Below the pieces are notes generated by a model. That model saw only the letters and a list, made by a program, of their open reading frames with translations. It had not been told where the DNA came from and searched no databases. The translations under genes and the position numbers were made by a program. From assembly GCA_946621635.1 (NCBI GenBank), contig CAMOOR010000002.1, positions 33,944 to 97,943 of the forward strand: 64,000 bases of DNA. Direction: 5' to 3'. Position 1 is the stretch's first letter. Every line of letters begins with the position of its first letter. Below are positions 1 through 64,000 of this stretch, one piece after another. This DNA is from an uncultured Bacteroidales bacterium. GTDB taxonomy: Bacteria; Bacteroidota; Bacteroidia; Bacteroidales; P3.

Positions 1-145
1 CCCGCCGGTCCAACCGGGCAAAAAACAGGTGCCCCGCACCCCGATTCCGGCCGGAACCAAACTGCCACCCAAACGTTAATTTAACTTAAATCTCACTTTA
101 CCCCACCCTACTCAACTCTCACAAAATCAAGAGAGAAGAAGGATG

Positions 146-178
146 GGAGATAGAGAGGAGTAAGAGGGGAGTAAGAGG
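146..178 (+). repeat. 11-bp phased purine-rich array (GGAGTAAGAGG x2 plus one degenerate unit); right arm of a long imperfect palindrome centred near 130
   Basis: Direct reading gives ggagtaagagg at 157-167 and 168-178. A pyrimidine-rich, partly complementary arm lies at ~95-120. Confidence 0.5.
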
Positions 179-303
179 GGGTGCCTTAAAGGTCTGAAAA
201 TCAAGGGGTATTTTTAGGGTTATGTTAAGTAGAAAATTGGACGCCGCAGGGGCGGAGGACGGCGGGGCTCGGGGCGAAAATTTGTCCCGATTGGAAACAA
301 AAT

Positions 304-334
304 TTTGCCAATTAAAAAAAAGGTTGTATCTTTG
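304..334 (+). promoter_or_regulatory. Bacteroidota-type promoter for rimP-nusA-infB (TTTG-N19-TATCTTTG)
   Basis: TTTG sits at 304-307 and TAtcTTTG at 327-334, 19 nt apart. This matches the known Bacteroides -33/-7 consensus. Almost the same box arrangement recurs upstream of lepA. Confidence 0.55.
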
Positions 335-376
335 CATCGGAATGAGAGAGGTCGAGAACCTCTCTTTTTGTTGGTT

Positions 377-817
377 ATGATAGAGAAAATCAAGATATTA
401 GAACTGGTAAACAATGCACTGGAGGGGAGCGAGAAGTTCCTGGTGAACCTGAAAATCACCCCCGACAACCGCATCTATGTCGACATCGACGGCGACAACG
501 GCGTCACCATCGACGACTGCATCGAGCTGAGCCGCGCCATCGAGGGCCAGCTGGACCGCGAGGAGGAGGACTTCGAGCTCAACGTCAGCTCGGCGGGAGC
601 CGACCAGCCGCTGAAGCTCACGCGTCAGTACCGCAAGAACGTGGGCCGCGAGCTGGAGGTGGTGACCGTCGACGGCGAACGCGCCGAAGGCACCCTGGAG
701 GACGCCTCGGACGAGGGCATCGTGCTCCGCACCAAGGGCACCAAGAAGCAGGCGCCGGAGACCCTGCGCTACGCCTACCGCGACATCAAGAGCGCCCGCG
801 TGGCGATAAAGTTCTGA
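377..817 (+). CDS. rimP: Ribosome maturation factor RimP
   Basis: The translation MIEKIKILELVNNAL...VNLKITPDNRIYVDIDGDNGVTIDDCIELSR looks like RimP, and the gene sits directly upstream of nusA-infB as expected. I chose the internal Met at 377 rather than the ORF start at 305, because the leader before it does not look like protein. Confidence 0.85.
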   Translation: MIEKIKILELVNNALEGSEKFLVNLKITPDNRIYVDIDGDNGVTIDDCIELSRAIEGQLDREEEDFELNVSSAGADQPLKLTRQYRKNVGRELEVVTVDGERAEGTLEDASDEGIVLRTKGTKKQAPETLRYAYRDIKSARVAIKF

Positions 818-915
818 GGCCGTGCCGGCAAGGTGCCGGAGGCCCGGAAAGACAGTGCCGGCAGGACGCCGGCGGTCCGAGAGAAAAGAAAAAAGAAGAA
901 ACAACATATATTAAG

Positions 916-2151
916 ATGAAAACGCTAGACTTGAGTGGTTCCTTTCAGGAATTCAAGGAATTTAAGAACATCGACCGCGAAACGCTGATGCGCATCCTCG
1001 AAGAGGTGTTCCGCACGGCCCTGGCCAAACGCTACGGCTCGGAGGACAACTTCGACATCATCGTCAACATCGACAAGGGCGACCTGGAGATTTTCCGCAA
1101 CCGCACCATCGTGGAGGACGGCGAGGTGAAGGACCCCAGCCGCGAGATTGCGCTGAGCGACGCACAGAAGATCGAGTCGGACTTCGAGGTCGGCGAGGAG
1201 TGCTCCGAGCCCATCCTGATGAGCGACTTCGGCCGCCGCGAAATCCTCTCCATCCGCCAGAACCTGGTGAGCAAGATCCAGGACTACGAGAAGAGCCTCA
1301 TCTTCCAGAAATACAAGGAGAAAGTGGGCGAAATCATCGTCGGCGAAGTCTACCAGCCCTGGAACAAGGAGATTCTCATCCTCGACGAGGAGAAGATCGA
1401 GCTTGTGCTGCCCAAGAGCGAGCAGATTCCCAGCGACCACTTCCGCAAGGGCGACACCGTGCGTGCCGTGGTGCTGAAGGTGGAGATGCGCAACAACAAC
1501 CCCAGCATCATCCTCTCGCGCACCAGTCCCATCTTCCTTGAGCGCCTGCTCGAAGCCGAGGTGCCCGAGATCTACGACGGCCTCATCACCATCCGCAACA
1601 TCGTGCGCCAGCCCGGCGAGCGTGCCAAGGTGGCCGTGGAGAGCTACGACGACCGCATCGACCCCGTGGGAAGCTGCGTGGGCGTCAAGGGCGGCCGTAT
1701 CCACGGCATCGTGCGCGAGCTGCGCAACGAGAATATCGACGTCATCAACTATACCTCGCGCGTGGACCTCATGATCCAGCGCGCCCTGAGCCCCGCCAAG
1801 GTCAGCAACATCAAGATCAACGAGGAAGCCAAGACCGCCGAGGTCTTCATGCAGCCCGACCAGGTGAGCCTGGCCATCGGCAAGGGCGGATACAACATCA
1901 AGCTGGCCTCCAAGCTCGTGGGATACGAAATCGAGGTCTACCGCGACACCGACGAGGACTTCGACGATGTGGCTCTGACCGAATTCAACGACGAGATCGA
2001 CCAGTGGATCATCGACGAGCTTATCAAGATTGGCTGCGACACCGCCAAGAGCGTGCTCGCACTGCCCAAGGAGGAGCTCATGACCCGCACCGACCTCGAG
2101 GAAGAGACCATCGACCACGTGCTCGAGGTACTGAGAGCAGAGTTTGAATAA
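916..2151 (+). CDS. nusA: Transcription termination/antitermination factor NusA
   Basis: 411 aa with S1/KH-type sequence (GEVYQPWNKEILILD..., KGGRIHGIVRELRNENIDVINY, QVSLAIGKGGYNIKLASKLVGYEIEV). It lies in the conserved rimP-nusA-infB order. Confidence 0.95.
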   Translation: MKTLDLSGSFQEFKEFKNIDRETLMRILEEVFRTALAKRYGSEDNFDIIVNIDKGDLEIFRNRTIVEDGEVKDPSREIALSDAQKIESDFEVGEECSEPILMSDFGRREILSIRQNLVSKIQDYEKSLIFQKYKEKVGEIIVGEVYQPWNKEILILDEEKIELVLPKSEQIPSDHFRKGDTVRAVVLKVEMRNNNPSIILSRTSPIFLERLLEAEVPEIYDGLITIRNIVRQPGERAKVAVESYDDRIDPVGSCVGVKGGRIHGIVRELRNENIDVINYTSRVDLMIQRALSPAKVSNIKINEEAKTAEVFMQPDQVSLAIGKGGYNIKLASKLVGYEIEVYRDTDEDFDDVALTEFNDEIDQWIIDELIKIGCDTAKSVLALPKEELMTRTDLEEETIDHVLEVLRAEFE

Positions 2152-2167
2152 TTGGAATCCAAAGCAT

Positions 2168-2195
2168 TTCAATTTTCAATTTTCAATTTTCACAT
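2168..2195 (+). repeat. Heptamer tandem repeat (TTCAATT x3 plus TTCACAT) in the nusA-infB spacer
   Basis: Direct reading shows units at 2168, 2175, 2182 and 2189. Confidence 0.9.
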
Positions 2196-2219
2196 TAAAA
2201 AGAAAGGACTCGAAGAATT

Positions 2220-5171
2220 ATGGCAAGTTTCAGACTGACAAAAGTGGCCAAGGATTTTAACGTGGGCATCCAGACCCTCGTGGACTACCTTGCCAAGAAG
2301 GGGCATCAGGTCGACGCCAACCCCAATACGAAGATTAGCGAAGAGCAGTATGAACTGCTGGCCACAGCTTTCCAGGGCGAACGCAAGGTGAAAGAGGAGG
2401 CCGACAAGATAGAGCTCGTTGCAAGCAGCAACCGGGTGGTGGAACTTGCCAGCAAGGACGAGTCCGACGAGGAAAAGGAAGAGGTCATCATCAAGAACTA
2501 CTCCTCTTCCAAAGCACAGGCCGAGGGCAAGGCCGAAGCCGCCGTGGAGGCCCCTATCGCCGCCGAGCCGGAGCCCGAGCCCGAACCCGAGCCCGAACCG
2601 GAGCCCGCGGCACCCGCACCCCAGGCCGAAGAGCCTGCCGAGGAGGAGCCCGTGGCATCGCAGTCCAAACCCGAAGAAGAGAATGAGGAGGAGGAAGAAG
2701 AGTCCGAGGACACCGCCGAAGCCGACAGCACGCCCGCTGCCGAAAGCAACAGTCCCTTCAAGGTGGTGGGCACCGTGGACCTCAGCGCCATCAACCAGCG
2801 CATGCGTCCCGACAAGAAGAAACGCAAGAAGGGCGAGAAACGCGAACCCGCCATCTCGCCTGCCGCCGCCGCCAAGCCCAAGGGCAGCGCCCCCGCCCCC
2901 AAGCCCGCTCCGGCACCCAAGCCCGAACCCGTCGAGCCTGCCAAACCCGCCGAGCCTGCCAAACCGGAGCCCGAGTTCATCGAGACCCAGTACACCAAGC
3001 TTGAAGGCCCCAAAGTGCTGGACAAAATCGACCTCAGCCAGTTCTCCAAGGACGGTGCCGACACCCCCGGCAGCAAGCGCAAGCGCAAACACCAGAAGAA
3101 GGAAGCCGTCAGCGCACAGGAGGTGAAGAAGATTGGCGCCGAGGTGGCCAAGAAGGAAAACAAGGAGAAGGAAAAGGCCAAGAAGGAGAGCCAGAAGAAC
3201 GCCGCCCAGCAGCAGGCTCCCAGCAAGAAGAAGAAAAAGAAAGAGGAGAAGAAGCCCGTCGAGATTGATGACAACGAAATCGAGAAGCAGATCCGCGACA
3301 CGCTGGCCCGCCTCTCGCCCCTCGGCAAATCGAAGACCTCCAAGCACAACCGCGAGAAGCGCCAGAAGGTGCACGCCCAGATGGAAGAGGAGCTCCAGCA
3401 CGAGATGGAGCAGCAGAACGTGCTGCAGGTGACGGAGTTCGTCACCGCCAACGAGCTGGCCACCATGATGAACGTGCCGGTGACCAAGATTATCGCCACC
3501 TGCATGTCGGTCGGCATCTTCGTCAGCATCAACCAGCGCCTCGACGCCGAGACCATCAAGCTCATCGCCGACGAGTTCGGCTTCGAGGTGAGCTTCGCCT
3601 CGGAGGATGTGGTCAACACCATCCACAAGATCGAGGAGGAAGACCGTCCCGAGGACCTCGTGCCCCGCAACCCCATCATCACCGTCATGGGCCATGTGGA
3701 CCACGGTAAGACCTCGCTGCTCGACTATATCCGCAAGACCAACGTCATCGCCGGCGAGGCGGGAGGCATCACCCAGCACATCGGTGCCTACGAGGTGCAG
3801 ACCGCCGACGGCCGCAAAATCACCTTCTTGGATACCCCCGGTCACGAGGCCTTCACCGCCATGCGTGCCCGCGGTGCCAAGATGACGGATATTGCCATCA
3901 TCGTCATCGCCGCCGACGACAAGATTATGCCGCAGACCGTCGAGGCCATCAACCACGCCCAGTCGGCCGGTGTGCCCATCGTCTTCGCCATCAACAAGAT
4001 CGATAAACCCGGCGCCGACCCCGACCGCATCAAGACCGAGCTGGCCAACATGAACCTGCTCATCGAGGAATGGGGCGGCAAATACCAGAGCCAGGACATC
4101 AGTGCCAAGAAGGGCATCGGTGTCGAAGAGCTGCTGGAGAAAGTCATCCTGCAGGCCGACATCATGGAGCTCAAAGGCAACCCCAACAAGCGCGCCAAGG
4201 GTGTGGTCATCGAGAGCGCCCTCGACAAGGGCCGTGGCTACATCGCCAAGCTCCTCGTGCAGGACGGCACCATCCGCAAGGGCGACCCCATCGTGGCCGG
4301 TGCCATCGCTGGCCGTGTGCGTGCCATGTACAACGAGCGCAACCAGGAGGTTATGTCCGCCGGTCCCTCGCAGCCTGTGCTGCTGCTGGGCCTCACCGGC
4401 GCCTGCCAGGCTGGCGACACCTTCAACGTCATGGAGAACGAAAAGGAAGCCAAGGACATCGCCGCCAAGCGTACCCAGCTTGCCCGCGAGCAGGGTCTGC
4501 GCACCCAGACGCACCTCACGCTCGAGGAGATCGGCCGTCGCCGCGCCCTGGGCAACTTCAAGGAACTCAATATCATCGTCAAGGGCGATGTGGACGGCTC
4601 CGTGGAAGCCCTCAGCGACTCGCTCATCAAACTCGGCACCGAGGAGGTGCAGGTCAACGTCATCCACAAGGGTGTGGGCCAGATCTCGGAGAACGACGTC
4701 ACGCTGGCCATGGCCTCCGACGCCATCATCATCGGCTTCCAGGTGCGTCCTTCCGTTGGCGCCCGCAAGATGGCCGAGACCGAGCACATCGACATCCGCC
4801 TCTACAGCATCATCTACGACGCCATCAACGAGCTCAAGGACGCCATCGAGGGCATGCTCGCCCCCGAGACGCAGGAGAAGATTGTGGCCAACCTCGAGAT
4901 CCGCGAGACCTTCAAGATCTCCAAGGTGGGCACCATCGCCGGCTGTATGTGCCTCGACGGCAAAATCAACCGACAGAGCAACATCCGCATCATCCGCGAC
5001 GGCATCGTGGTCTACACCGGCAAGCTCGCCTCCCTCAAGCGCTTCAAGGACGACGTCAAGGAGGTGGTCAGCGGCCAGGACTGCGGCCTGAACATCGAAA
5101 ACTACAACGACATCAAGGTCGGCGACATCGTCGAAGCCTACGAGGTCATTGAGATCAAGCGCAAGCTTTGA
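2220..5171 (+). CDS. infB: Translation initiation factor IF-2
   Basis: 983 aa with a low-complexity Pro/Glu/Lys-rich N-terminal linker. The GTPase core has [19 protein letters not shown] and NKID motifs, followed by typical IF-2 C-terminal domains. Confidence 0.96.
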
Positions 5172-5199
5172 TAGGTTATGGGTTATAGGTTATAGTTTG
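5172..5199 (+). repeat. Heptamer tandem repeat (TAGGTTA-like x4) immediately after the infB stop codon
   Basis: Reading gives taggtta tgggtta taggtta tagtttg, starting one nt after the TGA at 5169-5171. Confidence 0.85.
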
Positions 5200-5205
5200 T
5201 ACTAA

Positions 5206-5295
5206 GCCCCGCAGGGGCAACAGCGAATAGGCAGGGGTGAAGCGCAGCGTAACCCCTGCACACCCAACCACCCACCACCCAAGCCCCGCAGGGGC
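5206..5295. repeat. Cluster of three GC hairpins (GCCCCGCAGGGGC twice, flanking GCAGGGGT-N13-ACCCCTGC)
   Basis: Hairpins lie at 5206-5218, 5231-5259 and 5283-5295. The first and third have identical sequence. Confidence 0.7.
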
Positions 5296-5310
5296 GGCAG
5301 AAAATAAGAA

Positions 5311-5892
5311 ATGACAAAGAATCTCTACATAATAGCAGGTTGCAACGGAGCTGGCAAGACGACAGCTTCCTACACCATACTGCCCGAGATTCTTGACTGC
5401 CGCGAGTTCGTCAATGCCGATGAAATAGCCCGTGGCCTCTCGCCATTCAACCCCAACGGCATGGCCATAGAGGCTGGTAAACTAATGCTGAAACGCATAA
5501 AGGAGCTGCTCAGCCGCGACGAATCCTTTGCCATAGAGACCACCCTCGCCACACGCTCTTATGTCAATCTTGTGCATCAGGCACAGGCCAAGGGCTATCT
5601 CGTTACTCTGGTGTTCTTTTGGCTCAACAGCCCAGAGTTGGCGCTACGGCGTATTGCCGAGCGTGTACAGAACGGTGGCCACGATATTCCAGAGCCAACA
5701 GCACGACGTAGGTACATTGCAGGTATTGACAACCTCTTTAACCTATACATCCCGGAGGTTGACTATTGGATGATTTATGACAATAGCGAGTCGCCCTGTC
5801 TTCCCGTTGCACAAGGGAAATCAACGAAGACATCAACCCTCTACGATGAGGACAAACTGAATAAAATCAAGAGTTATGTCAGAAAAAGATGA
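5311..5892 (+). CDS. Zeta-toxin-like / AAA-family P-loop kinase (COG4185-type)
   Basis: Walker A motif GCNGAGKTT lies near the N-terminus. The ~190-aa size and overall sequence look like zeta-toxin-family ATPases. Confidence 0.65.
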   Translation: MTKNLYIIAGCNGAGKTTASYTILPEILDCREFVNADEIARGLSPFNPNGMAIEAGKLMLKRIKELLSRDESFAIETTLATRSYVNLVHQAQAKGYLVTLVFFWLNSPELALRRIAERVQNGGHDIPEPTARRRYIAGIDNLFNLYIPEVDYWMIYDNSESPCLPVAQGKSTKTSTLYDEDKLNKIKSYVRKR

Positions 5893-6058
5893 AAAACTAC
5901 TAACCGAGAAATTGTTATACGGTTTGAAAATCTCCGAGCGTCGCATGCTCGAAGAGAAAGCCCTGCATGGAGAGGACATTGTCGTCTGCGATGCCGACAA
6001 CAACATCCACCGCATACCCGCCAGCGAAGCATTAAAGAAACTTCCTGCCATACAATAA
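5876..6058 (+). CDS. Small hypothetical protein, translationally coupled to the zeta-like gene (possible cognate partner)
   Basis: 60-aa ORF overlapping the upstream stop by 17 nt. I recognise no family. Confidence 0.35.
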   Translation: MSEKDEKLLTEKLLYGLKISERRMLEEKALHGEDIVVCDADNNIHRIPASEALKKLPAIQ

Positions 6059-6089
6059 AACATCACGCCTCGCGTTAAATAGAAAACTT

Positions 6090-6164
6090 GCTCCTGTAGT
6101 TCAATGGATAGAATAGAGGTTTCCTAAACCTTTGATCAGGGTTCGATTCCCTGCGGGAGTACCA
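6090..6164 (+). tRNA. tRNA-Arg (anticodon CCT), CCA encoded
   Basis: A manual cloverleaf fits. The acceptor pairs GCTCCTG with CGGGAGT, including two G-U pairs. The T arm is CAGGG-TTCGATT-CCCTG. The anticodon stem is GAGGT/ACCTT with loop TTCCTAA, giving anticodon CCT. Discriminator A and CCA are at 6161-6164. Confidence 0.9.
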
Positions 6165-6166
6165 AA

Positions 6167-6201
6167 AAGAAGAGCACACGCATAGTTGCTCTTCTTTTTT
6201 T
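6167..6201 (+). terminator. Intrinsic terminator after tRNA-Arg
   Basis: A perfect 10-bp stem (aagaagagca at 6167-6176 pairing with tgctcttctt at 6187-6196) has a 10-nt loop and runs into a T-tract (6195-6201). Confidence 0.8.
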
Positions 6202-6430
6202 ACACTAATTCGCTTTTTGTGTAACGTTAATCATCGTGTAATTATCCGTTAATCATGCGTAAATCCTTTTGATTGACGGTAATTCGCATTTATCAAAATT
6301 CTTCCGTGCGGGCGATATGGAGGCTGGGCATTCTCCATTTTTTTCGTATCTTTGCATCGATGTCGCTTTATTGAAACAGGCAACATCCACCAACTAACAA
6401 GCATAGTATCATACGAATAACATAACCTTA

Positions 6431-7795
6431 GTGATTATGAAAAGACCAACATTCAAGCCCCAAGCGCCCGACATAATCCTCACGGGTGACGGCCGCAGGA
6501 TTGCGAAGACCTGCCTGCTGCTTTTCTTCTTGTTTGCCAGCACTTTCTGCCATGCTCAGACGGCCGTCAATGTCCTTTTCGTGGGCAACAGCTACACCGA
6601 GGTCAACGACCTGCCGGGGATGGTGACGCAGATTGCCCGGTCGATGGGCGACGAGCTCGCCTGCCAGAGCAACACCCCCGGCGGCTGCACCTTCAGCCAG
6701 CATTGCAGCAACCACTCGATGGAGCTCATCCGACAGGGCGGCTGGCAATTCGTCGTGCTGCAGGAGCAGAGCCAGTATCCGTCGTTCCCGCAGCAGCAGG
6801 TCGAAAGCGAGGTGTTCCCCTACGCCCAGCGGCTGGTCGACTCCGTCTACCGCCATTCGCCTTGTGCCGAGCCGGTGTTCTACATGACGTGGGGGCGCAA
6901 GAACGGCGACCAGGGCAACGCCCCCTATTTCCCCGTGCTGGGCACCTACGAGGGCATGGACAGCATGCTCTGCGAGCGCTACACCTACATGGCCGAGGCC
7001 TACGACGCCTCGCTGTGCCCCGTGGGTCGCGTGTGGCGCTATCTGCGCACCCGGCGCCCCACTATCGAGCTCTACCAATCCGACGGCAGCCACCCCTCGG
7101 TAGCGGGCACCTATGCGGCCGCGTGCGCCTTCTACACACTCTTCTTCCATCGTAACCCGACTGGCATACCCTTCGAGCCCTCGCAGATGGCCCCCGACGT
7201 TGCGTCGGCCATCCGCCATGCCGTCGATTCGGTAGTGTATCAGCAACTTGACAGCTGGCGCCGTCCGCAACCCGTGGCCGCCTTCGAGAGCTACATCGAC
7301 GACACCGACCCCATGACGGTCGTCCTGGCCTCCACCTCCGCGCATGCCGACAGCCTTGTGTGGATAATCGACGATGGCGAAGCCCTCGGCACGACCGACA
7401 CCACACTGACGCACACCTTCGCCGACACCGGCAGCCAAACCATCACCCTAATCGCCTCGCGCCATTGCATGGCAGACACCACCACCGCGTCCGTCCACAT
7501 CGTTGGCGACACCACGCCTCCCCTACCCATAGGCATCGCAAGTGCTGTCAGCATCAACGATTTTGCCGTTTCCCCAAACCCTACCGACGGCATGGTCATC
7601 CTTACGATACCGCCCAACTGTGAAATGCAGAGAGTCGTAGCGACCGACATGGCTGGACGCCAGATAAAATCAGTCCCGGTCACGTCGACCGACATTAAGG
7701 TTGTTTTTTGGCTAGATAACTGTGCTTCAGGCGTCTACTTACTGCATGCCGTTGCCGCGACAGGAATCGCAACACGCAAGATAGTAGTGAGATAA
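6431..7795 (+). CDS. Secreted SGNH/DUF4886-like hydrolase with a T9SS C-terminal sorting domain
   Basis: A signal peptide is followed by VLFVGNSYT...DGSHPS (SGNH-like). The C-terminal ~75 aa (SPNPTDGMVILTIP...GVYLLHAV...RKIVVR) looks like a type A Por-secretion tail. A TAtcTTTG box lies at 6347-6354. Confidence 0.7.
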   Translation: MIMKRPTFKPQAPDIILTGDGRRIAKTCLLLFFLFASTFCHAQTAVNVLFVGNSYTEVNDLPGMVTQIARSMGDELACQSNTPGGCTFSQHCSNHSMELIRQGGWQFVVLQEQSQYPSFPQQQVESEVFPYAQRLVDSVYRHSPCAEPVFYMTWGRKNGDQGNAPYFPVLGTYEGMDSMLCERYTYMAEAYDASLCPVGRVWRYLRTRRPTIELYQSDGSHPSVAGTYAAACAFYTLFFHRNPTGIPFEPSQMAPDVASAIRHAVDSVVYQQLDSWRRPQPVAAFESYIDDTDPMTVVLASTSAHADSLVWIIDDGEALGTTDTTLTHTFADTGSQTITLIASRHCMADTTTASVHIVGDTTPPLPIGIASAVSINDFAVSPNPTDGMVILTIPPNCEMQRVVATDMAGRQIKSVPVTSTDIKVVFWLDNCASGVYLLHAVAATGIATRKIVVR

Positions 7796-7878
7796 TTTCC
7801 GTTTATTTGGCTCCATCGAAGATATTCCTGCGCGTAGGTGCTCAAAAACATTTACACATTAACACATTGGATGCGCGT

Positions 7879-7922
7879 CTACTCCTTTTACTCCCCTTTT
7901 GCTCCCCTTCGTACCCCCTTCT
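7879..7922 (-). repeat. 11-bp phased pyrimidine-rich array (reverse complement GGAGTAAAAGG-like)
   Basis: Four successive 11-mers read ctactcctttt / actcccctttt / gctccccttcg / tacccccttct. Confidence 0.5.
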
Positions 7923-7999
7923 GGGTAACTCTGCTGTTACTATATAATAACTCCGCTGTAAATCCGTTACACCCATAGTCATCATCAACAACACACACT

Positions 8000-8776
8000 A
8001 TGGCAAAGACCAACCCAACCCTCGGTCCTAATTCCGGCAAAATCGGCGACTTGGTATATTACACCCGCTTCGGCAAGGAGTTCGTACGCCGTAAGGCAGA
8101 GAACTTTAACGACTGCAAGTCGGATGCGCAGCTGCGCCAGCGCGCCCTCTTCAAGGCCACCCAGCAGACCGCAGCCCTATATGGTTCCATGTTACAACGC
8201 GGCCTCACCAAATATGCCCATAGCCATGGGCATACCGAAGCCAACGAGTTCTCGCGCCTCAACAAAGAATGCTTCACCTATGTCGGCGGCAAAGTCACCA
8301 TCGACTACCCAGCCCTGCAACTTGCGGTTGGCCCCCTGCCCTCAGTCGCATTCACTGCTTGCCACGCCGAAGGTCTCCACATCACGCTGACCTTCGACCC
8401 CAACCCCTCTGCCGACAAAGCCCGTCCCGACGATGTCGTCCACATCTATGCCGTCTCCCCGCAAGCCGAAGTCTGCATGCTTATGGCCAGCGTTGAACGC
8501 CAATCCGGACAGGCCGCCCTCGACCTCCCCGACCTGAGCGACGAGGTAACAACAGCATGCAAAAAAGAGCCAACGAATAAACCATTGAATAAGACTAACG
8601 CATTCATACACTCACGCACTAACGCAATCAACTATCACCTCTACGCCATCGTCGAAACAGCCAACACCGCCCCCATCCCCACCCTCTCTGCCGCCGAAAA
8701 GAAAGCCAACAAGCTCCACCGCAACATCAACCGCCGCGTATCCAACTCCATATTCATCGGCACCATTACCGCCTAA
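8000..8776 (+). CDS. DUF6266-like hypothetical protein (paralog of the minus-strand gene ending at 45082)
   Basis: The N-terminus MAKTNPTLGPNSGKIGDLVYYTRFGKEFVRRKAENFNDCKSDAQLRQRALFK aligns with MAKQRYGINDAYQGTVGTVIGYEWRGKWCLRARPRMVRNPRTEAQQVNREVFK of the second copy. The DUF6266 family name is from memory. Confidence 0.6.
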   Translation: MAKTNPTLGPNSGKIGDLVYYTRFGKEFVRRKAENFNDCKSDAQLRQRALFKATQQTAALYGSMLQRGLTKYAHSHGHTEANEFSRLNKECFTYVGGKVTIDYPALQLAVGPLPSVAFTACHAEGLHITLTFDPNPSADKARPDDVVHIYAVSPQAEVCMLMASVERQSGQAALDLPDLSDEVTTACKKEPTNKPLNKTNAFIHSRTNAINYHLYAIVETANTAPIPTLSAAEKKANKLHRNINRRVSNSIFIGTITA

Positions 8777-8848
8777 CCATAGCCCAGAAATACAACTGCC
8801 AATGAAAAAAATCAATAACAGATACAATAAAAAGAACACTTTTTCGTT

Positions 8849-8869
8849 TACCTTATGTAAAATAAGGTA
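8849..8869 (+). promoter_or_regulatory. 8-bp inverted repeat (TACCTTAT-N5-ATAAGGTA) ending 2 nt (8870-8871) before the dcm ATG at 8872
   Basis: Direct reading. It could be an operator or a translational hairpin. Confidence 0.35.
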
Positions 8870-8871
8870 AA

Positions 8872-10092
8872 ATGGCGAAACCAACATGTATAGATCTATT
8901 TGCGGGCTGCGGGGGACTCTCTCTCGGCTTGTACCTTGCCGGATGGCAAGGCCTTTTCGCCATTGAAAAAAACGCATTCCCATTTGAGACGCTAAAGCAC
9001 AACCTTGTTGACAATAAGAAACACTTCGATTGGCCGGACTGGCTGCCGCAAACCAACCACGACATAAACGAGGTGCTGGAGAAATATCAGGACCAACTGA
9101 AAGCCTTGCGGGGCAAAGTGGATTTGGTGGCTGGTGGGCCTCCGTGCCAAGGGTTTTCTATGGCCGGCAAACGTGTCGAAGACGATGTGCGCAACCAGCT
9201 TGTCTTCTCCTACATAAAGTTCATCGATTTTGTGCGTCCCCGCATGCTCCTCTTCGAGAATGTCAAAGGTTTTACCTATGCATTTGACAAAAAGAATGAC
9301 AGCGGCGCTGAACCCTACTCGCATAAGGTGATTAGAGGATTGCAACAATTGGGATACAATGTCAAACCCCACGTTTTTGACTTCTCCAATTATGGGGTTC
9401 CTCAACGGCGCAAACGTTTCATATTAGTTGGAGTCCAAGATGGGTTAGGTAGCCCTGACAACTTTGAGCAACTGTTGTTGACCCATCGTGATGCCTTCCT
9501 GAAAAGCAAAGGCTTAAAGCCTAATGTCACACTGAAGGAAGCCATATCCGACCTGCTCCGCAGCAACGGTGAACTTCCTACTTCGGACCGCAAAGGCTTC
9601 AATTCCGGAGTATATGGCAATGCCCAGTTGAGCAACTACGGAAAAGCGATGCGCGGAGATTATCCAAAGACACACACCATTCCCGACAGCCACAGTTTTG
9701 CCCATCATACACCCGAAAAGATTGCATTATTCCAACGCCTATTGGCCGAATACCAACCCCGAGGCAAACGCATTGATGGCAAAGCTCGCGAGGCTTGGGG
9801 CATCAAGCAAAGAGGAATAACAGTGTTAGACCCCGATGCCGTTTCACCAACTATAACTGGACAGCCTGACGACTACTTGCATTATTCAGAGCCCCGCATC
9901 ATGACCGTCCGTGAGTGTGCTCGCATTCAATCGTTCCCTGATTGGTACGAGATAAGAGCAAAATACACCACTGGCGGAGATATGCGCAAGTTTGAGGTAC
10001 CACGCTACTCTCAGGTCGGCAATGCCATACCTCCTCTCTTTGCCGAGCAGGCTGGAATTGTTTTAAAGGAGATGTTGCAGAATGAAAGATAA
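8872..10092 (+). CDS. dcm: DNA (cytosine-5)-methyltransferase
   Basis: All canonical m5C-MTase motifs are present: I DLFAGCGGLSLG, IV GGPPCQGFS, VI LLFENVKGF, VIII QRRKRFILVG, IX TVRECARIQSFPDWY, X QVGNAIPPLFA. Confidence 0.93.
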   Translation: MAKPTCIDLFAGCGGLSLGLYLAGWQGLFAIEKNAFPFETLKHNLVDNKKHFDWPDWLPQTNHDINEVLEKYQDQLKALRGKVDLVAGGPPCQGFSMAGKRVEDDVRNQLVFSYIKFIDFVRPRMLLFENVKGFTYAFDKKNDSGAEPYSHKVIRGLQQLGYNVKPHVFDFSNYGVPQRRKRFILVGVQDGLGSPDNFEQLLLTHRDAFLKSKGLKPNVTLKEAISDLLRSNGELPTSDRKGFNSGVYGNAQLSNYGKAMRGDYPKTHTIPDSHSFAHHTPEKIALFQRLLAEYQPRGKRIDGKAREAWGIKQRGITVLDPDAVSPTITGQPDDYLHYSEPRIMTVRECARIQSFPDWYEIRAKYTTGGDMRKFEVPRYSQVGNAIPPLFAEQAGIVLKEMLQNER

Positions 10093-12448
10093 TCTACAAT
10101 TCCGTGTTAGTGCAGAACTGAAAAACATTCTGGGTCGGGATTTGATTACAAGTCCCGACATCGCCATATTGGAGTTGGTCAAGAACTCATACGATGCCCA
10201 TGCTACCAAAGTGGAAATCACTTTTGACGACGACTATATTGCCATAGCTGATAATGGGAAGGGCATGTCGAAAGACGACTTAATCAACAAATGGTTGTTT
10301 GTCGCCTATTCTGCCAAGAGCGATGGAACGGAAGACAAATCCTATCGTAGTAAGTTCAAACGCCATTACGCAGGCGCCAAAGGCATTGGCCGAATGTCCT
10401 GCGATCGATTGGCTCGTTACCTCACCCTTACCACACGAAGTGTGGAAGAAAACAAGACGGAAATTCTCAATGTTGATTGGAATGTTTTCGAGATTGACAA
10501 GCAGAAGGAGTTTGACACAGTCAATATCCCCCATGAAACAAAAGACGACCTCACAAAGTTTCCGTTGGATTCCCCCACTGGAACCATTCTAGAGTTTACA
10601 GGCCTACATCTTCCATGGAGCCGTGAGGACATTAAACGACTTCGAAAGTCTCTGGAAAAGATGATTAATCCATTCTCAGGAACGGATGATGATTTCCAAA
10701 TTGAGATCATTGCTCCAGCAATGAAAGAGGATGATGAGAATACAGAGTCTCCACATGAAGTGGTTAATGGTATTGTCGAAAACACCATTGCCGATGTTCT
10801 AAAGCTAAAAACCACCCAAATAGAAAGTCAGATAAAAAACGGCATGATTTATACTTCTTTAACCGACCGTGGTGTTAAGATGTATGAAATCGAAGAACAT
10901 AACAGTGTTTATTCAAAATTAGCGTCTGCTTCTATTAGTTTATTCTTTCTAAATCGAGCAGCCAAATATAATTTTACTGCAAGAATGGGTATCGAACCGG
11001 TTAACTATGGTAATGTTTTTTTGTTCAGAAACGGTTTTAGAATTTTACCATTCGGTGATTATAACGATGATAGCTGGGGATTGAACCAAAGACAACAACA
11101 AGGTTATAATCGTCGTTTAGGTACCCGTGATTTGTTTGGACGAGTGGATGTTGAAACAGACGATGTGGATTTGATTAAGGAAGTTTCAAGTCGCGATGGA
11201 GGGTTAATCAAGACTGATGCTTCACAACAATTGATGAACTATTTTACAGAGACTCATAAACGGTTGGAACGCTATGTGGTTGGCGTTTTATGGGGAGAAG
11301 GGTTCATAAGAAAAGAGTATTTTGTCAATCAAAGTGCAGCTGAGAGGGCCCGAGAAAAATTAAAAGAAACGGACAAAGACTTGGAATCTGCTGATCACTT
11401 ATATTCAAACATTGGTAGTAAGATTGATTTCATGCAACTTATCCGTTCGCTCGTAAATGACAATTCCATCGATGTAAAGTATTACAATGAGGAATTGGCA
11501 GACATTGTTTCCAATCCTTCAGAGACGGAAGTGATTCAAGCGCAGATGTTTGATGATGTCCGAAAGATGGCCGAAAAAACCAACGATGCTGCTTTATTGG
11601 ACAAGATAGCCGACTTCGAGCGTCACATGGATGAACTACGCTGCCAGAAAGAGGATGCTGAACGCAAAGAAAAAGAAGAAAGAAAAGCGAAAGAACTAGC
11701 GGAACGAAAAGCAAAAGAGGAGGAAGAGAAACGCAAGAAAGTCGAAATAGAGCTTAAACAGCGAACAAAACAAAACCTATTTCTGCAATCTGTCGGGAGT
11801 CTTGACACCGACCGTATATTAAAATACCACCACGATATACGCATTCATGCAGCAACTATACATAACACGATTGGCCAGATTTTAAGAAAAGCGAATCAGG
11901 GTTCATTGTCAACAGAGGATACTATCAAGATGATTGAACGTATCTCCCGCGCTAATGACAAGATAACCTCTATCGCCCAATTTGCCACCAAAGCGAACTA
12001 CAGCATCAATGCAGACACAATCAATGCAGACATTGTAAATTACATCGATGAATATATCAACAATGTACTGCCGGAGTTCTATGGAGATATTCAATTGCAT
12101 TGTAGTAATAAATCCTGCACAAAGGTCATTGCTTTCTCTCCATTGGAAGCAAGTATATTCATAGACAATCTTGTATCAAATACAGTTAAGGCAAATGCCA
12201 AGCATTTTGACGTGGTTTTCGAAAAGGACAATGATGCTGTATGTATGACCATCACGGATGATGGCGACGGCCTATCGCCAGATATTGCCGACCCGAATAG
12301 CATTCTGGAGAAAGGTTACACAACAACCAATGGTTCCGGATTAGGCCTCTATAATGTGGCCTCATTTGTCAAGACGGTTATGCATGGCTCTGTTTCTGTT
12401 GAAAACAAGCTGGGCAAGCAGGGATTTAAACTAAAAATAAAATTCTAA
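10082..12448 (+). CDS. Dual-GHKL protein: N-terminal MORC/MutL-like HATPase_c_3 module, coiled coil, then histidine-kinase core (H-box plus HATPase_c)
   Basis: The N-terminal Bergerat boxes are ELVKNSYDA, DNGKGM and GAKGIGR. A Lys/Glu coiled coil (ERKEKEERKAKELAERKAKEEEEKRKK) follows, then an H-box-like YHHDIRIHAATIHN. A second ATPase has NLVSNTVKA, DDGDGL and GSGLGL. The start codon overlaps the dcm stop by 11 nt. Confidence 0.75.
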   Translation: MKDNLQFRVSAELKNILGRDLITSPDIAILELVKNSYDAHATKVEITFDDDYIAIADNGKGMSKDDLINKWLFVAYSAKSDGTEDKSYRSKFKRHYAGAKGIGRMSCDRLARYLTLTTRSVEENKTEILNVDWNVFEIDKQKEFDTVNIPHETKDDLTKFPLDSPTGTILEFTGLHLPWSREDIKRLRKSLEKMINPFSGTDDDFQIEIIAPAMKEDDENTESPHEVVNGIVENTIADVLKLKTTQIESQIKNGMIYTSLTDRGVKMYEIEEHNSVYSKLASASISLFFLNRAAKYNFTARMGIEPVNYGNVFLFRNGFRILPFGDYNDDSWGLNQRQQQGYNRRLGTRDLFGRVDVETDDVDLIKEVSSRDGGLIKTDASQQLMNYFTETHKRLERYVVGVLWGEGFIRKEYFVNQSAAERAREKLKETDKDLESADHLYSNIGSKIDFMQLIRSLVNDNSIDVKYYNEELADIVSNPSETEVIQAQMFDDVRKMAEKTNDAALLDKIADFERHMDELRCQKEDAERKEKEERKAKELAERKAKEEEEKRKKVEIELKQRTKQNLFLQSVGSLDTDRILKYHHDIRIHAATIHNTIGQILRKANQGSLSTEDTIKMIERISRANDKITSIAQFATKANYSINADTINADIVNYIDEYINNVLPEFYGDIQLHCSNKSCTKVIAFSPLEASIFIDNLVSNTVKANAKHFDVVFEKDNDAVCMTITDDGDGLSPDIADPNSILEKGYTTTNGSGLGLYNVASFVKTVMHGSVSVENKLGKQGFKLKIKF

Positions 12449-12453
12449 CGATT

Positions 12454-13344
12454 ATGAATTTGAAATACCGAATACTGTGGATTGAGAACGAGGAAGATTG
12501 GGTAGAGAGTATTGAAGACCAAATTCAAGAATATCTTGAAGATTTGGGGCTCGTCTATGAGAGAAAACTAATTGCAAAAGAAGAACAAGGTATCAGCTAT
12601 AATGATTATGACTTAATCCTTATGGACTTAAATCTCGCCGACCAACCCAATGGAGCGGAACTTATATCCAAAATACGAGATTTGGGTGTGTATACAGATG
12701 TCGTATTCTATTCAGCGAGTGGTATAGACGAATTAAGAGCGAAAGGAAGGGAGAAAGAGCTTGAGGGTGTATTCTATAGTGGTCGCACTCCAGATACAAC
12801 ATTTGTGAATAGAGTAAAGGCTGTCATTGACGCCACGCTAAAGAAAGTCCAAGACTTGAACAATCTACGCGGACTTGTCATGGCTGAAGTCAGTGAACTT
12901 GATGCAATGATGGATAAAATCATCCCATTGTATTTCAACACGGAGGAAAGAATGGCGTTGTTCCACAAGCATATTACCGCCAACAGAGAGAAAACCCTTC
13001 AGAAGTCATTAAACTGCATCAACAAATGTCAGCTTTCATGGCGAGGCATTGGCATTCAAGAGATAGTCCTTCAGTTAGACTCGTCACAAAAAGCCCGTGC
13101 AATAAAAATCATTATTGACCAAGAGAAACCTGACTTTTACAAAGGCGAGAACTTCTATAAAGAATACGATGCCGCTGTTATCACACCTCGGAATGAACTA
13201 GCGCATTGCAAGAGTGAACTTCGTGATGGCCAAGAGATTCTTTTGACCAGAAAAGGAGACAAGTGCTTCAATGAGGCGTTCTTTAAAGAGATTCGCAAGA
13301 ACATCTTGAAGTATTCAAGTATTTTTAATGAACTTTTGCAATAG
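12454..13344 (+). CDS. Response regulator: REC receiver domain fused to a helical C-terminal domain with a HEPN-type RNxxAH motif
   Basis: The REC part has ILWIENEED and LILMDLN (putative phospho-acceptor D58, codon 12625-12627). The C-terminal part has TPRNELAH (R246..H251, nt 13189-13206), which fits the Rx4-6H HEPN signature. The gene starts 5 nt after the kinase stop codon. Confidence 0.7.
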   Translation: MNLKYRILWIENEEDWVESIEDQIQEYLEDLGLVYERKLIAKEEQGISYNDYDLILMDLNLADQPNGAELISKIRDLGVYTDVVFYSASGIDELRAKGREKELEGVFYSGRTPDTTFVNRVKAVIDATLKKVQDLNNLRGLVMAEVSELDAMMDKIIPLYFNTEERMALFHKHITANREKTLQKSLNCINKCQLSWRGIGIQEIVLQLDSSQKARAIKIIIDQEKPDFYKGENFYKEYDAAVITPRNELAHCKSELRDGQEILLTRKGDKCFNEAFFKEIRKNILKYSSIFNELLQ

Positions 13345-13407
13345 ATGCCGAAAAAGAAATATACATTCATAGACTTATTCGCAGGCGGCGGAGAGTTTTC
13401 GGGGTGA
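13345..13407 (+). pseudogene. 20-codon remnant of a second C5-DNA-methyltransferase (motif I only)
   Basis: The ATG directly abuts the upstream stop codon. The translation MPKKKYTFIDLFAGGGEFSG* is a textbook m5C-MTase N-terminus with motif I (FxGxG), truncated by TGA. Confidence 0.6.
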
Positions 13408-13449
13408 ATTCTATCGAGGATAAATCCCACCACCAATAATAAAGTAAAT

Positions 13450-14226
13450 ATGGTGAACAAACAAAAAAAATGGACCAGAGAAGAATTGATATTGGCACTG
13501 AGTGTGTACTTTCAGCTTCCTTTTGGACGACTAAACCACACCACGCCAGAGGTAAAAGAGCTGGCAAAAATATTAGGGCGTTCGGATAATTCTGCTGCTT
13601 TGCGTTTGTCTAATTTTGCTGCTTGCGACCCATACATTATCAATTCTGGACGTACGGGTATGCGTGCAGGGATTCCTGTGTGCAAACCCATTTGGGATGA
13701 ATTTGCCGATGACAAAGAACGACTGTTTAACGAGGCACAACATATCAAAGCTACACTACTCCAAAAGACAGTCGAGGAGACATTGAACATTTCCAAACAA
13801 GATCTTGAAGGGAAAGAGAGGTCTGTTGTCATCAAGCAACACGTTAACCAATCCGTGTTTCGTACGATGATACTCTTTAACTATGAAAATTGTTGTGCTA
13901 TTACTGGCATCAACATCCCAGAACTACTTGTTGCTGGTCATATTATACCCTGGGCAAACAGCACTCCTCAGCAAAAGTTAAATCCGGAAAATGGAATATG
14001 TTTATCCCCACTTTACGACAAGGCTTTTGATAAAGGCTTCATTACCATATCTCCGGATGATTACACTGTCCGTATTTCTTCCGCATTGCGTGAATACGAG
14101 AAAAAGGAATATTTCAACAAGCACTTTGGCAGTATCAATGGTCAAAGAATAAATATGCCTATAGAACACAAACCAAACCGAGACTATTTAGCTTACCATC
14201 GCGATAATATTTTCTTGGGGGATTAA
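13450..14226 (+). CDS. HNH endonuclease (HNH_2 / COG3440-type putative restriction enzyme)
   Basis: The C-terminal half has CCAITGINIPELLVAGHIIPW...NPENGICLSPLYDKAFDKGFITI, typical of the HNH_2 family. The N-terminal WTREELILALSVY region is common in stand-alone restriction-type HNH proteins. Confidence 0.85.
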   Translation: MVNKQKKWTREELILALSVYFQLPFGRLNHTTPEVKELAKILGRSDNSAALRLSNFAACDPYIINSGRTGMRAGIPVCKPIWDEFADDKERLFNEAQHIKATLLQKTVEETLNISKQDLEGKERSVVIKQHVNQSVFRTMILFNYENCCAITGINIPELLVAGHIIPWANSTPQQKLNPENGICLSPLYDKAFDKGFITISPDDYTVRISSALREYEKKEYFNKHFGSINGQRINMPIEHKPNRDYLAYHRDNIFLGD

Positions 14227-14280
14227 ATAGTTGACGAAATAAAACCCTTCAGTGTTTGCATCACAAACATTAGATAAACT

Positions 14281-15360
14281 ATGGACATTCACTCATTGTA
14301 TGAAAGAATATGTAATATGCTTCCGATTACTTGGTTGGATGGGGAAGTATTGTCATTTCAAAAGAAATTGTCAAGTCAATTAGACCAATATTGGGGTTTA
14401 ATTAAAGAAATTGATATAAAAGATAGACCTGCCGAATGGGATGATATCAAAATTACTATCAAATCTTTGAACAAGAAAATAGTAGAAATTATCAACGACG
14501 AATATAAAGGATATCATTCGACTGCATTTATGAGCCTTCGAACATTACTTGAAGACAATCGTCCCAATACAAATTTGCATATTAAAGATAGTCTTATTTT
14601 TTACGATTTACCTGAAATGACAAAGACATATCGAATTCGAATGTTTGACTTTGATAAGCGTAAAGGTGTCACATTCAAAGATATGTTCCATATTCCATTT
14701 GACAAGCGAGGAATCGTAAAAACGGAGCGCTTTAGTATGCCAGGATATCCATGTCTTTATCTTGGTAAAAGTGCATACGGATGTTGGGAGGAAATGGGTC
14801 AACCTTCCGTGGATAATTGCATGGTATCTTGCCTTGAAAATCAGGAAACGGTCAAATTAATTGACCTTAGAATACCCACTGAAGCAGCTTTTAGGGATAG
14901 GCTTAAGGATTATTTGATTATCCTGCCTATAATCATTTCGTGTATGGTGCAAGTTAAGAACCGTACAGATGTTTTCAAGGCAGAATACCTTATTCCCCAA
15001 CTTATCATAGAATGGCTTATTTATCACAACAAGTCTGAACACGACAAAATACTAGGTGTTACTTATACATCTTCTGCCAAGAATAATTCTTTCGGTTTTC
15101 CTCCGTATGTTTTTGATAACTATGCGATACCTGCTGTAATGGGCAAAAAAGACTCAAAGTATAGTTCAACACTGTGTCGAATCTTCAGAATTACAAATCC
15201 CACATGCGATGAATTTGAATCAATCGTTAGAGGTCCATACGCCAGAATTGCATATAGCGATCCTGATCCCCAAGAGGCAGCATACAAAAATTCATTATTT
15301 GGTGCATTGGAGAGTGCATTAAGTGAACGAGAAAGATTTCCATTTAATCATATTATATAG
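14281..15360 (+). CDS. RES-domain protein (NAD+-targeting toxin family) with a ~100-aa N-terminal extension
   Basis: The R-E-S signature is present: TERFSMPGYPCLYLGKSAYGCWEEMG (R and E), then ILGVTYTSSAKNN (S). Confidence 0.7.
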   Translation: MDIHSLYERICNMLPITWLDGEVLSFQKKLSSQLDQYWGLIKEIDIKDRPAEWDDIKITIKSLNKKIVEIINDEYKGYHSTAFMSLRTLLEDNRPNTNLHIKDSLIFYDLPEMTKTYRIRMFDFDKRKGVTFKDMFHIPFDKRGIVKTERFSMPGYPCLYLGKSAYGCWEEMGQPSVDNCMVSCLENQETVKLIDLRIPTEAAFRDRLKDYLIILPIIISCMVQVKNRTDVFKAEYLIPQLIIEWLIYHNKSEHDKILGVTYTSSAKNNSFGFPPYVFDNYAIPAVMGKKDSKYSSTLCRIFRITNPTCDEFESIVRGPYARIAYSDPDPQEAAYKNSLFGALESALSERERFPFNHII

Positions 15361-15538
15361 CCGGTCTCTGAGTGGTTAAAACTATTTTACTCATAGATTA
15401 TAATGTCATATTCAAATGCAATCATTCCCATCAGGTTGACCAGGGAGACAGACCATCCGAAAGAATACCTCTGCATCACCGGAAATCTTTTCTATATCGG
15501 TTTACAAAAAAATACGGCAAGATGTCACTTATAGAGGA

Positions 15539-15895
15539 ATGAATTTAGAAAACTATCGCGAATATTGCCTGTCGATGGGCGAGGATGCTGGCTCCATTGT
15601 GCTACCGCCAAAGGTATTGAATGCCCGTTATGTGATGTTGCACAATGGCACAAACGGTACCTTGTTCAAACTAAAAGGTGCAGGGCCTCGTTTCATATCG
15701 AAAGAAACCCTGCAAAAGAAAGGCTTCGAAACCCTCGGTCATGACTACTACCTAGTTAATACTTTTGATACCGCACAATCAAAAGACTACAACAACCTTT
15801 CCTCTCATGGCCGGGGGAAACAGACTACCACTCCATGGTTTGCCACCTGGGAAGAATTGATGAATAATGATAATCGCTATGGAAAACAATCATAA
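15539..15895 (+). CDS. Hypothetical protein; the first ~16 aa resemble an MmcQ/YjbR-family N-terminus
   Basis: The 118-aa ORF begins MNLENYREYCLSMGED, like the start of YjbR/MmcQ. I do not recognise the rest. Confidence 0.4.
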   Translation: MNLENYREYCLSMGEDAGSIVLPPKVLNARYVMLHNGTNGTLFKLKGAGPRFISKETLQKKGFETLGHDYYLVNTFDTAQSKDYNNLSSHGRGKQTTTPWFATWEELMNNDNRYGKQS

Positions 15896-16088
15896 CAAAC
15901 CAACCCTTTTCACCCTGCAGGAGATGCTGTCGCCGTTAGATGCCATCAAGGAGATATTTGAGGAAGGACGTGGATGGTGGAACTCGTGGGAGCTGGCGCA
16001 ATGGTTGGAATATGTACCCCAAAAGGCAAAAATGGGAGCATATCATTCCCAATATGTACCCGAAAAGGCGTTTTGGGGTACATATTAA
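15867..16088 (+). CDS. Small hypothetical protein (weak call)
   Basis: 73-aa ORF overlapping the previous ORF. Its 3' end is built from an inverted/direct repeat. Confidence 0.25.
   Translation: MIIAMENNHNKPTLFTLQEMLSPLDAIKEIFEEGRGWWNSWELAQWLEYVPQKAKMGAYHSQYVPEKAFWGTY
16010..16085. repeat. 15-bp perfect inverted repeat (ATATGTACCCCAAAA / TTTTGGGGTACATAT) separated by 46 nt, upstream of rhuM
   Basis: The arms lie at 16010-16024 and 16071-16085. The loop contains a direct near-copy (aatatgtacccgaaaagg). Confidence 0.8.
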
Positions 16089-16112
16089 ACAAATCACAAT
16101 TTTATTTTAGAA

Positions 16113-17126
16113 ATGACTAACGAAATTCAATTCATCTTATATAATCTTCCTGATAATGAAGGAAGTGTGCATGGTGTAGTGCAGGATGAGACTATATGGC
16201 TAACGCAAAAGGCGATGGCGCAGTTGTTTGGAGTGAACGTTCCTGCCATCAGCAAACATCTGAGAAACATATTCGACTCAGAAGAGTTGAACGAAAATGT
16301 GGTTGTTTCCAAAATGGAAATAACCACTGAACACGGAGCTATTGAAGGGAAAACACAGACCCACGAGGCCATGTTTTACAATCTTGACGCCATCATATCT
16401 GTCGGCTATCGCGTCAACTCTGCCAAAGCCACGCACTTCCGACAGTGGGCGACAAAAGTATTGAATGAGTATATCCGCAAGGGGTTTGTCTTGGACGACA
16501 ATAGGCTGAAACAAGGAGAGGCGGTGTTCGGCAAGGACTATTTCCGCGAGTTGTTGGAACGTATCCGATCCATCCGCGCCAGCGAACGACGCATCTGGCA
16601 GCAAATCACTGACATCTTCGCCGAGTGCAGTATAGACTACGACAAATCGTCGCCTGTAACTCAGGATTTCTACGCCATGGTGCAGAACAAATTCCACTAC
16701 GCTATCACCGGCAAGACGGCGGCGGAAATCATCTACACCTCCGCCGATCACACCAAGGAACACATGGGTCTGACGACTTGGAAGAACTCACCCGACGGAC
16801 GCATCCTAAAATCGGATGTCACCATAGCCAAGAACTATCTCGACGAACAACAGATACGCCGTTTGGAGCGTGCCGTAACGGGTTTCTTCGATTACATTGA
16901 GGACCTGGTGGAAACTGAGAACACTTTCACCATGGAGCAGTTCGCCGCCAGCGTCAACGAATTCCTGAATTTCCGTCGTTTCAAAATACTCCCCAACAAA
17001 GGCTCTATTTCTAAAACCATGGCCGAAGAAAAAGCTTCCGCCGAGTACGATATTTTCAACCGTACACAAAAGATAGACTCCGACTTTGACAAAGCTGTGC
17101 GGCAACAACTCGGAGACAAAAAGTAG
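16113..17126 (+). CDS. RhuM-family virulence/defence-island protein
   Basis: 337 aa with WLTQKAMAQLFGVNVPAISKHLRNIF...YNLDAIISVGYRVNSAKATHFRQWATKVL..., characteristic of RhuM. Confidence 0.85.
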   Translation: MTNEIQFILYNLPDNEGSVHGVVQDETIWLTQKAMAQLFGVNVPAISKHLRNIFDSEELNENVVVSKMEITTEHGAIEGKTQTHEAMFYNLDAIISVGYRVNSAKATHFRQWATKVLNEYIRKGFVLDDNRLKQGEAVFGKDYFRELLERIRSIRASERRIWQQITDIFAECSIDYDKSSPVTQDFYAMVQNKFHYAITGKTAAEIIYTSADHTKEHMGLTTWKNSPDGRILKSDVTIAKNYLDEQQIRRLERAVTGFFDYIEDLVETENTFTMEQFAASVNEFLNFRRFKILPNKGSISKTMAEEKASAEYDIFNRTQKIDSDFDKAVRQQLGDKK

Positions 17127-17130
17127 TTCT

Positions 17131-18035
17131 ATGACCGACACCATGACACCCTAGCAGCGGCACCGCTGCATGTCGCACATACGCAGCAAGGCCACGAAGC
17201 CGGAACTGCTGGTGCGGCGGTGGCTGTGGAGGCATGGGTATAGGTATCGGTTGAATGTGAGGAGTGTGCCGGGGAAGCCGGACATCGTGTTGAGGACTTA
17301 CCGCACGGCAATATTCGTCAACGGGTGCTTCTGGCACGGACATATCGTGAGAATGCGCGAATGTGGGAATGCGTTAATGCGTGAGTCAGAGGAACTGCAA
17401 AGCGGAAATAATCTACAAGATTTACAAGATTTCGCAAGTGCAGAGCGCGAGCAGGAGAATAAAGATATACCGAGCTCCCCCTGCTGCAAGATTCCGCAGA
17501 CCAACCGCAGCTTCTGGCTGGAGAAAATACGCCGCAACCAAGAGCACGACCAGCGCAACTACGCCCTGCTGCAGGACAACGGCTGGCAGGTCATCGTCGT
17601 ATGGGAGTGCCAACTGAAGTCCGACAAGATAGAGCGCACCATGCGCGAGGTGGAGCTGCTGCTGAACACCAATCTGCTATCCCGGTATAAACACACCCCC
17701 ATCCCTTACCCCACCGAGGAGGACGACCAATTGCCTATGGCCGCCGAGGATTAAAGATTCCACAGGTACTCTTTCAGGGGGACTTTGCCGGAGGGGGTGA
17801 GGTGGATGCCTTCGGAGGTCAGGAGGGAGGCTTGGGCGGGGTAGTGCGGGGCAAGGCGGCCGGAGGCGTTGACGACGCGGTGACAGGGGAGATCGGCATC
17901 GGGAGCCGTTCGCATGATGCGGCCCACCAGGCGGGAATGATTGGGCCAGCCACACAAGGCGGCGATACGGCCATAGGTAAGCACCCGCCCACGCGGTATC
18001 TGGCGGACGATGTCGTAGACCTCGGCTCGAAGGGT
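17131..18035. repeat. Segmental duplication, copy 1 (vsr plus convergent MGMT-like gene)
   Basis: It aligns by eye with 19117-19986 over most of its length, starting exactly at the vsr ATG. The aligned stretches I compared carry scattered substitutions. Confidence 0.85.
17170..17754 (+). CDS. vsr: Very-short-patch repair endonuclease, copy 1 (5'-truncated by an in-frame TAG, with a 43-codon in-frame insertion; possibly decaying)
   Basis: Vsr signature: SHIRSKATKPE...PGKPDIVL...AIFVNGCFWHGH...KIPQTNRSFWLEKIRRNQEHDQRN...GWQVIVVWECQL. The paralog's start (ATG 17131) is followed here by TAG at 17152-17154, where copy 2 has GAG. Confidence 0.7.
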   Translation: MSHIRSKATKPELLVRRWLWRHGYRYRLNVRSVPGKPDIVLRTYRTAIFVNGCFWHGHIVRMRECGNALMRESEELQSGNNLQDLQDFASAEREQENKDIPSSPCCKIPQTNRSFWLEKIRRNQEHDQRNYALLQDNGWQVIVVWECQLKSDKIERTMREVELLLNTNLLSRYKHTPIPYPTEEDDQLPMAAED

Positions 18036-18068
18036 GGCCTCGCTCGGCTGTGCTGCAACGTTTATCAT
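17751..18068 (-). CDS. MGMT-family protein (O6-alkylguanine transferase DNA-binding domain, PCHRV retained), copy 1
   Basis: EVYDIVRQIPRGRVLTYGRIA...DLPCHRVVNASG. The start is ambiguous (18068 or 18116). Its stop overlaps the vsr stop in a TTAA tetranucleotide. Confidence 0.75.
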   Translation of the reverse strand: MINVAAQPSEATLRAEVYDIVRQIPRGRVLTYGRIAALCGWPNHSRLVGRIMRTAPDADLPCHRVVNASGRLAPHYPAQASLLTSEGIHLTPSGKVPLKEYLWNL

Positions 18069-18180
18069 GAACGAATAACGCAATGCGTTGCCAATTATTG
18101 TTTCTCCTTTTATCATATTCCCCTGCTCGCGCTACGCGCTTGCGAGATCTCGTAGATCTTGTGGATTAACAGAAAAAATA

Positions 18181-18212
18181 TTTGGCCATTCCGGCGAAAA
18201 GTGTTACTTTTG
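18181..18212 (+). promoter_or_regulatory. Bacteroidota-type promoter (TTTG-N20-TACTTTTG) for the solute-binding protein gene
   Basis: TTTG sits at 18181-18184 and TActTTTG at 18205-18212. Confidence 0.5.
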
Positions 18213-18246
18213 CATTCGAAATAACGAGACAACGAACGAAAATCCT

Positions 18247-19077
18247 ATGAAGCAAAATAGAATCAAAATCTGGCTGCTCGTCGTGCTCCTGGCGCTGGCG
18301 GGAACGACGGCACTGGCGGCGTGCAGCGAGAAAGAGGACTCCCTCGCGGGGAGACCCACCGTTGAGCGCATCGAGCAGCGGGGGACGCTGCTGGTCGGCA
18401 CCACGGGCGACTACCGTCCGCTGTCGTTCCGCGAGCCGGAGACGGGCGAGTACTGGGGCTTCGCCATTGAGTTGGCCGAGGCCATGGCCAAGCGGATGGG
18501 CGTGGCGGTGGAGTTCGTGCCCACCTCGTGGCCCACGCTGACCGCCGACGTGCAGGCCGAGCCACAGCTGTTCGACATGGCCATGGGCGGCATCACCATC
18601 ACCGAAACGCGCTGCGCCACGATGCTGATGAGCGAAGGCTACCTGGCCAACGGCAAGACCATCCTCTGCCGCACGGAAGATACCGTACGCTTCCACTCGC
18701 TGGAGGACATCGACCGCCCGGAGGTGCGCGTGATGGTCAACCCCGGCGGCCTCAACGAGCAGTTCGCCCGCCAATACCTTACCCACGCCACCCTTATCGT
18801 ACACCCCAACAACGAGGAGATTCCCTCGCTCATCGCCGAGGGCGAAGCCGACGTGATGATCACCGAGATAACGGAAGCCCCCTACTATGTGCAGACCGAC
18901 GCGCGCCTGGCGGCGCCGCTACTCGACGCGCCCTTCACCCACGGCGAGATCGGCGTGCTGATGCGACAGGGACAGGACGACCTGCTGGCCCTCGTCAACA
19001 ACATCATCCGCCAGATGAAGTCCGACGGCACCCTCCGTCAACTGACCGAGAAGTACGGCCTGGTGTACGCCTACTGA
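18247..19077 (+). CDS. Periplasmic solute-binding lipoprotein (SBP_bac_3, amino-acid / cyclohexadienyl-dehydratase-like)
   Basis: The signal peptide has a lipobox (LAAC). LLVGTTGDYRPLSF...WGFAIELAEAMAKRMG...GGITITETR is typical of family-3 binding proteins. No permease or ATPase gene lies nearby. Confidence 0.8.
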   Translation: MKQNRIKIWLLVVLLALAGTTALAACSEKEDSLAGRPTVERIEQRGTLLVGTTGDYRPLSFREPETGEYWGFAIELAEAMAKRMGVAVEFVPTSWPTLTADVQAEPQLFDMAMGGITITETRCATMLMSEGYLANGKTILCRTEDTVRFHSLEDIDRPEVRVMVNPGGLNEQFARQYLTHATLIVHPNNEEIPSLIAEGEADVMITEITEAPYYVQTDARLAAPLLDAPFTHGEIGVLMRQGQDDLLALVNNIIRQMKSDGTLRQLTEKYGLVYAY

Positions 19078-19116
19078 AAAACAGAAACCAAGACCCACAG
19101 AATACCGCAACACCCC

Positions 19117-19662
19117 ATGACCGACACCATGACATCCGAGCAGCGGCACCGCTGCATGTCGCACATACGCAGCAAGGCCACGAAGCCGGAACTGCTGGTG
19201 CGGCAGTGGCTATGGGGGCATGGGTATCGATACAGATTGAACGTAAAGAGTGTGCCGGGCAAGCCGGACATCGTGCTGCGGCCCTACCGCACGGCGATAT
19301 TCGTCAACGGGTGCTTCTGGCACGGACACGGTGTGCGGCCGGAGGCCGCACAAATTGAAAATTCAAAATTGAAAATTGAAAGCTCCCCCTGCTGCAAGAT
19401 TCCACAGACCAACCGCAGCTTCTGGCTGGAGAAGATACGCCGCAACCAGGAGCGCGACCAGCGCAACTACGCCCTGCTGCAGGACAACGGCTGGCAGGTC
19501 ATCGTCGTCTGGGAGTGCCAACTGAAGCCCGACAAGATAGAACACACCATGCGTGAGGTGGAGCTGATGTTAAATAGCAACATGCTTTCGATTTACAAGC
19601 ATCATCCAGTCCCATACTCCACAGAGGAAGAGATGCCTATGCCGAAGGCGGCGGAAAACTGA
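19117..19662 (+). CDS. vsr: Very-short-patch repair endonuclease, copy 2 (full N-terminus, with a 17-codon in-frame insertion)
   Basis: MTDTMTSEQRHRCMSHIRSKATKPE...CFWHGH-[insert]-SSPCCKIPQTNRSFWLEKIRRNQERD...VVWECQL. Confidence 0.85.
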   Translation: MTDTMTSEQRHRCMSHIRSKATKPELLVRQWLWGHGYRYRLNVKSVPGKPDIVLRPYRTAIFVNGCFWHGHGVRPEAAQIENSKLKIESSPCCKIPQTNRSFWLEKIRRNQERDQRNYALLQDNGWQVIVVWECQLKPDKIEHTMREVELMLNSNMLSIYKHHPVPYSTEEEMPMPKAAEN

Positions 19663-19986
19663 TGGAGTTTAGCTCCAACAAGGCAATAAATCTTGCAATT
19701 ATTCTATCACCCACAAGTACTCTTTCAGCGGGACATTGCCGGAGGGGGTGAGGTGGATGCCTTCGGCGGACAGGAGGGAGGCTTGGGCGGGGTAGTGCGG
19801 GGCGAGGCGGCCGGAGGCGTTGACGACGCGGTGGCAGGGAAGATCGGCATCGGGAGCCCCACGCATGATGCGGCCCACTAGGCGCGCATGATTGGGCCAG
19901 CCGCATAAGGCGGCGATACGGCCATAGGTGAGTACCCGCCCGCGCGGTATCTGTCGGACGATGTCGTAGACCTCGGCACGAAGGGT
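19117..19986. repeat. Segmental duplication, copy 2 (vsr plus convergent MGMT-like gene)
   Basis: See copy 1. Confidence 0.85.
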
Positions 19987-20031
19987 CTCTTCTGTGGGTT
20001 GCACTCTCATACCTTCAGGAACGCTATCCAC
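19699..20031 (-). CDS. MGMT-family protein (PCHRV retained), copy 2
   Basis: It is near-identical to copy 1 from TLRAEVYDIVRQIPRGRVLTYGRIA onward. The start is 20031 or 20010. Confidence 0.75.
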   Translation of the reverse strand: MDSVPEGMRVQPTEETLRAEVYDIVRQIPRGRVLTYGRIAALCGWPNHARLVGRIMRGAPDADLPCHRVVNASGRLAPHYPAQASLLSAEGIHLTPSGNVPLKEYLWVIE

Positions 20032-20127
20032 GCCATAATATTGCCACGGCGCGTCGGTCGAAAAAAGATTTTCCCTTCTATGTCAAATAAAATGTGTATT
20101 TTTGCACTTCAATTTATAGACAGAAAG

Positions 20128-21351
20128 ATGAAGAAAATCTACACCTTTATGATGGCCGCCCTGTGTCTGATGGCCATCGGATGCAAGCAGAAAACAACTG
20201 AGAAAACCACCGACATGCAGTATCGTCCGCTGGGTGCCACTGGGCTGGAAGTGAGCGAGATCAGCATCGGATGTGGCGGCTTCGAGAAACTGGACAGTGC
20301 CGCCTCGCTCGAGCTGATGACCATGGCGCTGGACAGCGGCATGAACTACATCGACATCTACGATGCCAGCCCTAAGACGCGCTCCAATATCGGCTATGCC
20401 CTCCAGGGCCGCCGCGACGAGATGATCATCCAGGGCCACATCGGCACCATCTACAAGGACGGCCAGCACACCCGCACGCGCGACGTGGAGGAGACCAAGG
20501 CCGGTTTCGAGGACCTCCTTGCCCGTCTGCACACCGACCACATCGAGGTGGGCATGATCCACATCACCGACAGCCACGAGGAATGGGAAGAGATACAGAA
20601 CTCGCCCTTCCTCGACTACGTCTTCCAGCTGAAGAAAGAGGGCAAAATCAAGCACATAGGCCTCAGCAGCCACAACGCCGAGGTGGCCCTGCGCGCCGCC
20701 AAGAGCGGATGGGTCGAGGTCATCATGTTCAGTCTCAACCCCGCCTTCGACCAGCTGCGCGGCGGCGCCATCCCCTGGGACAAGGGCGCCATGGACAACC
20801 TCCAGGGCGGCATCGACCCCGTGCGCGTGGAGTTCTACGACTACTGCGCCACGCACCACATCGGCGTCACCGTCATGAAAACCTTCGGCGGCGGCGGCAA
20901 GCTGCTCGACGAGAAAGCCTCGCCCCTCGGCGTGGCCTACACCCCCGAGCAGTGCATAGCCTACTGCCTGGCCAAGCCCTGCATCTCCACCTGCATCCTC
21001 GGCATCGACAACCTCGACGAGCTGAAGCGCGACCTCCACTGGCTCCACGCCACCGAGGCCGAGAAAGACTACACCAACGTCGCCAAGCGCGAAAAACCCA
21101 CCCTCGGCGGCGACTGCACCTACTGCAACCACTGCTCGCCCTGCACCCAGGGCATCCCCATCGCCCGCGTCAACGAACTGCTCGACAAAGCCGAGCTCAA
21201 CGGCCTCACCGACGACATCCAGGCGCAATACAACCTCCTCGACCACAAGGCCTCCGAGTGCACCCACTGCGGTGCCTGCCTCAGCCGCTGCCCCTTCGGC
21301 GTCGACATCCCCGCCCGCATGGACGCCGCCAAAGCCCTGTTCGAAAAATAG
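20128..21351 (+). CDS. Aldo/keto reductase with a C-terminal 4Fe-4S ferredoxin domain
   Basis: MQYRPLGATGLEVSEISIGCGGF is AKR-like. The C-terminus has CTYCNHCSPC...CTHCGACLSRCP. The start is uncertain: 20128 (MKKIY..., lipoprotein-like leader) or the internal MQYRPLG. A TAttTTTG box lies at 20097-20104. Confidence 0.8.
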   Translation: MKKIYTFMMAALCLMAIGCKQKTTEKTTDMQYRPLGATGLEVSEISIGCGGFEKLDSAASLELMTMALDSGMNYIDIYDASPKTRSNIGYALQGRRDEMIIQGHIGTIYKDGQHTRTRDVEETKAGFEDLLARLHTDHIEVGMIHITDSHEEWEEIQNSPFLDYVFQLKKEGKIKHIGLSSHNAEVALRAAKSGWVEVIMFSLNPAFDQLRGGAIPWDKGAMDNLQGGIDPVRVEFYDYCATHHIGVTVMKTFGGGGKLLDEKASPLGVAYTPEQCIAYCLAKPCISTCILGIDNLDELKRDLHWLHATEAEKDYTNVAKREKPTLGGDCTYCNHCSPCTQGIPIARVNELLDKAELNGLTDDIQAQYNLLDHKASECTHCGACLSRCPFGVDIPARMDAAKALFEK

Positions 21352-21372
21352 ATAAAAAACACAGCCTTCCCA

Positions 21373-24309
21373 ATGACAGAAAAACAACAAACCGCAGCCG
21401 CCAAAGCTTTTTCCAGACGCTGGTCGGGCCATGGATATGAAAAAGGGGAGACGCAGTCCTTTTGGTCGGACCTACTGCGCACTGTCTTCGACAGCGAGAA
21501 GGCGGGCGTCACAATTGAATATGAAAAACCTATAAAGAAAGGCAAAGGCGAGACACAATACATCGACGCCTACATTCCTGCCACAAAGGTGCTCATCGAG
21601 CAAAAGGGTGCAGGTATCGAATTGTCACGGCACCAGCAACGGAAAAACCAAATTCCTATCACACCCTACGGCCAGGCAAAACAATATGCCGATAACCTAC
21701 CATACTCGGAAAAACCCAGATGGATCATCACTTGCAACTTCCGAGAAATATGGGTATACGACATGGACATGGTCCTTCCGCAGCCCGAGAAGATAATGCT
21801 TTCTGACCTCGGAACCGAGTGGCATCGCTTGCGGTTTCTAACTGATACAGGACGGGGCATGCAATCAAAAGAGGTCCGGGTATCCATCAAGGCCGGCCAG
21901 CTCGTGGGCGAAATCTATGATGCTCTGCTTAAACAGTACGCCATACCCTCCGACGAGTCACTTCGCTGGCTCAACATCCTGTGTGTACGTCTGGTTTTCT
22001 GCCTCTACGCCGAGGATGCAGGCATCTTCCGCCGCGACCTTTTCCACGACTACCTCGCTAACTGCGCCACCTCCGACCTACGCGGTGCCATCATCGACCT
22101 ATTCAAGACCCTCAACACTCCCGAACATCAGCGTAGCCCCTATCTGAATCAGAACCTTGCCGCTTTCCCCTATACCAATGGAGGTCTCTTCGCCGAAGAG
22201 ATAGAAGTGCCTCAATTTACCGACGAAATTAAATCCCTGCTCATCAAACACGCCAGCGACGATTTCGATTGGAGCGAGATTTCTCCCACTATTTTCGGCG
22301 CGGTGTTCGAGAGCACGCTCAATCCCGACACTCGTCGCAGCGGGGGCATGCATTATACAAGCATAGAAAACATCCACAAAGTCATCGACCCCCTGTTTTT
22401 AGACAGTCTAAGGAACGATTTAAACAAAGCCTTGTCCGCCAAGGAGAAACGGTCGGACAAACTGAGAGCATTCCAGCAACGACTTGCTTCGCTGACCTTC
22501 CTCGACCCCGCATGTGGTAGCGGCAATTTCCTTACGGAAACCTATCTTTCACTTCGACGACTTGAAAACCAAGCCATCCGCGCTCTCTACGGAGAAGGAA
22601 TCCTAGGTTCTGTGCATAATCCCGTAAAGGTCAGCATAGGACAGTTTTTCGGTATTGAAATCAATGATTTTGCTGTCACCGTAGCTACCACAGCCCTTTG
22701 GATTAGCGAAGCACAGATGCTCGCAGAAACCGAGAAGATTGTACAACACGACATCGATTTTCTGCCACTGAAAAGCTACACAAACATTCACGAAGGCAAC
22801 GCCCTGCGCATGGATTGGGATACCCTCTCACCATCCATGCCGGACAATCTCATCTACACCGACAAACTCAATATCTACCAGACCAACGACGACGAGACCA
22901 CCATCATGGTCTCCGAACCTCCCTCTCCTTATGGCAGTGTGCACAAAGAGTTAAACGTCATTGCCCACCAGGTGGAATACCGTAACATCAACGAACTACA
23001 TCGTCATCCCGTCGCCCCTATCGCCTACGACTACATCATGGGCAATCCCCCGTTCGTCGGCGCCCGCATGATGAGTGAGGGACAGAAAAGCGATGTGGTT
23101 TCCGTGTTTGGCCCACACTGGAAGAACGTGGGCAACCTCGACTATGTCTGTTGCTGGTACAAGAAAGCCTCCGACCTGATGCTCGCCAACCCGGGCACTC
23201 GCACAGCACTGGTATCGACCAACAGCATCACACAGGGCGAGCAAGTGGCTAATCTCTGGCAGCCCCTGCTGCAGCATGGTCTGCATATAGATTTTGCATA
23301 TCGCACCTTCCGCTGGGACAGCGAATCGTCGCTCAAGGCCCATGTGCATTGTGTCATCGTTGGATTCAGCCACTCCAACACTCGTCCTCGAATAATCTTT
23401 GATGGCGACAGCCGTACCGAAGCCTCCAACATCAATGCCTACCTGATTGACGCACCCAACATCTACGTCGGCAGCCGTCAACATCCACTGTGCGACGTGC
23501 CTCCCCTGCTTACCGGAAGTCAGCGCATCGACAACGACCTCTTCATGTTCACCGACAAGGAGAAAGATGCCTTTATAAAAAGGGAGCCGCTGTCGTCAAA
23601 GTTTTTCCATCGCTGGTATGGTGCTGACGAGTTTATCAATAACCGTCCAAGATGGGTGCTATATCTCGGAAACGCCACTCCGGCCGAACTTCATGCCATG
23701 CCCCACTGCAGAAAAATACTACAGCAGGTGAAAGAATACCGCATGGCCAGCGGCAGAAAACAAACCCAGAAAGCCGCTCTCACGCCGAACAAGTTCGGGC
23801 TGGAAGTGATTCCCAAGGGGAACTACATGATTGTCCCTGTCGTTTCATCCGAACGACGCTTGTATGTGCCCATGGGATTCATGTCGCCCGAAGTCATGTG
23901 CAGCAACCAGGTAAACCTCATCCCCGACGCTACCCTCTACCATTTCGGCGTGCTCGAAAGCAGCGTGCACATGGCATGGATGCGGGCGGTGTGTGGCAGA
24001 CTGGAAATGCGTTATCGCTATTCCAAGGACATTGTCTACAACAACTTCCCCTGGCCGGAGCCAACGGAAGAACAGAAAGCCCGGATCGGACAGACCGCGC
24101 AGGCCATCCTCGATGCCCGCGCCCTCTACCCCGACAGCTCCCTGGCCGCTCTCTACGACGACCTGACCATGCCATCCGAACTGCGCAAGGCACACCAGGA
24201 TAACGACTGCGCCGTGATGCAAACCTATGGCTTCGACCCCAAATCCACCTCCGAAAGCCAGTGCATTGCAACCTTGTTCAAACTCTATCAAGAACACTCC
24301 AATGGCTGA
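21373..24309 (+). CDS. MmeI-family Type IIL restriction-modification enzyme (fused endonuclease plus N6-adenine methyltransferase plus specificity domain)
   Basis: It resembles MmeI along its whole length as I remember that sequence. The nuclease motif is YIDAY...VLIEQKG (D..ExK). Other matches are LVFCLYAEDAGIF, LAAFPYTNGGLF, MTase motif I FLDPACGSGNFL, motif IV GNPPFVG, STNSITQGEQV and LYDDLTMPSELRKAH. Confidence 0.9.
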   Translation: MTEKQQTAAAKAFSRRWSGHGYEKGETQSFWSDLLRTVFDSEKAGVTIEYEKPIKKGKGETQYIDAYIPATKVLIEQKGAGIELSRHQQRKNQIPITPYGQAKQYADNLPYSEKPRWIITCNFREIWVYDMDMVLPQPEKIMLSDLGTEWHRLRFLTDTGRGMQSKEVRVSIKAGQLVGEIYDALLKQYAIPSDESLRWLNILCVRLVFCLYAEDAGIFRRDLFHDYLANCATSDLRGAIIDLFKTLNTPEHQRSPYLNQNLAAFPYTNGGLFAEEIEVPQFTDEIKSLLIKHASDDFDWSEISPTIFGAVFESTLNPDTRRSGGMHYTSIENIHKVIDPLFLDSLRNDLNKALSAKEKRSDKLRAFQQRLASLTFLDPACGSGNFLTETYLSLRRLENQAIRALYGEGILGSVHNPVKVSIGQFFGIEINDFAVTVATTALWISEAQMLAETEKIVQHDIDFLPLKSYTNIHEGNALRMDWDTLSPSMPDNLIYTDKLNIYQTNDDETTIMVSEPPSPYGSVHKELNVIAHQVEYRNINELHRHPVAPIAYDYIMGNPPFVGARMMSEGQKSDVVSVFGPHWKNVGNLDYVCCWYKKASDLMLANPGTRTALVSTNSITQGEQVANLWQPLLQHGLHIDFAYRTFRWDSESSLKAHVHCVIVGFSHSNTRPRIIFDGDSRTEASNINAYLIDAPNIYVGSRQHPLCDVPPLLTGSQRIDNDLFMFTDKEKDAFIKREPLSSKFFHRWYGADEFINNRPRWVLYLGNATPAELHAMPHCRKILQQVKEYRMASGRKQTQKAALTPNKFGLEVIPKGNYMIVPVVSSERRLYVPMGFMSPEVMCSNQVNLIPDATLYHFGVLESSVHMAWMRAVCGRLEMRYRYSKDIVYNNFPWPEPTEEQKARIGQTAQAILDARALYPDSSLAALYDDLTMPSELRKAHQDNDCAVMQTYGFDPKSTSESQCIATLFKLYQEHSNG

Positions 24310-24377
24310 CCGCCAACGCTGCGGGAACGAGAAGCCATTTTGTCAAACCAACAGACCAACGAAGGGCCTACCAATGC

Positions 24378-24448
24378 CCTACCAACTCCTACGATGGTAG
24401 GAGTTGGTAAGGAGTTGGTAAGGAGTTGATAAGGGGATGGTAAGGGGG
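24378..24448 (+). repeat. Palindrome plus 11-bp GGTAAGG array element, copy A
   Basis: ccctaccaactcctac-gatg-gtaggagttggtaagg forms a 13-bp stem. It is followed by ggtaaggagtt / ggtaaggagtt / gataaggggat / ggtaaggggg. The left flank also carries complementary 11-mers (ctaccaatgcc, ctaccaactcc). Confidence 0.85.
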
Positions 24449-24613
24449 TTATGGCTCTAAAAGCCATGTTTTTGCGGGGTTGGAGGCGGGAAACGAGGCG
24501 TTTGGGGCGAAAAACGGGTTTTTCAGGGAGGTGTTTTTGTCAAATCGGAAGGGGAAGGCGGGGGCCGGAGGAGGGGTCCGGGGAGGGGTTCGGATGGCGA
24601 AGTGAAGAAAAAT

Positions 24614-24644
24614 TTTGCCGTGTCGGAGAAAAATCGTATTTTTG
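24614..24644 (+). promoter_or_regulatory. Bacteroidota-type promoter for lepA (TTTG-N19-TATTTTTG)
   Basis: TTTG sits at 24614-24617 and TAttTTTG at 24637-24644. The context aaaattttgcc is shared with the rimP promoter. Confidence 0.55.
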
Positions 24645-24671
24645 CACTTTTGAAACTTTGACCCTAACGCA

Positions 24672-26483
24672 ATGAAGAATATACGCAATTTCTGCATTAT
24701 AGCGCACATCGACCACGGCAAGAGCACGTTGGCCGACCGCCTGCTGGAGGTGACAAACACCGTCAGCCAGCGCGAGATGCAGGACCAGGTGCTCGACGAC
24801 ATGGAGCTGGAGAAGGAGCGCGGCATCACCATCAAGAGCCACGCCATCCAGATGAACTACCGCGTCCCTGCGGAGAGTAATTCCGCTTTCGCAGGGCAGG
24901 ACTTCACCCTCAACCTCATCGACACGCCGGGCCATGTGGACTTCAGCTACGAGGTGAGCCGCGCCATAGCGGCCTGCGAGGGCGCGCTGCTGGTGGTGGA
25001 CGCCACGCAGGGCATTCAGGCCCAGACGATAAGCAACCTCTACCTGGCTTTGGAGAACGACCTGGAAATCATCCCCGTGATGAACAAGATAGACCTCGAC
25101 AGCGCAATGCCCGAGGAGGTGGCCGACGAGATTGTGGACCTGCTGGGCTGCAAGCCGGAGGAGATTCTGCGCTGCTCGGCCAAGACGGGCATGGGTGTGC
25201 CGGAAATCCTCGACGCCATCGTGGAGCGCATCCCCGCGCCGCAGGGCGACCCCGAGGCTCCGCTGCAGGCGCTGGTGTTCGACTCGGTATTCAACCCTTT
25301 CCGCGGCATTATCAGCTACTTCCGCATCATGAACGGCAAGCTGCGCACGGGCGACCATGTGAAATTCTTCTCGACGGGCAAGGAGTACGACGCCGACGAG
25401 GTGGGCGTGCTGCGGCTGAACATGGAGCCCTGCAAGGAGCTGAGCGCCGGCAACGTGGGCTACATCATCAGTGGCATCAAGACCTCGAAGGAGGTGCGCG
25501 TGGGCGACACCATCACGCATGTGCAGGACCCCTGCGAGAAGCCCATCGAGGGCTTCGAGGCAGTGAAGCCGATGGTCTTCGCGGGCGTCTATCCCGTTGA
25601 CACCGACGACTATGAGGAGCTGCGCGCCAGCTTGGAGAAGCTACAACTGAACGACGCCAGCCTGACCTTCGAGCCGGAGAGCTCGCTGGCCCTGGGCTTC
25701 GGATTCCGCTGCGGATTCCTCGGACTGCTGCACATGGAGATTGTGCAGGAGCGACTGACGAGGGAGTTCAACATGGACGTCATCACCACGGTGCCCAACG
25801 TGCAGTACAAAGTGAAGCTCACCAACGGCAGCGAAATCGACGTGTACAACCCCTCCGGCATGCCGGAGCCGAACAATATCAGCGAGGTGTACGAGCCGTA
25901 CATCCACGCGCAGATCATCACCAAGGCCGACTTCATCGGGCCCGTCATCAAGCTCTGCATGGACAAGCGCGGCCAGCTGAAGAACCAGAACTACCTGACC
26001 ACCGACCGCATCGAGATAACCTTCGACCTGCCGCTGGGCGAGGTGGTGTTCGACTTCTACGACAAGCTGAAGAGCATCTCGAAAGGCTATGCCTCGTTCG
26101 ACTACTACATCAACGGCTACCAGCCGTCGAAGCTGGTGAAGCTGGAGATATTGCTCAACGGCGACCCCGTGGACGCCCTCTCGACGCTGACCTATGTGGA
26201 CAACGCCTACCCCATCGGGAGGAAGATGTGCGAGAAGCTGAAGGACCTGATACCGCGCCAGCAGTTCGACGTGGCCATCCAGGCGGCCATCGGCAGCAAG
26301 ATTATCGCCCGCGAGACGGTGCGCCAGGTGCGCAAGGACGTGACGGCCAAGTGCTACGGCGGCGACATCACGCGTAAGCGCAAACTGCTCGAGAAACAGA
26401 AGGAGGGCAAGAAGCGCATGCGCCAGGTGGGCAACGTGGAGGTGCCGCAGAGCGCCTTCCTGGCGGTATTGAAACTGGACTAG
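24672..26483 (+). CDS. lepA: Elongation factor 4 (LepA)
   Basis: [35 protein letters not shown] and a LepA-specific C-terminus ([24 protein letters not shown]). Confidence 0.96.
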
Positions 26484-26505
26484 CGGCGGCGCTTGCGCCG
26501 CCGCA
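26484..26505 (+). terminator. Perfect GC palindrome (GCGGCGGCGC-TT-GCGCCGCCGC) directly after the lepA stop codon; terminator-like but with no T-tract
   Basis: Direct reading shows a 10-bp stem. Confidence 0.4.
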
Positions 26506-26550
26506 CAAGACAAAGGAAATTAAACATTAACACATAAACGAATTCAAAAA

Positions 26551-27072
26551 ATGAAAAAGATCACCCATTTCATGATGGCAGCCGCCCTGACGCTGGCCAC
26601 GGCTGGTTTTGCTGCCTGCGGCGACAAGGACAATGAAAACACCGAAGGCAACACCACCTACGAGGAGTCGGCAACGTTTGCCATCTATTATCAAGGACAG
26701 AAAATCGCCGCCGGCGACACCATCCAGATGGTTCCCACCGACGCGCAGGTGCGCAACGACTTTGCCCAGGCCGACATCGATGTGGAGAACAAGACCGCCA
26801 ATGCCCTGCAGGCCTGTATCAGCATGACCAAAGTGGAAGGCCCTTCGGCACAGAACGAGGTGGAAATCTGCTTCAGCGGTGCCTGCCGCACATTCACCTG
26901 CCCCTTCACCTCCGACCCCTTCACGATGGAGCCGGGCCAGGCTTCGGCCAACAAAATCACCTACGACTACACGCCGTCGGCCATCACCGAACACACCCTC
27001 TATCGCCTCTCCGTGGGCGAGGGCTCGGACATGGCCAATGCACAGGTGGTTTTCATCGAGCACGCTAAGTAA
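26551..27072 (+). CDS. Hypothetical lipoprotein
   Basis: Signal peptide with a lipobox (GFAAC). No family recognised. Confidence 0.55.
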   Translation: MKKITHFMMAAALTLATAGFAACGDKDNENTEGNTTYEESATFAIYYQGQKIAAGDTIQMVPTDAQVRNDFAQADIDVENKTANALQACISMTKVEGPSAQNEVEICFSGACRTFTCPFTSDPFTMEPGQASANKITYDYTPSAITEHTLYRLSVGEGSDMANAQVVFIEHAK

Positions 27073-28336
27073 GACTGCGCTCGTAGCGACGCACCTGATA
27101 CAGATACCACAACAGCAGGGACGCAACACCAAGCGCCCCTGCTGTTGCATAGAGGCGTATGGAGACAAGGAAAGAGCCCAAGTGCAGGCCCAAGGCGATT
27201 GCGCCGATGCGCAGGGCGAAGACGGCCATGCAGAAGACGAACTCGGTGCGCTGGTTGGAGAAAACATTGGAGACAAACATCAGCGAGGTGGAGTTGAAAG
27301 CGATGTAGATCCACGGCAGGATGGCCCGGACGTAGACTCCGCAGCCGGTCCATTCAGCACCGAAGAGGAAGGTGAACAGCGGTTCGGCCACGACCCACAG
27401 CACAACACATACCGGCAGGGCCACAGCGTTGACGCTGAGCATGAAGCGTGCCATCATTCTCCACACCGAGCGGCGTTCGCGCACCCCCTCGGCCACACGG
27501 GCATAGAGCACGCGCTCGAAGGCGCCGCTGAGCAGGTTGGCCGGGCGGAAGGTGAACGTCAGCGCCAAGCCGAACAGGCCCACGTCGGCACGGTCGAAAT
27601 AGAGTGCCAGCCAAAGGAACGGCAGGTTGGCTGAAAGGCTGTCGATGAGATCGCGGCTGGCGACGAACAGGGGGAAGTTGCGATGATGGCGTGCGGCGGC
27701 AATTTGTTCGCTGCGCGAAGTGGATGGCAAAGCAAGGCTCCGCATGCGAAAGCGATAGAGGAGATTGGCGGAGGCCTGGCCAAGAACAGTGCCCAGAGGC
27801 ATGCCCGCACGGTTCATCCCCAAGAGGCCGAAAAGCACCTTGAGGGCAGCGCCGGCGATGGAATTGGTGGTGACGGAAGCGGCGATGAGCTTGTAGCGTC
27901 GCACGCGGTTGTAGAGCGAAGCATAGATACGCGATGTGCCGGAGAAATAGACCATCGGGGGGATGAGCAGTGTCAGCACCCCCAGTTCGGCGAGATTGCC
28001 GGGAAGGGCATGAGTGAGATAGAGCACCGCAGCCACCGTGAGCAGGAGCAGGCACACCAGCGTATTGAGCCGCAGGGCAAAGCGGGCAATGGCAGCCGTC
28101 TCCCGATTATCCTTCGCCACGACGACCGCAAGCTCGTACTTGCAGGTGGAGAGGATGATCAGCACCTCGATATAAGAGTAGAAAATGTTGAACAGCGCAT
28201 AGTCGGAAGGGGAATAGATACGGGTGAGAATCAGGTAGGCGAGCATCGAGATGGCCTGGGCAAGGATGTTGCCGCTTGCCAATGTGGCGGCTTCCCTGGC
28301 CAGAGCCGATTCCCGTATATGGTTCCAAAGTTTCAT
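27065..28336 (-). CDS. Oligosaccharide flippase / polysaccharide biosynthesis protein (Wzx-like, multi-pass membrane)
   Basis: MKLWNHIRES...ASGNILAQAISMLAYLILTRIYSPSDYALF is typical of a flippase N-terminus, and the protein is hydrophobic throughout. Its start overlaps the upstream stop as ATGA (28333-28336). Confidence 0.7.
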   Translation of the reverse strand: MKLWNHIRESALAREAATLASGNILAQAISMLAYLILTRIYSPSDYALFNIFYSYIEVLIILSTCKYELAVVVAKDNRETAAIARFALRLNTLVCLLLLTVAAVLYLTHALPGNLAELGVLTLLIPPMVYFSGTSRIYASLYNRVRRYKLIAASVTTNSIAGAALKVLFGLLGMNRAGMPLGTVLGQASANLLYRFRMRSLALPSTSRSEQIAAARHHRNFPLFVASRDLIDSLSANLPFLWLALYFDRADVGLFGLALTFTFRPANLLSGAFERVLYARVAEGVRERRSVWRMMARFMLSVNAVALPVCVVLWVVAEPLFTFLFGAEWTGCGVYVRAILPWIYIAFNSTSLMFVSNVFSNQRTEFVFCMAVFALRIGAIALGLHLGSFLVSIRLYATAGALGVASLLLWYLYQVRRYERSLT

Positions 28337-30330
28337 ATCTCGCCATAGTATTTGCGCAGCACCCATTCAGTCCCCAGCAGCAGCACGATGAGCAGCAGCA
28401 CCCACGGCAGGCCGATGAGCTCGGAGAAGCGGGTGTGGGTGTAGATGGTGGGCTTGAGGGCGGCAAGTTCGTCGCGGAGCTCGTCGAGCTGATCGGGGTA
28501 GAACATCTTTCCACCGGTGACGGCGCTGATGGTGCGCAGCAACGCGTGGTCGGCCGTGAGGTTGGCCTGTTCCAGGTGCAGCGCCTCCACGGCGAAGGAA
28601 CCCTCGGCCGTGAGGGTTTTGCCGTTGTACTGCGTGGTGGCCCTGTAGCGGTAGAGGCCCTCGGGCAGACGGCCCAGCGAGAGGGTGTAGGCGTCGCCGC
28701 GACGGGTGAAGCTGAAGTCGCCCTTGACGGAATCGCCCATAAGGGTGAAGGTGGCCTCGGGGGCATTGAAGAGTTCGTAGGCGTCGTTGTAGAGCTGCGC
28801 TCCGACGGTGATGGCCTCGATGTCGGAGTAGTGGCGCTCGGCCTCGACGATGAAGCGGTCGCGCTGGTCGGTGACGGCGGCAAAGTTGACCATCTGGCTC
28901 AGCAGGCGGTCGAAATGCTCGTGCGAACTGTTGTTCTGGTAATCGGCCAGGCGCCATTTCCACAGTCCCTCGCCCCAGACAAACACACGGTGCTCCCTAC
29001 CCTGCGCCGAGGCGGCCACGAGGGGCTGGCGGGTGTCGATGCTGCCCAACCGGGCGGTAAAAAGCGACTGCAGCGACGCCGACACCTTCGGTTCGCCGAA
29101 AGGCACATCCAGCGGCGGGAACTGCTCGACAGCCTCGCCGTCGGAGGCTTCGAGGTTGAAGAGCGAGAAACCGCCGTTATACACGGCCGTCATCTCACTG
29201 CTTTTCTTGCTCTTCGATACAATTTCCAGACCGGTGTGCAAGGCGTTGAAGCGCGGCAGGTCGGTCTGTGTACCAATGACATACATCTGCGGCAACTGCT
29301 CCAGCTCCTTGGGCACGGCGTGTGTGGCGGAGGGGAGGTTGTGGAGTACGACGAGGCTGTAGTTGGAGTCCTGCAGGCGCAGCTTGCCCCCCTGCAGCGC
29401 ATCGGCGGCGACCACACGTGCTTCGAAGTTGGGGTTGCTCTCCACGGCCTGCTTCATCGCGCCGAGGTCAGGATGGGGCGCATGGCCCACGATGAGCACC
29501 TTGCGACGACCGTCGATGACGTCGACATAGATGGTCTGCCGGTTGTTCTCCGACTCCACCTCGCCGTCGACCACAGTCAGCGTGGCCACATACTTCTGCA
29601 GTCCCTTGGCTTCGGCCTTGATATTGAAAGAGAGCGTATTGGAGAAATCGTCATCCGTGTAGTCCACCCTTTGCGACGCCACGTTGCGACCACGGCCGTC
29701 GACCACGGTCAGCTGGGCGCTCTTGCCCTGCAGGCGGCGGGCGCCGACGGTAATCTCCACGGGGAAGGTATTGCCCAGGTAGGCAATTCGGTTGTGACGC
29801 ACATTGGCCACGGCGGCATCGCGGCGCGGCGTGGTGTCGCCCAGGGCGATGGTGTAGACCGGCATGCCCAGGCGCTCGGCCACGGTGGCGGGGTTCTGCC
29901 CGTGGTTGTTGATGCCGTCGGAAGCCAGCACCACGGCGGCATCCTCGGGATGCACAGCGTCCAGCAGGGCGCCGAGGTCGGTCTGCCCGGCATGCGACGC
30001 ATCGGCGGTGAGCACCCCGTTGCACTTATCCATGATATCGTCGGAAAGGCCAGCCAGCGAGAAAGCCGAGTCGGCACTGGCCTGCACCGACAGCGAGCGG
30101 TCCTCAATCATGTCCACGCGGGGCTTCTGCCGCTCGTTCACCGTGCGCTTGGCCACAGGCGACAGCAGCAGCAGCGCGATGACCGACACCGCCACAAACC
30201 TCAGCGCCGCCAGCAACACGTTGATTCCCTTGCTGAAGGACCGGTGGCCCACAAAGTAGAGCACCGCGGCGTAGGCGGCACCTGCCAGCAGGCAGAGGAG
30301 GACGAAATACCAGGGATAGTCGATGATCAT
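28333..30330 (-). CDS. Membrane-anchored VWA-domain protein
   Basis: Two N-terminal TM helices and a MIDAS-like DRSLS motif. VVLASDGINNHG...YTIALGD matches the VWA fold pattern. Confidence 0.55.
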   Translation of the reverse strand: MIIDYPWYFVLLCLLAGAAYAAVLYFVGHRSFSKGINVLLAALRFVAVSVIALLLLSPVAKRTVNERQKPRVDMIEDRSLSVQASADSAFSLAGLSDDIMDKCNGVLTADASHAGQTDLGALLDAVHPEDAAVVLASDGINNHGQNPATVAERLGMPVYTIALGDTTPRRDAAVANVRHNRIAYLGNTFPVEITVGARRLQGKSAQLTVVDGRGRNVASQRVDYTDDDFSNTLSFNIKAEAKGLQKYVATLTVVDGEVESENNRQTIYVDVIDGRRKVLIVGHAPHPDLGAMKQAVESNPNFEARVVAADALQGGKLRLQDSNYSLVVLHNLPSATHAVPKELEQLPQMYVIGTQTDLPRFNALHTGLEIVSKSKKSSEMTAVYNGGFSLFNLEASDGEAVEQFPPLDVPFGEPKVSASLQSLFTARLGSIDTRQPLVAASAQGREHRVFVWGEGLWKWRLADYQNNSSHEHFDRLLSQMVNFAAVTDQRDRFIVEAERHYSDIEAITVGAQLYNDAYELFNAPEATFTLMGDSVKGDFSFTRRGDAYTLSLGRLPEGLYRYRATTQYNGKTLTAEGSFAVEALHLEQANLTADHALLRTISAVTGGKMFYPDQLDELRDELAALKPTIYTHTRFSELIGLPWVLLLIVLLLGTEWVLRKYYGEI

Positions 30331-30332
30331 CT

Positions 30333-30374
30333 CAGTGTTAAGTGTTTAGTGTTAAGTGTTCAGTGTTAAGTTTT
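30333..30374. repeat. Heptamer tandem repeat (NAGTGTT x6) making up the M16-VWA intergenic spacer
   Basis: cagtgtt aagtgtt tagtgtt aagtgtt cagtgtt aagtttt lies between the VWA start (30330) and the M16 stop (30382). Confidence 0.9.
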
Positions 30375-30381
30375 GGGGTGT

Positions 30382-31602
30382 TCAGTTGCCATAAACCAGG
30401 GTGCTGAAGCGTTCCGGAGCGAAGCGTTCCCGGGCCACGCGCTGCAGGTCGGCGGCGGTGACGGCCATCAGGTCGGCCTCCATCTCCTCGAGGGTGTTTA
30501 CGTGGTCGTAGCACAGGTAGGCCTTGCCGATGGACTGCATCTCGTTCATGCCGAAATCGTCGTTGATGGCCATCTGCCCCACCATCTGGCGCTGGGCCGA
30601 CCGCAGCTGGGCGGCTGTCAAGGGCTGCTCGGCCATGCGCATCAGCTCGTCGACAATCAGGCGGCGGGCACGCTCCTGCGCATCGAGGTCGACGCCGGCG
30701 TAGATGTAGAACAGGCCCGTATCCGAGAACGGTACGTACTGCGACTCAATGCTGTAGCAGAAACCGTAACGCTCGCGCACGGCGACATTGAGGCGCGAGT
30801 TCATGGCCGGCCCGCCGAGGATGTTGTTGAGCAGGGTGAACGCCGTCTTGTCGCCATGGTAGACGTCCGGCGCCTCGCAGCCCAACAGCAGGTGGGCCTG
30901 GTGGGTGTGGCGGTTCACGTAGCGGTCGAACACCTGGAACCGCGGCCGCAGCGAACGGTCCACCGCCGAGGGGTGGTTCTCGCAGGAGCCGAAATACTTC
31001 TCGCACAGGCGCACCAGGCGGTCGAACTTCACGTCGCCGCTCACCGTCACCACCATGCGCGACGGCGTATAGTTGCTCCGCATGAAGCGCTTGATGCTCT
31101 CGGGCGTGAAACGCTTCACATTGCGTTTCGAACCCAGGATGTTGTGCGCCAGGGGGTGGCCCTCGTAGGCCAACTCCTCGTACTGGTCGTAGATGAGCTC
31201 GGCGGGCGAGTCGTTGTAGGAGTTGATTTCCTCCAGCACCACATCGCGCTCTTTCTCAATCTCGTGCTGCGGGAAGGTGCTGTGGAACAAGATGTCGGCG
31301 AAGAGCTCGAGGCAACGCTCCAGGTGCTCGCTGAGCGACGAGGCGTAGACGCAGGTCTCCTCCTTGGTGGTGAAGGCGTTCAGCTCGCCGCCCACACCGT
31401 CTATGCGGTTCAGTATGTGGTAGGCGCGGCGGTGCTCGGTGCCCTTGAAGAGCGAATGCTCTATGAAATGCGCCATGCCCTCGTCGGCACCCGCCTCGTC
31501 GCGGCTGCCCACGTTGATGTACACACCGCTGTAGGTAACCCTCGACGGCGTGCGGCTCAGTATGATTTTCAGGCCATTGGCCAGAGTATGATATTCGTAC
31601 AC
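30382..31602 (-). CDS. M16-family (pitrilysin/insulinase-like) zinc peptidase
   Basis: The inverted zinc motif HFIEH (GMAHFIEHSLFKGT) is present, and the ~400-aa size fits the family. Confidence 0.85.
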   Translation of the reverse strand: MYEYHTLANGLKIILSRTPSRVTYSGVYINVGSRDEAGADEGMAHFIEHSLFKGTEHRRAYHILNRIDGVGGELNAFTTKEETCVYASSLSEHLERCLELFADILFHSTFPQHEIEKERDVVLEEINSYNDSPAELIYDQYEELAYEGHPLAHNILGSKRNVKRFTPESIKRFMRSNYTPSRMVVTVSGDVKFDRLVRLCEKYFGSCENHPSAVDRSLRPRFQVFDRYVNRHTHQAHLLLGCEAPDVYHGDKTAFTLLNNILGGPAMNSRLNVAVRERYGFCYSIESQYVPFSDTGLFYIYAGVDLDAQERARRLIVDELMRMAEQPLTAAQLRSAQRQMVGQMAINDDFGMNEMQSIGKAYLCYDHVNTLEEMEADLMAVTAADLQRVARERFAPERFSTLVYGN

Positions 31603-31698
31603 AACTAGTTTTAATACAAAATTACCATATAATAACTACAGAATCGGAAAAATATTGTGTGCATCATTTTTTATTCTCACGGCGACGACGCAACAGCA

Positions 31699-31738
31699 AC
31701 GGAACGCCGACGGAAGAAAAACGGAACCTCGACGGAAC
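31699..31738 (+). repeat. 11-bp phased ACGGAAS array (4 units)
   Basis: ACGGAAC/ACGGAAG start at 31699, 31710, 31721 and 31732. Confidence 0.85.
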
Positions 31739-31803
31739 GGGCCTGAACTTTGTTAAAGAACGTTAAAACGCCCGTTTTCGGACTTTTCATCTTTTTATCA
31801 AAA

Positions 31804-31860
31804 CCTACCATGGTAGGAGTTGATAAGGAGTTGGTAAGGACTTGGTAAGGATTTGGTAAG
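31804..31860 (+). repeat. Palindrome plus 11-bp GGTAAGG array element, copy B
   Basis: cctaccatggtagg is followed by agttgataagg agttggtaagg acttggtaagg atttggtaag. A perfect 14-bp inverted repeat brackets it (gaactttgttaaag at 31745-31758 and ctttaacaaagttc at 31863-31876). Confidence 0.85.
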
Positions 31861-31864
31861 TGCT

Positions 31865-33409
31865 TTAACAAAGTTCGACCCCTGTCGATTCGGGGTTTGA
31901 CTCCGGTCGGCGGAAGGCCATGAACCAGGTGCAAAAGAGGATGCCCGCCAGGGAGTCGAGGGTGTTTTCGGCGAGGAACGAGACGAGGACCGCAACGGTC
32001 AGGGCCACAAAGAGCTGCCCCTGACGGCGGAGGCGCGGCGCGGCACGCAGCCACACCAGCACCATCAGCACGAAGAGCGGCAGGCCGAACATGGCGATGA
32101 GGGTCAGGTATTCGTTGTGGGGCATGAGGTCGGACCCTTGGAGAGGCGATGCCGAGCGCCGGAATTCAGCCTCCATGGCCTCGCCCAAGTCGCCGGTGCC
32201 GACGCCCGTCCAGGGGTGGCGCCCGATGATGTGGAGGGCGGTCCGCCAAAGCTCGAGGCGCTGGAGCATCGAGAAACCCTCGACAGCACGGTAGCAGCGG
32301 TAGTTCTCCAGCTCGAAAAACATCACATGGAGCATGCGCTGCGGCAGCGGGGCATGCTCGTAGACAGGATTGGGGACACCGCGGGCCACCTCGGCCACCT
32401 GCTCGTCGCTGAGGGCCGCCAGGCCGACACTGTCCTTGGGCAGGCCGAGGGCGTTGAGGTAGCGCACCAGGGAGGCTTCGACATTGTAGCCCGAGGCGGT
32501 GAGGCTATCGAGCGGCACACGGCTGCGCTTCGGCCATTGCTGCGCCAGCTCCTCGTGGCAAAGGTAGTTGTTCACGTAGTTGCCGCTCTCCACCATGCCG
32601 TCGTGCAGGTGCAGATAGGGGTTGCCCGAGGGGGTGTAGAGAGCAACGGGCTGGAGGGCAATGGGTTGTAGGGTATGGTAGGCGCGGTATTGCACAACCA
32701 CATAGGCTGCCGTTCCGCCTACCACCGCCAGCCACACCGCCAGCCACAGCCAGCAGCGGCGCAGGCCGAGCACCACCACCAGCGACACCACTCCGAAGAC
32801 GACGAAAGCCGTGTAGGACCTCAGCAGCAGCAGGAAGCCCATCATCCACACCATCAGGGCCGCCAAGGCCACTTTGCGCCAGAGGGGCGTACCGCCGTCT
32901 GCGTGGCGCAACATGTTGACGCAAAGGAAGACAACCATACAGCAGTTGAGGGCGAAGCGGATGTGGGAAATGAAAGGTACCATCTGGCGGTAGGGCAGGT
33001 CGGGAATGGCGAGGTAGCGGACCAGGCCAATGACGGTGACCACGAAGACCGTGCCCATGTAGAGGGTGAGGATGGTGCTGCGGGCGCGTCCGGCAGGGGG
33101 ACGGGTGGTGAGCACCACAAGGGGCACCGCGAGCCACGGCAGGAGACGTTCCACCACGTGGAATCCCGCTGGCAGATTGCTGGTCCACAACAGTCCGACC
33201 GCATGCAGCAGGAAGAAGAACGCCACGGCATGCAGCAGACGGCTCTGGCGGGCCATCGTCCACTTCTCGCTCCATCGTCCCTCGAGCAGCCAGTTGGCCA
33301 GCAGCAGCACCCACACAACGTTGCTCATGCCGATGCTTGTCACCATGCAGCCCCCCAAGAGGGTGAGCAGCACGAGGTAGATGCGTCTATGGACCTTGGC
33401 CGGGAACAA
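31865..33409 (-). CDS. O-antigen ligase (Wzy_C) family membrane protein
   Basis: Multi-pass membrane protein with PHNEYLTLIAMFGLPLF, typical of the Wzy_C/O-antigen ligase loop region. Confidence 0.75.
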   Translation of the reverse strand: MFPAKVHRRIYLVLLTLLGGCMVTSIGMSNVVWVLLLANWLLEGRWSEKWTMARQSRLLHAVAFFFLLHAVGLLWTSNLPAGFHVVERLLPWLAVPLVVLTTRPPAGRARSTILTLYMGTVFVVTVIGLVRYLAIPDLPYRQMVPFISHIRFALNCCMVVFLCVNMLRHADGGTPLWRKVALAALMVWMMGFLLLLRSYTAFVVFGVVSLVVVLGLRRCWLWLAVWLAVVGGTAAYVVVQYRAYHTLQPIALQPVALYTPSGNPYLHLHDGMVESGNYVNNYLCHEELAQQWPKRSRVPLDSLTASGYNVEASLVRYLNALGLPKDSVGLAALSDEQVAEVARGVPNPVYEHAPLPQRMLHVMFFELENYRCYRAVEGFSMLQRLELWRTALHIIGRHPWTGVGTGDLGEAMEAEFRRSASPLQGSDLMPHNEYLTLIAMFGLPLFVLMVLVWLRAAPRLRRQGQLFVALTVAVLVSFLAENTLDSLAGILFCTWFMAFRRPESNPESTGVELC

Positions 33410-33442
33410 GTTGACTATCAGTTAGGAGACATGAACCATTGT

Positions 33443-33490
33443 CCTTTCACTCCCTCTCACTTCGCTTCACTCCCCTTTCACTCCCTTACC
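33443..33490 (-). repeat. 11-bp phased array (reverse complement GGAGTGAAAGG-like) spanning the S41 peptidase stop codon
   Basis: The units read cctttcactcc ctctcacttcg cttcactcccc tttcactccct. The last codons of the peptidase (GKGVKGE*) are encoded by the array. Confidence 0.6.
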
Positions 33491-35110
33491 AGACAACTCC
33501 TCCACAGCGCGGAGCACCGCCTTGTCGCTCTTCAGGGCACCCTGCAGGCGGCCCTGGTCGTAGTAGTAGCGGGTGAGGATTTCGGCCTTGAGCATCTCGC
33601 AGACTTCCTCGCGGTGTTTCTGCAGGTCGCTCTCCTTTTCGGTGGCCAGGCGGGATTCCATCTCTTTGAGTTGCTGCTCGATGGCGGAGTCGTACTTCTC
33701 CTGTTTGGCCACGTCGCGCAGTTCCTTGATGACGCGCTCGGTGACGGTGTTGTAGCTGAGCTTCTTGTCCTTCAGGTAGCGGCAGAAGTCGTTGTAGATT
33801 TCGTCCGTGATTTCGAAGGTTTCGGCAGGAGCTATCTCCTTGTGCTTGCGGTAGAAGTCGGTGGCATAGTCGAAGATGAGCAGTTTCTGCACCAGGGCGA
33901 TGGCGAGGTTGGACATGTATTCGGGCTCGATTTCGATGTCGGGCTCGATGCCGAAACCGTCGTAGACGGTGCGTCCGGACTTGGTTTTGAAGGCTGTCTT
34001 GAGGCTGTCGGGCACCTTGAGGGCGCGGCCGTTCTCGTCGCGATGGCTGTAGTCGATGGCCTGGATGCAGCGGCCGGAGGGGATGTAGTACTTGCTTACG
34101 GTGACCTTCATCTGGCTGTTGTATGGCATAGGCAGGATATTCTGCACCAGTCCCTTGCCATAGCTGCGCTGGCCGATGACCACGGCGCGGTCGAGGTCCT
34201 GCAGCGAGCCGCTGACGATCTCGCTGGCCGAAGCCGAGCCACCGTCGATGAGCACCGCCAGGGGTATTTCCGTGTCCTCGGGCTGCAGGCGGGTGTAGCT
34301 CTTAAGGTTCTTGCTGGCCACCTTGCCTTTGGTCTCCACCACCAGGGTGCCGCGGGGAACCCAGATATTGACAATGTCGACGGCTTCGTTCATCAGTCCG
34401 CCGCCGTTGCCGCGCAGGTCGAGCACAACACCCTTCATGCCGGGCTTGTCTTTCTTGAGTTTCACGAATGCCTCGCGGACGTTCTTGGCGGCGTCGTTGG
34501 TGAATTCGTCCAGTTTGATATAGCCCACGTCGCCCTTGGGACCTACGTAGCCGTAGTACGGCACGTTGGGCAGCTTGATTTCGCGGCGTGTGAGGGTGCG
34601 TTCGAATTCCTTTCCCTCGCGTTCCACACGCAGGGTGACCTGCGTGCCGGCCTGGCCACGCATGGCGCTGCTCACGTCGGGCACCTTCTTGCCCTTGGTG
34701 CTTTCGCCGTTGACGGCCACAATGCGGTCGCCTGCCTTAAGGCCTGCCTCGTCGGCGGGAAGGCCCTTGTAGGGCTCGGAGATGTAGACGGAGTCGCCAC
34801 GCTGCGTGATGATGGCACCCACGCCACCGTATTCGCCCAGCAGCTGCAGCTTCACATCCTCGATGTCGCTCTCGGGGAAGTAGTTGGTGTAGGGGTCGAA
34901 AGAGGCGAGCATGGCGTCGATGGCCACCTTGATGGCCTTGCCGGGATCCACATCGTCGACATAGTTGAGGTTGAGCTGCTTGTACACCGAGGAGAATATC
35001 TCCAGGTTCTTGGCAATCTCGAAACTGCGGTCGTTCTGGGCCTGCAGGGGCTGTGCGGCGAAACCCGCCAGCAGCATAAATCCGATTATGATGTGTCTTT
35101 TCATGTGCAA
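33467..35110 (-). CDS. S41-family C-terminal processing peptidase (PDZ domain)
   Basis: LRGNGGG, GSASASEI and SYGKGLVQ motifs, plus a PDZ-like GLKAGDRIVAVNG. Confidence 0.9.
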   Translation of the reverse strand: MHMKRHIIIGFMLLAGFAAQPLQAQNDRSFEIAKNLEIFSSVYKQLNLNYVDDVDPGKAIKVAIDAMLASFDPYTNYFPESDIEDVKLQLLGEYGGVGAIITQRGDSVYISEPYKGLPADEAGLKAGDRIVAVNGESTKGKKVPDVSSAMRGQAGTQVTLRVEREGKEFERTLTRREIKLPNVPYYGYVGPKGDVGYIKLDEFTNDAAKNVREAFVKLKKDKPGMKGVVLDLRGNGGGLMNEAVDIVNIWVPRGTLVVETKGKVASKNLKSYTRLQPEDTEIPLAVLIDGGSASASEIVSGSLQDLDRAVVIGQRSYGKGLVQNILPMPYNSQMKVTVSKYYIPSGRCIQAIDYSHRDENGRALKVPDSLKTAFKTKSGRTVYDGFGIEPDIEIEPEYMSNLAIALVQKLLIFDYATDFYRKHKEIAPAETFEITDEIYNDFCRYLKDKKLSYNTVTERVIKELRDVAKQEKYDSAIEQQLKEMESRLATEKESDLQKHREEVCEMLKAEILTRYYYDQGRLQGALKSDKAVLRAVEELSGKGVKGE

Positions 35111-35160
35111 AACTACAAATAAATACGCATAAATAACAACGAAAGTCTTTTTTTATTGTG

Positions 35161-37416
35161 TCACACCTTGACCATCTTGCTCTCGAAGCCGCGGAGGGTC
35201 ATCTCCTCGGGAGAGACGAACCAGAGGCTGTCGCCGGGGAGGAAGACGGTGTCGCGGCTGGGATTGACCAGGCGTTCGCCGCCGCGCTCGATGGCAATGA
35301 CCATGGCGCGATGCTTGGAGAGGGGCGAATTGGCCACCTCGACACCGCACAGCGGGCCGTCGGGGTCGACGCGGTAGCGGTACATGTGCAACTCGTGGTC
35401 GGAGCGGTCGTGCACCAGGATATCGGCCTCCACCTCGACGGCGGCGCGCATACGGCCCACCTGTTCCTCGTTGCCGATGACCGTCAGCAGGTCGCCCGGC
35501 ATGAGGAGGTCGTCCTTGCCGGGGAGGTCGATGATGTTGTCGCCACGCTCGATGGTGACGACGTTGGTGCCAAAGTCCTCGCGGATGCGGCAGGCGGCAA
35601 GGGTCTTGCCCGCCAGGGGCGAGTACTGCGTCATGCGCAGGCGTTCCATGGAGAATTCGTTCTCCATGCCCTTGGGTATGCGGAACGAGGTCTGCGCCTG
35701 TCGCGAATTGAAGTTGCTGAAGAAGCGCTCCTCTATCTGGGCGTAGAAGCCGTTGGCCTTGCGCGAGAAAAGCACCACCATGACCACCATCAGGGCTATG
35801 ACCATCAGGAATCCGAGGGCGAGGTTGACGTAGCTGCCCACCACCAGACCCGCGAAGAACAGGGCCACGAAATAGCGCAGCAGCATCACCGGGATGACCA
35901 CGGCCTGGCTGTGGCGGTAGGTCTCGAAGATTTGTTTGAAGCGTTCTTTGCTGACATTCTTCACCGCCACAGCCCACAGGAAGGGCGACATGAGGATGAG
36001 CGTGGCCACCATGCCCGTCAGGCGGCTCCAAATCTGCGGTATGCCGGCATCGGCAAAGAGCGTGTCGAGCAGCGGCCGCAGCAGCGACGTGGAGAGCAGG
36101 GCGATGGCCGCCAGGATGACGCCGTAGATGAGTATGTTGGTCAGCTGCTTGCGCAGGAAGGTGCGTATGCCCGCCTTGTCGCCGGCGCCCTTGCTGGCGC
36201 TCTCGCTGTACTGGTCCAGACGGTGCTTGATTTTGGCGGGAATCTTGGGCTCCACCCAGTTGTAGAACGGCAGCGCGCCCTTAATCATATAGGGCGTGAC
36301 GAAGGTCGTCAGGATGGACACCGAGACGATGATGGGATACAGGTTGGCGTCGATGACCTTGAAACTCAAGCCCAGACTGGCGATGATGAACGAAAACTCA
36401 CCGATTTGGCAGAAGCAGAAACCGCTCTGCACGGCGGTCTTCAGCGGGCGGCCGCTGAGGATGATTCCGATGGTGGCTGCAAGACTCTTGAAAACAATGA
36501 TTGTCAGCGCAATGACCAGTATGGGAACAATGTACTTCACCAGCACCTCGGGATTGACCAGCATGCCCACCGACACAAAGAACACCGCACCGAAGAGGTT
36601 CTTCAGGGGGGTGACAATGCGGTGGATGACGTCGGCCTCGATGGTCTCGCTGAGGATGGCGCCCATGACGAAGGCTCCCAAAGCGGTGGAGAACCCGGCA
36701 TGCGCCGCCAGCACCACCATGCCGAAACACAGGCCCACGGCCAGGATGAGCAGCGTCTCCTCGGTCATATACTTGCGCATCCAGCGCAGGAAAGTGGGAA
36801 TCAGATAGATGCCGAACACGAACCATGCTATCAGGAAGAAGACCAGTTTCACCATCTGGCCCACCAACGCGCCGCCGTCGAAACTGCGGCTGACGCTCAC
36901 CGTGCTCAGCACCACCAGCAGCAACACCGCAATCAGGTCCTCCACCACCAGCACCGCCGTCACCGTCGAGGTGAACTTCTGCTGCTTCAGTTTCAGGTCG
37001 TCGAAGCTCTTGATAATGATGCTTGTAGAGGAGATGGACAGCATGCATCCGAGGAAGGTGCACTCCATCGACGAGAAACCCAGAATCTTGCCCACCGAAC
37101 TGCCTATGAGGAACATGATGGCCAGCTCGGTCAGCGCCGTGATGGCCCCCGTGGCACCCACCTTCTTCAGCTTCTTGATGCTGAATTCCAGACCCAGACC
37201 GAACATCAGGAACACAATGCCGATGTCGCTCCAGACGTGGATATTGGCGGCATCGGTGATGGCCGGGAACCAGGGGAAGTAGGGGCCGATGAAGAATCCC
37301 GCCAGGATGTATCCCAGCACCAACGGCTGTTTCAACCATTTAAACACCACGGTAATGACACCGGCGGCCACCAGTATGACGGCCAAATCCATGAATATCG
37401 CAGGCAGACTTTCCAT
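35161..37416 (-). CDS. CPA2-family cation:proton antiporter with two C-terminal RCK_C (TrkA-C) domains
   Basis: An N-terminal ~400-aa multi-TM Na+/H+ exchanger-like region is followed by two repeats of the pattern L.G..L....IRE..G..V..I.R. Confidence 0.85.
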   Translation of the reverse strand: MESLPAIFMDLAVILVAAGVITVVFKWLKQPLVLGYILAGFFIGPYFPWFPAITDAANIHVWSDIGIVFLMFGLGLEFSIKKLKKVGATGAITALTELAIMFLIGSSVGKILGFSSMECTFLGCMLSISSTSIIIKSFDDLKLKQQKFTSTVTAVLVVEDLIAVLLLVVLSTVSVSRSFDGGALVGQMVKLVFFLIAWFVFGIYLIPTFLRWMRKYMTEETLLILAVGLCFGMVVLAAHAGFSTALGAFVMGAILSETIEADVIHRIVTPLKNLFGAVFFVSVGMLVNPEVLVKYIVPILVIALTIIVFKSLAATIGIILSGRPLKTAVQSGFCFCQIGEFSFIIASLGLSFKVIDANLYPIIVSVSILTTFVTPYMIKGALPFYNWVEPKIPAKIKHRLDQYSESASKGAGDKAGIRTFLRKQLTNILIYGVILAAIALLSTSLLRPLLDTLFADAGIPQIWSRLTGMVATLILMSPFLWAVAVKNVSKERFKQIFETYRHSQAVVIPVMLLRYFVALFFAGLVVGSYVNLALGFLMVIALMVVMVVLFSRKANGFYAQIEERFFSNFNSRQAQTSFRIPKGMENEFSMERLRMTQYSPLAGKTLAACRIREDFGTNVVTIERGDNIIDLPGKDDLLMPGDLLTVIGNEEQVGRMRAAVEVEADILVHDRSDHELHMYRYRVDPDGPLCGVEVANSPLSKHRAMVIAIERGGERLVNPSRDTVFLPGDSLWFVSPEEMTLRGFESKMVKV

Positions 37417-37543
37417 CTTTTCAGGGTAGGTTTTTATGTTAGCAAAAGCACCCTTGCTAACGCAAAAAAAGGCCTTTTATTGTGCACTTTGGGCAAAGAT
37501 GTCCGAAAAAGCTGATTCCCAGCCTTCCACAGCCATATCATCT

Positions 37544-37601
37544 CCTACCGTGGTAGGAGTTGGTAAGGACTTGGTAAGGACTTGGTAAGGGGATGGTAAG
37601 G
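37544..37601 (+). repeat. Palindrome plus 11-bp GGTAAGG array element, copy C
   Basis: cctaccgtggtagg is followed by agttggtaagg acttggtaagg acttggtaagg ggatggtaagg. Confidence 0.85.
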
Positions 37602-37704
37602 ACTTTTTGCCAAGCGGAACCGTCGGCGCGGGGACGCGCCGGCCCGCGGCATGGCAAAAAGCGGGCATCGGGAAGATTTTTTTATTTATATTAAAATTTA
37701 TTCG

Positions 37705-37712
37705 TATATTTG
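37705..37712 (+). promoter_or_regulatory. -7 box (TATATTTG) upstream of holB
   Basis: It matches TAnnTTTG and lies 15 nt before the first in-frame ATG. No clear -33 TTTG was seen. Confidence 0.4.
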
Positions 37713-37726
37713 CAAGTTTAATGTGA

Positions 37727-38770
37727 ATGAGTATGCAGTTTAAAGACATTGTCGGACAGGAAGATATCATCAATCGGCTGACGTCGGTCATCGACAGCGG
37801 CCGCGTGAGCCACGCCCAACTCATCCTCGGCAGCGAGCCCGAAGGCAGCCTGCAGATGGCTTGGGCCTATATGCAGTACCTCTGCTGCGAGCACCGCGTG
37901 CACCACAGCGAAGGGCCGCTCCGCGCCGACTCGTGCGGCGAGTGCCCCAGCTGCAAGAAGATTGCTTCGCTGATGCACCCCGACCTGCATTTCATCTTCC
38001 CCAATCCTCCCAACGGCTCCGACAGCGTCAGCGCCAACGACTACATGAAGGACTTCTACGACTTCATGCTCAACACCCATGGCCTCGGCACCCTCAACGA
38101 CTTCAACGACAGCCTTTCGGGCGATGTGAAGACCTCCATCATCCGCGAGCGCGACGCCGCCAACCTTGTGGAGGTGCTCAACATGAAACCCTACGAGGGC
38201 GGATGGCGCATGGTGGTGGTGTGGCGTCCGTCGCGCATGAAACGCGAAGCCGCCAACGAACTGCTCAAGACCCTCGAGGAGCCGCTGCCGCAGACCCTCA
38301 TCCTCCTGGTCGACGAAAGCGACGAGCAGCTGCTGCCCACCATCAAGAGCCGCGTGCAGACCATACGCCTCAAAGTCTCGGAGAGCGACAAGGTGGAGGG
38401 CAACGCCGAGTTTGCCCAGATGCTCGTCGGGTGGCTGCGCATGCTCTTCAAGCTGAAAATGAAAGAACTGTCGGGGCAGGTGGACAAGATGGCCACGCTG
38501 AACCGCGAGCAGCTGAAGCAGTTCCTGCAATACGCCCAAAGCGTGATGCGCGGATGCTTCCTCAACACCGCCGCCGGCGTCGAGGTGCGCCTGGGCTCCG
38601 GCGACGAAAAGTTCGACGCACAGTTCCCGAAAATGATTACAGTCAACAACATAGAGCTCATCGAACAAGCCCTCGACGATGCCGTCTTCGCCATAGAGCG
38701 CAACGCCTACGCCAAGATAGCCCTCATGGAGCTTTCGTTCCGCATGAGCAAAGCACTGAAGAAAAGATAA
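37727..38770 (+). CDS. holB: DNA polymerase III subunit delta' (HolB)
   Basis: FKDIVGQEDIINRL...GRVSHAQLILG, a Zn module CGECPSCKK, and LLKTLEEP followed by TIKSRVQ. Confidence 0.85.
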   Translation: MSMQFKDIVGQEDIINRLTSVIDSGRVSHAQLILGSEPEGSLQMAWAYMQYLCCEHRVHHSEGPLRADSCGECPSCKKIASLMHPDLHFIFPNPPNGSDSVSANDYMKDFYDFMLNTHGLGTLNDFNDSLSGDVKTSIIRERDAANLVEVLNMKPYEGGWRMVVVWRPSRMKREAANELLKTLEEPLPQTLILLVDESDEQLLPTIKSRVQTIRLKVSESDKVEGNAEFAQMLVGWLRMLFKLKMKELSGQVDKMATLNREQLKQFLQYAQSVMRGCFLNTAAGVEVRLGSGDEKFDAQFPKMITVNNIELIEQALDDAVFAIERNAYAKIALMELSFRMSKALKKR

Positions 38771-38784
38771 AAACAAAGAAAACA

Positions 38785-40452
38785 ATGGAAAACAAAGATA
38801 AGCAAGACCTCGTTCCCGAAGAGAAAATCGAAGAGCAGCCCCGAGACAGCAAGCTGCCCGAAGACCTCGTGATAGACGACGAGGAGACCGTGGCCACGGC
38901 AGAGGACGTGGCCAACTTCATGAAAGACCGCCGCAAGGCCCATCAGGAAAAGAAAAACATCGAACGCGAAAACCCCGAGGTGGAGGAGTACCACACCGAG
39001 GAGAGCCAGCTGGACCCCTACCTGGAGCCCGACCCGGACATCCCGTGGGTGAAATACGAGGAACCCGTCTTCCTCAGCCGTGGCTGCAACCACAAGCCGG
39101 AGTGCTACAAGCCTGTGTGCAGCTGCGAGCGCCGCAGCTGTTCCAAGGTCACGTCGACCAACTGGATGGCCGGCATCCGCCAGCCCACCGACCGCCCCTT
39201 CGACTGCGTCGAGGTGCGTTTCAAGAACAACCATAAGGACTTCTACCGCCTGCCCGACGGCCTGGAGGTCACCGAGGGCGACATTGTGGCCGTCGAAGGC
39301 CAGCCCGGCCACGACGTGGGCATCGTCAGCCTCACCGGCGAACTCTGCCGCCTGCAGATGCGCAAACACCGCATCAACCCCGAGAGCGAGTGCATCCGCA
39401 AGCTCTTCCGCCGCGCCAAGGAGGCCGACATCGACCGTTGGGCCGACACTCTCAAGGAGGAACGCGCCGCCCTGCTCCGCACACGCCAGATTGTGGCCGA
39501 GCTGGGTCTGGACATGAAGGTGAACGACGTCGAGTTCCAGGGCGACCACTCGAAGGCCATCTTCTACTACACCGCCGACGAGCGCGTGGACTTCCGCGTG
39601 CTCATCAAGGTGCTTGCCGAAGAGTTCCATGTGCGCATCGAGATGAAACAGATCGGTGTGCGCCAGGAGGCCGGCAAGGTGGGCGGCATAGGCACCTGCG
39701 GCCGCGAGCTGTGCTGCTCCACGTGGCTCACCACCTTCAAGAGCGTCACCACCTCCTCCGCCAAGACCCAGCAGATACTGCCCAACCCGCAGAAACTCGC
39801 CGGCCAGTGCGGCAAGCTCAAGTGCTGCCTCAACTTCGAATACGAGGTCTACGCCGACGCCCTCAAGAAGTTCCCGCCCGCCAACCAGGCCATGCGCTTC
39901 AAGAAAGGCCTGGCGCTCTACAAGAAGACCGACGTCTTCCGCGGCATCATGTGGTATGCCTACGAGGGCGAAAACGACCTCTTCGCCGTCAAGGCCGAGG
40001 ACGTGAAAGCCATCATCGAGATGAACCGCCGTCAGGAATACCCCGAGAAGCTGGAAGACTACCAGGTGGAGCTCATGTCCACCTCGGCCCTGGCCCAGGA
40101 GAGCACCAACGAGGAGGTGGAGCGCGAGATACAGCGTCTGGCCGAGGGTGGCAACGGCGTGGTCGGCGAAGAGCACGAGGAGAAACCCCGCCAGTCAGAG
40201 CGCCGCGAGCGCAACGACCGCAACCGCAATGGCCGTGGCGACCGCCAGGGCGGCGACCGCCGCGACCGCCAGCCCCGCGAAGGACAGGAACGCCGCGAAG
40301 GGCAGGAACGCCGCGAAGGGCAGGAGCGTCGCGAGCGCCCCGCCAAAGAGCCGCGCCCCGAAGGCCAGCAACAACACCGCAACAACAAACCCCGCAACAA
40401 CAACGACCAGCCCCGCCGCAGTGGCAACAACGGCCGCGATCGTCGTGGATAA
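38785..40452 (+). CDS. PSP1/RicT (YaaT)-family protein with an Arg/Glu-rich repeat tail
   Basis: The PSP1 C-terminal domain is visible (GRELCCSTWLTTFKSVTTSSAKTQ...KLKCCLNFE), in the conserved holB-PSP1 order. The real start is the Met at 38785, not the 37861 start of the track ORF. Confidence 0.8.
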   Translation: MENKDKQDLVPEEKIEEQPRDSKLPEDLVIDDEETVATAEDVANFMKDRRKAHQEKKNIERENPEVEEYHTEESQLDPYLEPDPDIPWVKYEEPVFLSRGCNHKPECYKPVCSCERRSCSKVTSTNWMAGIRQPTDRPFDCVEVRFKNNHKDFYRLPDGLEVTEGDIVAVEGQPGHDVGIVSLTGELCRLQMRKHRINPESECIRKLFRRAKEADIDRWADTLKEERAALLRTRQIVAELGLDMKVNDVEFQGDHSKAIFYYTADERVDFRVLIKVLAEEFHVRIEMKQIGVRQEAGKVGGIGTCGRELCCSTWLTTFKSVTTSSAKTQQILPNPQKLAGQCGKLKCCLNFEYEVYADALKKFPPANQAMRFKKGLALYKKTDVFRGIMWYAYEGENDLFAVKAEDVKAIIEMNRRQEYPEKLEDYQVELMSTSALAQESTNEEVEREIQRLAEGGNGVVGEEHEEKPRQSERRERNDRNRNGRGDRQGGDRRDRQPREGQERREGQERREGQERRERPAKEPRPEGQQQHRNNKPRNNNDQPRRSGNNGRDRRG

Positions 40453-40458
40453 GACCCC

Positions 40459-40950
40459 TTGAATATGAAGAAACGACTTGCCCTATTGCTTTTGCCTCTG
40501 GCCCTGTGCCTTGCCGCCTGCGACGGCACCGTCTACTATGCCGAATACGAGGACGTCGACGAGAAAGGCTGGCTGCCTACGGACAGCGTGGCTTTCGACG
40601 TCGACGTCGAGGATACCAACCTTATCTTCAACTTCCTCGTCGAGGTGCGCAACACCGTCAGCTACCCCTACAGCAACACCTTCCTCTTCATCAACACCAC
40701 CTTCCCCGACGGCAGCATGGCGCGCGACACCATGGAGTACCCCTTGGCCGACCCCACCGGCGAGTGGTTCGGCAAACGCTCCGGACGCTATGTCGACACC
40801 CGCTACTTCTTCCGGCGCAACGTGCGATTCCCCATGCAGGGCAACTATCACTTCGCCATCACCAACGGTATGCGCGACAGCGCCATCGTGGGCCTCTCCC
40901 ACATCGGCCTGCGCATCGAATACAGCAACATGAATGAGCATTATGAATAA
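40459..40950 (+). CDS. gldH: Gliding-motility lipoprotein GldH
   Basis: Lipobox LAAC, a size of ~160 aa and the typical GldH sequence (YPYSNTFLFINTTFPDGS...GNYHFAITNGMRD). It lies in the conserved PSP1-gldH-PBP1A neighbourhood of Bacteroidota. Confidence 0.8.
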   Translation: MNMKKRLALLLLPLALCLAACDGTVYYAEYEDVDEKGWLPTDSVAFDVDVEDTNLIFNFLVEVRNTVSYPYSNTFLFINTTFPDGSMARDTMEYPLADPTGEWFGKRSGRYVDTRYFFRRNVRFPMQGNYHFAITNGMRDSAIVGLSHIGLRIEYSNMNEHYE

Positions 40951-43204
40951 AAGTGCATCCAGAAAGGGTGAACGCCCTAAATACATCAAGTACATGTGGT
41001 GGACCTTCGGGGGCCTCTGGGCCTTCGTGTTCCTCTTCTTCTTCTTCCTGTCCATCGGATGGATTGGCGACATGCCGCAGTTCGAGGACATCGAGAATCC
41101 CCACAGCCTGCAGGCCACCGAGGTCATCAGCGACGACGGCGAGGTGCTGGGCTACATAGGCTTCGAGAACCGCTCCAACGTCACCTACGACCAACTTTCC
41201 CCCAACCTCGTCAATGCCCTCATCGCCACCGAGGACGCCCGTTTCTACAGCCACTCCGGCATCGACGCACGCAGTCTCTTCCGCGTGCTCTTCAAGACCG
41301 TCATCGGACGCCACGGCTCCTCCGGCGGCGGCTCCACCATCACCCAGCAGCTGGCCAAGAACCTCTACAAGATGCGCGAGGCCAACGCCAGCCGCGGCAC
41401 CGTCTTCTCCAAGCTCAGCGAGTGGGTCGTGGCCGTCAAGCTGGAGCACAACTACTCCAAGCAGGAGATTCTCACCATGTACCTCAACACCGTCGACTTC
41501 GGCAGCAATGCCCTCGGCATCAAGACCGCCTCGAAGACCTTCTTCGACAAGACGCCCGCCGAGCTGGACGTCGACGAGGCCGCCGTACTCGTGGGACTGC
41601 TCAAAGCCCCCACGGCCTACAGTCCCGTGCTGCACCCCGACCACTCGCTGGAGCGCCGCAATGTCGTCCTCGCCCAGATGAACAACTACGGCTACCTCAG
41701 CGACGACAGCCTGGCCATCTACAAGGAGAAACCCATCGACATGTCGCGCTACACTCCCCAGACCCACAACGACGGCCTGGCACCCTATCTGCGCGAGTAC
41801 ATCCGAGCCTACATGAAAGACTGGTGCAAGCACCACCGCAAACCCAACGGCGACTACTACGACGTGCACAAGGACGGCCTGAAGATCTACACCACCATCG
41901 ACTCGCGCATGCAGCGCTATGCCGAGCAGGCCGTGCGCGAGCACTTCAGCAAGGAGATACAACCCGCCTTCGAGCGCGAGCTCAGGGCCCGCAAGGGCAA
42001 CCCCTTCTGCGACATCACCGCCGAGCAACAGGAGAAATTCCTCACCCAGGCCATGAAGAACAGCGACCGCTACCGCGGCCTCAAGGCCGCAGGCCTCAGC
42101 CAGAAGGAAATCCGCGAAGCCTTCAACGAGAAGGTCAAGATGCGCGTCTTCTCCTGGAAGGGCACCAAGGACACCACCATGAGCCCTTGGGACTCGCTCA
42201 TCTACTGCAAGAAGTTCCTCAACGCGGGCCTGATGTCCGTCGAGCCCGGCACCGGATACGTCCGCGCCTACGTGGGCGGCATCAACTACCGCTTCTTCAA
42301 ATACGACAACGTGCAGAGCCACCGCCAGGTGGGCTCCACCTTCAAGCCCTTCGTCTACACCATGGCCCTCCAGGACCTCGGCATGTACCCCTGCACCGAG
42401 GTGCCCAACTCGGAGGTCTGCTTCGAGGTGTGGGGTCAGCCCGACTGGTGCCCCGGCAACTCGAGCCATGAGCGCGAAGGCGAGATGGTGACCCTCAAAT
42501 GGGCCCTCGCCCACTCCATCAACTGGGTCTCGGCCTACCTCATGAAACAGGGCTCGCCGGAGCAGGTGGTCGACATAGCCCGCAAGATGGGCGTCCGCAG
42601 CCCCATCGACGCCGTCCCCGCCATCTGCGTGGGCACGCCCGAAATCTCCGTGGCCGAGATGGCCGGCGCCATGGCCACCTTCGCCAACAAGGGCGAATAC
42701 GTCGAGCCAATCTTCATCACCCGCATCGAGGACAACAAGGGCATGGTGCTCGAACGCTTCACCCCCCACCGCAGCGAAGCCCTCAGCGAGGCCACAGCCT
42801 ACATGATGCTCGAACTGATGAAGGGCGTGGTGCAGAGCGGCACCGGCGTGCGCCTCAACTACAAGTACCACCTCAACCAGTACTCCACCGCCATCGCCGG
42901 CAAGACAGGCACCACGCAGAACAACTCCGACTGCTGGTTCGTCGGCATCACCCCCAAGCTGGCCACCGCCGTATGGACCGGCGGCGAGCTTCGCTCCATC
43001 CACTTCCGCAACATGACCTACGGCCAGGGCGCCGCCATGGCACTGCCCATCTTCGGCCTCTACATGGAAAAAATCTACAAGGACCCCAACATCAAGTTCT
43101 ACCGCGGCGACTTCGAGCGCCCCAACATCCCCATCGAACTCGACTGCGCCAACTTCCAGCAGGAAATCCAGAACGAGGCCGTGGACTACGAGTGGGACTT
43201 CTGA
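40934..43204 (+). CDS. Penicillin-binding protein 1A (bifunctional transglycosylase/transpeptidase)
   Basis: GT51 motifs EDARFYSHSGID and GGSTITQQLAKN. Transpeptidase motifs STFKP and KTGTT. Confidence 0.92.
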   Translation: MSIMNKSASRKGERPKYIKYMWWTFGGLWAFVFLFFFFLSIGWIGDMPQFEDIENPHSLQATEVISDDGEVLGYIGFENRSNVTYDQLSPNLVNALIATEDARFYSHSGIDARSLFRVLFKTVIGRHGSSGGGSTITQQLAKNLYKMREANASRGTVFSKLSEWVVAVKLEHNYSKQEILTMYLNTVDFGSNALGIKTASKTFFDKTPAELDVDEAAVLVGLLKAPTAYSPVLHPDHSLERRNVVLAQMNNYGYLSDDSLAIYKEKPIDMSRYTPQTHNDGLAPYLREYIRAYMKDWCKHHRKPNGDYYDVHKDGLKIYTTIDSRMQRYAEQAVREHFSKEIQPAFERELRARKGNPFCDITAEQQEKFLTQAMKNSDRYRGLKAAGLSQKEIREAFNEKVKMRVFSWKGTKDTTMSPWDSLIYCKKFLNAGLMSVEPGTGYVRAYVGGINYRFFKYDNVQSHRQVGSTFKPFVYTMALQDLGMYPCTEVPNSEVCFEVWGQPDWCPGNSSHEREGEMVTLKWALAHSINWVSAYLMKQGSPEQVVDIARKMGVRSPIDAVPAICVGTPEISVAEMAGAMATFANKGEYVEPIFITRIEDNKGMVLERFTPHRSEALSEATAYMMLELMKGVVQSGTGVRLNYKYHLNQYSTAIAGKTGTTQNNSDCWFVGITPKLATAVWTGGELRSIHFRNMTYGQGAAMALPIFGLYMEKIYKDPNIKFYRGDFERPNIPIELDCANFQQEIQNEAVDYEWDF

Positions 43205-43205
43205 C

Positions 43206-43254
43206 AGTTAAGAGTTAAGAGTTAAGAGTTACGAGTTATGAGTGAAAAGTTAAA
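43206..43254 (+). repeat. Heptamer tandem repeat (AGTTAAG-like x7) filling the PBP1A-rlmN spacer and running into rlmN
   Basis: agttaag agttaag agttaag agttacg agttatg agtgaaa agttaaa. The rlmN ATG (43238) lies inside unit 5. Confidence 0.9.
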
Positions 43255-44275
43255 AGCCAATCTCCTGGGCATGACCCTGCCGCAGCTGCAGACGCTGTGC
43301 GCCGACCTCGGATTTCCCCGCTTCACGGCCAAGCAGCTCTGCGACTGGCTGTACAAGAAGCGCACCGACAGCATCGACGCCATGACCAACCTCTCCCTCG
43401 CCCAGCGCGCCCGCCTCGGCGAGGTGGCCTACATCGGCCGCGACTTCCCCGTCAACTGCCAGGTCTCCCGCGACGGCACCAAGAAATATTTGTTCCGTGT
43501 AGCAACGCAAGCGTCGCCGGCCCACGTCGAAACCGTCTTCATCCCCGACGACGACCGCGCCACCCTCTGCATCTCATGCCAAGTGGGCTGCAAGATGGGC
43601 TGCCGCTTCTGCGTCACCGGGCAGCAGGGATTCCACGGCTCGCTGTCGGCGGGCGACATTCTCAACCAGCTCTTCTCCATCCCCGAGTTCGAGCAGCTCA
43701 CCAACGTTGTCTTCATGGGCATGGGCGAGCCCATGGACAACCTCGACGCCGTCCTGGCCGTCTGCAGCATCCTCACCTCCGACTGGGGCCTGGGCTGGAG
43801 CCCCAAGCGCATCACCGTCTCCTCCGTGGGCATCATCCCCGGCCTGAAGCACTTCATCGAGGAGAGCCAGTGCCACCTCGCCATCAGCCTCCACAACCCC
43901 GTGCCGCAGGAGCGCCTGGCCATCATGCCCGTGCAGAAGGCCTTCCCCCTCAATGAGGTCCTCGCCCTGCTGCGACAGCACGACTGGAGCGGCCAGCGGC
44001 GCCTCTCGTTCGAGTACACCATGTTCCGCGGCCTCAACGACGACCTGGCCCACGCCACACGCCTCGCCGAGGCCCTGCGGGGACTCGACTGCCGCGTCAA
44101 CCTCATCCGCTTCCACTCCTCGCCCGGCACCCCCTACCAGACCTCCACGCCCAGCGCCATCCGCGCCTTCCAGGACTTCCTGAACCGCAACGGCGTTGTC
44201 TGCACCCTCCGCGCCTCGCGTGGCGAGGACATCGACGCCGCCTGCGGACTCCTCGCCGGCCGCGAGGGACGATAG
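43238..44275 (+). CDS. rlmN: 23S rRNA / tRNA (adenine-C2)-methyltransferase RlmN (radical SAM)
   Basis: CQVGCKMGCRFCVTG (CxxxCxxC), GMGEP and the C-terminal DIDAACG. Confidence 0.95.
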   Translation: MSEKLKANLLGMTLPQLQTLCADLGFPRFTAKQLCDWLYKKRTDSIDAMTNLSLAQRARLGEVAYIGRDFPVNCQVSRDGTKKYLFRVATQASPAHVETVFIPDDDRATLCISCQVGCKMGCRFCVTGQQGFHGSLSAGDILNQLFSIPEFEQLTNVVFMGMGEPMDNLDAVLAVCSILTSDWGLGWSPKRITVSSVGIIPGLKHFIEESQCHLAISLHNPVPQERLAIMPVQKAFPLNEVLALLRQHDWSGQRRLSFEYTMFRGLNDDLAHATRLAEALRGLDCRVNLIRFHSSPGTPYQTSTPSAIRAFQDFLNRNGVVCTLRASRGEDIDAACGLLAGREGR

Positions 44276-45082
44276 CTCGCCCACGTAGACCGACCGCGAC
44301 GCCCGACCCCGATAGTCCACCGCAAAGAGCCACAACTCCACAGCCTTGTCCTGCCAACAAGGGGGCAGGCTAAGGTCCACCCGACCCTTCTTGCGCCACA
44401 CGCTTCCGCTCATCGTAGCCTCGCCCAGCTCCGGGCAGTAGGCCGCCAGGTACACCTCGTCCTCGCCGCTGGCCGCCTCGCCCTCGGCGCTCGGACGGAA
44501 TGAGACCGTCAACTCATTGCCGCCCGACCCCGCCTGTAGGGACGCGGCATGCCGCATCTCCCTGTCGGCATCGCCATCCAATCCCCTCCGTAGAGACGCA
44601 GCGTGCTGCGTCTCCCTGTCTGCAACGGTATTCTCCGGAGACGCGGCATGCCGCGTCTCTACAGGTGGGGCAACGTTCATCGTTGCGTGCGGAGACGCAG
44701 CACGCTGCGTCTCTACAACGGGGTCGGCCACCGGCACCACCGGGCCGTCGGCCACCAGCACCTGCTCCCAGTCGGCCTGCAGCACTCCCTCCCCGTCCAG
44801 CCAGAAACACTGTTTGTTGCGTTTCACAAAGAGGTTGCCCTCCGTCAGGTGCATCTCCAAGGCCAGCGCCCGTAGGCCCATGCGCAGCAGCCCCTTCAGC
44901 CTCCCGGCCTCGCGCACCACACACTTGAACACCTCGCGGTTCACCTGCTGCGCCTCCGTCCGCGGATTGCGCACCATGCGCGGCCGCGCCCTCAGACACC
45001 ACTTGCCGCGCCACTCATACCCGATGACCGTGCCCACCGTACCCTGATAGGCATCATTGATTCCATAACGTTGTTTTGCCAT
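43574..45082 (-). CDS. DUF6266-like protein, paralog 2. The homologous part is ~44270-45082; with no stop codon there, the frame runs 702 nt antisense through rlmN
   Basis: The N-terminal ~270 aa align with the 8000-8776 product, including the C-terminal SVYVGEL versus SIFIGTI. After that the translation is just the antisense of rlmN. The first in-frame stop is at 43574. Confidence 0.5.
   Translation of the reverse strand: MAKQRYGINDAYQGTVGTVIGYEWRGKWCLRARPRMVRNPRTEAQQVNREVFKCVVREAGRLKGLLRMGLRALALEMHLTEGNLFVKRNKQCFWLDGEGVLQADWEQVLVADGPVVPVADPVVETQRAASPHATMNVAPPVETRHAASPENTVADRETQHAASLRRGLDGDADREMRHAASLQAGSGGNELTVSFRPSAEGEAASGEDEVYLAAYCPELGEATMSGSVWRKKGRVDLSLPPCWQDKAVELWLFAVDYRGRASRSVYVGELSSLAAGEESAGGVDVLATRGAEGADNAVAVQEVLEGADGAGRGGLVGGAGRGVEADEVDAAVESPQGLGEACGVGQVVVEAAEHGVLEREAPLAAPVVLSQQGEDLIEGEGLLHGHDGQALLRHGVVEADGEVALALLDEVLQAGDDAHGGDGDALGAPAQAPVGGEDAADGQDGVEVVHGLAHAHEDNVGELLELGDGEELVENVARRQRAVESLLPGDAEAAAHLAAHLA
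44534..44719. repeat. Four REP-like palindromic units (GAGACGCRGC-NN-GCYGCGTCTC core) in frame inside the DUF6266 paralog
   Basis: The units lie at ~44534-44566, 44589-44620, 44634-44664 and 44689-44719. Units 1 and 2 are inverted relative to 3 and 4. They translate as ETQRAASP / ETRHAASP / ETQHAASL / EMRHAASL. Confidence 0.85.
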
Positions 45083-45140
45083 AAAACTATATATTTTAAT
45101 AGGTTAATAAAATCGATTTCATACAGCGAATTCTTTTTTT

Positions 45141-45270
45141 AACGGCGAATTTCTTCGAATTTTTCGAATGCTACGCAGGCCAATGTTTGGCGAATAGGCT
45201 GCCGCACCTGACCAGCGGCAGCCAATTCTCTTGTAATTAACCTGCGTAGCATTCGAAAATATTCGCCGTT
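45141..45270. repeat. Long nested inverted repeat (MITE-like or structured-RNA-like) in the AT-rich spacer
   Basis: The outer arms are aacggcgaat (45141-45150) and attcgccgtt (45261-45270). The 19-bp arms are ttttcgaatgctacgcagg (45161-45179) and cctgcgtagcattcgaaaa (45241-45259). The inner hairpin is ggctgccgc-N9-gcggcagcc (45197-45223). Confidence 0.75.
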
Positions 45271-45409
45271 TAAACCAGAATCTTATCGCCGCTAAAAAAA
45301 ACTCGTCGAAAAAAAACGTATATATATAAAATAAGGCCTTTTTAGCGGAAACGAAAAATTTAACACTTTTTTAACACATCTCCCCCACCCAATCATCCCC
45401 CTCCCAACA

Positions 45410-45467
45410 CCTACGATGGTAGGAGTTGGTAAGGAGTTGGTAAGGCGATGGTAGGGACTTGGTAAGG
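45410..45467 (+). repeat. Palindrome plus 11-bp GGTAAGG array element, copy D
   Basis: cctacgatggtagg is followed by agttggtaagg agttggtaagg cgatggtaggg acttggtaagg. The left flank is a degenerate complementary arm. Confidence 0.85.
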
Positions 45468-45517
45468 CCGTCAGGCGTTGAGGGCCTGACGGTTAGGCCG
45501 CTGCGGGGCGGCGGGCG

Positions 45518-46231
45518 TCAGCAGTTGAGGCGGAGACGGCGGGCCAGAAGGATGAGGAGCCAGCCCAGGGAGGCACCGAGGAAGTTGGCTATGAGGTCGT
45601 TGACGTCGAATCCGCGGTAGGGCAGGAGGTATTGCACCCCCTCGGTGAACAGGCCGGTGGCCACGGCGGCGAGCCAGGTGCACCAGCTGCGGCGGCGTCC
45701 GCGGAAGAGGTCCATCCAGAACAGCGAGCAGGGGATGAACACCGAGGCGTGGAGCAGGTGGTCCATGCGGAGGCCGAGGAGGTAGTTGTCCAGCGGAATG
45801 CCCACGCCGTTGAGGGGCGCCCACATGAGGACGGCCAGACAGCCGAAATACCACGGGCGCAGCTGCCGACGCCCTTTGGCGCCGAGCCAGCGCACGGCCA
45901 GGTGCTTGAGGAGGTGTTTCTTCTCCACTTTCGCGAGGAGGCCCACGATGTCCTGCCGCGAGGCATGCTCGCAGGAGGCGCAGTTGTCGCCGCGCAGGGT
46001 GTAGCGTCCGCCGTCGACGGCCACCACGCGGTGCAGCAGGGTGCGGCCCTGGAAGTGGAAGAGCACTACGTCGCCCACTGCAGGGTCGGCCTCGAGGGGC
46101 ACGAGGGTCAGCATGTCGCCGCCGATGAGGGTGGGCTGCATGCTGGTGCCCTTGAGCACGATGCGCACGGGCTTGCCTTGCTGCAGGCTTTCTTCGACAA
46201 GACTGAAATACAACTCGTTGCTTATCGTCAT
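45518..46231 (-). CDS. S24/S26-type peptidase domain fused to a VanZ-like membrane domain
   Basis: The N-terminal half has KGTSMQPTLIGGDMLTL...GDVVLF (signal-peptidase/LexA-type Ser protease). The C-terminal half is hydrophobic with HASVFIP...GFDVNDLIANFLG (VanZ-like). Its ATG overlaps the upstream stop as ATGA. Confidence 0.65.
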   Translation of the reverse strand: MTISNELYFSLVEESLQQGKPVRIVLKGTSMQPTLIGGDMLTLVPLEADPAVGDVVLFHFQGRTLLHRVVAVDGGRYTLRGDNCASCEHASRQDIVGLLAKVEKKHLLKHLAVRWLGAKGRRQLRPWYFGCLAVLMWAPLNGVGIPLDNYLLGLRMDHLLHASVFIPCSLFWMDLFRGRRRSWCTWLAAVATGLFTEGVQYLLPYRGFDVNDLIANFLGASLGWLLILLARRLRLNC

Positions 46232-47079
46232 GGCATCAGAGTGTCGTGGCTGAGGTGTGCGGCGTCGGCATTGGGCAGGCAGCCCATGCGGTAGGCGGGC
46301 ACGTGCTGCAGCACGTTGGAAATGAACTGCACAAGGAGGTCCATGCAGCGTTCGTCCCTGGCCAGTGAGGGCGGGCACGAGGGCTGCAGGGCCGCGAAGG
46401 CTTCGACGGAGCCCAGGCGGCGGATGGTGTTCGCCGGCCGCTGCTCGAGGCGCAGCAGTCCGGCAATGGGGTATTGCTCGGGGTGGTAGCAGTGGGTTTT
46501 GCCGCTCCAGGGTGAGCCGTAGACGAGCACCTTTCCGTCAGCGAAGCGCACGATGGGGCTGTCGTCGTTGAGCAGGTGGGTGCCGGGGATGTGCTGCAGC
46601 CAGAGACGTGTGTGGGTGCTCTTGCCGGTGCCGCTTTCGCCGAGGCACATCACGGCGCGGCCGTCGCACACCACCACCGACGAGTGCACGGGCACCGCCC
46701 CCAGGGGCAGGCCGGCCATGGCCACGGCGCTCCACAGGGCGAAGCGCAGCACCGACAGGTCGGACATGGGGCTGAGGTCGACACGGCGCGGCTGGCGGGG
46801 GTCGTAGCGCAGCAAACCATGACGGCCGAAGGCATAGTAGTAGGTGCCTTCGGCGTCGACGCCGAAGCGTGTCTGGACGGCGCCGTCGGCAATGTCGAAC
46901 TGGTGCAGCAGGCGGCAGCGAGGGAGGCTGAGGGGTTGGTCGAGGGCGAAGAGAAGGTCGTCGCCGCCGTCGGCGACGCGGAACTCCGCGATGCCAGGCA
47001 GGGCCATGGCACACCGCAGCGTGCTGGCGCCCTGGAGGCGGATGCCCAGGCCTGCTATTTCCAGCCGGAGGTCTGCCAT
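46228..47079 (-). CDS. HprK-related kinase (HPr kinase C-terminal-like P-loop domain)
   Basis: VHSSVVVCDGRAVMCLGESGTGKSTHTRLW resembles the HprK/P-type P-loop core. Confidence 0.65.
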   Translation of the reverse strand: MADLRLEIAGLGIRLQGASTLRCAMALPGIAEFRVADGGDDLLFALDQPLSLPRCRLLHQFDIADGAVQTRFGVDAEGTYYYAFGRHGLLRYDPRQPRRVDLSPMSDLSVLRFALWSAVAMAGLPLGAVPVHSSVVVCDGRAVMCLGESGTGKSTHTRLWLQHIPGTHLLNDDSPIVRFADGKVLVYGSPWSGKTHCYHPEQYPIAGLLRLEQRPANTIRRLGSVEAFAALQPSCPPSLARDERCMDLLVQFISNVLQHVPAYRMGCLPNADAAHLSHDTLMP

Positions 47080-47080
47080 A

Positions 47081-47350
47081 TTACACCAGAAGGTTGTTTT
47101 TCCGCATGTCGGCCAGGAGGGCCTCGGCGTCGCGGCGGGCCACGTCGGGAGTGACGTCGTACTCGTCGGTCAGCACGCGCACGGCATCCTCCAGCTCGAA
47201 GTCGCGGCCGGAGAGGGCGTTGTAGAGTAGCAGGGCGCTGTCGTTGAGGGCGATGACGCGTGTCATGTCGGTCTGGACGGCACCGGGCATCACCACGATG
47301 TGCTCGCTGACCATGTCGCGGATTTTGATGTTGGGGTTTATTCTCATCAT
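47081..47350 (-). CDS. PqqD-family protein (RiPP recognition element-like chaperone)
   Basis: 89 aa. SEHIVVMPG...VIALNDSALLLYNALSG...FELEDAVRVLTDEYDV...DAEALLADMRKNNLL matches the PqqD/RRE pattern. Confidence 0.7.
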   Translation of the reverse strand: MMRINPNIKIRDMVSEHIVVMPGAVQTDMTRVIALNDSALLLYNALSGRDFELEDAVRVLTDEYDVTPDVARRDAEALLADMRKNNLLV

Positions 47351-47360
47351 TATAGCGGTA

Positions 47361-47957
47361 TTACTTGATAGTCTCGAGGGCGGCACGGACGCTCTTGGCC
47401 ACAGCCGTGGAGGTGAAGGTGGCGCCGCTGACGGCGTCGACCTCTTTTTTGAGGGCCTTCTTGACGGTGAGGCCGTTCCAGTTCTTGTAGAATCCGGTTT
47501 CTTCCACACGGCGGAGGTAGCCGGGGGTCTCCTGGTTCTGGAGCAGGTAGACGCCGAGGATGACCTTTTTGGTGCTGAGGGCGATCATGACGGGGGTTTC
47601 GCCGGCGTAGCCCTTGATGCCGTCGGAGGCGGGCTTGGAATAGAGGGCGTAGCCGAGGAGGTTCTTGCTGGCGTCATAGACCTCGGTCATTTTCTTGCCT
47701 TTCTGCACGCTCTTCACGGTGGGGAAGGCCTTGACGATGGCCATGTCGATGCCGTCAGCGTTGACTTGGGGCTGCTGGGCCTGGGCCTGCTGGCCGTGGT
47801 GTTTGCCGTGGTTGGGGCAGTTGCCGCAGCCGTGACCGTGGTCGTGGCGGGGCTGGTGCTGCTCGGTGCGGGGGGCGTCTTTCTTGACGGGTTGCTGGGC
47901 CGATGCGCTGCCGGCCGCGAAGAGGGCCACAATGGCCAAAGCGATGATTTTCTTCAT
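47361..47957 (-). CDS. Secreted FMN-binding-domain protein with a His/Cys-rich N-terminal stretch
   Basis: A signal peptide is followed by HQPRHDHGHGCGNCPNHGKHHG. The C-terminal DAVSGATFTS is the FMN_bind flavinylation-type motif. The reverse complement of 47991-47998 is TATATTTG (-7 box). Confidence 0.7.
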   Translation of the reverse strand: MKKIIALAIVALFAAGSASAQQPVKKDAPRTEQHQPRHDHGHGCGNCPNHGKHHGQQAQAQQPQVNADGIDMAIVKAFPTVKSVQKGKKMTEVYDASKNLLGYALYSKPASDGIKGYAGETPVMIALSTKKVILGVYLLQNQETPGYLRRVEETGFYKNWNGLTVKKALKKEVDAVSGATFTSTAVAKSVRAALETIK

Positions 47958-48038
47958 TGTAGGTTTGTTGTTATTACTGGTTTGAAAGTGCAAATATACA
48001 AAATATTTTTAATTACGGCCCCGCGGGCACTCAATGGG

Positions 48039-49193
48039 TCAGTAGCCCAGCCACTCGTCCACGCGACGATTGTGGTAGAAGCGGTGCTCCGTGATGTTGG
48101 CTCCGCCGGGGAGGGCGCAGGAGTCGAGACGCGCGCGGGTGTTGGCGCTGAAGCGCTGCAGGGCCTGGAGCAGGTCGCCGGAAATCTGGTAGCTGTCGGG
48201 GTGCTCGACGGCATCGGTGGAGGGGACAATGTAGTACTGGTAGAGGCCGTCGTAGGTGCCGCGGTGGACCCAATAGGGCATGTAGCGGCAGGCGGTGACG
48301 CGGGTGTCGAAGAAGGTTTTCTGCAGGTCGAGTTCGATCATGATGCCGCCGTCGCAGTTGACGTCGCGCTGGTTGCTGACGAGGTTACCCATGGAGTAGA
48401 CCACGATTTCGGGGTAATGGTTGTTGCCGAGGACAGCGTCGAGGGTGAAGTTCTGCACCACATGGGGGTGGCCGCCGATGACGGCGTCGCAGCCGTGGTT
48501 CAGCAGCCAGCGGGCGGTCTGCTCTTGCTCGGCGTTGGCCTTGAGGGCGTACTCGATGCCCCAGTGGATGAGGGTGATGACGAAGTCGACGCCCTTGTCG
48601 CGGGCAAGGCGGAGGTCGCGGGCCATCTGGACGGTGTCGATGAAATTGACGACGTTGGGCTGCTGCACCTCGATGCCGTTGGTGCCGTAGGTGTAGCAGA
48701 GGAGGGCCAGGCGGACGCCGTTGCGCTCGACGATGAGGGGGTGTTCGCGGTCGCGCTGCTGGCGGTCGCGGTAGGTGCCGAGGTGGGGGATGCCGAGGGT
48801 GTCGAGCACGCGGAGAGTGCGCTCCAGTCCAGCACGGCCGCGGTCGAGGCAGTGGTTGTTGGCGGTGGTCATGACGTCGAAGCCCGCCTGCTGTGCGGCC
48901 TCGGCTAGCTGGCGCGGCGAGGAGAACTGGGGGTAGCCTGTGTAGGGAGGCCCGGCGAGGGTTACCTCGAGGTTGAGGATGGCCAGGTCGGCACTCTTGA
49001 TGTAGTCCTCGACGAAGCGGAAACAGGGCGTATAGTCGTAGCTGCTGTCGGCGGTGCGGGCGGCCTTGTGCTGCGGGCCGTGGCCCATGAGGTCGCCGGC
49101 GAAGATGATTTTCAGGCTTTGCCCCTGCGCCACAATGCCGGACGAAAGGCTGAGCAGGAGCAGCAGGACCAGGGCCTTGTGGATGATACGCAT
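48039..49193 (-). CDS. CapA-family (PGA_cap metallophosphatase-like) protein
   Basis: FAGDLMGH..., TTANNHCLDRG and HWGIEY are typical CapA motifs. Confidence 0.85.
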   Translation of the reverse strand: MRIIHKALVLLLLLSLSSGIVAQGQSLKIIFAGDLMGHGPQHKAARTADSSYDYTPCFRFVEDYIKSADLAILNLEVTLAGPPYTGYPQFSSPRQLAEAAQQAGFDVMTTANNHCLDRGRAGLERTLRVLDTLGIPHLGTYRDRQQRDREHPLIVERNGVRLALLCYTYGTNGIEVQQPNVVNFIDTVQMARDLRLARDKGVDFVITLIHWGIEYALKANAEQEQTARWLLNHGCDAVIGGHPHVVQNFTLDAVLGNNHYPEIVVYSMGNLVSNQRDVNCDGGIMIELDLQKTFFDTRVTACRYMPYWVHRGTYDGLYQYYIVPSTDAVEHPDSYQISGDLLQALQRFSANTRARLDSCALPGGANITEHRFYHNRRVDEWLGY

Positions 49194-49196
49194 GGC

Positions 49197-49958
49197 TTAG
49201 AGCTGTTGCACGGGGAAGGTGAAGTAGGTGTCGGGGAAGGGCTCGTCGCGAAGGGTGAAGTGCCACCACTCGCTGTCGAGGGCCTTGAAACCGTGGCTGA
49301 GCATGGCGCGGCGGAGAATCATACGGTTGGCGAACTGCTCGGCGGTGATGCTGCGGCCGGTGGGGCTGGCGCTGTTGTCGCCGGTGTATTCGCCCGTCTC
49401 AGGGTTGCCGCAGAAGTCGGGATGGCTCTCGGGGCCGAACCAGTCGAAGGTGCCGCCCATGTCAACCTCCTTCTCGGTAGCCATGTCGAAGAGGGTCAGG
49501 TCGACGGTCGAGCCACGGGTGTGACCACTCTTCTCCATGATGTACTCCTGTTCGAAGAGGACGCTCTTGTCGAGGTCGGGGTAGAAATAGGGTTTCATGG
49601 CGGTGTCGGCCAGGTCGGCAGCCCAGCGGACGAAGTGGTCGACGGCACGCTGGGGACGGTAGGCGTCGTAGATTTTGAGGCGGTAGCCCTGGGCCATGAG
49701 GTCGTCGTTGACGGCGCGAAGGCTGTCGGCAGCCTGGCGGGTGAGCAGGGCGGTGGGCTGGAGGTAGCCGTCGATGCGGGCGCCGACGAAGTTGTAGGTG
49801 CCGAAGTAGCGGATTTCGAGGATGGCGTCGGGAACAGCGTCGGTGAGGGTGACGAAGGACTTGCTGTCGTCGGTAGGACTGAGGGTTTTATTCTCATCCT
49901 TCGAGCAGCAAGAGAAGAATGTGAACGTAACGGCCAAAAGCACTAGGATCTTTTTCAT
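49197..49958 (-). CDS. D-alanyl-D-alanine dipeptidase (M15D, VanX/DdpX-like) lipoprotein
   Basis: YDAYRPQRAV, SGHTRGSTVDLTL and EWWHFTL are VanX-family zinc and active-site motifs. The reverse complement of 49992-49999 is TATTTTTG (-7 box). Confidence 0.85.
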   Translation of the reverse strand: MKKILVLLAVTFTFFSCCSKDENKTLSPTDDSKSFVTLTDAVPDAILEIRYFGTYNFVGARIDGYLQPTALLTRQAADSLRAVNDDLMAQGYRLKIYDAYRPQRAVDHFVRWAADLADTAMKPYFYPDLDKSVLFEQEYIMEKSGHTRGSTVDLTLFDMATEKEVDMGGTFDWFGPESHPDFCGNPETGEYTGDNSASPTGRSITAEQFANRMILRRAMLSHGFKALDSEWWHFTLRDEPFPDTYFTFPVQQL

Positions 49959-50091
49959 ATCTGTCTATCTTTTTATTAAGGAAACAAATTGCAAAAATAC
50001 GTATTTTTTACGACATGGCAAAAAAATAATAAAATAGGGTCGCGGAAGGCGCAACACAATGCCCTCCGCGACCCTGGCAAAAGAGGATGGT

Positions 50092-51543
50092 TCAGTCGTT
50101 CTCCATCATCTGGTAGAGACGCACGGAGCCGTCGATTTCCTTTTCCTTGGCCTCGTTGCCGTACTTGTCCACATCGAAGACATTCTTCGGGGACCGCGTG
50201 ATGCTCAGTGGGCCGCCGACGCAGCCGCCGTCGCAGGCCATGCCCTCGAAGAAGTTGGCCGTGGCCTTCTTGGCGCGCAGCAGCATGAGGTGCTGGCGGC
50301 ACTGGTCTATGCCGTTCATGGACACGGGCTTCACGCCGGTGACGCCCATCGTTTCGGCCACATGGGCCACGCCCTGGGCCACGCCGCCGCTCTTGGCGAA
50401 GATGCGGCCGTAGTAGGAGGCGTTGTCGAGGGTGGAGTCTTCGCACTGGGTGGTGTCGATGCCGCGGGCGTCGACGAAAGCCTGCAGTTCCTCGAAGCTC
50501 ATCACGCTGTCGATCATGCCGTGGGTCTTCTCGAGCGTATACTCGAACTTCTTGGCGGCACAGGGGCCGATGAAGACCACGCGGGCCGTGGGATCGGAGT
50601 GCTTGATGAGGCGCGCGGCCATCACCATGGGCGATACCGAGGAGGAGATGGCGTCCTTCAGTTCGGGGAAGTTGTTCTCCACGAAACGCACGAAGGCAGG
50701 GCAGCAGGAGGTGGTCATGACGGGATTGTCGCTCTCGGCGGCTTTCTCCTTGAACTCGCGGGCCTCGTTGTAGAGCGTGATGTCGGCGCCGATGGCAGCC
50801 TCGACGACCTGATGGAAACCCAGTTTCTTGATGGCGGTGACCACCTGGGTAATGCGGCCGAAACGGCACTGGCTGACGATGGCCGGGGCTATGACGGCGT
50901 AGACACGGTAGCGCGTGTTGTTCTCGGATTCCTTGAGCATCTTGATGATGTCGAGCACAAGGCTTTTGTCGCTGATGGCGCCGAAGGGACAGCTCACCAC
51001 GCAGGCACCGCAGGAGATGCACTTCGAGTTGTCGATTTCGGCCTTGTCCTCGTCGTTGATACTGATGGCCTTCACCTTGCAGCTCTTGATGCAGGGGCGT
51101 TTCTGGGCGATGATGGCGCTATAGGGACAGGCCTGGGCGCACTTGCCACACTCGATGCACTTGGACTTGTCGATGGTGCAGCGGTGGTTGACGATGGTGA
51201 TGGCACCCTTGGGGCACACCTCCTTGCAGGAGTGCATCAGGCAGCCACGACATACGTCTGTGACCATCATGCCGCCGGCGGGGCACTCGTCGCAGGCCTC
51301 GTAGAGCACCTCGATGACGTTGGGGTTCTCCTTGTTGCCTCCCATGGCCATGTGGACACGGTCCATGAGCACGGCACGTTCCTTGTGTATGCAGCAGCGG
51401 GTTTCGGCCTTGGGGCCAGGGGCGATGGTGCGCGGAATGGAGTAGACATTCTCCAGGCCACCTTCGTAGGCACGGCGGATGACCTCGCGCAGCACTCGGT
51501 ATTTAATCCATTGTACGTTGGTATCGAAAACTTTCTGTTCCAT
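50092..51543 (-). CDS. [FeFe]-hydrogenase catalytic subunit (complete H-cluster motifs; group-B-like N-terminus with ferredoxin clusters)
   Basis: H-cluster motifs L1 TSCCPAF, L2 GPCAAKK and L3 EGMACDGGCVGGP, plus two CxxCxxCxxxCP ferredoxin motifs. Confidence 0.88.
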   Translation of the reverse strand: MEQKVFDTNVQWIKYRVLREVIRRAYEGGLENVYSIPRTIAPGPKAETRCCIHKERAVLMDRVHMAMGGNKENPNVIEVLYEACDECPAGGMMVTDVCRGCLMHSCKEVCPKGAITIVNHRCTIDKSKCIECGKCAQACPYSAIIAQKRPCIKSCKVKAISINDEDKAEIDNSKCISCGACVVSCPFGAISDKSLVLDIIKMLKESENNTRYRVYAVIAPAIVSQCRFGRITQVVTAIKKLGFHQVVEAAIGADITLYNEAREFKEKAAESDNPVMTTSCCPAFVRFVENNFPELKDAISSSVSPMVMAARLIKHSDPTARVVFIGPCAAKKFEYTLEKTHGMIDSVMSFEELQAFVDARGIDTTQCEDSTLDNASYYGRIFAKSGGVAQGVAHVAETMGVTGVKPVSMNGIDQCRQHLMLLRAKKATANFFEGMACDGGCVGGPLSITRSPKNVFDVDKYGNEAKEKEIDGSVRLYQMMEND

Positions 51544-51549
51544 TGTTCA

Positions 51550-52713
51550 TTAATCGTAGTTCACAGTTACATCCTTGCCCATGCGGCGAAGGTTGTCGGC
51601 CAGACGTTCGACAAGCTTGAGTTTCATGGTGATGTCGATGTCCAGGCCCTGATGGGCGGCATTGACGTTCTGGCCGACGAAGAAGACCACATGGGTGGCC
51701 TCTTCGAAGATGATGTTGGCCAGCAGCGAGCCGCCGTCCTTTTTGGAGTATGTTTTTGGGGTGAGGTCCTTGACGGAGACATACTTCTCCGAGAGAGCCA
51801 GCAGTCGGCGCAGGGTGATGACGCCCTCGGTAACGAGGTCGATGCCGTCGATAAAGCCGATGGGCGGCACCTCGCGGTCGGGGAAGTCGAAGCTGGTCTT
51901 CAGCTGGTGCCCCATGCAACGGGCCACCACCTGGCTGGTGGTGCCGCCGCAGACGATGCGCTTGTCGGCACCGTCGAGGAAGCGTTTGACATACACCTCG
52001 TCCTTCTCCTTGTCCACCGGCGGGCCGACCATGATGTGCACCTCCATGCGCGGACGCACACGGATGGCAGCCACGGTGGTGTCGTCGCCCGGACGGTCGA
52101 GGTAGAGGTCGTTGCAGGCCGACGCCAGCAGACAGGCGGCAGCGCGGGCCGACATGTGGGCGTCGATGTTGGTGTCGAGGTGCTCCATAATCTCCTTGCG
52201 CTGCCATCCGAAGTTGAGTATCTGGCCGATGCCTGCATGGATGGTGCCGTCGCTCATGACGAAGACCATGTCGCCCGACTCCAGTTCCAGCGGCGTGTGG
52301 AACACCTGCTTGCCGCAGATGTTCATCTCCTCGCGGGGAAAGTCGCAGGTGTGGCCGCGATGGTACCAGATGGCCTCGGGGTTGTCGAATTCGAAGAGGT
52401 GTCCCCTACCCTGGTTGTCCACGTGGATGACCGAGAAGGTGCTGTAGGCCACGCCGCGCTCCTTGCAGACCGGAAGGGTCTGGATGATGGTCTCGACGCA
52501 GTCCTCCATGTCGGCGCCTCCGGCAACCATGGTGCAGAGAATCTTGCTCGTCAGGGTGGAGAGGATGTTGGCTTTGACGCCACTGCCCAGGCCGTCGGCC
52601 AGCACCACGGTGGTCCAGCCGTCGGCCACGCTCATCTCCACGTTGTCGCCGCAGAGTTCCTCGCCATAGTGGTTCAGCGAGGTGTATCCGTATTCAATGC
52701 ATAGTTCTTTCAT
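51550..52713 (-). CDS. SpoIIE/PP2C-family serine phosphatase with an uncharacterised C-terminal domain
   Basis: ELCGDNVE...VVLADGLGSGVKANILS...MSDG matches the PP2C/SpoIIE pattern. Confidence 0.8.
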   Translation of the reverse strand: MKELCIEYGYTSLNHYGEELCGDNVEMSVADGWTTVVLADGLGSGVKANILSTLTSKILCTMVAGGADMEDCVETIIQTLPVCKERGVAYSTFSVIHVDNQGRGHLFEFDNPEAIWYHRGHTCDFPREEMNICGKQVFHTPLELESGDMVFVMSDGTIHAGIGQILNFGWQRKEIMEHLDTNIDAHMSARAAACLLASACNDLYLDRPGDDTTVAAIRVRPRMEVHIMVGPPVDKEKDEVYVKRFLDGADKRIVCGGTTSQVVARCMGHQLKTSFDFPDREVPPIGFIDGIDLVTEGVITLRRLLALSEKYVSVKDLTPKTYSKKDGGSLLANIIFEEATHVVFFVGQNVNAAHQGLDIDITMKLKLVERLADNLRRMGKDVTVNYD

Positions 52714-52725
52714 TGCTCAATCCCC

Positions 52726-54477
52726 TCACACTTTCTTCGCCGTCTTCCAGTCGGTGGGGCGGCCGTCCTCGTTTATGTCCATCTTGCCGTCGGCAAGGGT
52801 CTTCTTCAGCTTGAGCAGGGCCACCTTGGTCTCGGCAGTGGTCTCGCCGAGGAGCGAGGCGATCTCCTGCGCCACACGCATCTGCTTCATGATGAGCTCG
52901 TCGGTGGTGCTGATGGTATCCATCTTCACCTTGTCGAGCTTCTTGTCGTAGTTCACCTCGTCGCTGATGTCCTTCATCAGGCCGAAGAGCAGTCCCTGCT
53001 CGCCGAGCCAACTGACGGTCAGCGAGATATAGCGGTCGGTGGAGCTGATGTGCAGGCAGCGGTTCTCGGTGCGGCGGTGCTGGTTGTAGGCGTTGTAGAA
53101 CTCCAGCGGGGGGAAGTACTGCGCCACGGCACGGCCCACATTGTCCTCCGGGCGGCCGGCCATGCCGAGGAGTTTCATGGCGGTGGCATTGCAGTCCACG
53201 ATGTTCATGTCGCCGTCGACGATGATGACACCCTCGGGCGAGTTGCGCACAATGTCCACAGCCAGGCTCTCGGCACGCTTGCGCATATAGGGCAGGCAGA
53301 TGTCGATGTCGGCGTAGCCGTTGACCACGGCCCAGGCCTTCTCGCGGCAGGTGCTGTAGCCGCAGGCGCCACAGTTGAGCTCGTCCTCCTTGGAGTACTT
53401 GCCCGTGCGGTGGAGCACATCCTCGATTTCCTGTTCCGAAGCGGGACGGCTCTTGGCACGCAGGCGCGGATGGGCGTAGGCCAGGTTCACGCCCGCGTCG
53501 GGGGCGGGGCGCATGGGATGCGTGGCCTTGTCGTGGGCCACATAGACGTCGATGTCGGCCTCGGCCTTCACCATGCCGCCGGGACGGGCTATCGACTTGG
53601 GACCGTTGATGCAGCCGCCGGGGCAGGTGTTCATCTCGATGAAGACATGGTCGAGGCTCTCGATGTTTTCCAACACGTCGGTCAGGCGGTCGATGCCGTC
53701 CACGGCCATATAGGTATAGCCCTCGGGCAGGGCGTCGAAAGAGCGGATGATGCCCCTAGTGACGGGGAAGGCCTTGGCCAGGTTCACGCCGCCGCCGTCG
53801 CCGGCAATGGCCAGGCGGTTGATGGAACCGAGGTCGATGCCGTTCTCCTCGAAGAGCGAAAGCAGTTCGTCGAAGGTCAGCACCCCGTCGATGCCGTGCT
53901 CGTCGGCCTCGCGCTTCTTGGCCAGGCAGGGACCGACGAAGACCACCTTCAGCGAGGGGTCGTTCTTGCGCAGCATCTTGGCGTGGGCCGTCATGGGCGA
54001 ATCGACGGGCGCCAGGTAGGGCAACGCCTTGGGGTAGTACATCTGTATGAGGCGGCAGGCAGCCGGGCATGCGGAGGTGATGAAGTTGCGCATCTCGCCC
54101 TTGGCAAGCACGCGCTTGTATTCCTCCACCACGGCCTGGGCACCCAGGGCGGTCTCCTCGACCACCGAGAAGCCCAGCTTGGCCATCGCTATGCGCACCA
54201 TCTGGAAGTCGTCGACCCCCAGACTGCTCACAAACGACGGCGCCACCGAGGCGGCCACATGGCCCTCGCGCAGCAGTGCGCGCACCTTGTCCAGCCCGCT
54301 CACAGCCACCTTGGCCTCCTGAGGGCAGGCCAGGGTGCAGTGGCCACAGAGGATGCAGTGCTCCTCAATGACGCTGGCGTGATGTCCTTTGACTTCGATT
54401 GCCTTCACGGGACACTCGCGAAGGCAGCGGTAGCAATCCTTGCATTGGACAATGCGAGATTCGATATAGTTTGCCAT
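52726..54477 (-). CDS. Putative sensory [FeFe]-hydrogenase (HydS-like): ferredoxin plus variant H-domain plus PAS
   Basis: The H-domain has TSACPAA (first Cys of the CC pair replaced by Ala), GPCLAKK and EMNTCPGGCINGP. A PAS-like segment follows (DIVRNSPEGVIIVDGDMNIVDCN), then a helical tail. Confidence 0.8.
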   Translation of the reverse strand: MANYIESRIVQCKDCYRCLRECPVKAIEVKGHHASVIEEHCILCGHCTLACPQEAKVAVSGLDKVRALLREGHVAASVAPSFVSSLGVDDFQMVRIAMAKLGFSVVEETALGAQAVVEEYKRVLAKGEMRNFITSACPAACRLIQMYYPKALPYLAPVDSPMTAHAKMLRKNDPSLKVVFVGPCLAKKREADEHGIDGVLTFDELLSLFEENGIDLGSINRLAIAGDGGGVNLAKAFPVTRGIIRSFDALPEGYTYMAVDGIDRLTDVLENIESLDHVFIEMNTCPGGCINGPKSIARPGGMVKAEADIDVYVAHDKATHPMRPAPDAGVNLAYAHPRLRAKSRPASEQEIEDVLHRTGKYSKEDELNCGACGYSTCREKAWAVVNGYADIDICLPYMRKRAESLAVDIVRNSPEGVIIVDGDMNIVDCNATAMKLLGMAGRPEDNVGRAVAQYFPPLEFYNAYNQHRRTENRCLHISSTDRYISLTVSWLGEQGLLFGLMKDISDEVNYDKKLDKVKMDTISTTDELIMKQMRVAQEIASLLGETTAETKVALLKLKKTLADGKMDINEDGRPTDWKTAKKV

Positions 54478-54532
54478 TGTTCTTGTCTTAGGATTTGGGA
54501 CGCAGGCTGCCAGCCTGCGAAAAGTTGTTTTT

Positions 54533-54835
54533 TTAATTGAGTTTCAACGAGGGGTACACCTCCGTGGCAAACAGCTGCTCGGCATTCTCGGCATTCACGC
54601 TGTGCAGGATGAAACCACCCTCCGTCTTCTCCACCTGGGGACCGCCGGCGGCAGGCTGCACACCGTCGCAGTCGACGGTGACGCCCTTGGCGCAATGGCC
54701 CAGGCAGAAACTCGCCTGAAGATCCACAAGGTCTTCTACGTCATACTTTTTCAGTACACGCTTCATTTCTTCTATCACGGCATAGCTCCCTTTCAGATGG
54801 CAGGAGCTGCCGACACATACTTTAATAGCAGTCAT
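54533..54835 (-). CDS. Thioredoxin-like [2Fe-2S] ferredoxin (NuoE/HndA-type)
   Basis: VCVGSSCHLKGS...CLGHCAKG fits the Cx4C...CxxxC pattern. Confidence 0.75.
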   Translation of the reverse strand: MTAIKVCVGSSCHLKGSYAVIEEMKRVLKKYDVEDLVDLQASFCLGHCAKGVTVDCDGVQPAAGGPQVEKTEGGFILHSVNAENAEQLFATEVYPSLKLN

Positions 54836-55350
54836 CTCGTTTTTTTGTTATATTACTCGTTTATATCCTGTCCAAAGATGCAAAAATCAGCGCCATGGGC
54901 CTGATTGCCACGGAAGAAGGAGCCATTGAAGCGTGTGAGTGGGTCGAAGATTGCCGCCAGGCGGCAGGAAGTTCGTTTTCCGTGGCAAAAATCAGGGAGA
55001 CTATGGCACTTTGGTGTTTTTTCTTCAAAAAAAGGCAGCGAAACACTATGAAGAAACACTATGATTTAACGTTAAACGCTTTTTTGCCCGCTGCCCGTCA
55101 AATATTCTATTAATCCTTAAACTATTTCTTTGCTCTATTCTTTTTCAAAGCACTCTTTTTCTCTTTTTGACGGCGCAAAAGTACAAAATAAAATCAATCC
55201 GCCAAATAAAACTTTGTTTTTACCCCTTAACACTCAGATTTCCAGACAGAAAATTTTTCACATTTCGATATATACGTATCGATTTTATTCAGTTTTTCGC
55301 GAAAAATTTATCTATTTACGCCCCCCAGACAAACTCGCCAACCTCAAAAA

Positions 55351-55383
55351 ACGGAGCAAGAACGGAGCAAGAACCAAGAGGTA
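55351..55383 (+). repeat. 11-bp phased ACGGAGC array (2 units plus one degenerate)
   Basis: The units acggagcaaga / acggagcaaga / accaagaggta lie 51 nt upstream of element copy E. Confidence 0.7.
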
Positions 55384-55433
55384 CCATTTTGCATTTTTAC
55401 CTCTGTCAAAACCCTGTTTTCGCCCTATCATCT

Positions 55434-55492
55434 CCTACCATGGTAGGAGTTGGTAAGGAGTTGATAAGGACTTGGTAAGGGGATGGTAAGGG
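55434..55492 (+). repeat. Palindrome plus 11-bp GGTAAGG array element, copy E
   Basis: cctaccatggtagg is followed by agttggtaagg agttgataagg acttggtaagg ggatggtaaggg. Confidence 0.85.
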
Positions 55493-55653
55493 CATCGTGC
55501 TTACACAACCCCTTTCGTTCACAGTGTTTTACGTGCAGAAATTGCCGGCGGGACGCCGGCGCTCCATTCAAGAGCGGGGCGAATTTGACATTTTGTCGCT
55601 TTTTCGTTCCTGTCCGGGGAGGGTGCAGTGTGCCATCGCGAGGGGGTGGGTGG

Positions 55654-57879
55654 TCACTGGCCTGCAGCGCCGCCGTGGGCCTGCCATTCGAGGTCGAGCT
55701 TGCCGAAACGCCAGGAGAGGCCGAAGGTGAGGTAGCGGGAGGAGTAGTGGCGCGTGGTGTAGGCGGCGTAGGTGGGAGCGGAGTCCCAGCTCTGGTAGCG
55801 GTTGGCGTCGAAGAGGTCGCTGACGCTGAGGCGTACGCCCAGACGGCCGTCGAAGAAGGTGGCCGAGGCGCCGAGGTCGACAGTGAGGGCGTACTGCTGT
55901 TCGTAGTAGAGGCCGAGGGTGGGAGTGCCGTAGTTGGCGCTGACTTCGAGGTTGACCAGCTTGGCCACTTTGGTCCACAGGCGAGCGTAGAGCGTCCACG
56001 AAAAACGTTCCTGCCAGGGTTCGCCCTCGACGCGATAGCCTTGCCGGAAGAGGCTGGCGTTGAGGCTCAGGCTGGCCCAGGCGGCGGGGCGGTAGGTGAG
56101 GTTGGCGTCGGCGCCCGTCTTGTAGGAGGAGGCGATGTTGAAGGGCATGGAGTAGGTGATGACGCGTCCCAGGAAGGGGTCGGCCGCGGGTGTCGAGGCG
56201 GTGATGCTCTCGATACCGCCCGAGGTGCTATTGGCGTAGGCTTCGATGCTGACGTTGCCGATTTTCTCGAAATAGCGGTTCCAGGAGAGCGAGGCCTTGT
56301 GGGTGGCGGCGTTGCCGAGATGGCGGTTGCCGACGGAGTAGGAGTCGTCACCATAAATGCGGCTGCGCGTGAGGTCGGCGCCCGAGGGGGTGGAGACGGA
56401 GTAGGAGTAGTTGAAGCGGAAGTAGTGCATGGAGGGGGTGCGATGGGTGAGCGAGAAGGAGGGTTCGAGGGCGACGAAGCGGAAGAGGGTGTCGTCGGGG
56501 AAGAGACCGCGGCCCACGATGCGGAGCCAGTCGTGCGAGGCATGGAGGTCGGCGCCCAGGGTGGTGCGTTCCCACTCGTGGCGCAACGAGAGGCTGGCAT
56601 AGAGGCTTCGGGTGTGGTAGTCGCTCACGTAGTTGCGCAACGTGTCGGGCTGCGTCCCCGCACCGGGGGTTGCGAGGCGAATGTTGCGGTCGCGGTGGCT
56701 GTTTCCGTAGGGGCGACCGCCGAGGCGGATGGAGAGCTCGTCGTGGGGACCGAGGGGTCGGTTGTAACGCAGCGAGAGGTCGACTGTGTTGCGGTTGTAG
56801 TGGTTGTCGTTGGTGCGGTCGTAGGGCTCGAGGAGGAGGGCTGCGGGGTTGCCTTCGGCCAGGGAGATGAGGCGTTGGCTCTCGTTGTGATGGGCGCTGA
56901 ACAGATAGTTCCACGTGCCGCCGAAAGTGATGTTGTGCCCCTTGCGGCCGGGCAGGCGACGCTTGATGTCGAAATTGGTGAAGCCGTTGACGCTGTAGTA
57001 TCGGCTGTCGGAGGTGTCGAGGTAGCGGTAGTGGGCGGTGTCGGGCAGGTAGTCCCACTGATCGTAGCGGTAGCCGAGGTGGTCGTTGTAGCGGCCCTGC
57101 AGCATGTTCCACGACATGAGGCTGAAGTCGGTGAGGGAGTCGATCTTGTAGTCAATGTGGATGTTGTTATTCCCGAAATAGCTCGACCCGTCGGAGTGGC
57201 TGCGGTAGGTGCGTTGGCTGGTGGTGTCGTCGCCGGAGGTGAGGGTGTAGCCTCCTTGGCCGTCGTTGATGAAATGGCTGCGGCTGCCGGCCATGTGGAA
57301 GGAGAACTTCAGGCGGTCGGTGTTGCGCACATAGCTGAACCAGGGCGAGTAGTAGGGGCGCGTGTTGCCGCTGAGGCCCAGGATGAGAAGCTGCGAGGTG
57401 CGCAGGCGGGCCGAGGTGACGATGTTAAGTATGTGGTGTCCTTCGGCCACCATGTATTTGGCCGAGGGGTTCTTGATGACCTCCACCCGGGTCAGCGCCT
57501 CGGCGGGCATGCTCTCGAAAAAGGCTTTCAGCGTGGGGCCGTTCATGCCGGTGGGGCGGCCGTTGAGCCACACGTCGACATGGTCGGAGCCGCGCATGGA
57601 GAGGTTCCCCTCCAGGTCGATCTGCACGGAGGGTGCGTTGCGGATAGCATCCCAGGCGGTGAGGCCAGCCACCGTCTCGTCGTTCTCCACGTTGTAGTTC
57701 ACCACCTCGCCGGTCATGCTGTAGACAGGCTTGGGGGCGGAAATGCTGATTTCCTTCAGCTTCATGAGCTTCATCTTGGCGTCGATGCTGTCCAGGGTGG
57801 CCTGGCTGACGCTATCGGTGCTTTGGGCCCAGGCCAGTGCGGGGAGCAGTGCCAGGGCGAGTAGCAGGGTCTTCTTCAT
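55654..57879 (-). CDS. Outer-membrane beta-barrel / TonB-dependent-receptor-like protein
   Basis: Signal peptide, a plug-like region (NAPSVQIDLEGNLSMRGS) and alternating beta-strand sequence through a ~740-aa protein, with the last barrel-like strand (YLTFGLSWRFGKL) lying about 16 residues before the C-terminus. Confidence 0.7.
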   Translation of the reverse strand: MKKTLLLALALLPALAWAQSTDSVSQATLDSIDAKMKLMKLKEISISAPKPVYSMTGEVVNYNVENDETVAGLTAWDAIRNAPSVQIDLEGNLSMRGSDHVDVWLNGRPTGMNGPTLKAFFESMPAEALTRVEVIKNPSAKYMVAEGHHILNIVTSARLRTSQLLILGLSGNTRPYYSPWFSYVRNTDRLKFSFHMAGSRSHFINDGQGGYTLTSGDDTTSQRTYRSHSDGSSYFGNNNIHIDYKIDSLTDFSLMSWNMLQGRYNDHLGYRYDQWDYLPDTAHYRYLDTSDSRYYSVNGFTNFDIKRRLPGRKGHNITFGGTWNYLFSAHHNESQRLISLAEGNPAALLLEPYDRTNDNHYNRNTVDLSLRYNRPLGPHDELSIRLGGRPYGNSHRDRNIRLATPGAGTQPDTLRNYVSDYHTRSLYASLSLRHEWERTTLGADLHASHDWLRIVGRGLFPDDTLFRFVALEPSFSLTHRTPSMHYFRFNYSYSVSTPSGADLTRSRIYGDDSYSVGNRHLGNAATHKASLSWNRYFEKIGNVSIEAYANSTSGGIESITASTPAADPFLGRVITYSMPFNIASSYKTGADANLTYRPAAWASLSLNASLFRQGYRVEGEPWQERFSWTLYARLWTKVAKLVNLEVSANYGTPTLGLYYEQQYALTVDLGASATFFDGRLGVRLSVSDLFDANRYQSWDSAPTYAAYTTRHYSSRYLTFGLSWRFGKLDLEWQAHGGAAGQ

Positions 57880-57881
57880 GG

Positions 57882-58430
57882 CTATTTCTCTTTTTCGTTC
57901 TTAAACTCGGTCGACAGCATGTGGCCTGCCACCTTGAGGCTCTCGGCGTCGCTGCCGACGAGGAAGGCCAGGACGACCATGCGGTCGGAGGGGCAGTAGA
58001 TGGTGTAGTGGCCGCGGTCGCCCGGCAGGCCGTCGGCGTTGAAGACCACCAGGTGCTTGTGTTCGCGCCAGTACCGCTGCAGCGAGTCGGCCTTCTGCTT
58101 CATCTGTTGCATCGTCCCGTCGGGTATCTTGGGGTGCGAGTCGAGGTCGTCCGACTCGATGCTTATCGAGCCGTCGATATGTGGGCGCGTGGTGGTGTAG
58201 GGCAGCTCGTGCAGCTCGCGGCAGAGGGTGCGGTAGACGGCGGAGTCGTCGGTCTGCAGCAGGGTGACGCAGGCGCTGTCGCCACCGCTCAGGGGGTAGC
58301 GCTCGACGCAGTAGGCCTGCACGCCTGGGCGCGAGGCGTAGCGCTTGTAGAGGCCCGTCTGGGCTTGCAGAGCGGAAAACGGAAAGAGGAAAGAGGAAAA
58401 CAATGCAAGAAAGAGGGCTGTGCGTTTCAT
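57882..58430 (-). CDS. Secreted hypothetical protein in the ECF operon
   Basis: Signal peptide MKRTALFLALFSSFLFPFSALQAQ. The start is the internal Met, which overlaps the upstream stop as ATGA. No family recognised. Confidence 0.45.
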   Translation of the reverse strand: MKRTALFLALFSSFLFPFSALQAQTGLYKRYASRPGVQAYCVERYPLSGGDSACVTLLQTDDSAVYRTLCRELHELPYTTTRPHIDGSISIESDDLDSHPKIPDGTMQQMKQKADSLQRYWREHKHLVVFNADGLPGDRGHYTIYCPSDRMVVLAFLVGSDAESLKVAGHMLSTEFKNEKEK

Positions 58431-58756
58431 GACTGTTGTATTTGTTTGATATGGTTGATATTGTTCCCGATGAGGGCCATCACGTCGTCGGGGTTGCACT
58501 GGCTGTTGCAGTAGATGCCCGGAGCGGGGGTGGAGGCCTGGGCTTCGTTGCTGCGGGGCAGGAACACTATGAGCAGCACGGCGGCCACTGCTGCGGCGGG
58601 CAGGGCAAAGCGGCCCACTTTTCGCAGGCTGGTGGCCCCAGCTGCTCCCCTTTCCAAGGGGAGCTGTCCGAAGGACTGAGGGGTTTCCCCACTCTCCGCT
58701 CTCCGACGGAGGGCGTTGTCATCGTGTATGGATTCTATCAGATGGTCTATATTCAT
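58427..58756 (-). CDS. Putative anti-sigma factor (single-pass membrane protein)
   Basis: It is translationally coupled (4-nt overlap) to the ECF sigma gene and has one TM helix (FALPAAAVAAVLLIVFL). Confidence 0.5.
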   Translation of the reverse strand: MNIDHLIESIHDDNALRRRAESGETPQSFGQLPLERGAAGATSLRKVGRFALPAAAVAAVLLIVFLPRSNEAQASTPAPGIYCNSQCNPDDVMALIGNNINHIKQIQQS

Positions 58757-59223
58757 ATTTCGTTCATTTTTTTCAGTTTCTCTTTGGCGCGGCCGATGCG
58801 TGTGGTGACGTTGGTTTGGCTGAGGCCGAGCATCTGTCCTATCTCGGCCGTGGAGAAGCCGTCGAGGTAGAGCCGCAGCAGCCGCTGGTCGGCCACGGGG
58901 AGCTGCGCTATCAGCGCCCGTAGGTGCGTCGCCTGCTCACGAAGGACGGTGTCGTCGGGCAGGTCGAAAGTGTCGAGGGGAAGGGTTTCCTCCCGTCGCA
59001 CTTTGTGGCGGCGCCAACTGATGGCAGTGTTGAGGGCCACGCGGTAGAGCCATGTGATGGGCCTGTGGTCGGGCCGGTAGCTCTTCCACCCCTGCCAGAG
59101 GTGCAGTAGGATGTCCTGCCGCAGGTCCTCGCGGTCCTCCTTGACGGAACAGAACGAGCGGCACACGCGCTCGATGGCTGCCGTGTGTCGCTCGATAAGT
59201 TCTATGAAGGGGTGTTCGTCCAT
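58753..59223 (-). CDS. ECF-type RNA polymerase sigma-70 family factor
   Basis: Region 2 (DLRQDILLHLWQGWKSYR...WLYRVALNTAISWRR) and region 4 HTH (FSTAEIGQMLGLSQTNVTTRIGRAKEKL). Confidence 0.88.
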   Translation of the reverse strand: MDEHPFIELIERHTAAIERVCRSFCSVKEDREDLRQDILLHLWQGWKSYRPDHRPITWLYRVALNTAISWRRHKVRREETLPLDTFDLPDDTVLREQATHLRALIAQLPVADQRLLRLYLDGFSTAEIGQMLGLSQTNVTTRIGRAKEKLKKMNEI

Positions 59224-59315
59224 TGCCGTTGTTGTTTCTACACCCTTATTAAACGTCCGAAAGTGTGTTTTGTCACAATCAACGTTTTATTTTTTTCCGC
59301 CGGAGGCGGGGAGCG

Positions 59316-61079
59316 TCAGTATTCCACGATGAGCACGCCGCTGACGGCCCAGTGGCTGAACATGCCCTCGACGGGCTTGCCCTGGGGGATGGCGACGGTG
59401 AGGGTGTGCTCGCGGCCGTCGGCCCAAGGCGTGAGGTCGAAGTAGACGGGCTGCGTGGCCGTGCCGGGGCACCAGCCACTGCGCGAGAAGTCGGAACTGC
59501 TGAGGCCGTTCCAGAAGTTGCCGCTGACGGGGTTGAGGTCGCGGTAGCAGCCGCAGTCCTGCCGCCAGGGGGTGTGGGTGAAGGCGGGCTTGCCGTCGAT
59601 GAGGATGGTGTTCTGCTTGGGCACAAACTCGTCGCCCTCGCCCCAGCCGCCGTGGCCGGTGGAGATATAACGCAGTAGCACACGCTTGGCATTTTTGGGA
59701 ATCCACACGCCGCCCCACGTGCTGAGTGAATCAGTAGCAAAAAGTTTGCCGTAGTTCTGCCCAGCCATCTCCAGCACGTTGCAGGTGTTGAAGAGCGCGC
59801 GAATGTAATGTTTCTCGCCACAACTGTCGGGGACCGTATAGTCGTTGGGGTAGGACTTGAGGTCGAGGCTGACAATATGACCGCCTGCGTCATAGTTGCC
59901 TATCCACACACCGATAAGCACGTCGCCCTGCAGCAGCGGGGCCAAATCGCTGACTTCCTGCCGGTAATAGGTCTCGTCGGCCCAGTCAATGCCATAGCCC
60001 GCCATGCGCTCGTTGAAGTGACCCACGCCGAAGGGGGTGAAGAAGCGCATCAATTCGACTGGCGGGTCGTAGACAAATGACGAATAGCTGTATTTTTTTA
60101 GATGGCTGATACCAGAACGTACGCCTTGGTATTTTTCACCGTTGCGGTCAATAAAGAAAGGCAGGGAGTCGGGAGTGCCGTCTATGCCATCGAAGAAGGT
60201 TGGCATGAGGCTATTGGAGAACCCCGGAATGACAAATACGGAACCCGTGCGATCATAGGCGTCGCCGTTGCTGCGTTGGTGTAATTCGAGGAAATGCTGG
60301 TAGTGTTCTGGCAGTACAGGAAGGTGAAGCCTCTTGAGGGCCAGGGTGCCTCCGGCATAGTGAAGCACCGTGTCGAAGGGGATGCTGTCACTCACATGTG
60401 CATTCTGGACACCCCAATGCAGCTGTACGTTGTCGAAGATGCGGGTGGTGACCACGAGGCGCTCTTTCATGATGCGGTCCAGCTGTCGCGGGGAGACCCT
60501 TTGGAGCGCCGGCATCTTGCCGGCATTGGACTTTCTGGCAGACGCTGATGCCGGCGGGACGCCGGCGCTCCATTTCACCTTCTCGGCCTTCGCCAGCACC
60601 AGACGTTTCTGCCCGTTGCGGGTGAACGAGCGCAGCACGCCCTTGTTCAGGCCATAGTAGGGCAGCGGGTTAACGTCGACCAGAGCCTTCTCGTCCATCT
60701 CGAACTCCAGCGTGTTGCTGTTGACGGAGGTTTTCCACTTTCCGTTTTCCACTTTCCACTCCAGGTCGCTGCGCGAGAAGGCGGTGCGGTAGAAGAAGAC
60801 GGAGTCGTCGTAGTAGGCGCTGACCGTTATGCTGTCCTGCGCATAGTCCACCTCGGTGACCGTCTGGGCATAGCCGGGAATGAGCTTGCCCTCGGGCTGC
60901 GGGGTGACGATGGTGATGACGTCGCCCTCGCGGTAGACGGTGACGACCGACGTGTCGTTCCGCTCGCCGTACTCAATCTGCCAGTAGGTGAACTCGTTGG
61001 CACCCTTCGGAATCTTCACATTCTGCGCCGTGGCCACCAGCGGCAGCAGCGCCAGCGCAACACATAAGAGTCTTTTCAT
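59316..61079 (-). CDS. Secreted PNGase-F-like (peptide-N-glycosidase F-related) protein
   Basis: Signal peptide. The C-terminal STGHGGWGEGDEF...WRQDCG...GWCPG resembles the PNGase F C-terminal domain as I remember it. Confidence 0.5.
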   Translation of the reverse strand: MKRLLCVALALLPLVATAQNVKIPKGANEFTYWQIEYGERNDTSVVTVYREGDVITIVTPQPEGKLIPGYAQTVTEVDYAQDSITVSAYYDDSVFFYRTAFSRSDLEWKVENGKWKTSVNSNTLEFEMDEKALVDVNPLPYYGLNKGVLRSFTRNGQKRLVLAKAEKVKWSAGVPPASASARKSNAGKMPALQRVSPRQLDRIMKERLVVTTRIFDNVQLHWGVQNAHVSDSIPFDTVLHYAGGTLALKRLHLPVLPEHYQHFLELHQRSNGDAYDRTGSVFVIPGFSNSLMPTFFDGIDGTPDSLPFFIDRNGEKYQGVRSGISHLKKYSYSSFVYDPPVELMRFFTPFGVGHFNERMAGYGIDWADETYYRQEVSDLAPLLQGDVLIGVWIGNYDAGGHIVSLDLKSYPNDYTVPDSCGEKHYIRALFNTCNVLEMAGQNYGKLFATDSLSTWGGVWIPKNAKRVLLRYISTGHGGWGEGDEFVPKQNTILIDGKPAFTHTPWRQDCGCYRDLNPVSGNFWNGLSSSDFSRSGWCPGTATQPVYFDLTPWADGREHTLTVAIPQGKPVEGMFSHWAVSGVLIVEY

Positions 61080-61113
61080 TGTAGCTGTCTTTTTGTAGGA
61101 GTGTGGGGGGGGG

Positions 61114-62688
61114 TTAGAAGCCCATACCGAAGAGTTGCCAGTACTTCTCTTCGAGTTGGCGCCAGGCGTAGGTGGCGTTGTCGTAGATACGGTAGGTGTA
61201 GTCGTTCAGCATGTCGGCGCGACGGTCGGCCGGGAGGCCCTTGACGGCAGGTTCGAGGGTGTTGAGGCCGTCGATGGCGTCCTTCTCCAGGCGCAACACC
61301 TCGTCCATGTGGCCTTTCTTGGTGCTCTGCCAGGCCACGGTGGCCAGCTTGTTGGCTTTGCGGAACTGCCAGAGGACGGTCTGCTCGTTGTATTTCTTCT
61401 GTCCGCAGAGGCTGAAGGCTTTGGGCAGACGCGTGGTGCCGCAGAAGATGGGGATGCGGGGCGACTGGCCGGGATTGTCGACCGACACCCAGCAGACACC
61501 GCCCACCTCGTCGGGCAGCCAGTCGCGCAGCTGGGCCACAAAGGAGTAGGAGCACCACGCCACGCTGACCGTGCGCTTGAAGTCGACGGTGCCGGGGGCA
61601 ACGAAGTTGAGCATGCGCTGCATGTTGCCGCTAAGCCAGGGGTTGGCCACGGGGCTGAGGATGGTGTCCTTGTACTTGCTGCCGTCCTTGCGCTTGCGTT
61701 CCACCACCTGCTTGAGATTCTTTGTCATGTCCATGTCGGTGCCCTCATAGGTGGAGCGGAGCAGGGCCATGACGTCGGTGACATTGACGTTTTGGTCAGG
61801 CTTGACGCTGAAGGGCAGTTCGGCCATGTCCATGGTGAAGTGCTGCGAGGGGGCGAGGGCGTTGAAGATGAACCACTCGCGCTCGCGGAAGTTCTTGCCC
61901 TGGGCGTAGTCGTCGTTGAAGGCACGCCAGAAGAGGAACTCGCCCTTGCCGTCCCAGAGTTTGTATTTCTTGGCCACAGCCTCGACGTTGTCGGAGCACA
62001 TGAAATAGTCGGGGTTGTTGCGCTGCAGGCGGCCGATGCGGGCGATGTTGCAGCTGACGGCCACGTGGTCGTCCGGCACACGCTGTGCCACCCAGATGCC
62101 GCCGTTTTTCTTCGGGCCCTCGCCGAGGATTTCCATCTGCCACACCTCGTGGCGGTCGGCGATGGTGATGCACTCGCCGCCGTCGCCGTAGCCGTACTGG
62201 CGGATGAGGTCGGCGATGAGGCGTATGGCCTCGCGGGCCGTGGTGCAGCGCTGGAGGGCTATGCGTTCAAGTTCCTCGATGAGGAACATGCCGTTCTTGT
62301 TGCGCAGCGTGTCGGGACCGCCGAAGGTGCTCTCGCCGATGGCCAGCTGGCGCTCGTTGAGGCAGGGGTAGGCGGTGTTGAGGTAGGCGTAGGTGGCGGC
62401 GGCCTGGGGAATGGAGCCGGCCTGGCTGACGCCGGTGGTGTCGGTGGGATAGGAGGTGTGCAGAGTGCCCTTGCGGATGGGGGTGGTGGCACCGGCGGCA
62501 TACTTGGCGGCGGGCTCGATGGTCATCCAGGTGCGGTAGCGGCCGTCGCAGGTGTGCGAGGTGATGACGCTGCCGTCGGTCGAGGCTCGTTTGCCCACCA
62601 TGATGGAAGTGCAGGATTCGCGTTGGGACATTTGCGCCTGCAGGACCATGGGCACCAGCAGGGCCAGAATCAATAATGCTTTCTTCAT
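61114..62688 (-). CDS. C69-family dipeptidase
   Basis: After the signal peptide comes the nucleophile Cys context ESCTSIMVGKRASTDGSVITSHTCDG, typical of C69. The reverse complement of 62723-62730 is TATTTTTG (-7 box). Confidence 0.88.
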   Translation of the reverse strand: MKKALLILALLVPMVLQAQMSQRESCTSIMVGKRASTDGSVITSHTCDGRYRTWMTIEPAAKYAAGATTPIRKGTLHTSYPTDTTGVSQAGSIPQAAATYAYLNTAYPCLNERQLAIGESTFGGPDTLRNKNGMFLIEELERIALQRCTTAREAIRLIADLIRQYGYGDGGECITIADRHEVWQMEILGEGPKKNGGIWVAQRVPDDHVAVSCNIARIGRLQRNNPDYFMCSDNVEAVAKKYKLWDGKGEFLFWRAFNDDYAQGKNFREREWFIFNALAPSQHFTMDMAELPFSVKPDQNVNVTDVMALLRSTYEGTDMDMTKNLKQVVERKRKDGSKYKDTILSPVANPWLSGNMQRMLNFVAPGTVDFKRTVSVAWCSYSFVAQLRDWLPDEVGGVCWVSVDNPGQSPRIPIFCGTTRLPKAFSLCGQKKYNEQTVLWQFRKANKLATVAWQSTKKGHMDEVLRLEKDAIDGLNTLEPAVKGLPADRRADMLNDYTYRIYDNATYAWRQLEEKYWQLFGMGF

Positions 62689-62856
62689 ATATATTTCATT
62701 TTTATTTTAAAATAACAGGTTGCAAAAATACACAAATTGGACGACATGGCAAAAAAAATGTTTCCAAAAGCATTTTTTTTCTTCCATGTCAAAAAATATT
62801 CGTAATTTTGCATCCCGTATTTTTTAATTTCAACATATATCAAATTATCATTTATT

Positions 62857-64000
62857 ATGAAATACGGTTTTGACAACGAGAAGTATCTTCGGATACAGTC
62901 CGAACACATCAAGGAGCGCATCTCCAAGTTCGGAAACAAACTCTACCTTGAATTTGGCGGTAAACTTTTCGACGACTACCACGCCAGTCGTGTTCTGCCC
63001 GGCTTCGAGCCCGACAGCAAACTGAAGATGCTCACACAGCTGAAAGACGATGCCGAGATTGTCATCGTCATCAGCGCCACCGACATCGAGAAGAACAAGA
63101 AGCGCGGCGACCTCGGCATCACCTACGACGAGGACGTGCTGCGCCTGCGCGAGGTCTTCATGCAGCGCGGATTCCTGGTCAGCGGCGTCGTCATCACCCA
63201 CTACAGCGGCCAGCCCGGCGCCACGGCCTACCGCGAACGCCTTGAGCGCATGGGCATCAAAGCCTACTACCATTACATGATTGAGGGCTACCCCACCAAC
63301 GTGGAGCTCATCGACAGCGACGAGGGCTTCGGCAAGAACGACTACGTCGAGACCACACGCCCCCTGGTGGTCATCACCGCCCCGGGCCCCGGCAGCGGCA
63401 AGATGGCTGTGTGCCTCAGCCAGCTCTATCAAGAGAACAAGCGCGGCATCAAAGCCGGGTACGCCAAGTTCGAGACCTTCCCCATCTGGAGCATCCCCCT
63501 GAAGCACCCTGTCAACATCGCCTACGAGGCCGCCACGGCCGACCTCAACGACGTCAACATGATCGACCCGTTCCACCTCGAAGCCTACGGCAAGACCGCC
63601 GTCAACTACAACCGAGACATCGAGATATTCCCCGTCTTGAACGCCATCTTCGAAGGCATCTACGGCGAGAATCCATATAAGTCGCCCACCGACATGGGCG
63701 TCAACATGGCGGGCTTCTGCATCAGCGACGACGACGTCTGCTGCCGCGCCTCCAACGACGAGATTATCCGCCGTTACTACACCGCCCTCTGCGACTTCGC
63801 CATCGGCAAGTCGAGCCAGAGCGAGGTGAACAAGATAGCCCTCCTCATGAAGCAGGCCAAAATCACCACCGACGACCGCCGCACCACAGTGGCCGCCAAG
63901 GAGCGCCGCGACCGCGAGGGCGTGCCCGCCGCCGCCATCGAACTGGCCGACGGCACCATCATCACCGCCAAGACCTCCGACCTCCTCGGTGCCTGCGCCG
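62857..64000 (+). CDS. DUF1846 (UPF0371) family protein, 3'-partial (runs off the window)
   Basis: My own translation from ATG 62857 reads MKYGFDNEKYLRIQSEHIKERISKFGNKLYLEFGGKLFDDYHASRVLPGFEPDSK...ITAPGPGSGKMA... There is no stop before 64000, which is why the ORF track omits it. A TAatTTTG box lies at 62803-62810. Confidence 0.85.
   Translation, partial: MKYGFDNEKYLRIQSEHIKERISKFGNKLYLEFGGKLFDDYHASRVLPGFEPDSKLKMLTQLKDDAEIVIVISATDIEKNKKRGDLGITYDEDVLRLREVFMQRGFLVSGVVITHYSGQPGATAYRERLERMGIKAYYHYMIEGYPTNVELIDSDEGFGKNDYVETTRPLVVITAPGPGSGKMAVCLSQLYQENKRGIKAGYAKFETFPIWSIPLKHPVNIAYEAATADLNDVNMIDPFHLEAYGKTAVNYNRDIEIFPVLNAIFEGIYGENPYKSPTDMGVNMAGFCISDDDVCCRASNDEIIRRYYTALCDFAIGKSSQSEVNKIALLMKQAKITTDDRRTTVAAKERRDREGVPAAAIELADGTIITAKTSDLLGACA

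Follow-up and report, generated by a model that had tools for sequence, protein, structure and literature searches.

A small dispersed palindromic repeat with phased 11-bp units lies between the genes of rumen Bacteroidales

What is the short palindrome, followed by a run of 11-bp repeats, that recurs five times on the same strand in the genome of an uncultured Bacteroidales bacterium? A preliminary description of the 64,000-nt stretch analysed here (the window) had reported these five copies and had offered four roles for them: a phased protein-binding array, a structured RNA, a bidirectional terminator or a strand-polarised chromosomal signal. We have examined each of these in the window and in related genomes and metagenomes.

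All five copies, named A to E, were confirmed on the + strand of the window. The 25-nt core CCTACNNNGGTAGGAGTTGRTAAGG gave five exact + strand matches, against 0.00 expected from 100 shuffles, which bore out the five-copy, same-strand family. The three − strand matches obtained with 2 mismatches originated from the degenerate left arm of the element. Each copy consists of CCTAC-N4-GTAGG followed by 4-5 phased 11-bp units, with GATG, CATG, CGTG, GATG and CATG as the loops of copies A to E, respectively. Tandem Repeats Finder returned a period of 11, with 4.6-5.1 copies and the consensus TGGTAAGGAGT, at all five sites and nowhere else in the window. The period given beforehand was thus correct, and the number of units, put at three to four tandem 11-mers, was slightly too low. 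An nhmmer profile built from all copies found no further family members in the window.

The five copies share this plan and differ in their arms. Copy A (24367-24445, +) has its core at 24388-24392 (CCTAC) and 24397-24401 (GTAGG) around the loop GATG, a left arm CCTACCAATGCCCTACCAACT corresponding to 2.5 mirrored units and, on its right side, four GGTAAGG/GATAAGG units, the last of which ends at 24445. Copy B (31745-31876, +) is a full element of 132 bp, of the subtype called Type 1 below. Its core (CCTAC 31804-31808, loop CATG, GTAGG 31813-31817) is followed by four 11-bp units, its left arm is AT-rich, and a perfect 14-bp outer inverted repeat bounds it (GAACTTTGTTAAAG at 31745-31758 and CTTTAACAAAGTTC at 31863-31876); the stop codon of the Wzy_C ORF (31865-31867) falls within the right outer repeat. 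Copy C (37533-37601, +) carries the left arm CCATATCATCT, the core CCTAC 37544-37548, loop CGTG and GTAGG 37553-37557, four GGTAAGG units and a weak, locus-specific outer inverted repeat (37488-37504 and 37600-37614). Copy D (45390-45467, +) has a degenerate left arm, its core at 45410-45414 (CCTAC) and 45419-45423 (GTAGG) with the loop GATG, and four units, one of which reads GGTAGGG. Copy E (55422-55491, +) combines the left arm GCCCTATCATCT with the core CCTAC 55434-55438, loop CATG and GTAGG 55443-55447 and four units, after which comes the right flank TTCACAGTGTTTTAC, common to its subtype. The left flanks are degenerate complements of the right arm, and the term “long asymmetric palindrome” was a fair one. 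Under a strict criterion, dyad symmetry in the family copies reached a median of 14 nt only into the right arm. We did not retain “one long palindrome of 130-170 bp” to describe the family in general, since at a stringent threshold the symmetry was mostly central.

The repeat was then found well outside the window. Together with the window, 56 loci from 11 uncultured rumen Bacteroidales MAGs contained 64 copies of the exact core, and the flanks were unrelated within each genome. A 19-mer of the right arm was present in at least 120 metagenome contigs, nearly all of them from rumen among the matches listed. No family copies were found in viral contigs or in phage and plasmid collections. At the Rfam 15 gathering score the sole match in the window was a tRNA (6090-6161), with no family for the repeat. 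In the searchable literature we found no description of the family, the only relevant reports for the 11-mer and for Bacteroidales REP-like repeats being PMC3733652 and PMC4596501. The repeat is a previously undescribed small non-coding element, scattered between genes in a group of rumen Bacteroidales.

Across this larger set, the dispersed, intergenic family with its conserved dyad, variable loop and phased 11-bp units was substantiated. The near-invariant dyad (T)CTCCTAC-N4-GTAGGAG is flanked on one side by 3-5 phased 11-bp units and on the other by their degenerate mirror image. Several subtypes share this centre and differ in their outer arms. Type 1 measures ~130 bp, has the sharp ends RAACTTT...AGTTY and contains a conserved AT-rich left arm, (G/A)AACTTTnnTAAnnnnnGTTAAAA, a motif found in 43 sources. 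Symmetric copies carry CCCTACCAAC units on the left. In the lineage of the window, the left arm is short and the right side consists of 4-5 GGTAAGG units; the right flank TTCACAGnGTTTTA is common to some of these copies. Further variants use the unit GGTAGGAGTTR, or have a 14-15-nt centre in place of the 4-nt loop. No orphan 11-mer arrays devoid of the dyad were seen in the MAG loci. The number of exact-core copies per MAG was low (1-12), which counts against a MITE- or REP-like reading. In UBA4347, the closest reference genome to the window, five of the eight exact-core copies lie in the region syntenic with the window, a clustering that random dispersal does not predict.

We have next to consider the genes around the copies. 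Genes were called with a self-trained full-codon model and checked against Pfam; its calls are still incomplete in the low-GC island and for the DUF6266 and VanZ genes. It was used in place of a calling from codon positions 1-2 only, which had missed Pfam-confirmed genes. Copy A lies between an MmeI gene (+, ending at 24309) and lepA (+, starting at 24672), copy B between the genes of an M16 peptidase (−) and a Wzy_C protein (−), copy C in the divergent spacer between a Na/H exchanger gene (−) and holB (+), copy D between a DUF6266 gene (−) and a VanZ/S24 gene (−), and copy E between the genes of a 2Fe-2S protein (−) and a TonB-type outer-membrane protein (−). Pfam scans of competing ORFs agreed with the gene context proposed earlier. 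The Shine-Dalgarno-like TAAGGAG noted earlier in the units lies 126-227 nt from the nearest start codons. Bacteroidetes in general do not depend on Shine-Dalgarno pairing.

The copies were unevenly spread over the types of spacer. The MAG set comprised 23 divergent, 12 tandem-antisense, 6 tandem-sense and 7 convergent contexts; the 75 de-duplicated metagenome loci gave 19, 22, 11 and 11, respectively. With the remaining spacers of these loci as a reference, weighting being by bp, divergent spacers were the most enriched (44 observed vs about 23-26 expected), followed by convergent ones (26 vs about 19), and tandem spacers were depleted (65 vs about 90). Hence, the copies sit between transcription units of either kind, and this bias matches tolerated insertion between operons rather than a dedicated terminator. 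Orientation relative to genes was weakly biased, with 34 antisense and 17 sense cases in tandem contexts, the cases not being independent. In the divergent copies that we inspected (upstream of guaA), the element stands upstream of both TAnnTTTG core promoters. Inspection of the sequence by eye revealed no Bacteroidetes TAnnTTTG/-33 TTTG or ECF-type promoter motifs in convincing register inside the element. Neither a transposase nor any other partner gene was found within 2.5 kb of the copies, in the 56 MAG loci and the window. The only recurring neighbour near the MAG-locus copies was an ECF sigma factor gene; such factors are common in Bacteroidetes. The flanking genes are functionally unrelated and do not make up a coherent regulon.

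Orthologous copies allowed us to follow the element over time. Copies occur upstream of guaA in four MAGs and at an SDR/ECF-sigma locus in three. All five window copies have orthologues in UBA4347 and in several metagenome relatives: loci L109, L160 and L165 for copy A; L044 and L166 for copy B; L050:62 for copy C; L050:7666, L083, L139, L141 and L176 for copy D; and L040, L081, L130, L131 and L139 for copy E. Copy E and its L040 orthologue have identical arrays and differ in the loop (CATG vs CGTG). The units of copy D differ between the window and UBA4347 through unit indel and substitution, and in the orthologues of copy B the inner left arm has diverged far more than the right arm. The centre was observed in both orientations (the 14-nt form in L074 vs L092; CGTG vs CACG), indicating that the arms behave as inverted repeats at the DNA level and turn the enclosed segment around. 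A copy beside the Fe-hydrogenase gene is present in RGIG4993 and RUG429 and missing from the window and UBA4347. No clean empty site was found, the spacers of the Fe-hydrogenase locus being too diverged to set boundaries. The element is thus inherited vertically; it changes when 11-bp units are gained or lost, when the centre is inverted and when an arm is deleted, and its decay proceeds mainly through single transitions that are not compensated. At orthologous sites, arm identity was 67-74%, compared with 48-60% in the flanking spacer, a modest excess confounded by the repetitive composition of the arms and by ascertainment through the core. Arms conserved above their flanks, together with a position-specific motif described below, could reflect a host function.

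Arm deletion is illustrated in the window itself. A sixth copy survives at 61095-61113 as a decayed short arm, GTAGGAGTGTGGGGGGGGG, in the orientation opposite to A-E and adjoining the stop codon of the gene at 61114-62688 (−). At the same site, the close relatives L131 and L128 carry a full element (pyrimidine array, 15-nt centre and GTAGGAGTTGGTAGGAGGA). Their alignment with the window revealed a TGTA microhomology at the junction, and the arm is therefore read as a deletion relic.

Conserved arms with varying loops had been taken as a sign of selection on structure, and a covariance analysis across copies and relatives had been proposed as a check. Carrying it out gave no compensatory covariation. 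Among 108 distinct copies, Watson-Crick pairing at mirrored positions 17-30, which no search pattern fixes, was 48.6%, slightly below the 50.6% of column shuffles; compensated double changes were at or below independence and one-sided changes were frequent. In the table of mirrored positions, the usual non-Watson-Crick states were T.G and C.A, each one transition away from C.G, and the doubly changed T.A state was not enriched. Some mismatches are common to most or many copies: 81% have C.A at position 14 and 44% have U.U at position 8. Among the metagenome copies, variation also reaches the left half of the core (CCTAC, CCCAC, CCGAC), the right half being unchanged. Such a pattern is that of descent from master copies followed by uncompensated decay, making a structured RNA unlikely.

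All copies form hairpins, with z-scores from -1.1 to -7.0 (modest for window copies C-E), and G.U pairs give Type 1 an advantage of 4-20 kcal/mol when the purine-arm strand is folded, both of which would favour a structured non-coding RNA or a cis-acting RNA hairpin, such as an mRNA stabiliser or a 5'/3' UTR element. However, symmetric copies fold better on the other strand. When both strands of 60 copies were folded, the better strand was split 36 vs 23 (Wilcoxon P=0.09), and we abandoned the attempt to define a functional strand from G.U asymmetry, the preference depending on subtype with no family-wide strand. Adding the lack of an Rfam family, the stem mismatches that are conserved, the inspected divergent copies standing upstream of both promoters and the weak bias of orientation relative to genes, an RNA role is very unlikely.

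A bidirectional intrinsic terminator fared no better. A gene ends upstream of four of the five window copies, and the − strand of copy B, in which the core hairpin is followed by TTTTGATAAA, was called terminator-like. However, this T-tail was seen in that copy only, one of five and on that strand alone; the stem is AT-poor but mismatched, and most copies have no flanking A/T runs. Just after copy A and separate from it lies a canonical intrinsic-terminator-like hairpin (24450-24473, +; TATGGCTCTAAAAGCCATG followed by TTTTT), so the repeat is not itself the terminator of the upstream gene. Copy C and about a third of all copies are moreover located in divergent spacers, where no transcript ends. 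A terminator role is thus highly improbable.

The co-orientation of the five window copies, regardless of gene direction and matched in most multi-copy MAG contigs, had suggested a strand-polarised chromosomal signal, which would be KOPS-, Chi- or Ter-like and oriented with replication. At the scale of the window and of the 8-kb loci, GC skew tracked gene direction and not the replichore, and the skew of the 8-kb loci was dropped as a replichore proxy. We have therefore used a third-codon-position test, which splits coding from strand effects. In the MAG set, the purine arm lay on the strand richer in third-position G (r_GC=+0.053, permutation P=0.005), but 75 independent metagenome loci failed to reproduce the association (r_GC=+0.008, P=0.61). 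Copies on opposite strands of one contig occur in L012, L131 and L081/L128; in the last two, close relatives of the window, the copy E orthologue is accompanied by a further copy on the opposite strand, at a distance of 5.7 kb. This is the distance that separates copy E from the oppositely oriented relic in the window. Taken together, the unreplicated skew association and the opposite-strand copies indicate no reliable polarity with respect to replication, and we regard a signal of this kind as hardly credible.

In units 3 and 4, which are fixed by no search pattern, positions 1-4, 6, 10 and 11 carry 0.8-1.8 bits and position 7 carries 0.75-0.92 bits; positions 5, 8 and 9 are free, with 0.2-0.45 bits. 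This defines a phased motif, TTGRTAnG plus about 3 free positions per 11-bp unit, that is, direct repeats with a conserved core at helical phasing, as found in iterons and phased operators. Together with the invariant half-sites and the free 4-nt spacer, the motif could be the trace expected of a protein that reads the DNA turn by turn; descent of subfamilies could mimic it. As for the phased protein-binding array put forward at the outset, the T-T-G-R-T-A-n-G conservation agrees with it, and neither a linked candidate gene nor a coherent regulon was found around the copies.

Two readings have to be weighed most closely. On balance, the repeat is probably a non-autonomous DNA element of a MITE/REP-like “foldback” type, dispersed in the genomes of one clade of rumen Bacteroidales and restricted to that lineage. 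We infer that it would have been spread in the past by a trans-acting enzyme encoded away from the copies, and its centre is a predicted protein recognition site: the invariant dyad and the phased motif would be recognised by a putative protein, either as double-stranded DNA or as a snapped-back hairpin. Present copies would mostly be tolerated, vertically inherited and slowly decaying passengers rather than working parts of the neighbouring genes. Being multi-copy, small and non-coding, with unrelated flanks within genomes, the element is dispersed in the manner of a MITE. It departs from a classical MITE in four respects: no target-site duplication was seen, no parent element was found within 2.5 kb of the copies or in phages, plasmids and viral contigs, conservation peaks at the centre, and the copies are clustered. 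No direct repeat flanks the Type-1 ends, and the comparison of the filled and relic sites displayed the TGTA microhomology only, consistent with deletion. Type 1 has its RAACTTT...AGTTY ends, perfect over 14 bp in window copy B, and in most copies strict symmetry is confined to the centre; the ends are the least conserved part of the element, opposite to what is seen in a classical MITE, which depends on its terminal inverted repeats. These same four misfits are the reason why a host array was kept as the main rival. According to this rival, the dyad and the phased TTGRTAnG motif would be a dispersed operator or nucleation site for a putative oligomerising DNA-binding protein, acting on neighbouring promoters or on local chromosome architecture. 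It draws on the period of 11 at every window copy, on conservation by position (1.1-1.8 bits at 7-8 positions vs 0.2-0.45 at positions 5, 8 and 9), on the invariant half-sites with their free spacer, on the enrichment in divergent spacers with inspected elements upstream of both TAnnTTTG promoters, on orthologous retention upstream of guaA in four species, on arms more conserved than their flanks, and on the local clustering of copies. Yet convergent spacers are enriched too, no cognate gene is linked to the copies, the neighbouring genes form no coherent regulon and the positional pattern could come from subfamily descent. The sharp-ended subtype arms, deletion relics and presence/absence differences also resemble those of a repeat family, and we consider a host array possible but unlikely. 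Rather doubtful, too, is a combination of the two, in which the units and the dyad would be nucleation sites for a putative oligomerising protein (e.g. ribbon-helix-helix or winged-helix) that a mobile repeat had scattered and that were subsequently kept, and the co-oriented 31-kb cluster would mark a chromosomal domain or co-regulated divergent promoters.

A narrower variant of the mobile-repeat reading is a REP/REPIN-like element, mobilised as a single-stranded DNA hairpin by a Y1 transposase of the RAYT or IS200/IS605 type, with GTAG/CTAC as the cleavage or recognition tetranucleotide. Replication-coupled single-strand transposition (IS608) would predict an orientation bias with skew. Such a bias was present in the first data set, in relation to third-position GC skew, but did not replicate. 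GTAG and CTAC form the invariant dyad and recur in GGTAGG units, and this class predicts no target-site duplication. However, GTAG lies here within the stem and is no terminal tag, the copy number is low, the central stem is often mismatched (CCCAC or CCGAC vs GTAGG), and no Y1 transposase was found within 2.5 kb of any copy in the MAG loci and the window. The bias to divergent spacers is also at odds with REPs, which are mostly in unidirectional or convergent spacers, and GTAG REPs were unreported from Bacteroidetes in the survey concerned (PMC3733652). This variant is thus improbable.

The largest REP superfamily is characterised by GTAG, which RAYT cleaves on single-stranded DNA; GTAG REPs are 20-40 bp long, bear GTAG as a terminal tag, usually occur in hundreds of copies, mainly downstream of genes, and are RAYT-linked (PMC3733652). 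Like REP, REPIN and BIME sequences, the present element is an extragenic palindrome with GTAG, G.T stem pairs, a variable loop, inverted pairs, no target-site duplication and persistence at orthologous sites. Unlike REPs, it spans 70-130 bp, keeps GTAG in its stem, is present in few copies, favours divergent spacers, has phased 11-mers and has no RAYT near its copies.

Among described elements, the closest in kind is BrickBuilt of Porphyromonas gingivalis, a precedent within Bacteroidales for a MITE with an internal tandem repeat. It is an intergenic-only MITE with ~10-20 copies per genome and no internal transposase, made of a 23-nt unit in a single direct array between IS5-type terminal inverted repeats, GAGACCTTTGCA, that match resident ISPg elements; promoter activity has been measured for it (PMC4596501). 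Both elements are small and intergenic in a Bacteroidales host, with an internal spacerless tandem array, non-repeat flanks (the “leader” and “tail” of BrickBuilt) and small inverted-repeat ends, which for the present element are those of Type 1. In the present case, by contrast, units of 11 bp form arrays that mirror each other on either side of an invariant dyad, the centre is the most conserved part and no parent IS was found. ERIC/IRU, Correia (NEMIS), RUP and BOX elements are likewise intergenic imperfect palindromes or modular repeats of 100-150 bp with subtypes and internal indels, and BOX elements vary in the number of their boxB units. These differ, however, in belonging to Proteobacteria or Firmicutes and in being unrelated in sequence, and none has an 11-bp helically phased array adjoining a central dyad; Correia and RUP further possess defined terminal inverted repeats and TA or other target-site duplications.

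Looser likenesses, drawn by analogy, extend to other systems. Eukaryotic foldback (FB) transposons may be compared for their long inverted arms of short tandem subrepeats, and baculovirus hr regions for their dispersed arrays of repeats, every repeat being built around an imperfect palindrome to which a dimeric protein binds (hr and IE-1). Both belong to another domain of life and another scale, and the likeness would be architectural only. Iteron-type arrays include the ten 11-bp iterons of ParR-parC of plasmid R1, the heptads of the omega protein and the 7+4 direct repeats of OmpR/PhoB, and such arrays occupy one or few loci, either next to the gene that encodes their binding protein or inside a defined regulon. 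The repeat appears to resemble them in its direct repeats per helical turn, 6-8-bp core, free spacers and mixture of direct and inverted units, and possibly in its position between divergent promoters, which is often theirs. It departs from them in that the array is part of a repeat dispersed in multiple copies, with flanks that depend on the subtype, and in that no linked protein was found.

An analogue of the element stands upstream of rimP in the window (95-180, +), where a palindrome CTCTCAC-AAAATCAA-GAGAG with an N8 loop precedes GAGTAAGAGGG 11-mers. It had been considered a divergent relative of the family (at 95-178). Although its architecture is similar, its sequence is unrelated, and the nhmmer profile of the family did not detect it. 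At the orthologous spot upstream of rimP in UBA4347 (locus L022), we found a genuine Type-1 copy, inverted relative to A-E. This copy, like the full element facing the relic at 61.1 kb, adds to the presence/absence differences between close relatives, and its orientation speaks further against a fixed polarity.

To our knowledge, the catalogue of small dispersed repeats is poor for Bacteroidota and empty for the uncultured rumen lineages that dominate fibre digestion. The combination of an invariant centre with variable ends points either to an uncharacterised mechanism of mobilisation or to a dispersed protein-binding site, and the latter, if true, would make gene regulation or chromosome organisation more accessible in organisms that have no genetics. 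The natural genomes that carry the repeat can be compared for the dynamics of palindromes, namely unit gain and loss, centre inversion and arm deletion. The repeat can also be used as a lineage marker, and it is a cause of breaks in the assembly of rumen MAGs: contig ends coincide with several copies, for example in L003, L012 and L032.

A Wzy_C-like ORF encoded on the minus strand (31865-33409) had its stop and last codons within the outer inverted repeat on the right-hand side of copy B (31863-31876). Therefore, the end of this reading frame is supplied by the repeat element itself. Several copies of the same family, identified in loci from rumen Bacteroidales MAGs, were located no more than a few dozen bases from the ends of their locus sequences (L003, 7975-7999; L012, 7956-7980; L032, 22-46; L007, 106-130, in locus coordinates). 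The sequence ends at L032 and L007 may correspond to true contig ends and, if so, this would point to the repeat as a cause of breaks when these MAGs are assembled from short reads.

Directly to the left of copy A lies a complete type IIL restriction-modification gene of the MmeI family (21373-24309), with all five MmeI Pfam domains being present in its product. The element variants carrying CCGAC as left half-site yield the sequence TCCGAC. This sequence conforms to TCCRAC, the site of MmeI, a correspondence that is probably coincidental.

The region to the left of copy D includes the RlmN gene (43238-44275, plus strand) and a minus-strand ORF of 502 aa (43574-45082) with a DUF6266 match at its N-terminus, the two overlapping by ~700 nt. 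The 502-aa ORF probably either runs on through a shadow frame of rlmN or has a frameshift. Two long inverted repeats (44583-44669 and 45161-45259) were found just left of copy D, with complementarity over 33 nt at 82% and over 45 nt at 80%, and their sequence was unrelated to that of the main family.

We have also observed pyrimidine-rich arrays of 10-11-bp units at 7871-7925 and 33443-33490, reading GGAGTAAAAGG or GGAGTGAAAGG in the reverse complement. These units and the 11-mers of the main family are related, but the arrays had no palindrome alongside and did not match the nhmmer profile built from family copies. Long arrays of TAGGAGT/TAGGAGG heptamers, terminating in GGTAGGAGTTGGTAAGGAG, were present in L090 (human gut metagenome) and L127. 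The unit of these arrays was again related to that of the main family, but it was repeated with a period of 7 and without the palindrome. These arrays may represent an independent microsatellite made from the motif of the main family.

Six perfect or near-perfect heptamer tandem arrays of 3.6-6.9 copies occurred in the window, with a unit that differed from site to site: TTTCAAT (2167-2192), ATAGGTT (5171-5195), AAATTGA (19352-19381), AGTGTTA (30334-30371), AGTTAAG (43206-43253) and TTTCCAC (60732-60760). Several were placed exactly in the short spacers of co-directional genes, such as those between nusA and infB and between RlmN and its preceding gene. These arrays recall the cyanobacterial STRR repeats, although the host here is a Bacteroidales genome.

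Finally, positions 10000-16000 formed a low-GC island (GC of 0.39-0.46 vs. 0.56-0.63 elsewhere). The genes of this island scored poorly under a codon model trained on the remainder of the window, suggesting that this DNA was horizontally acquired.
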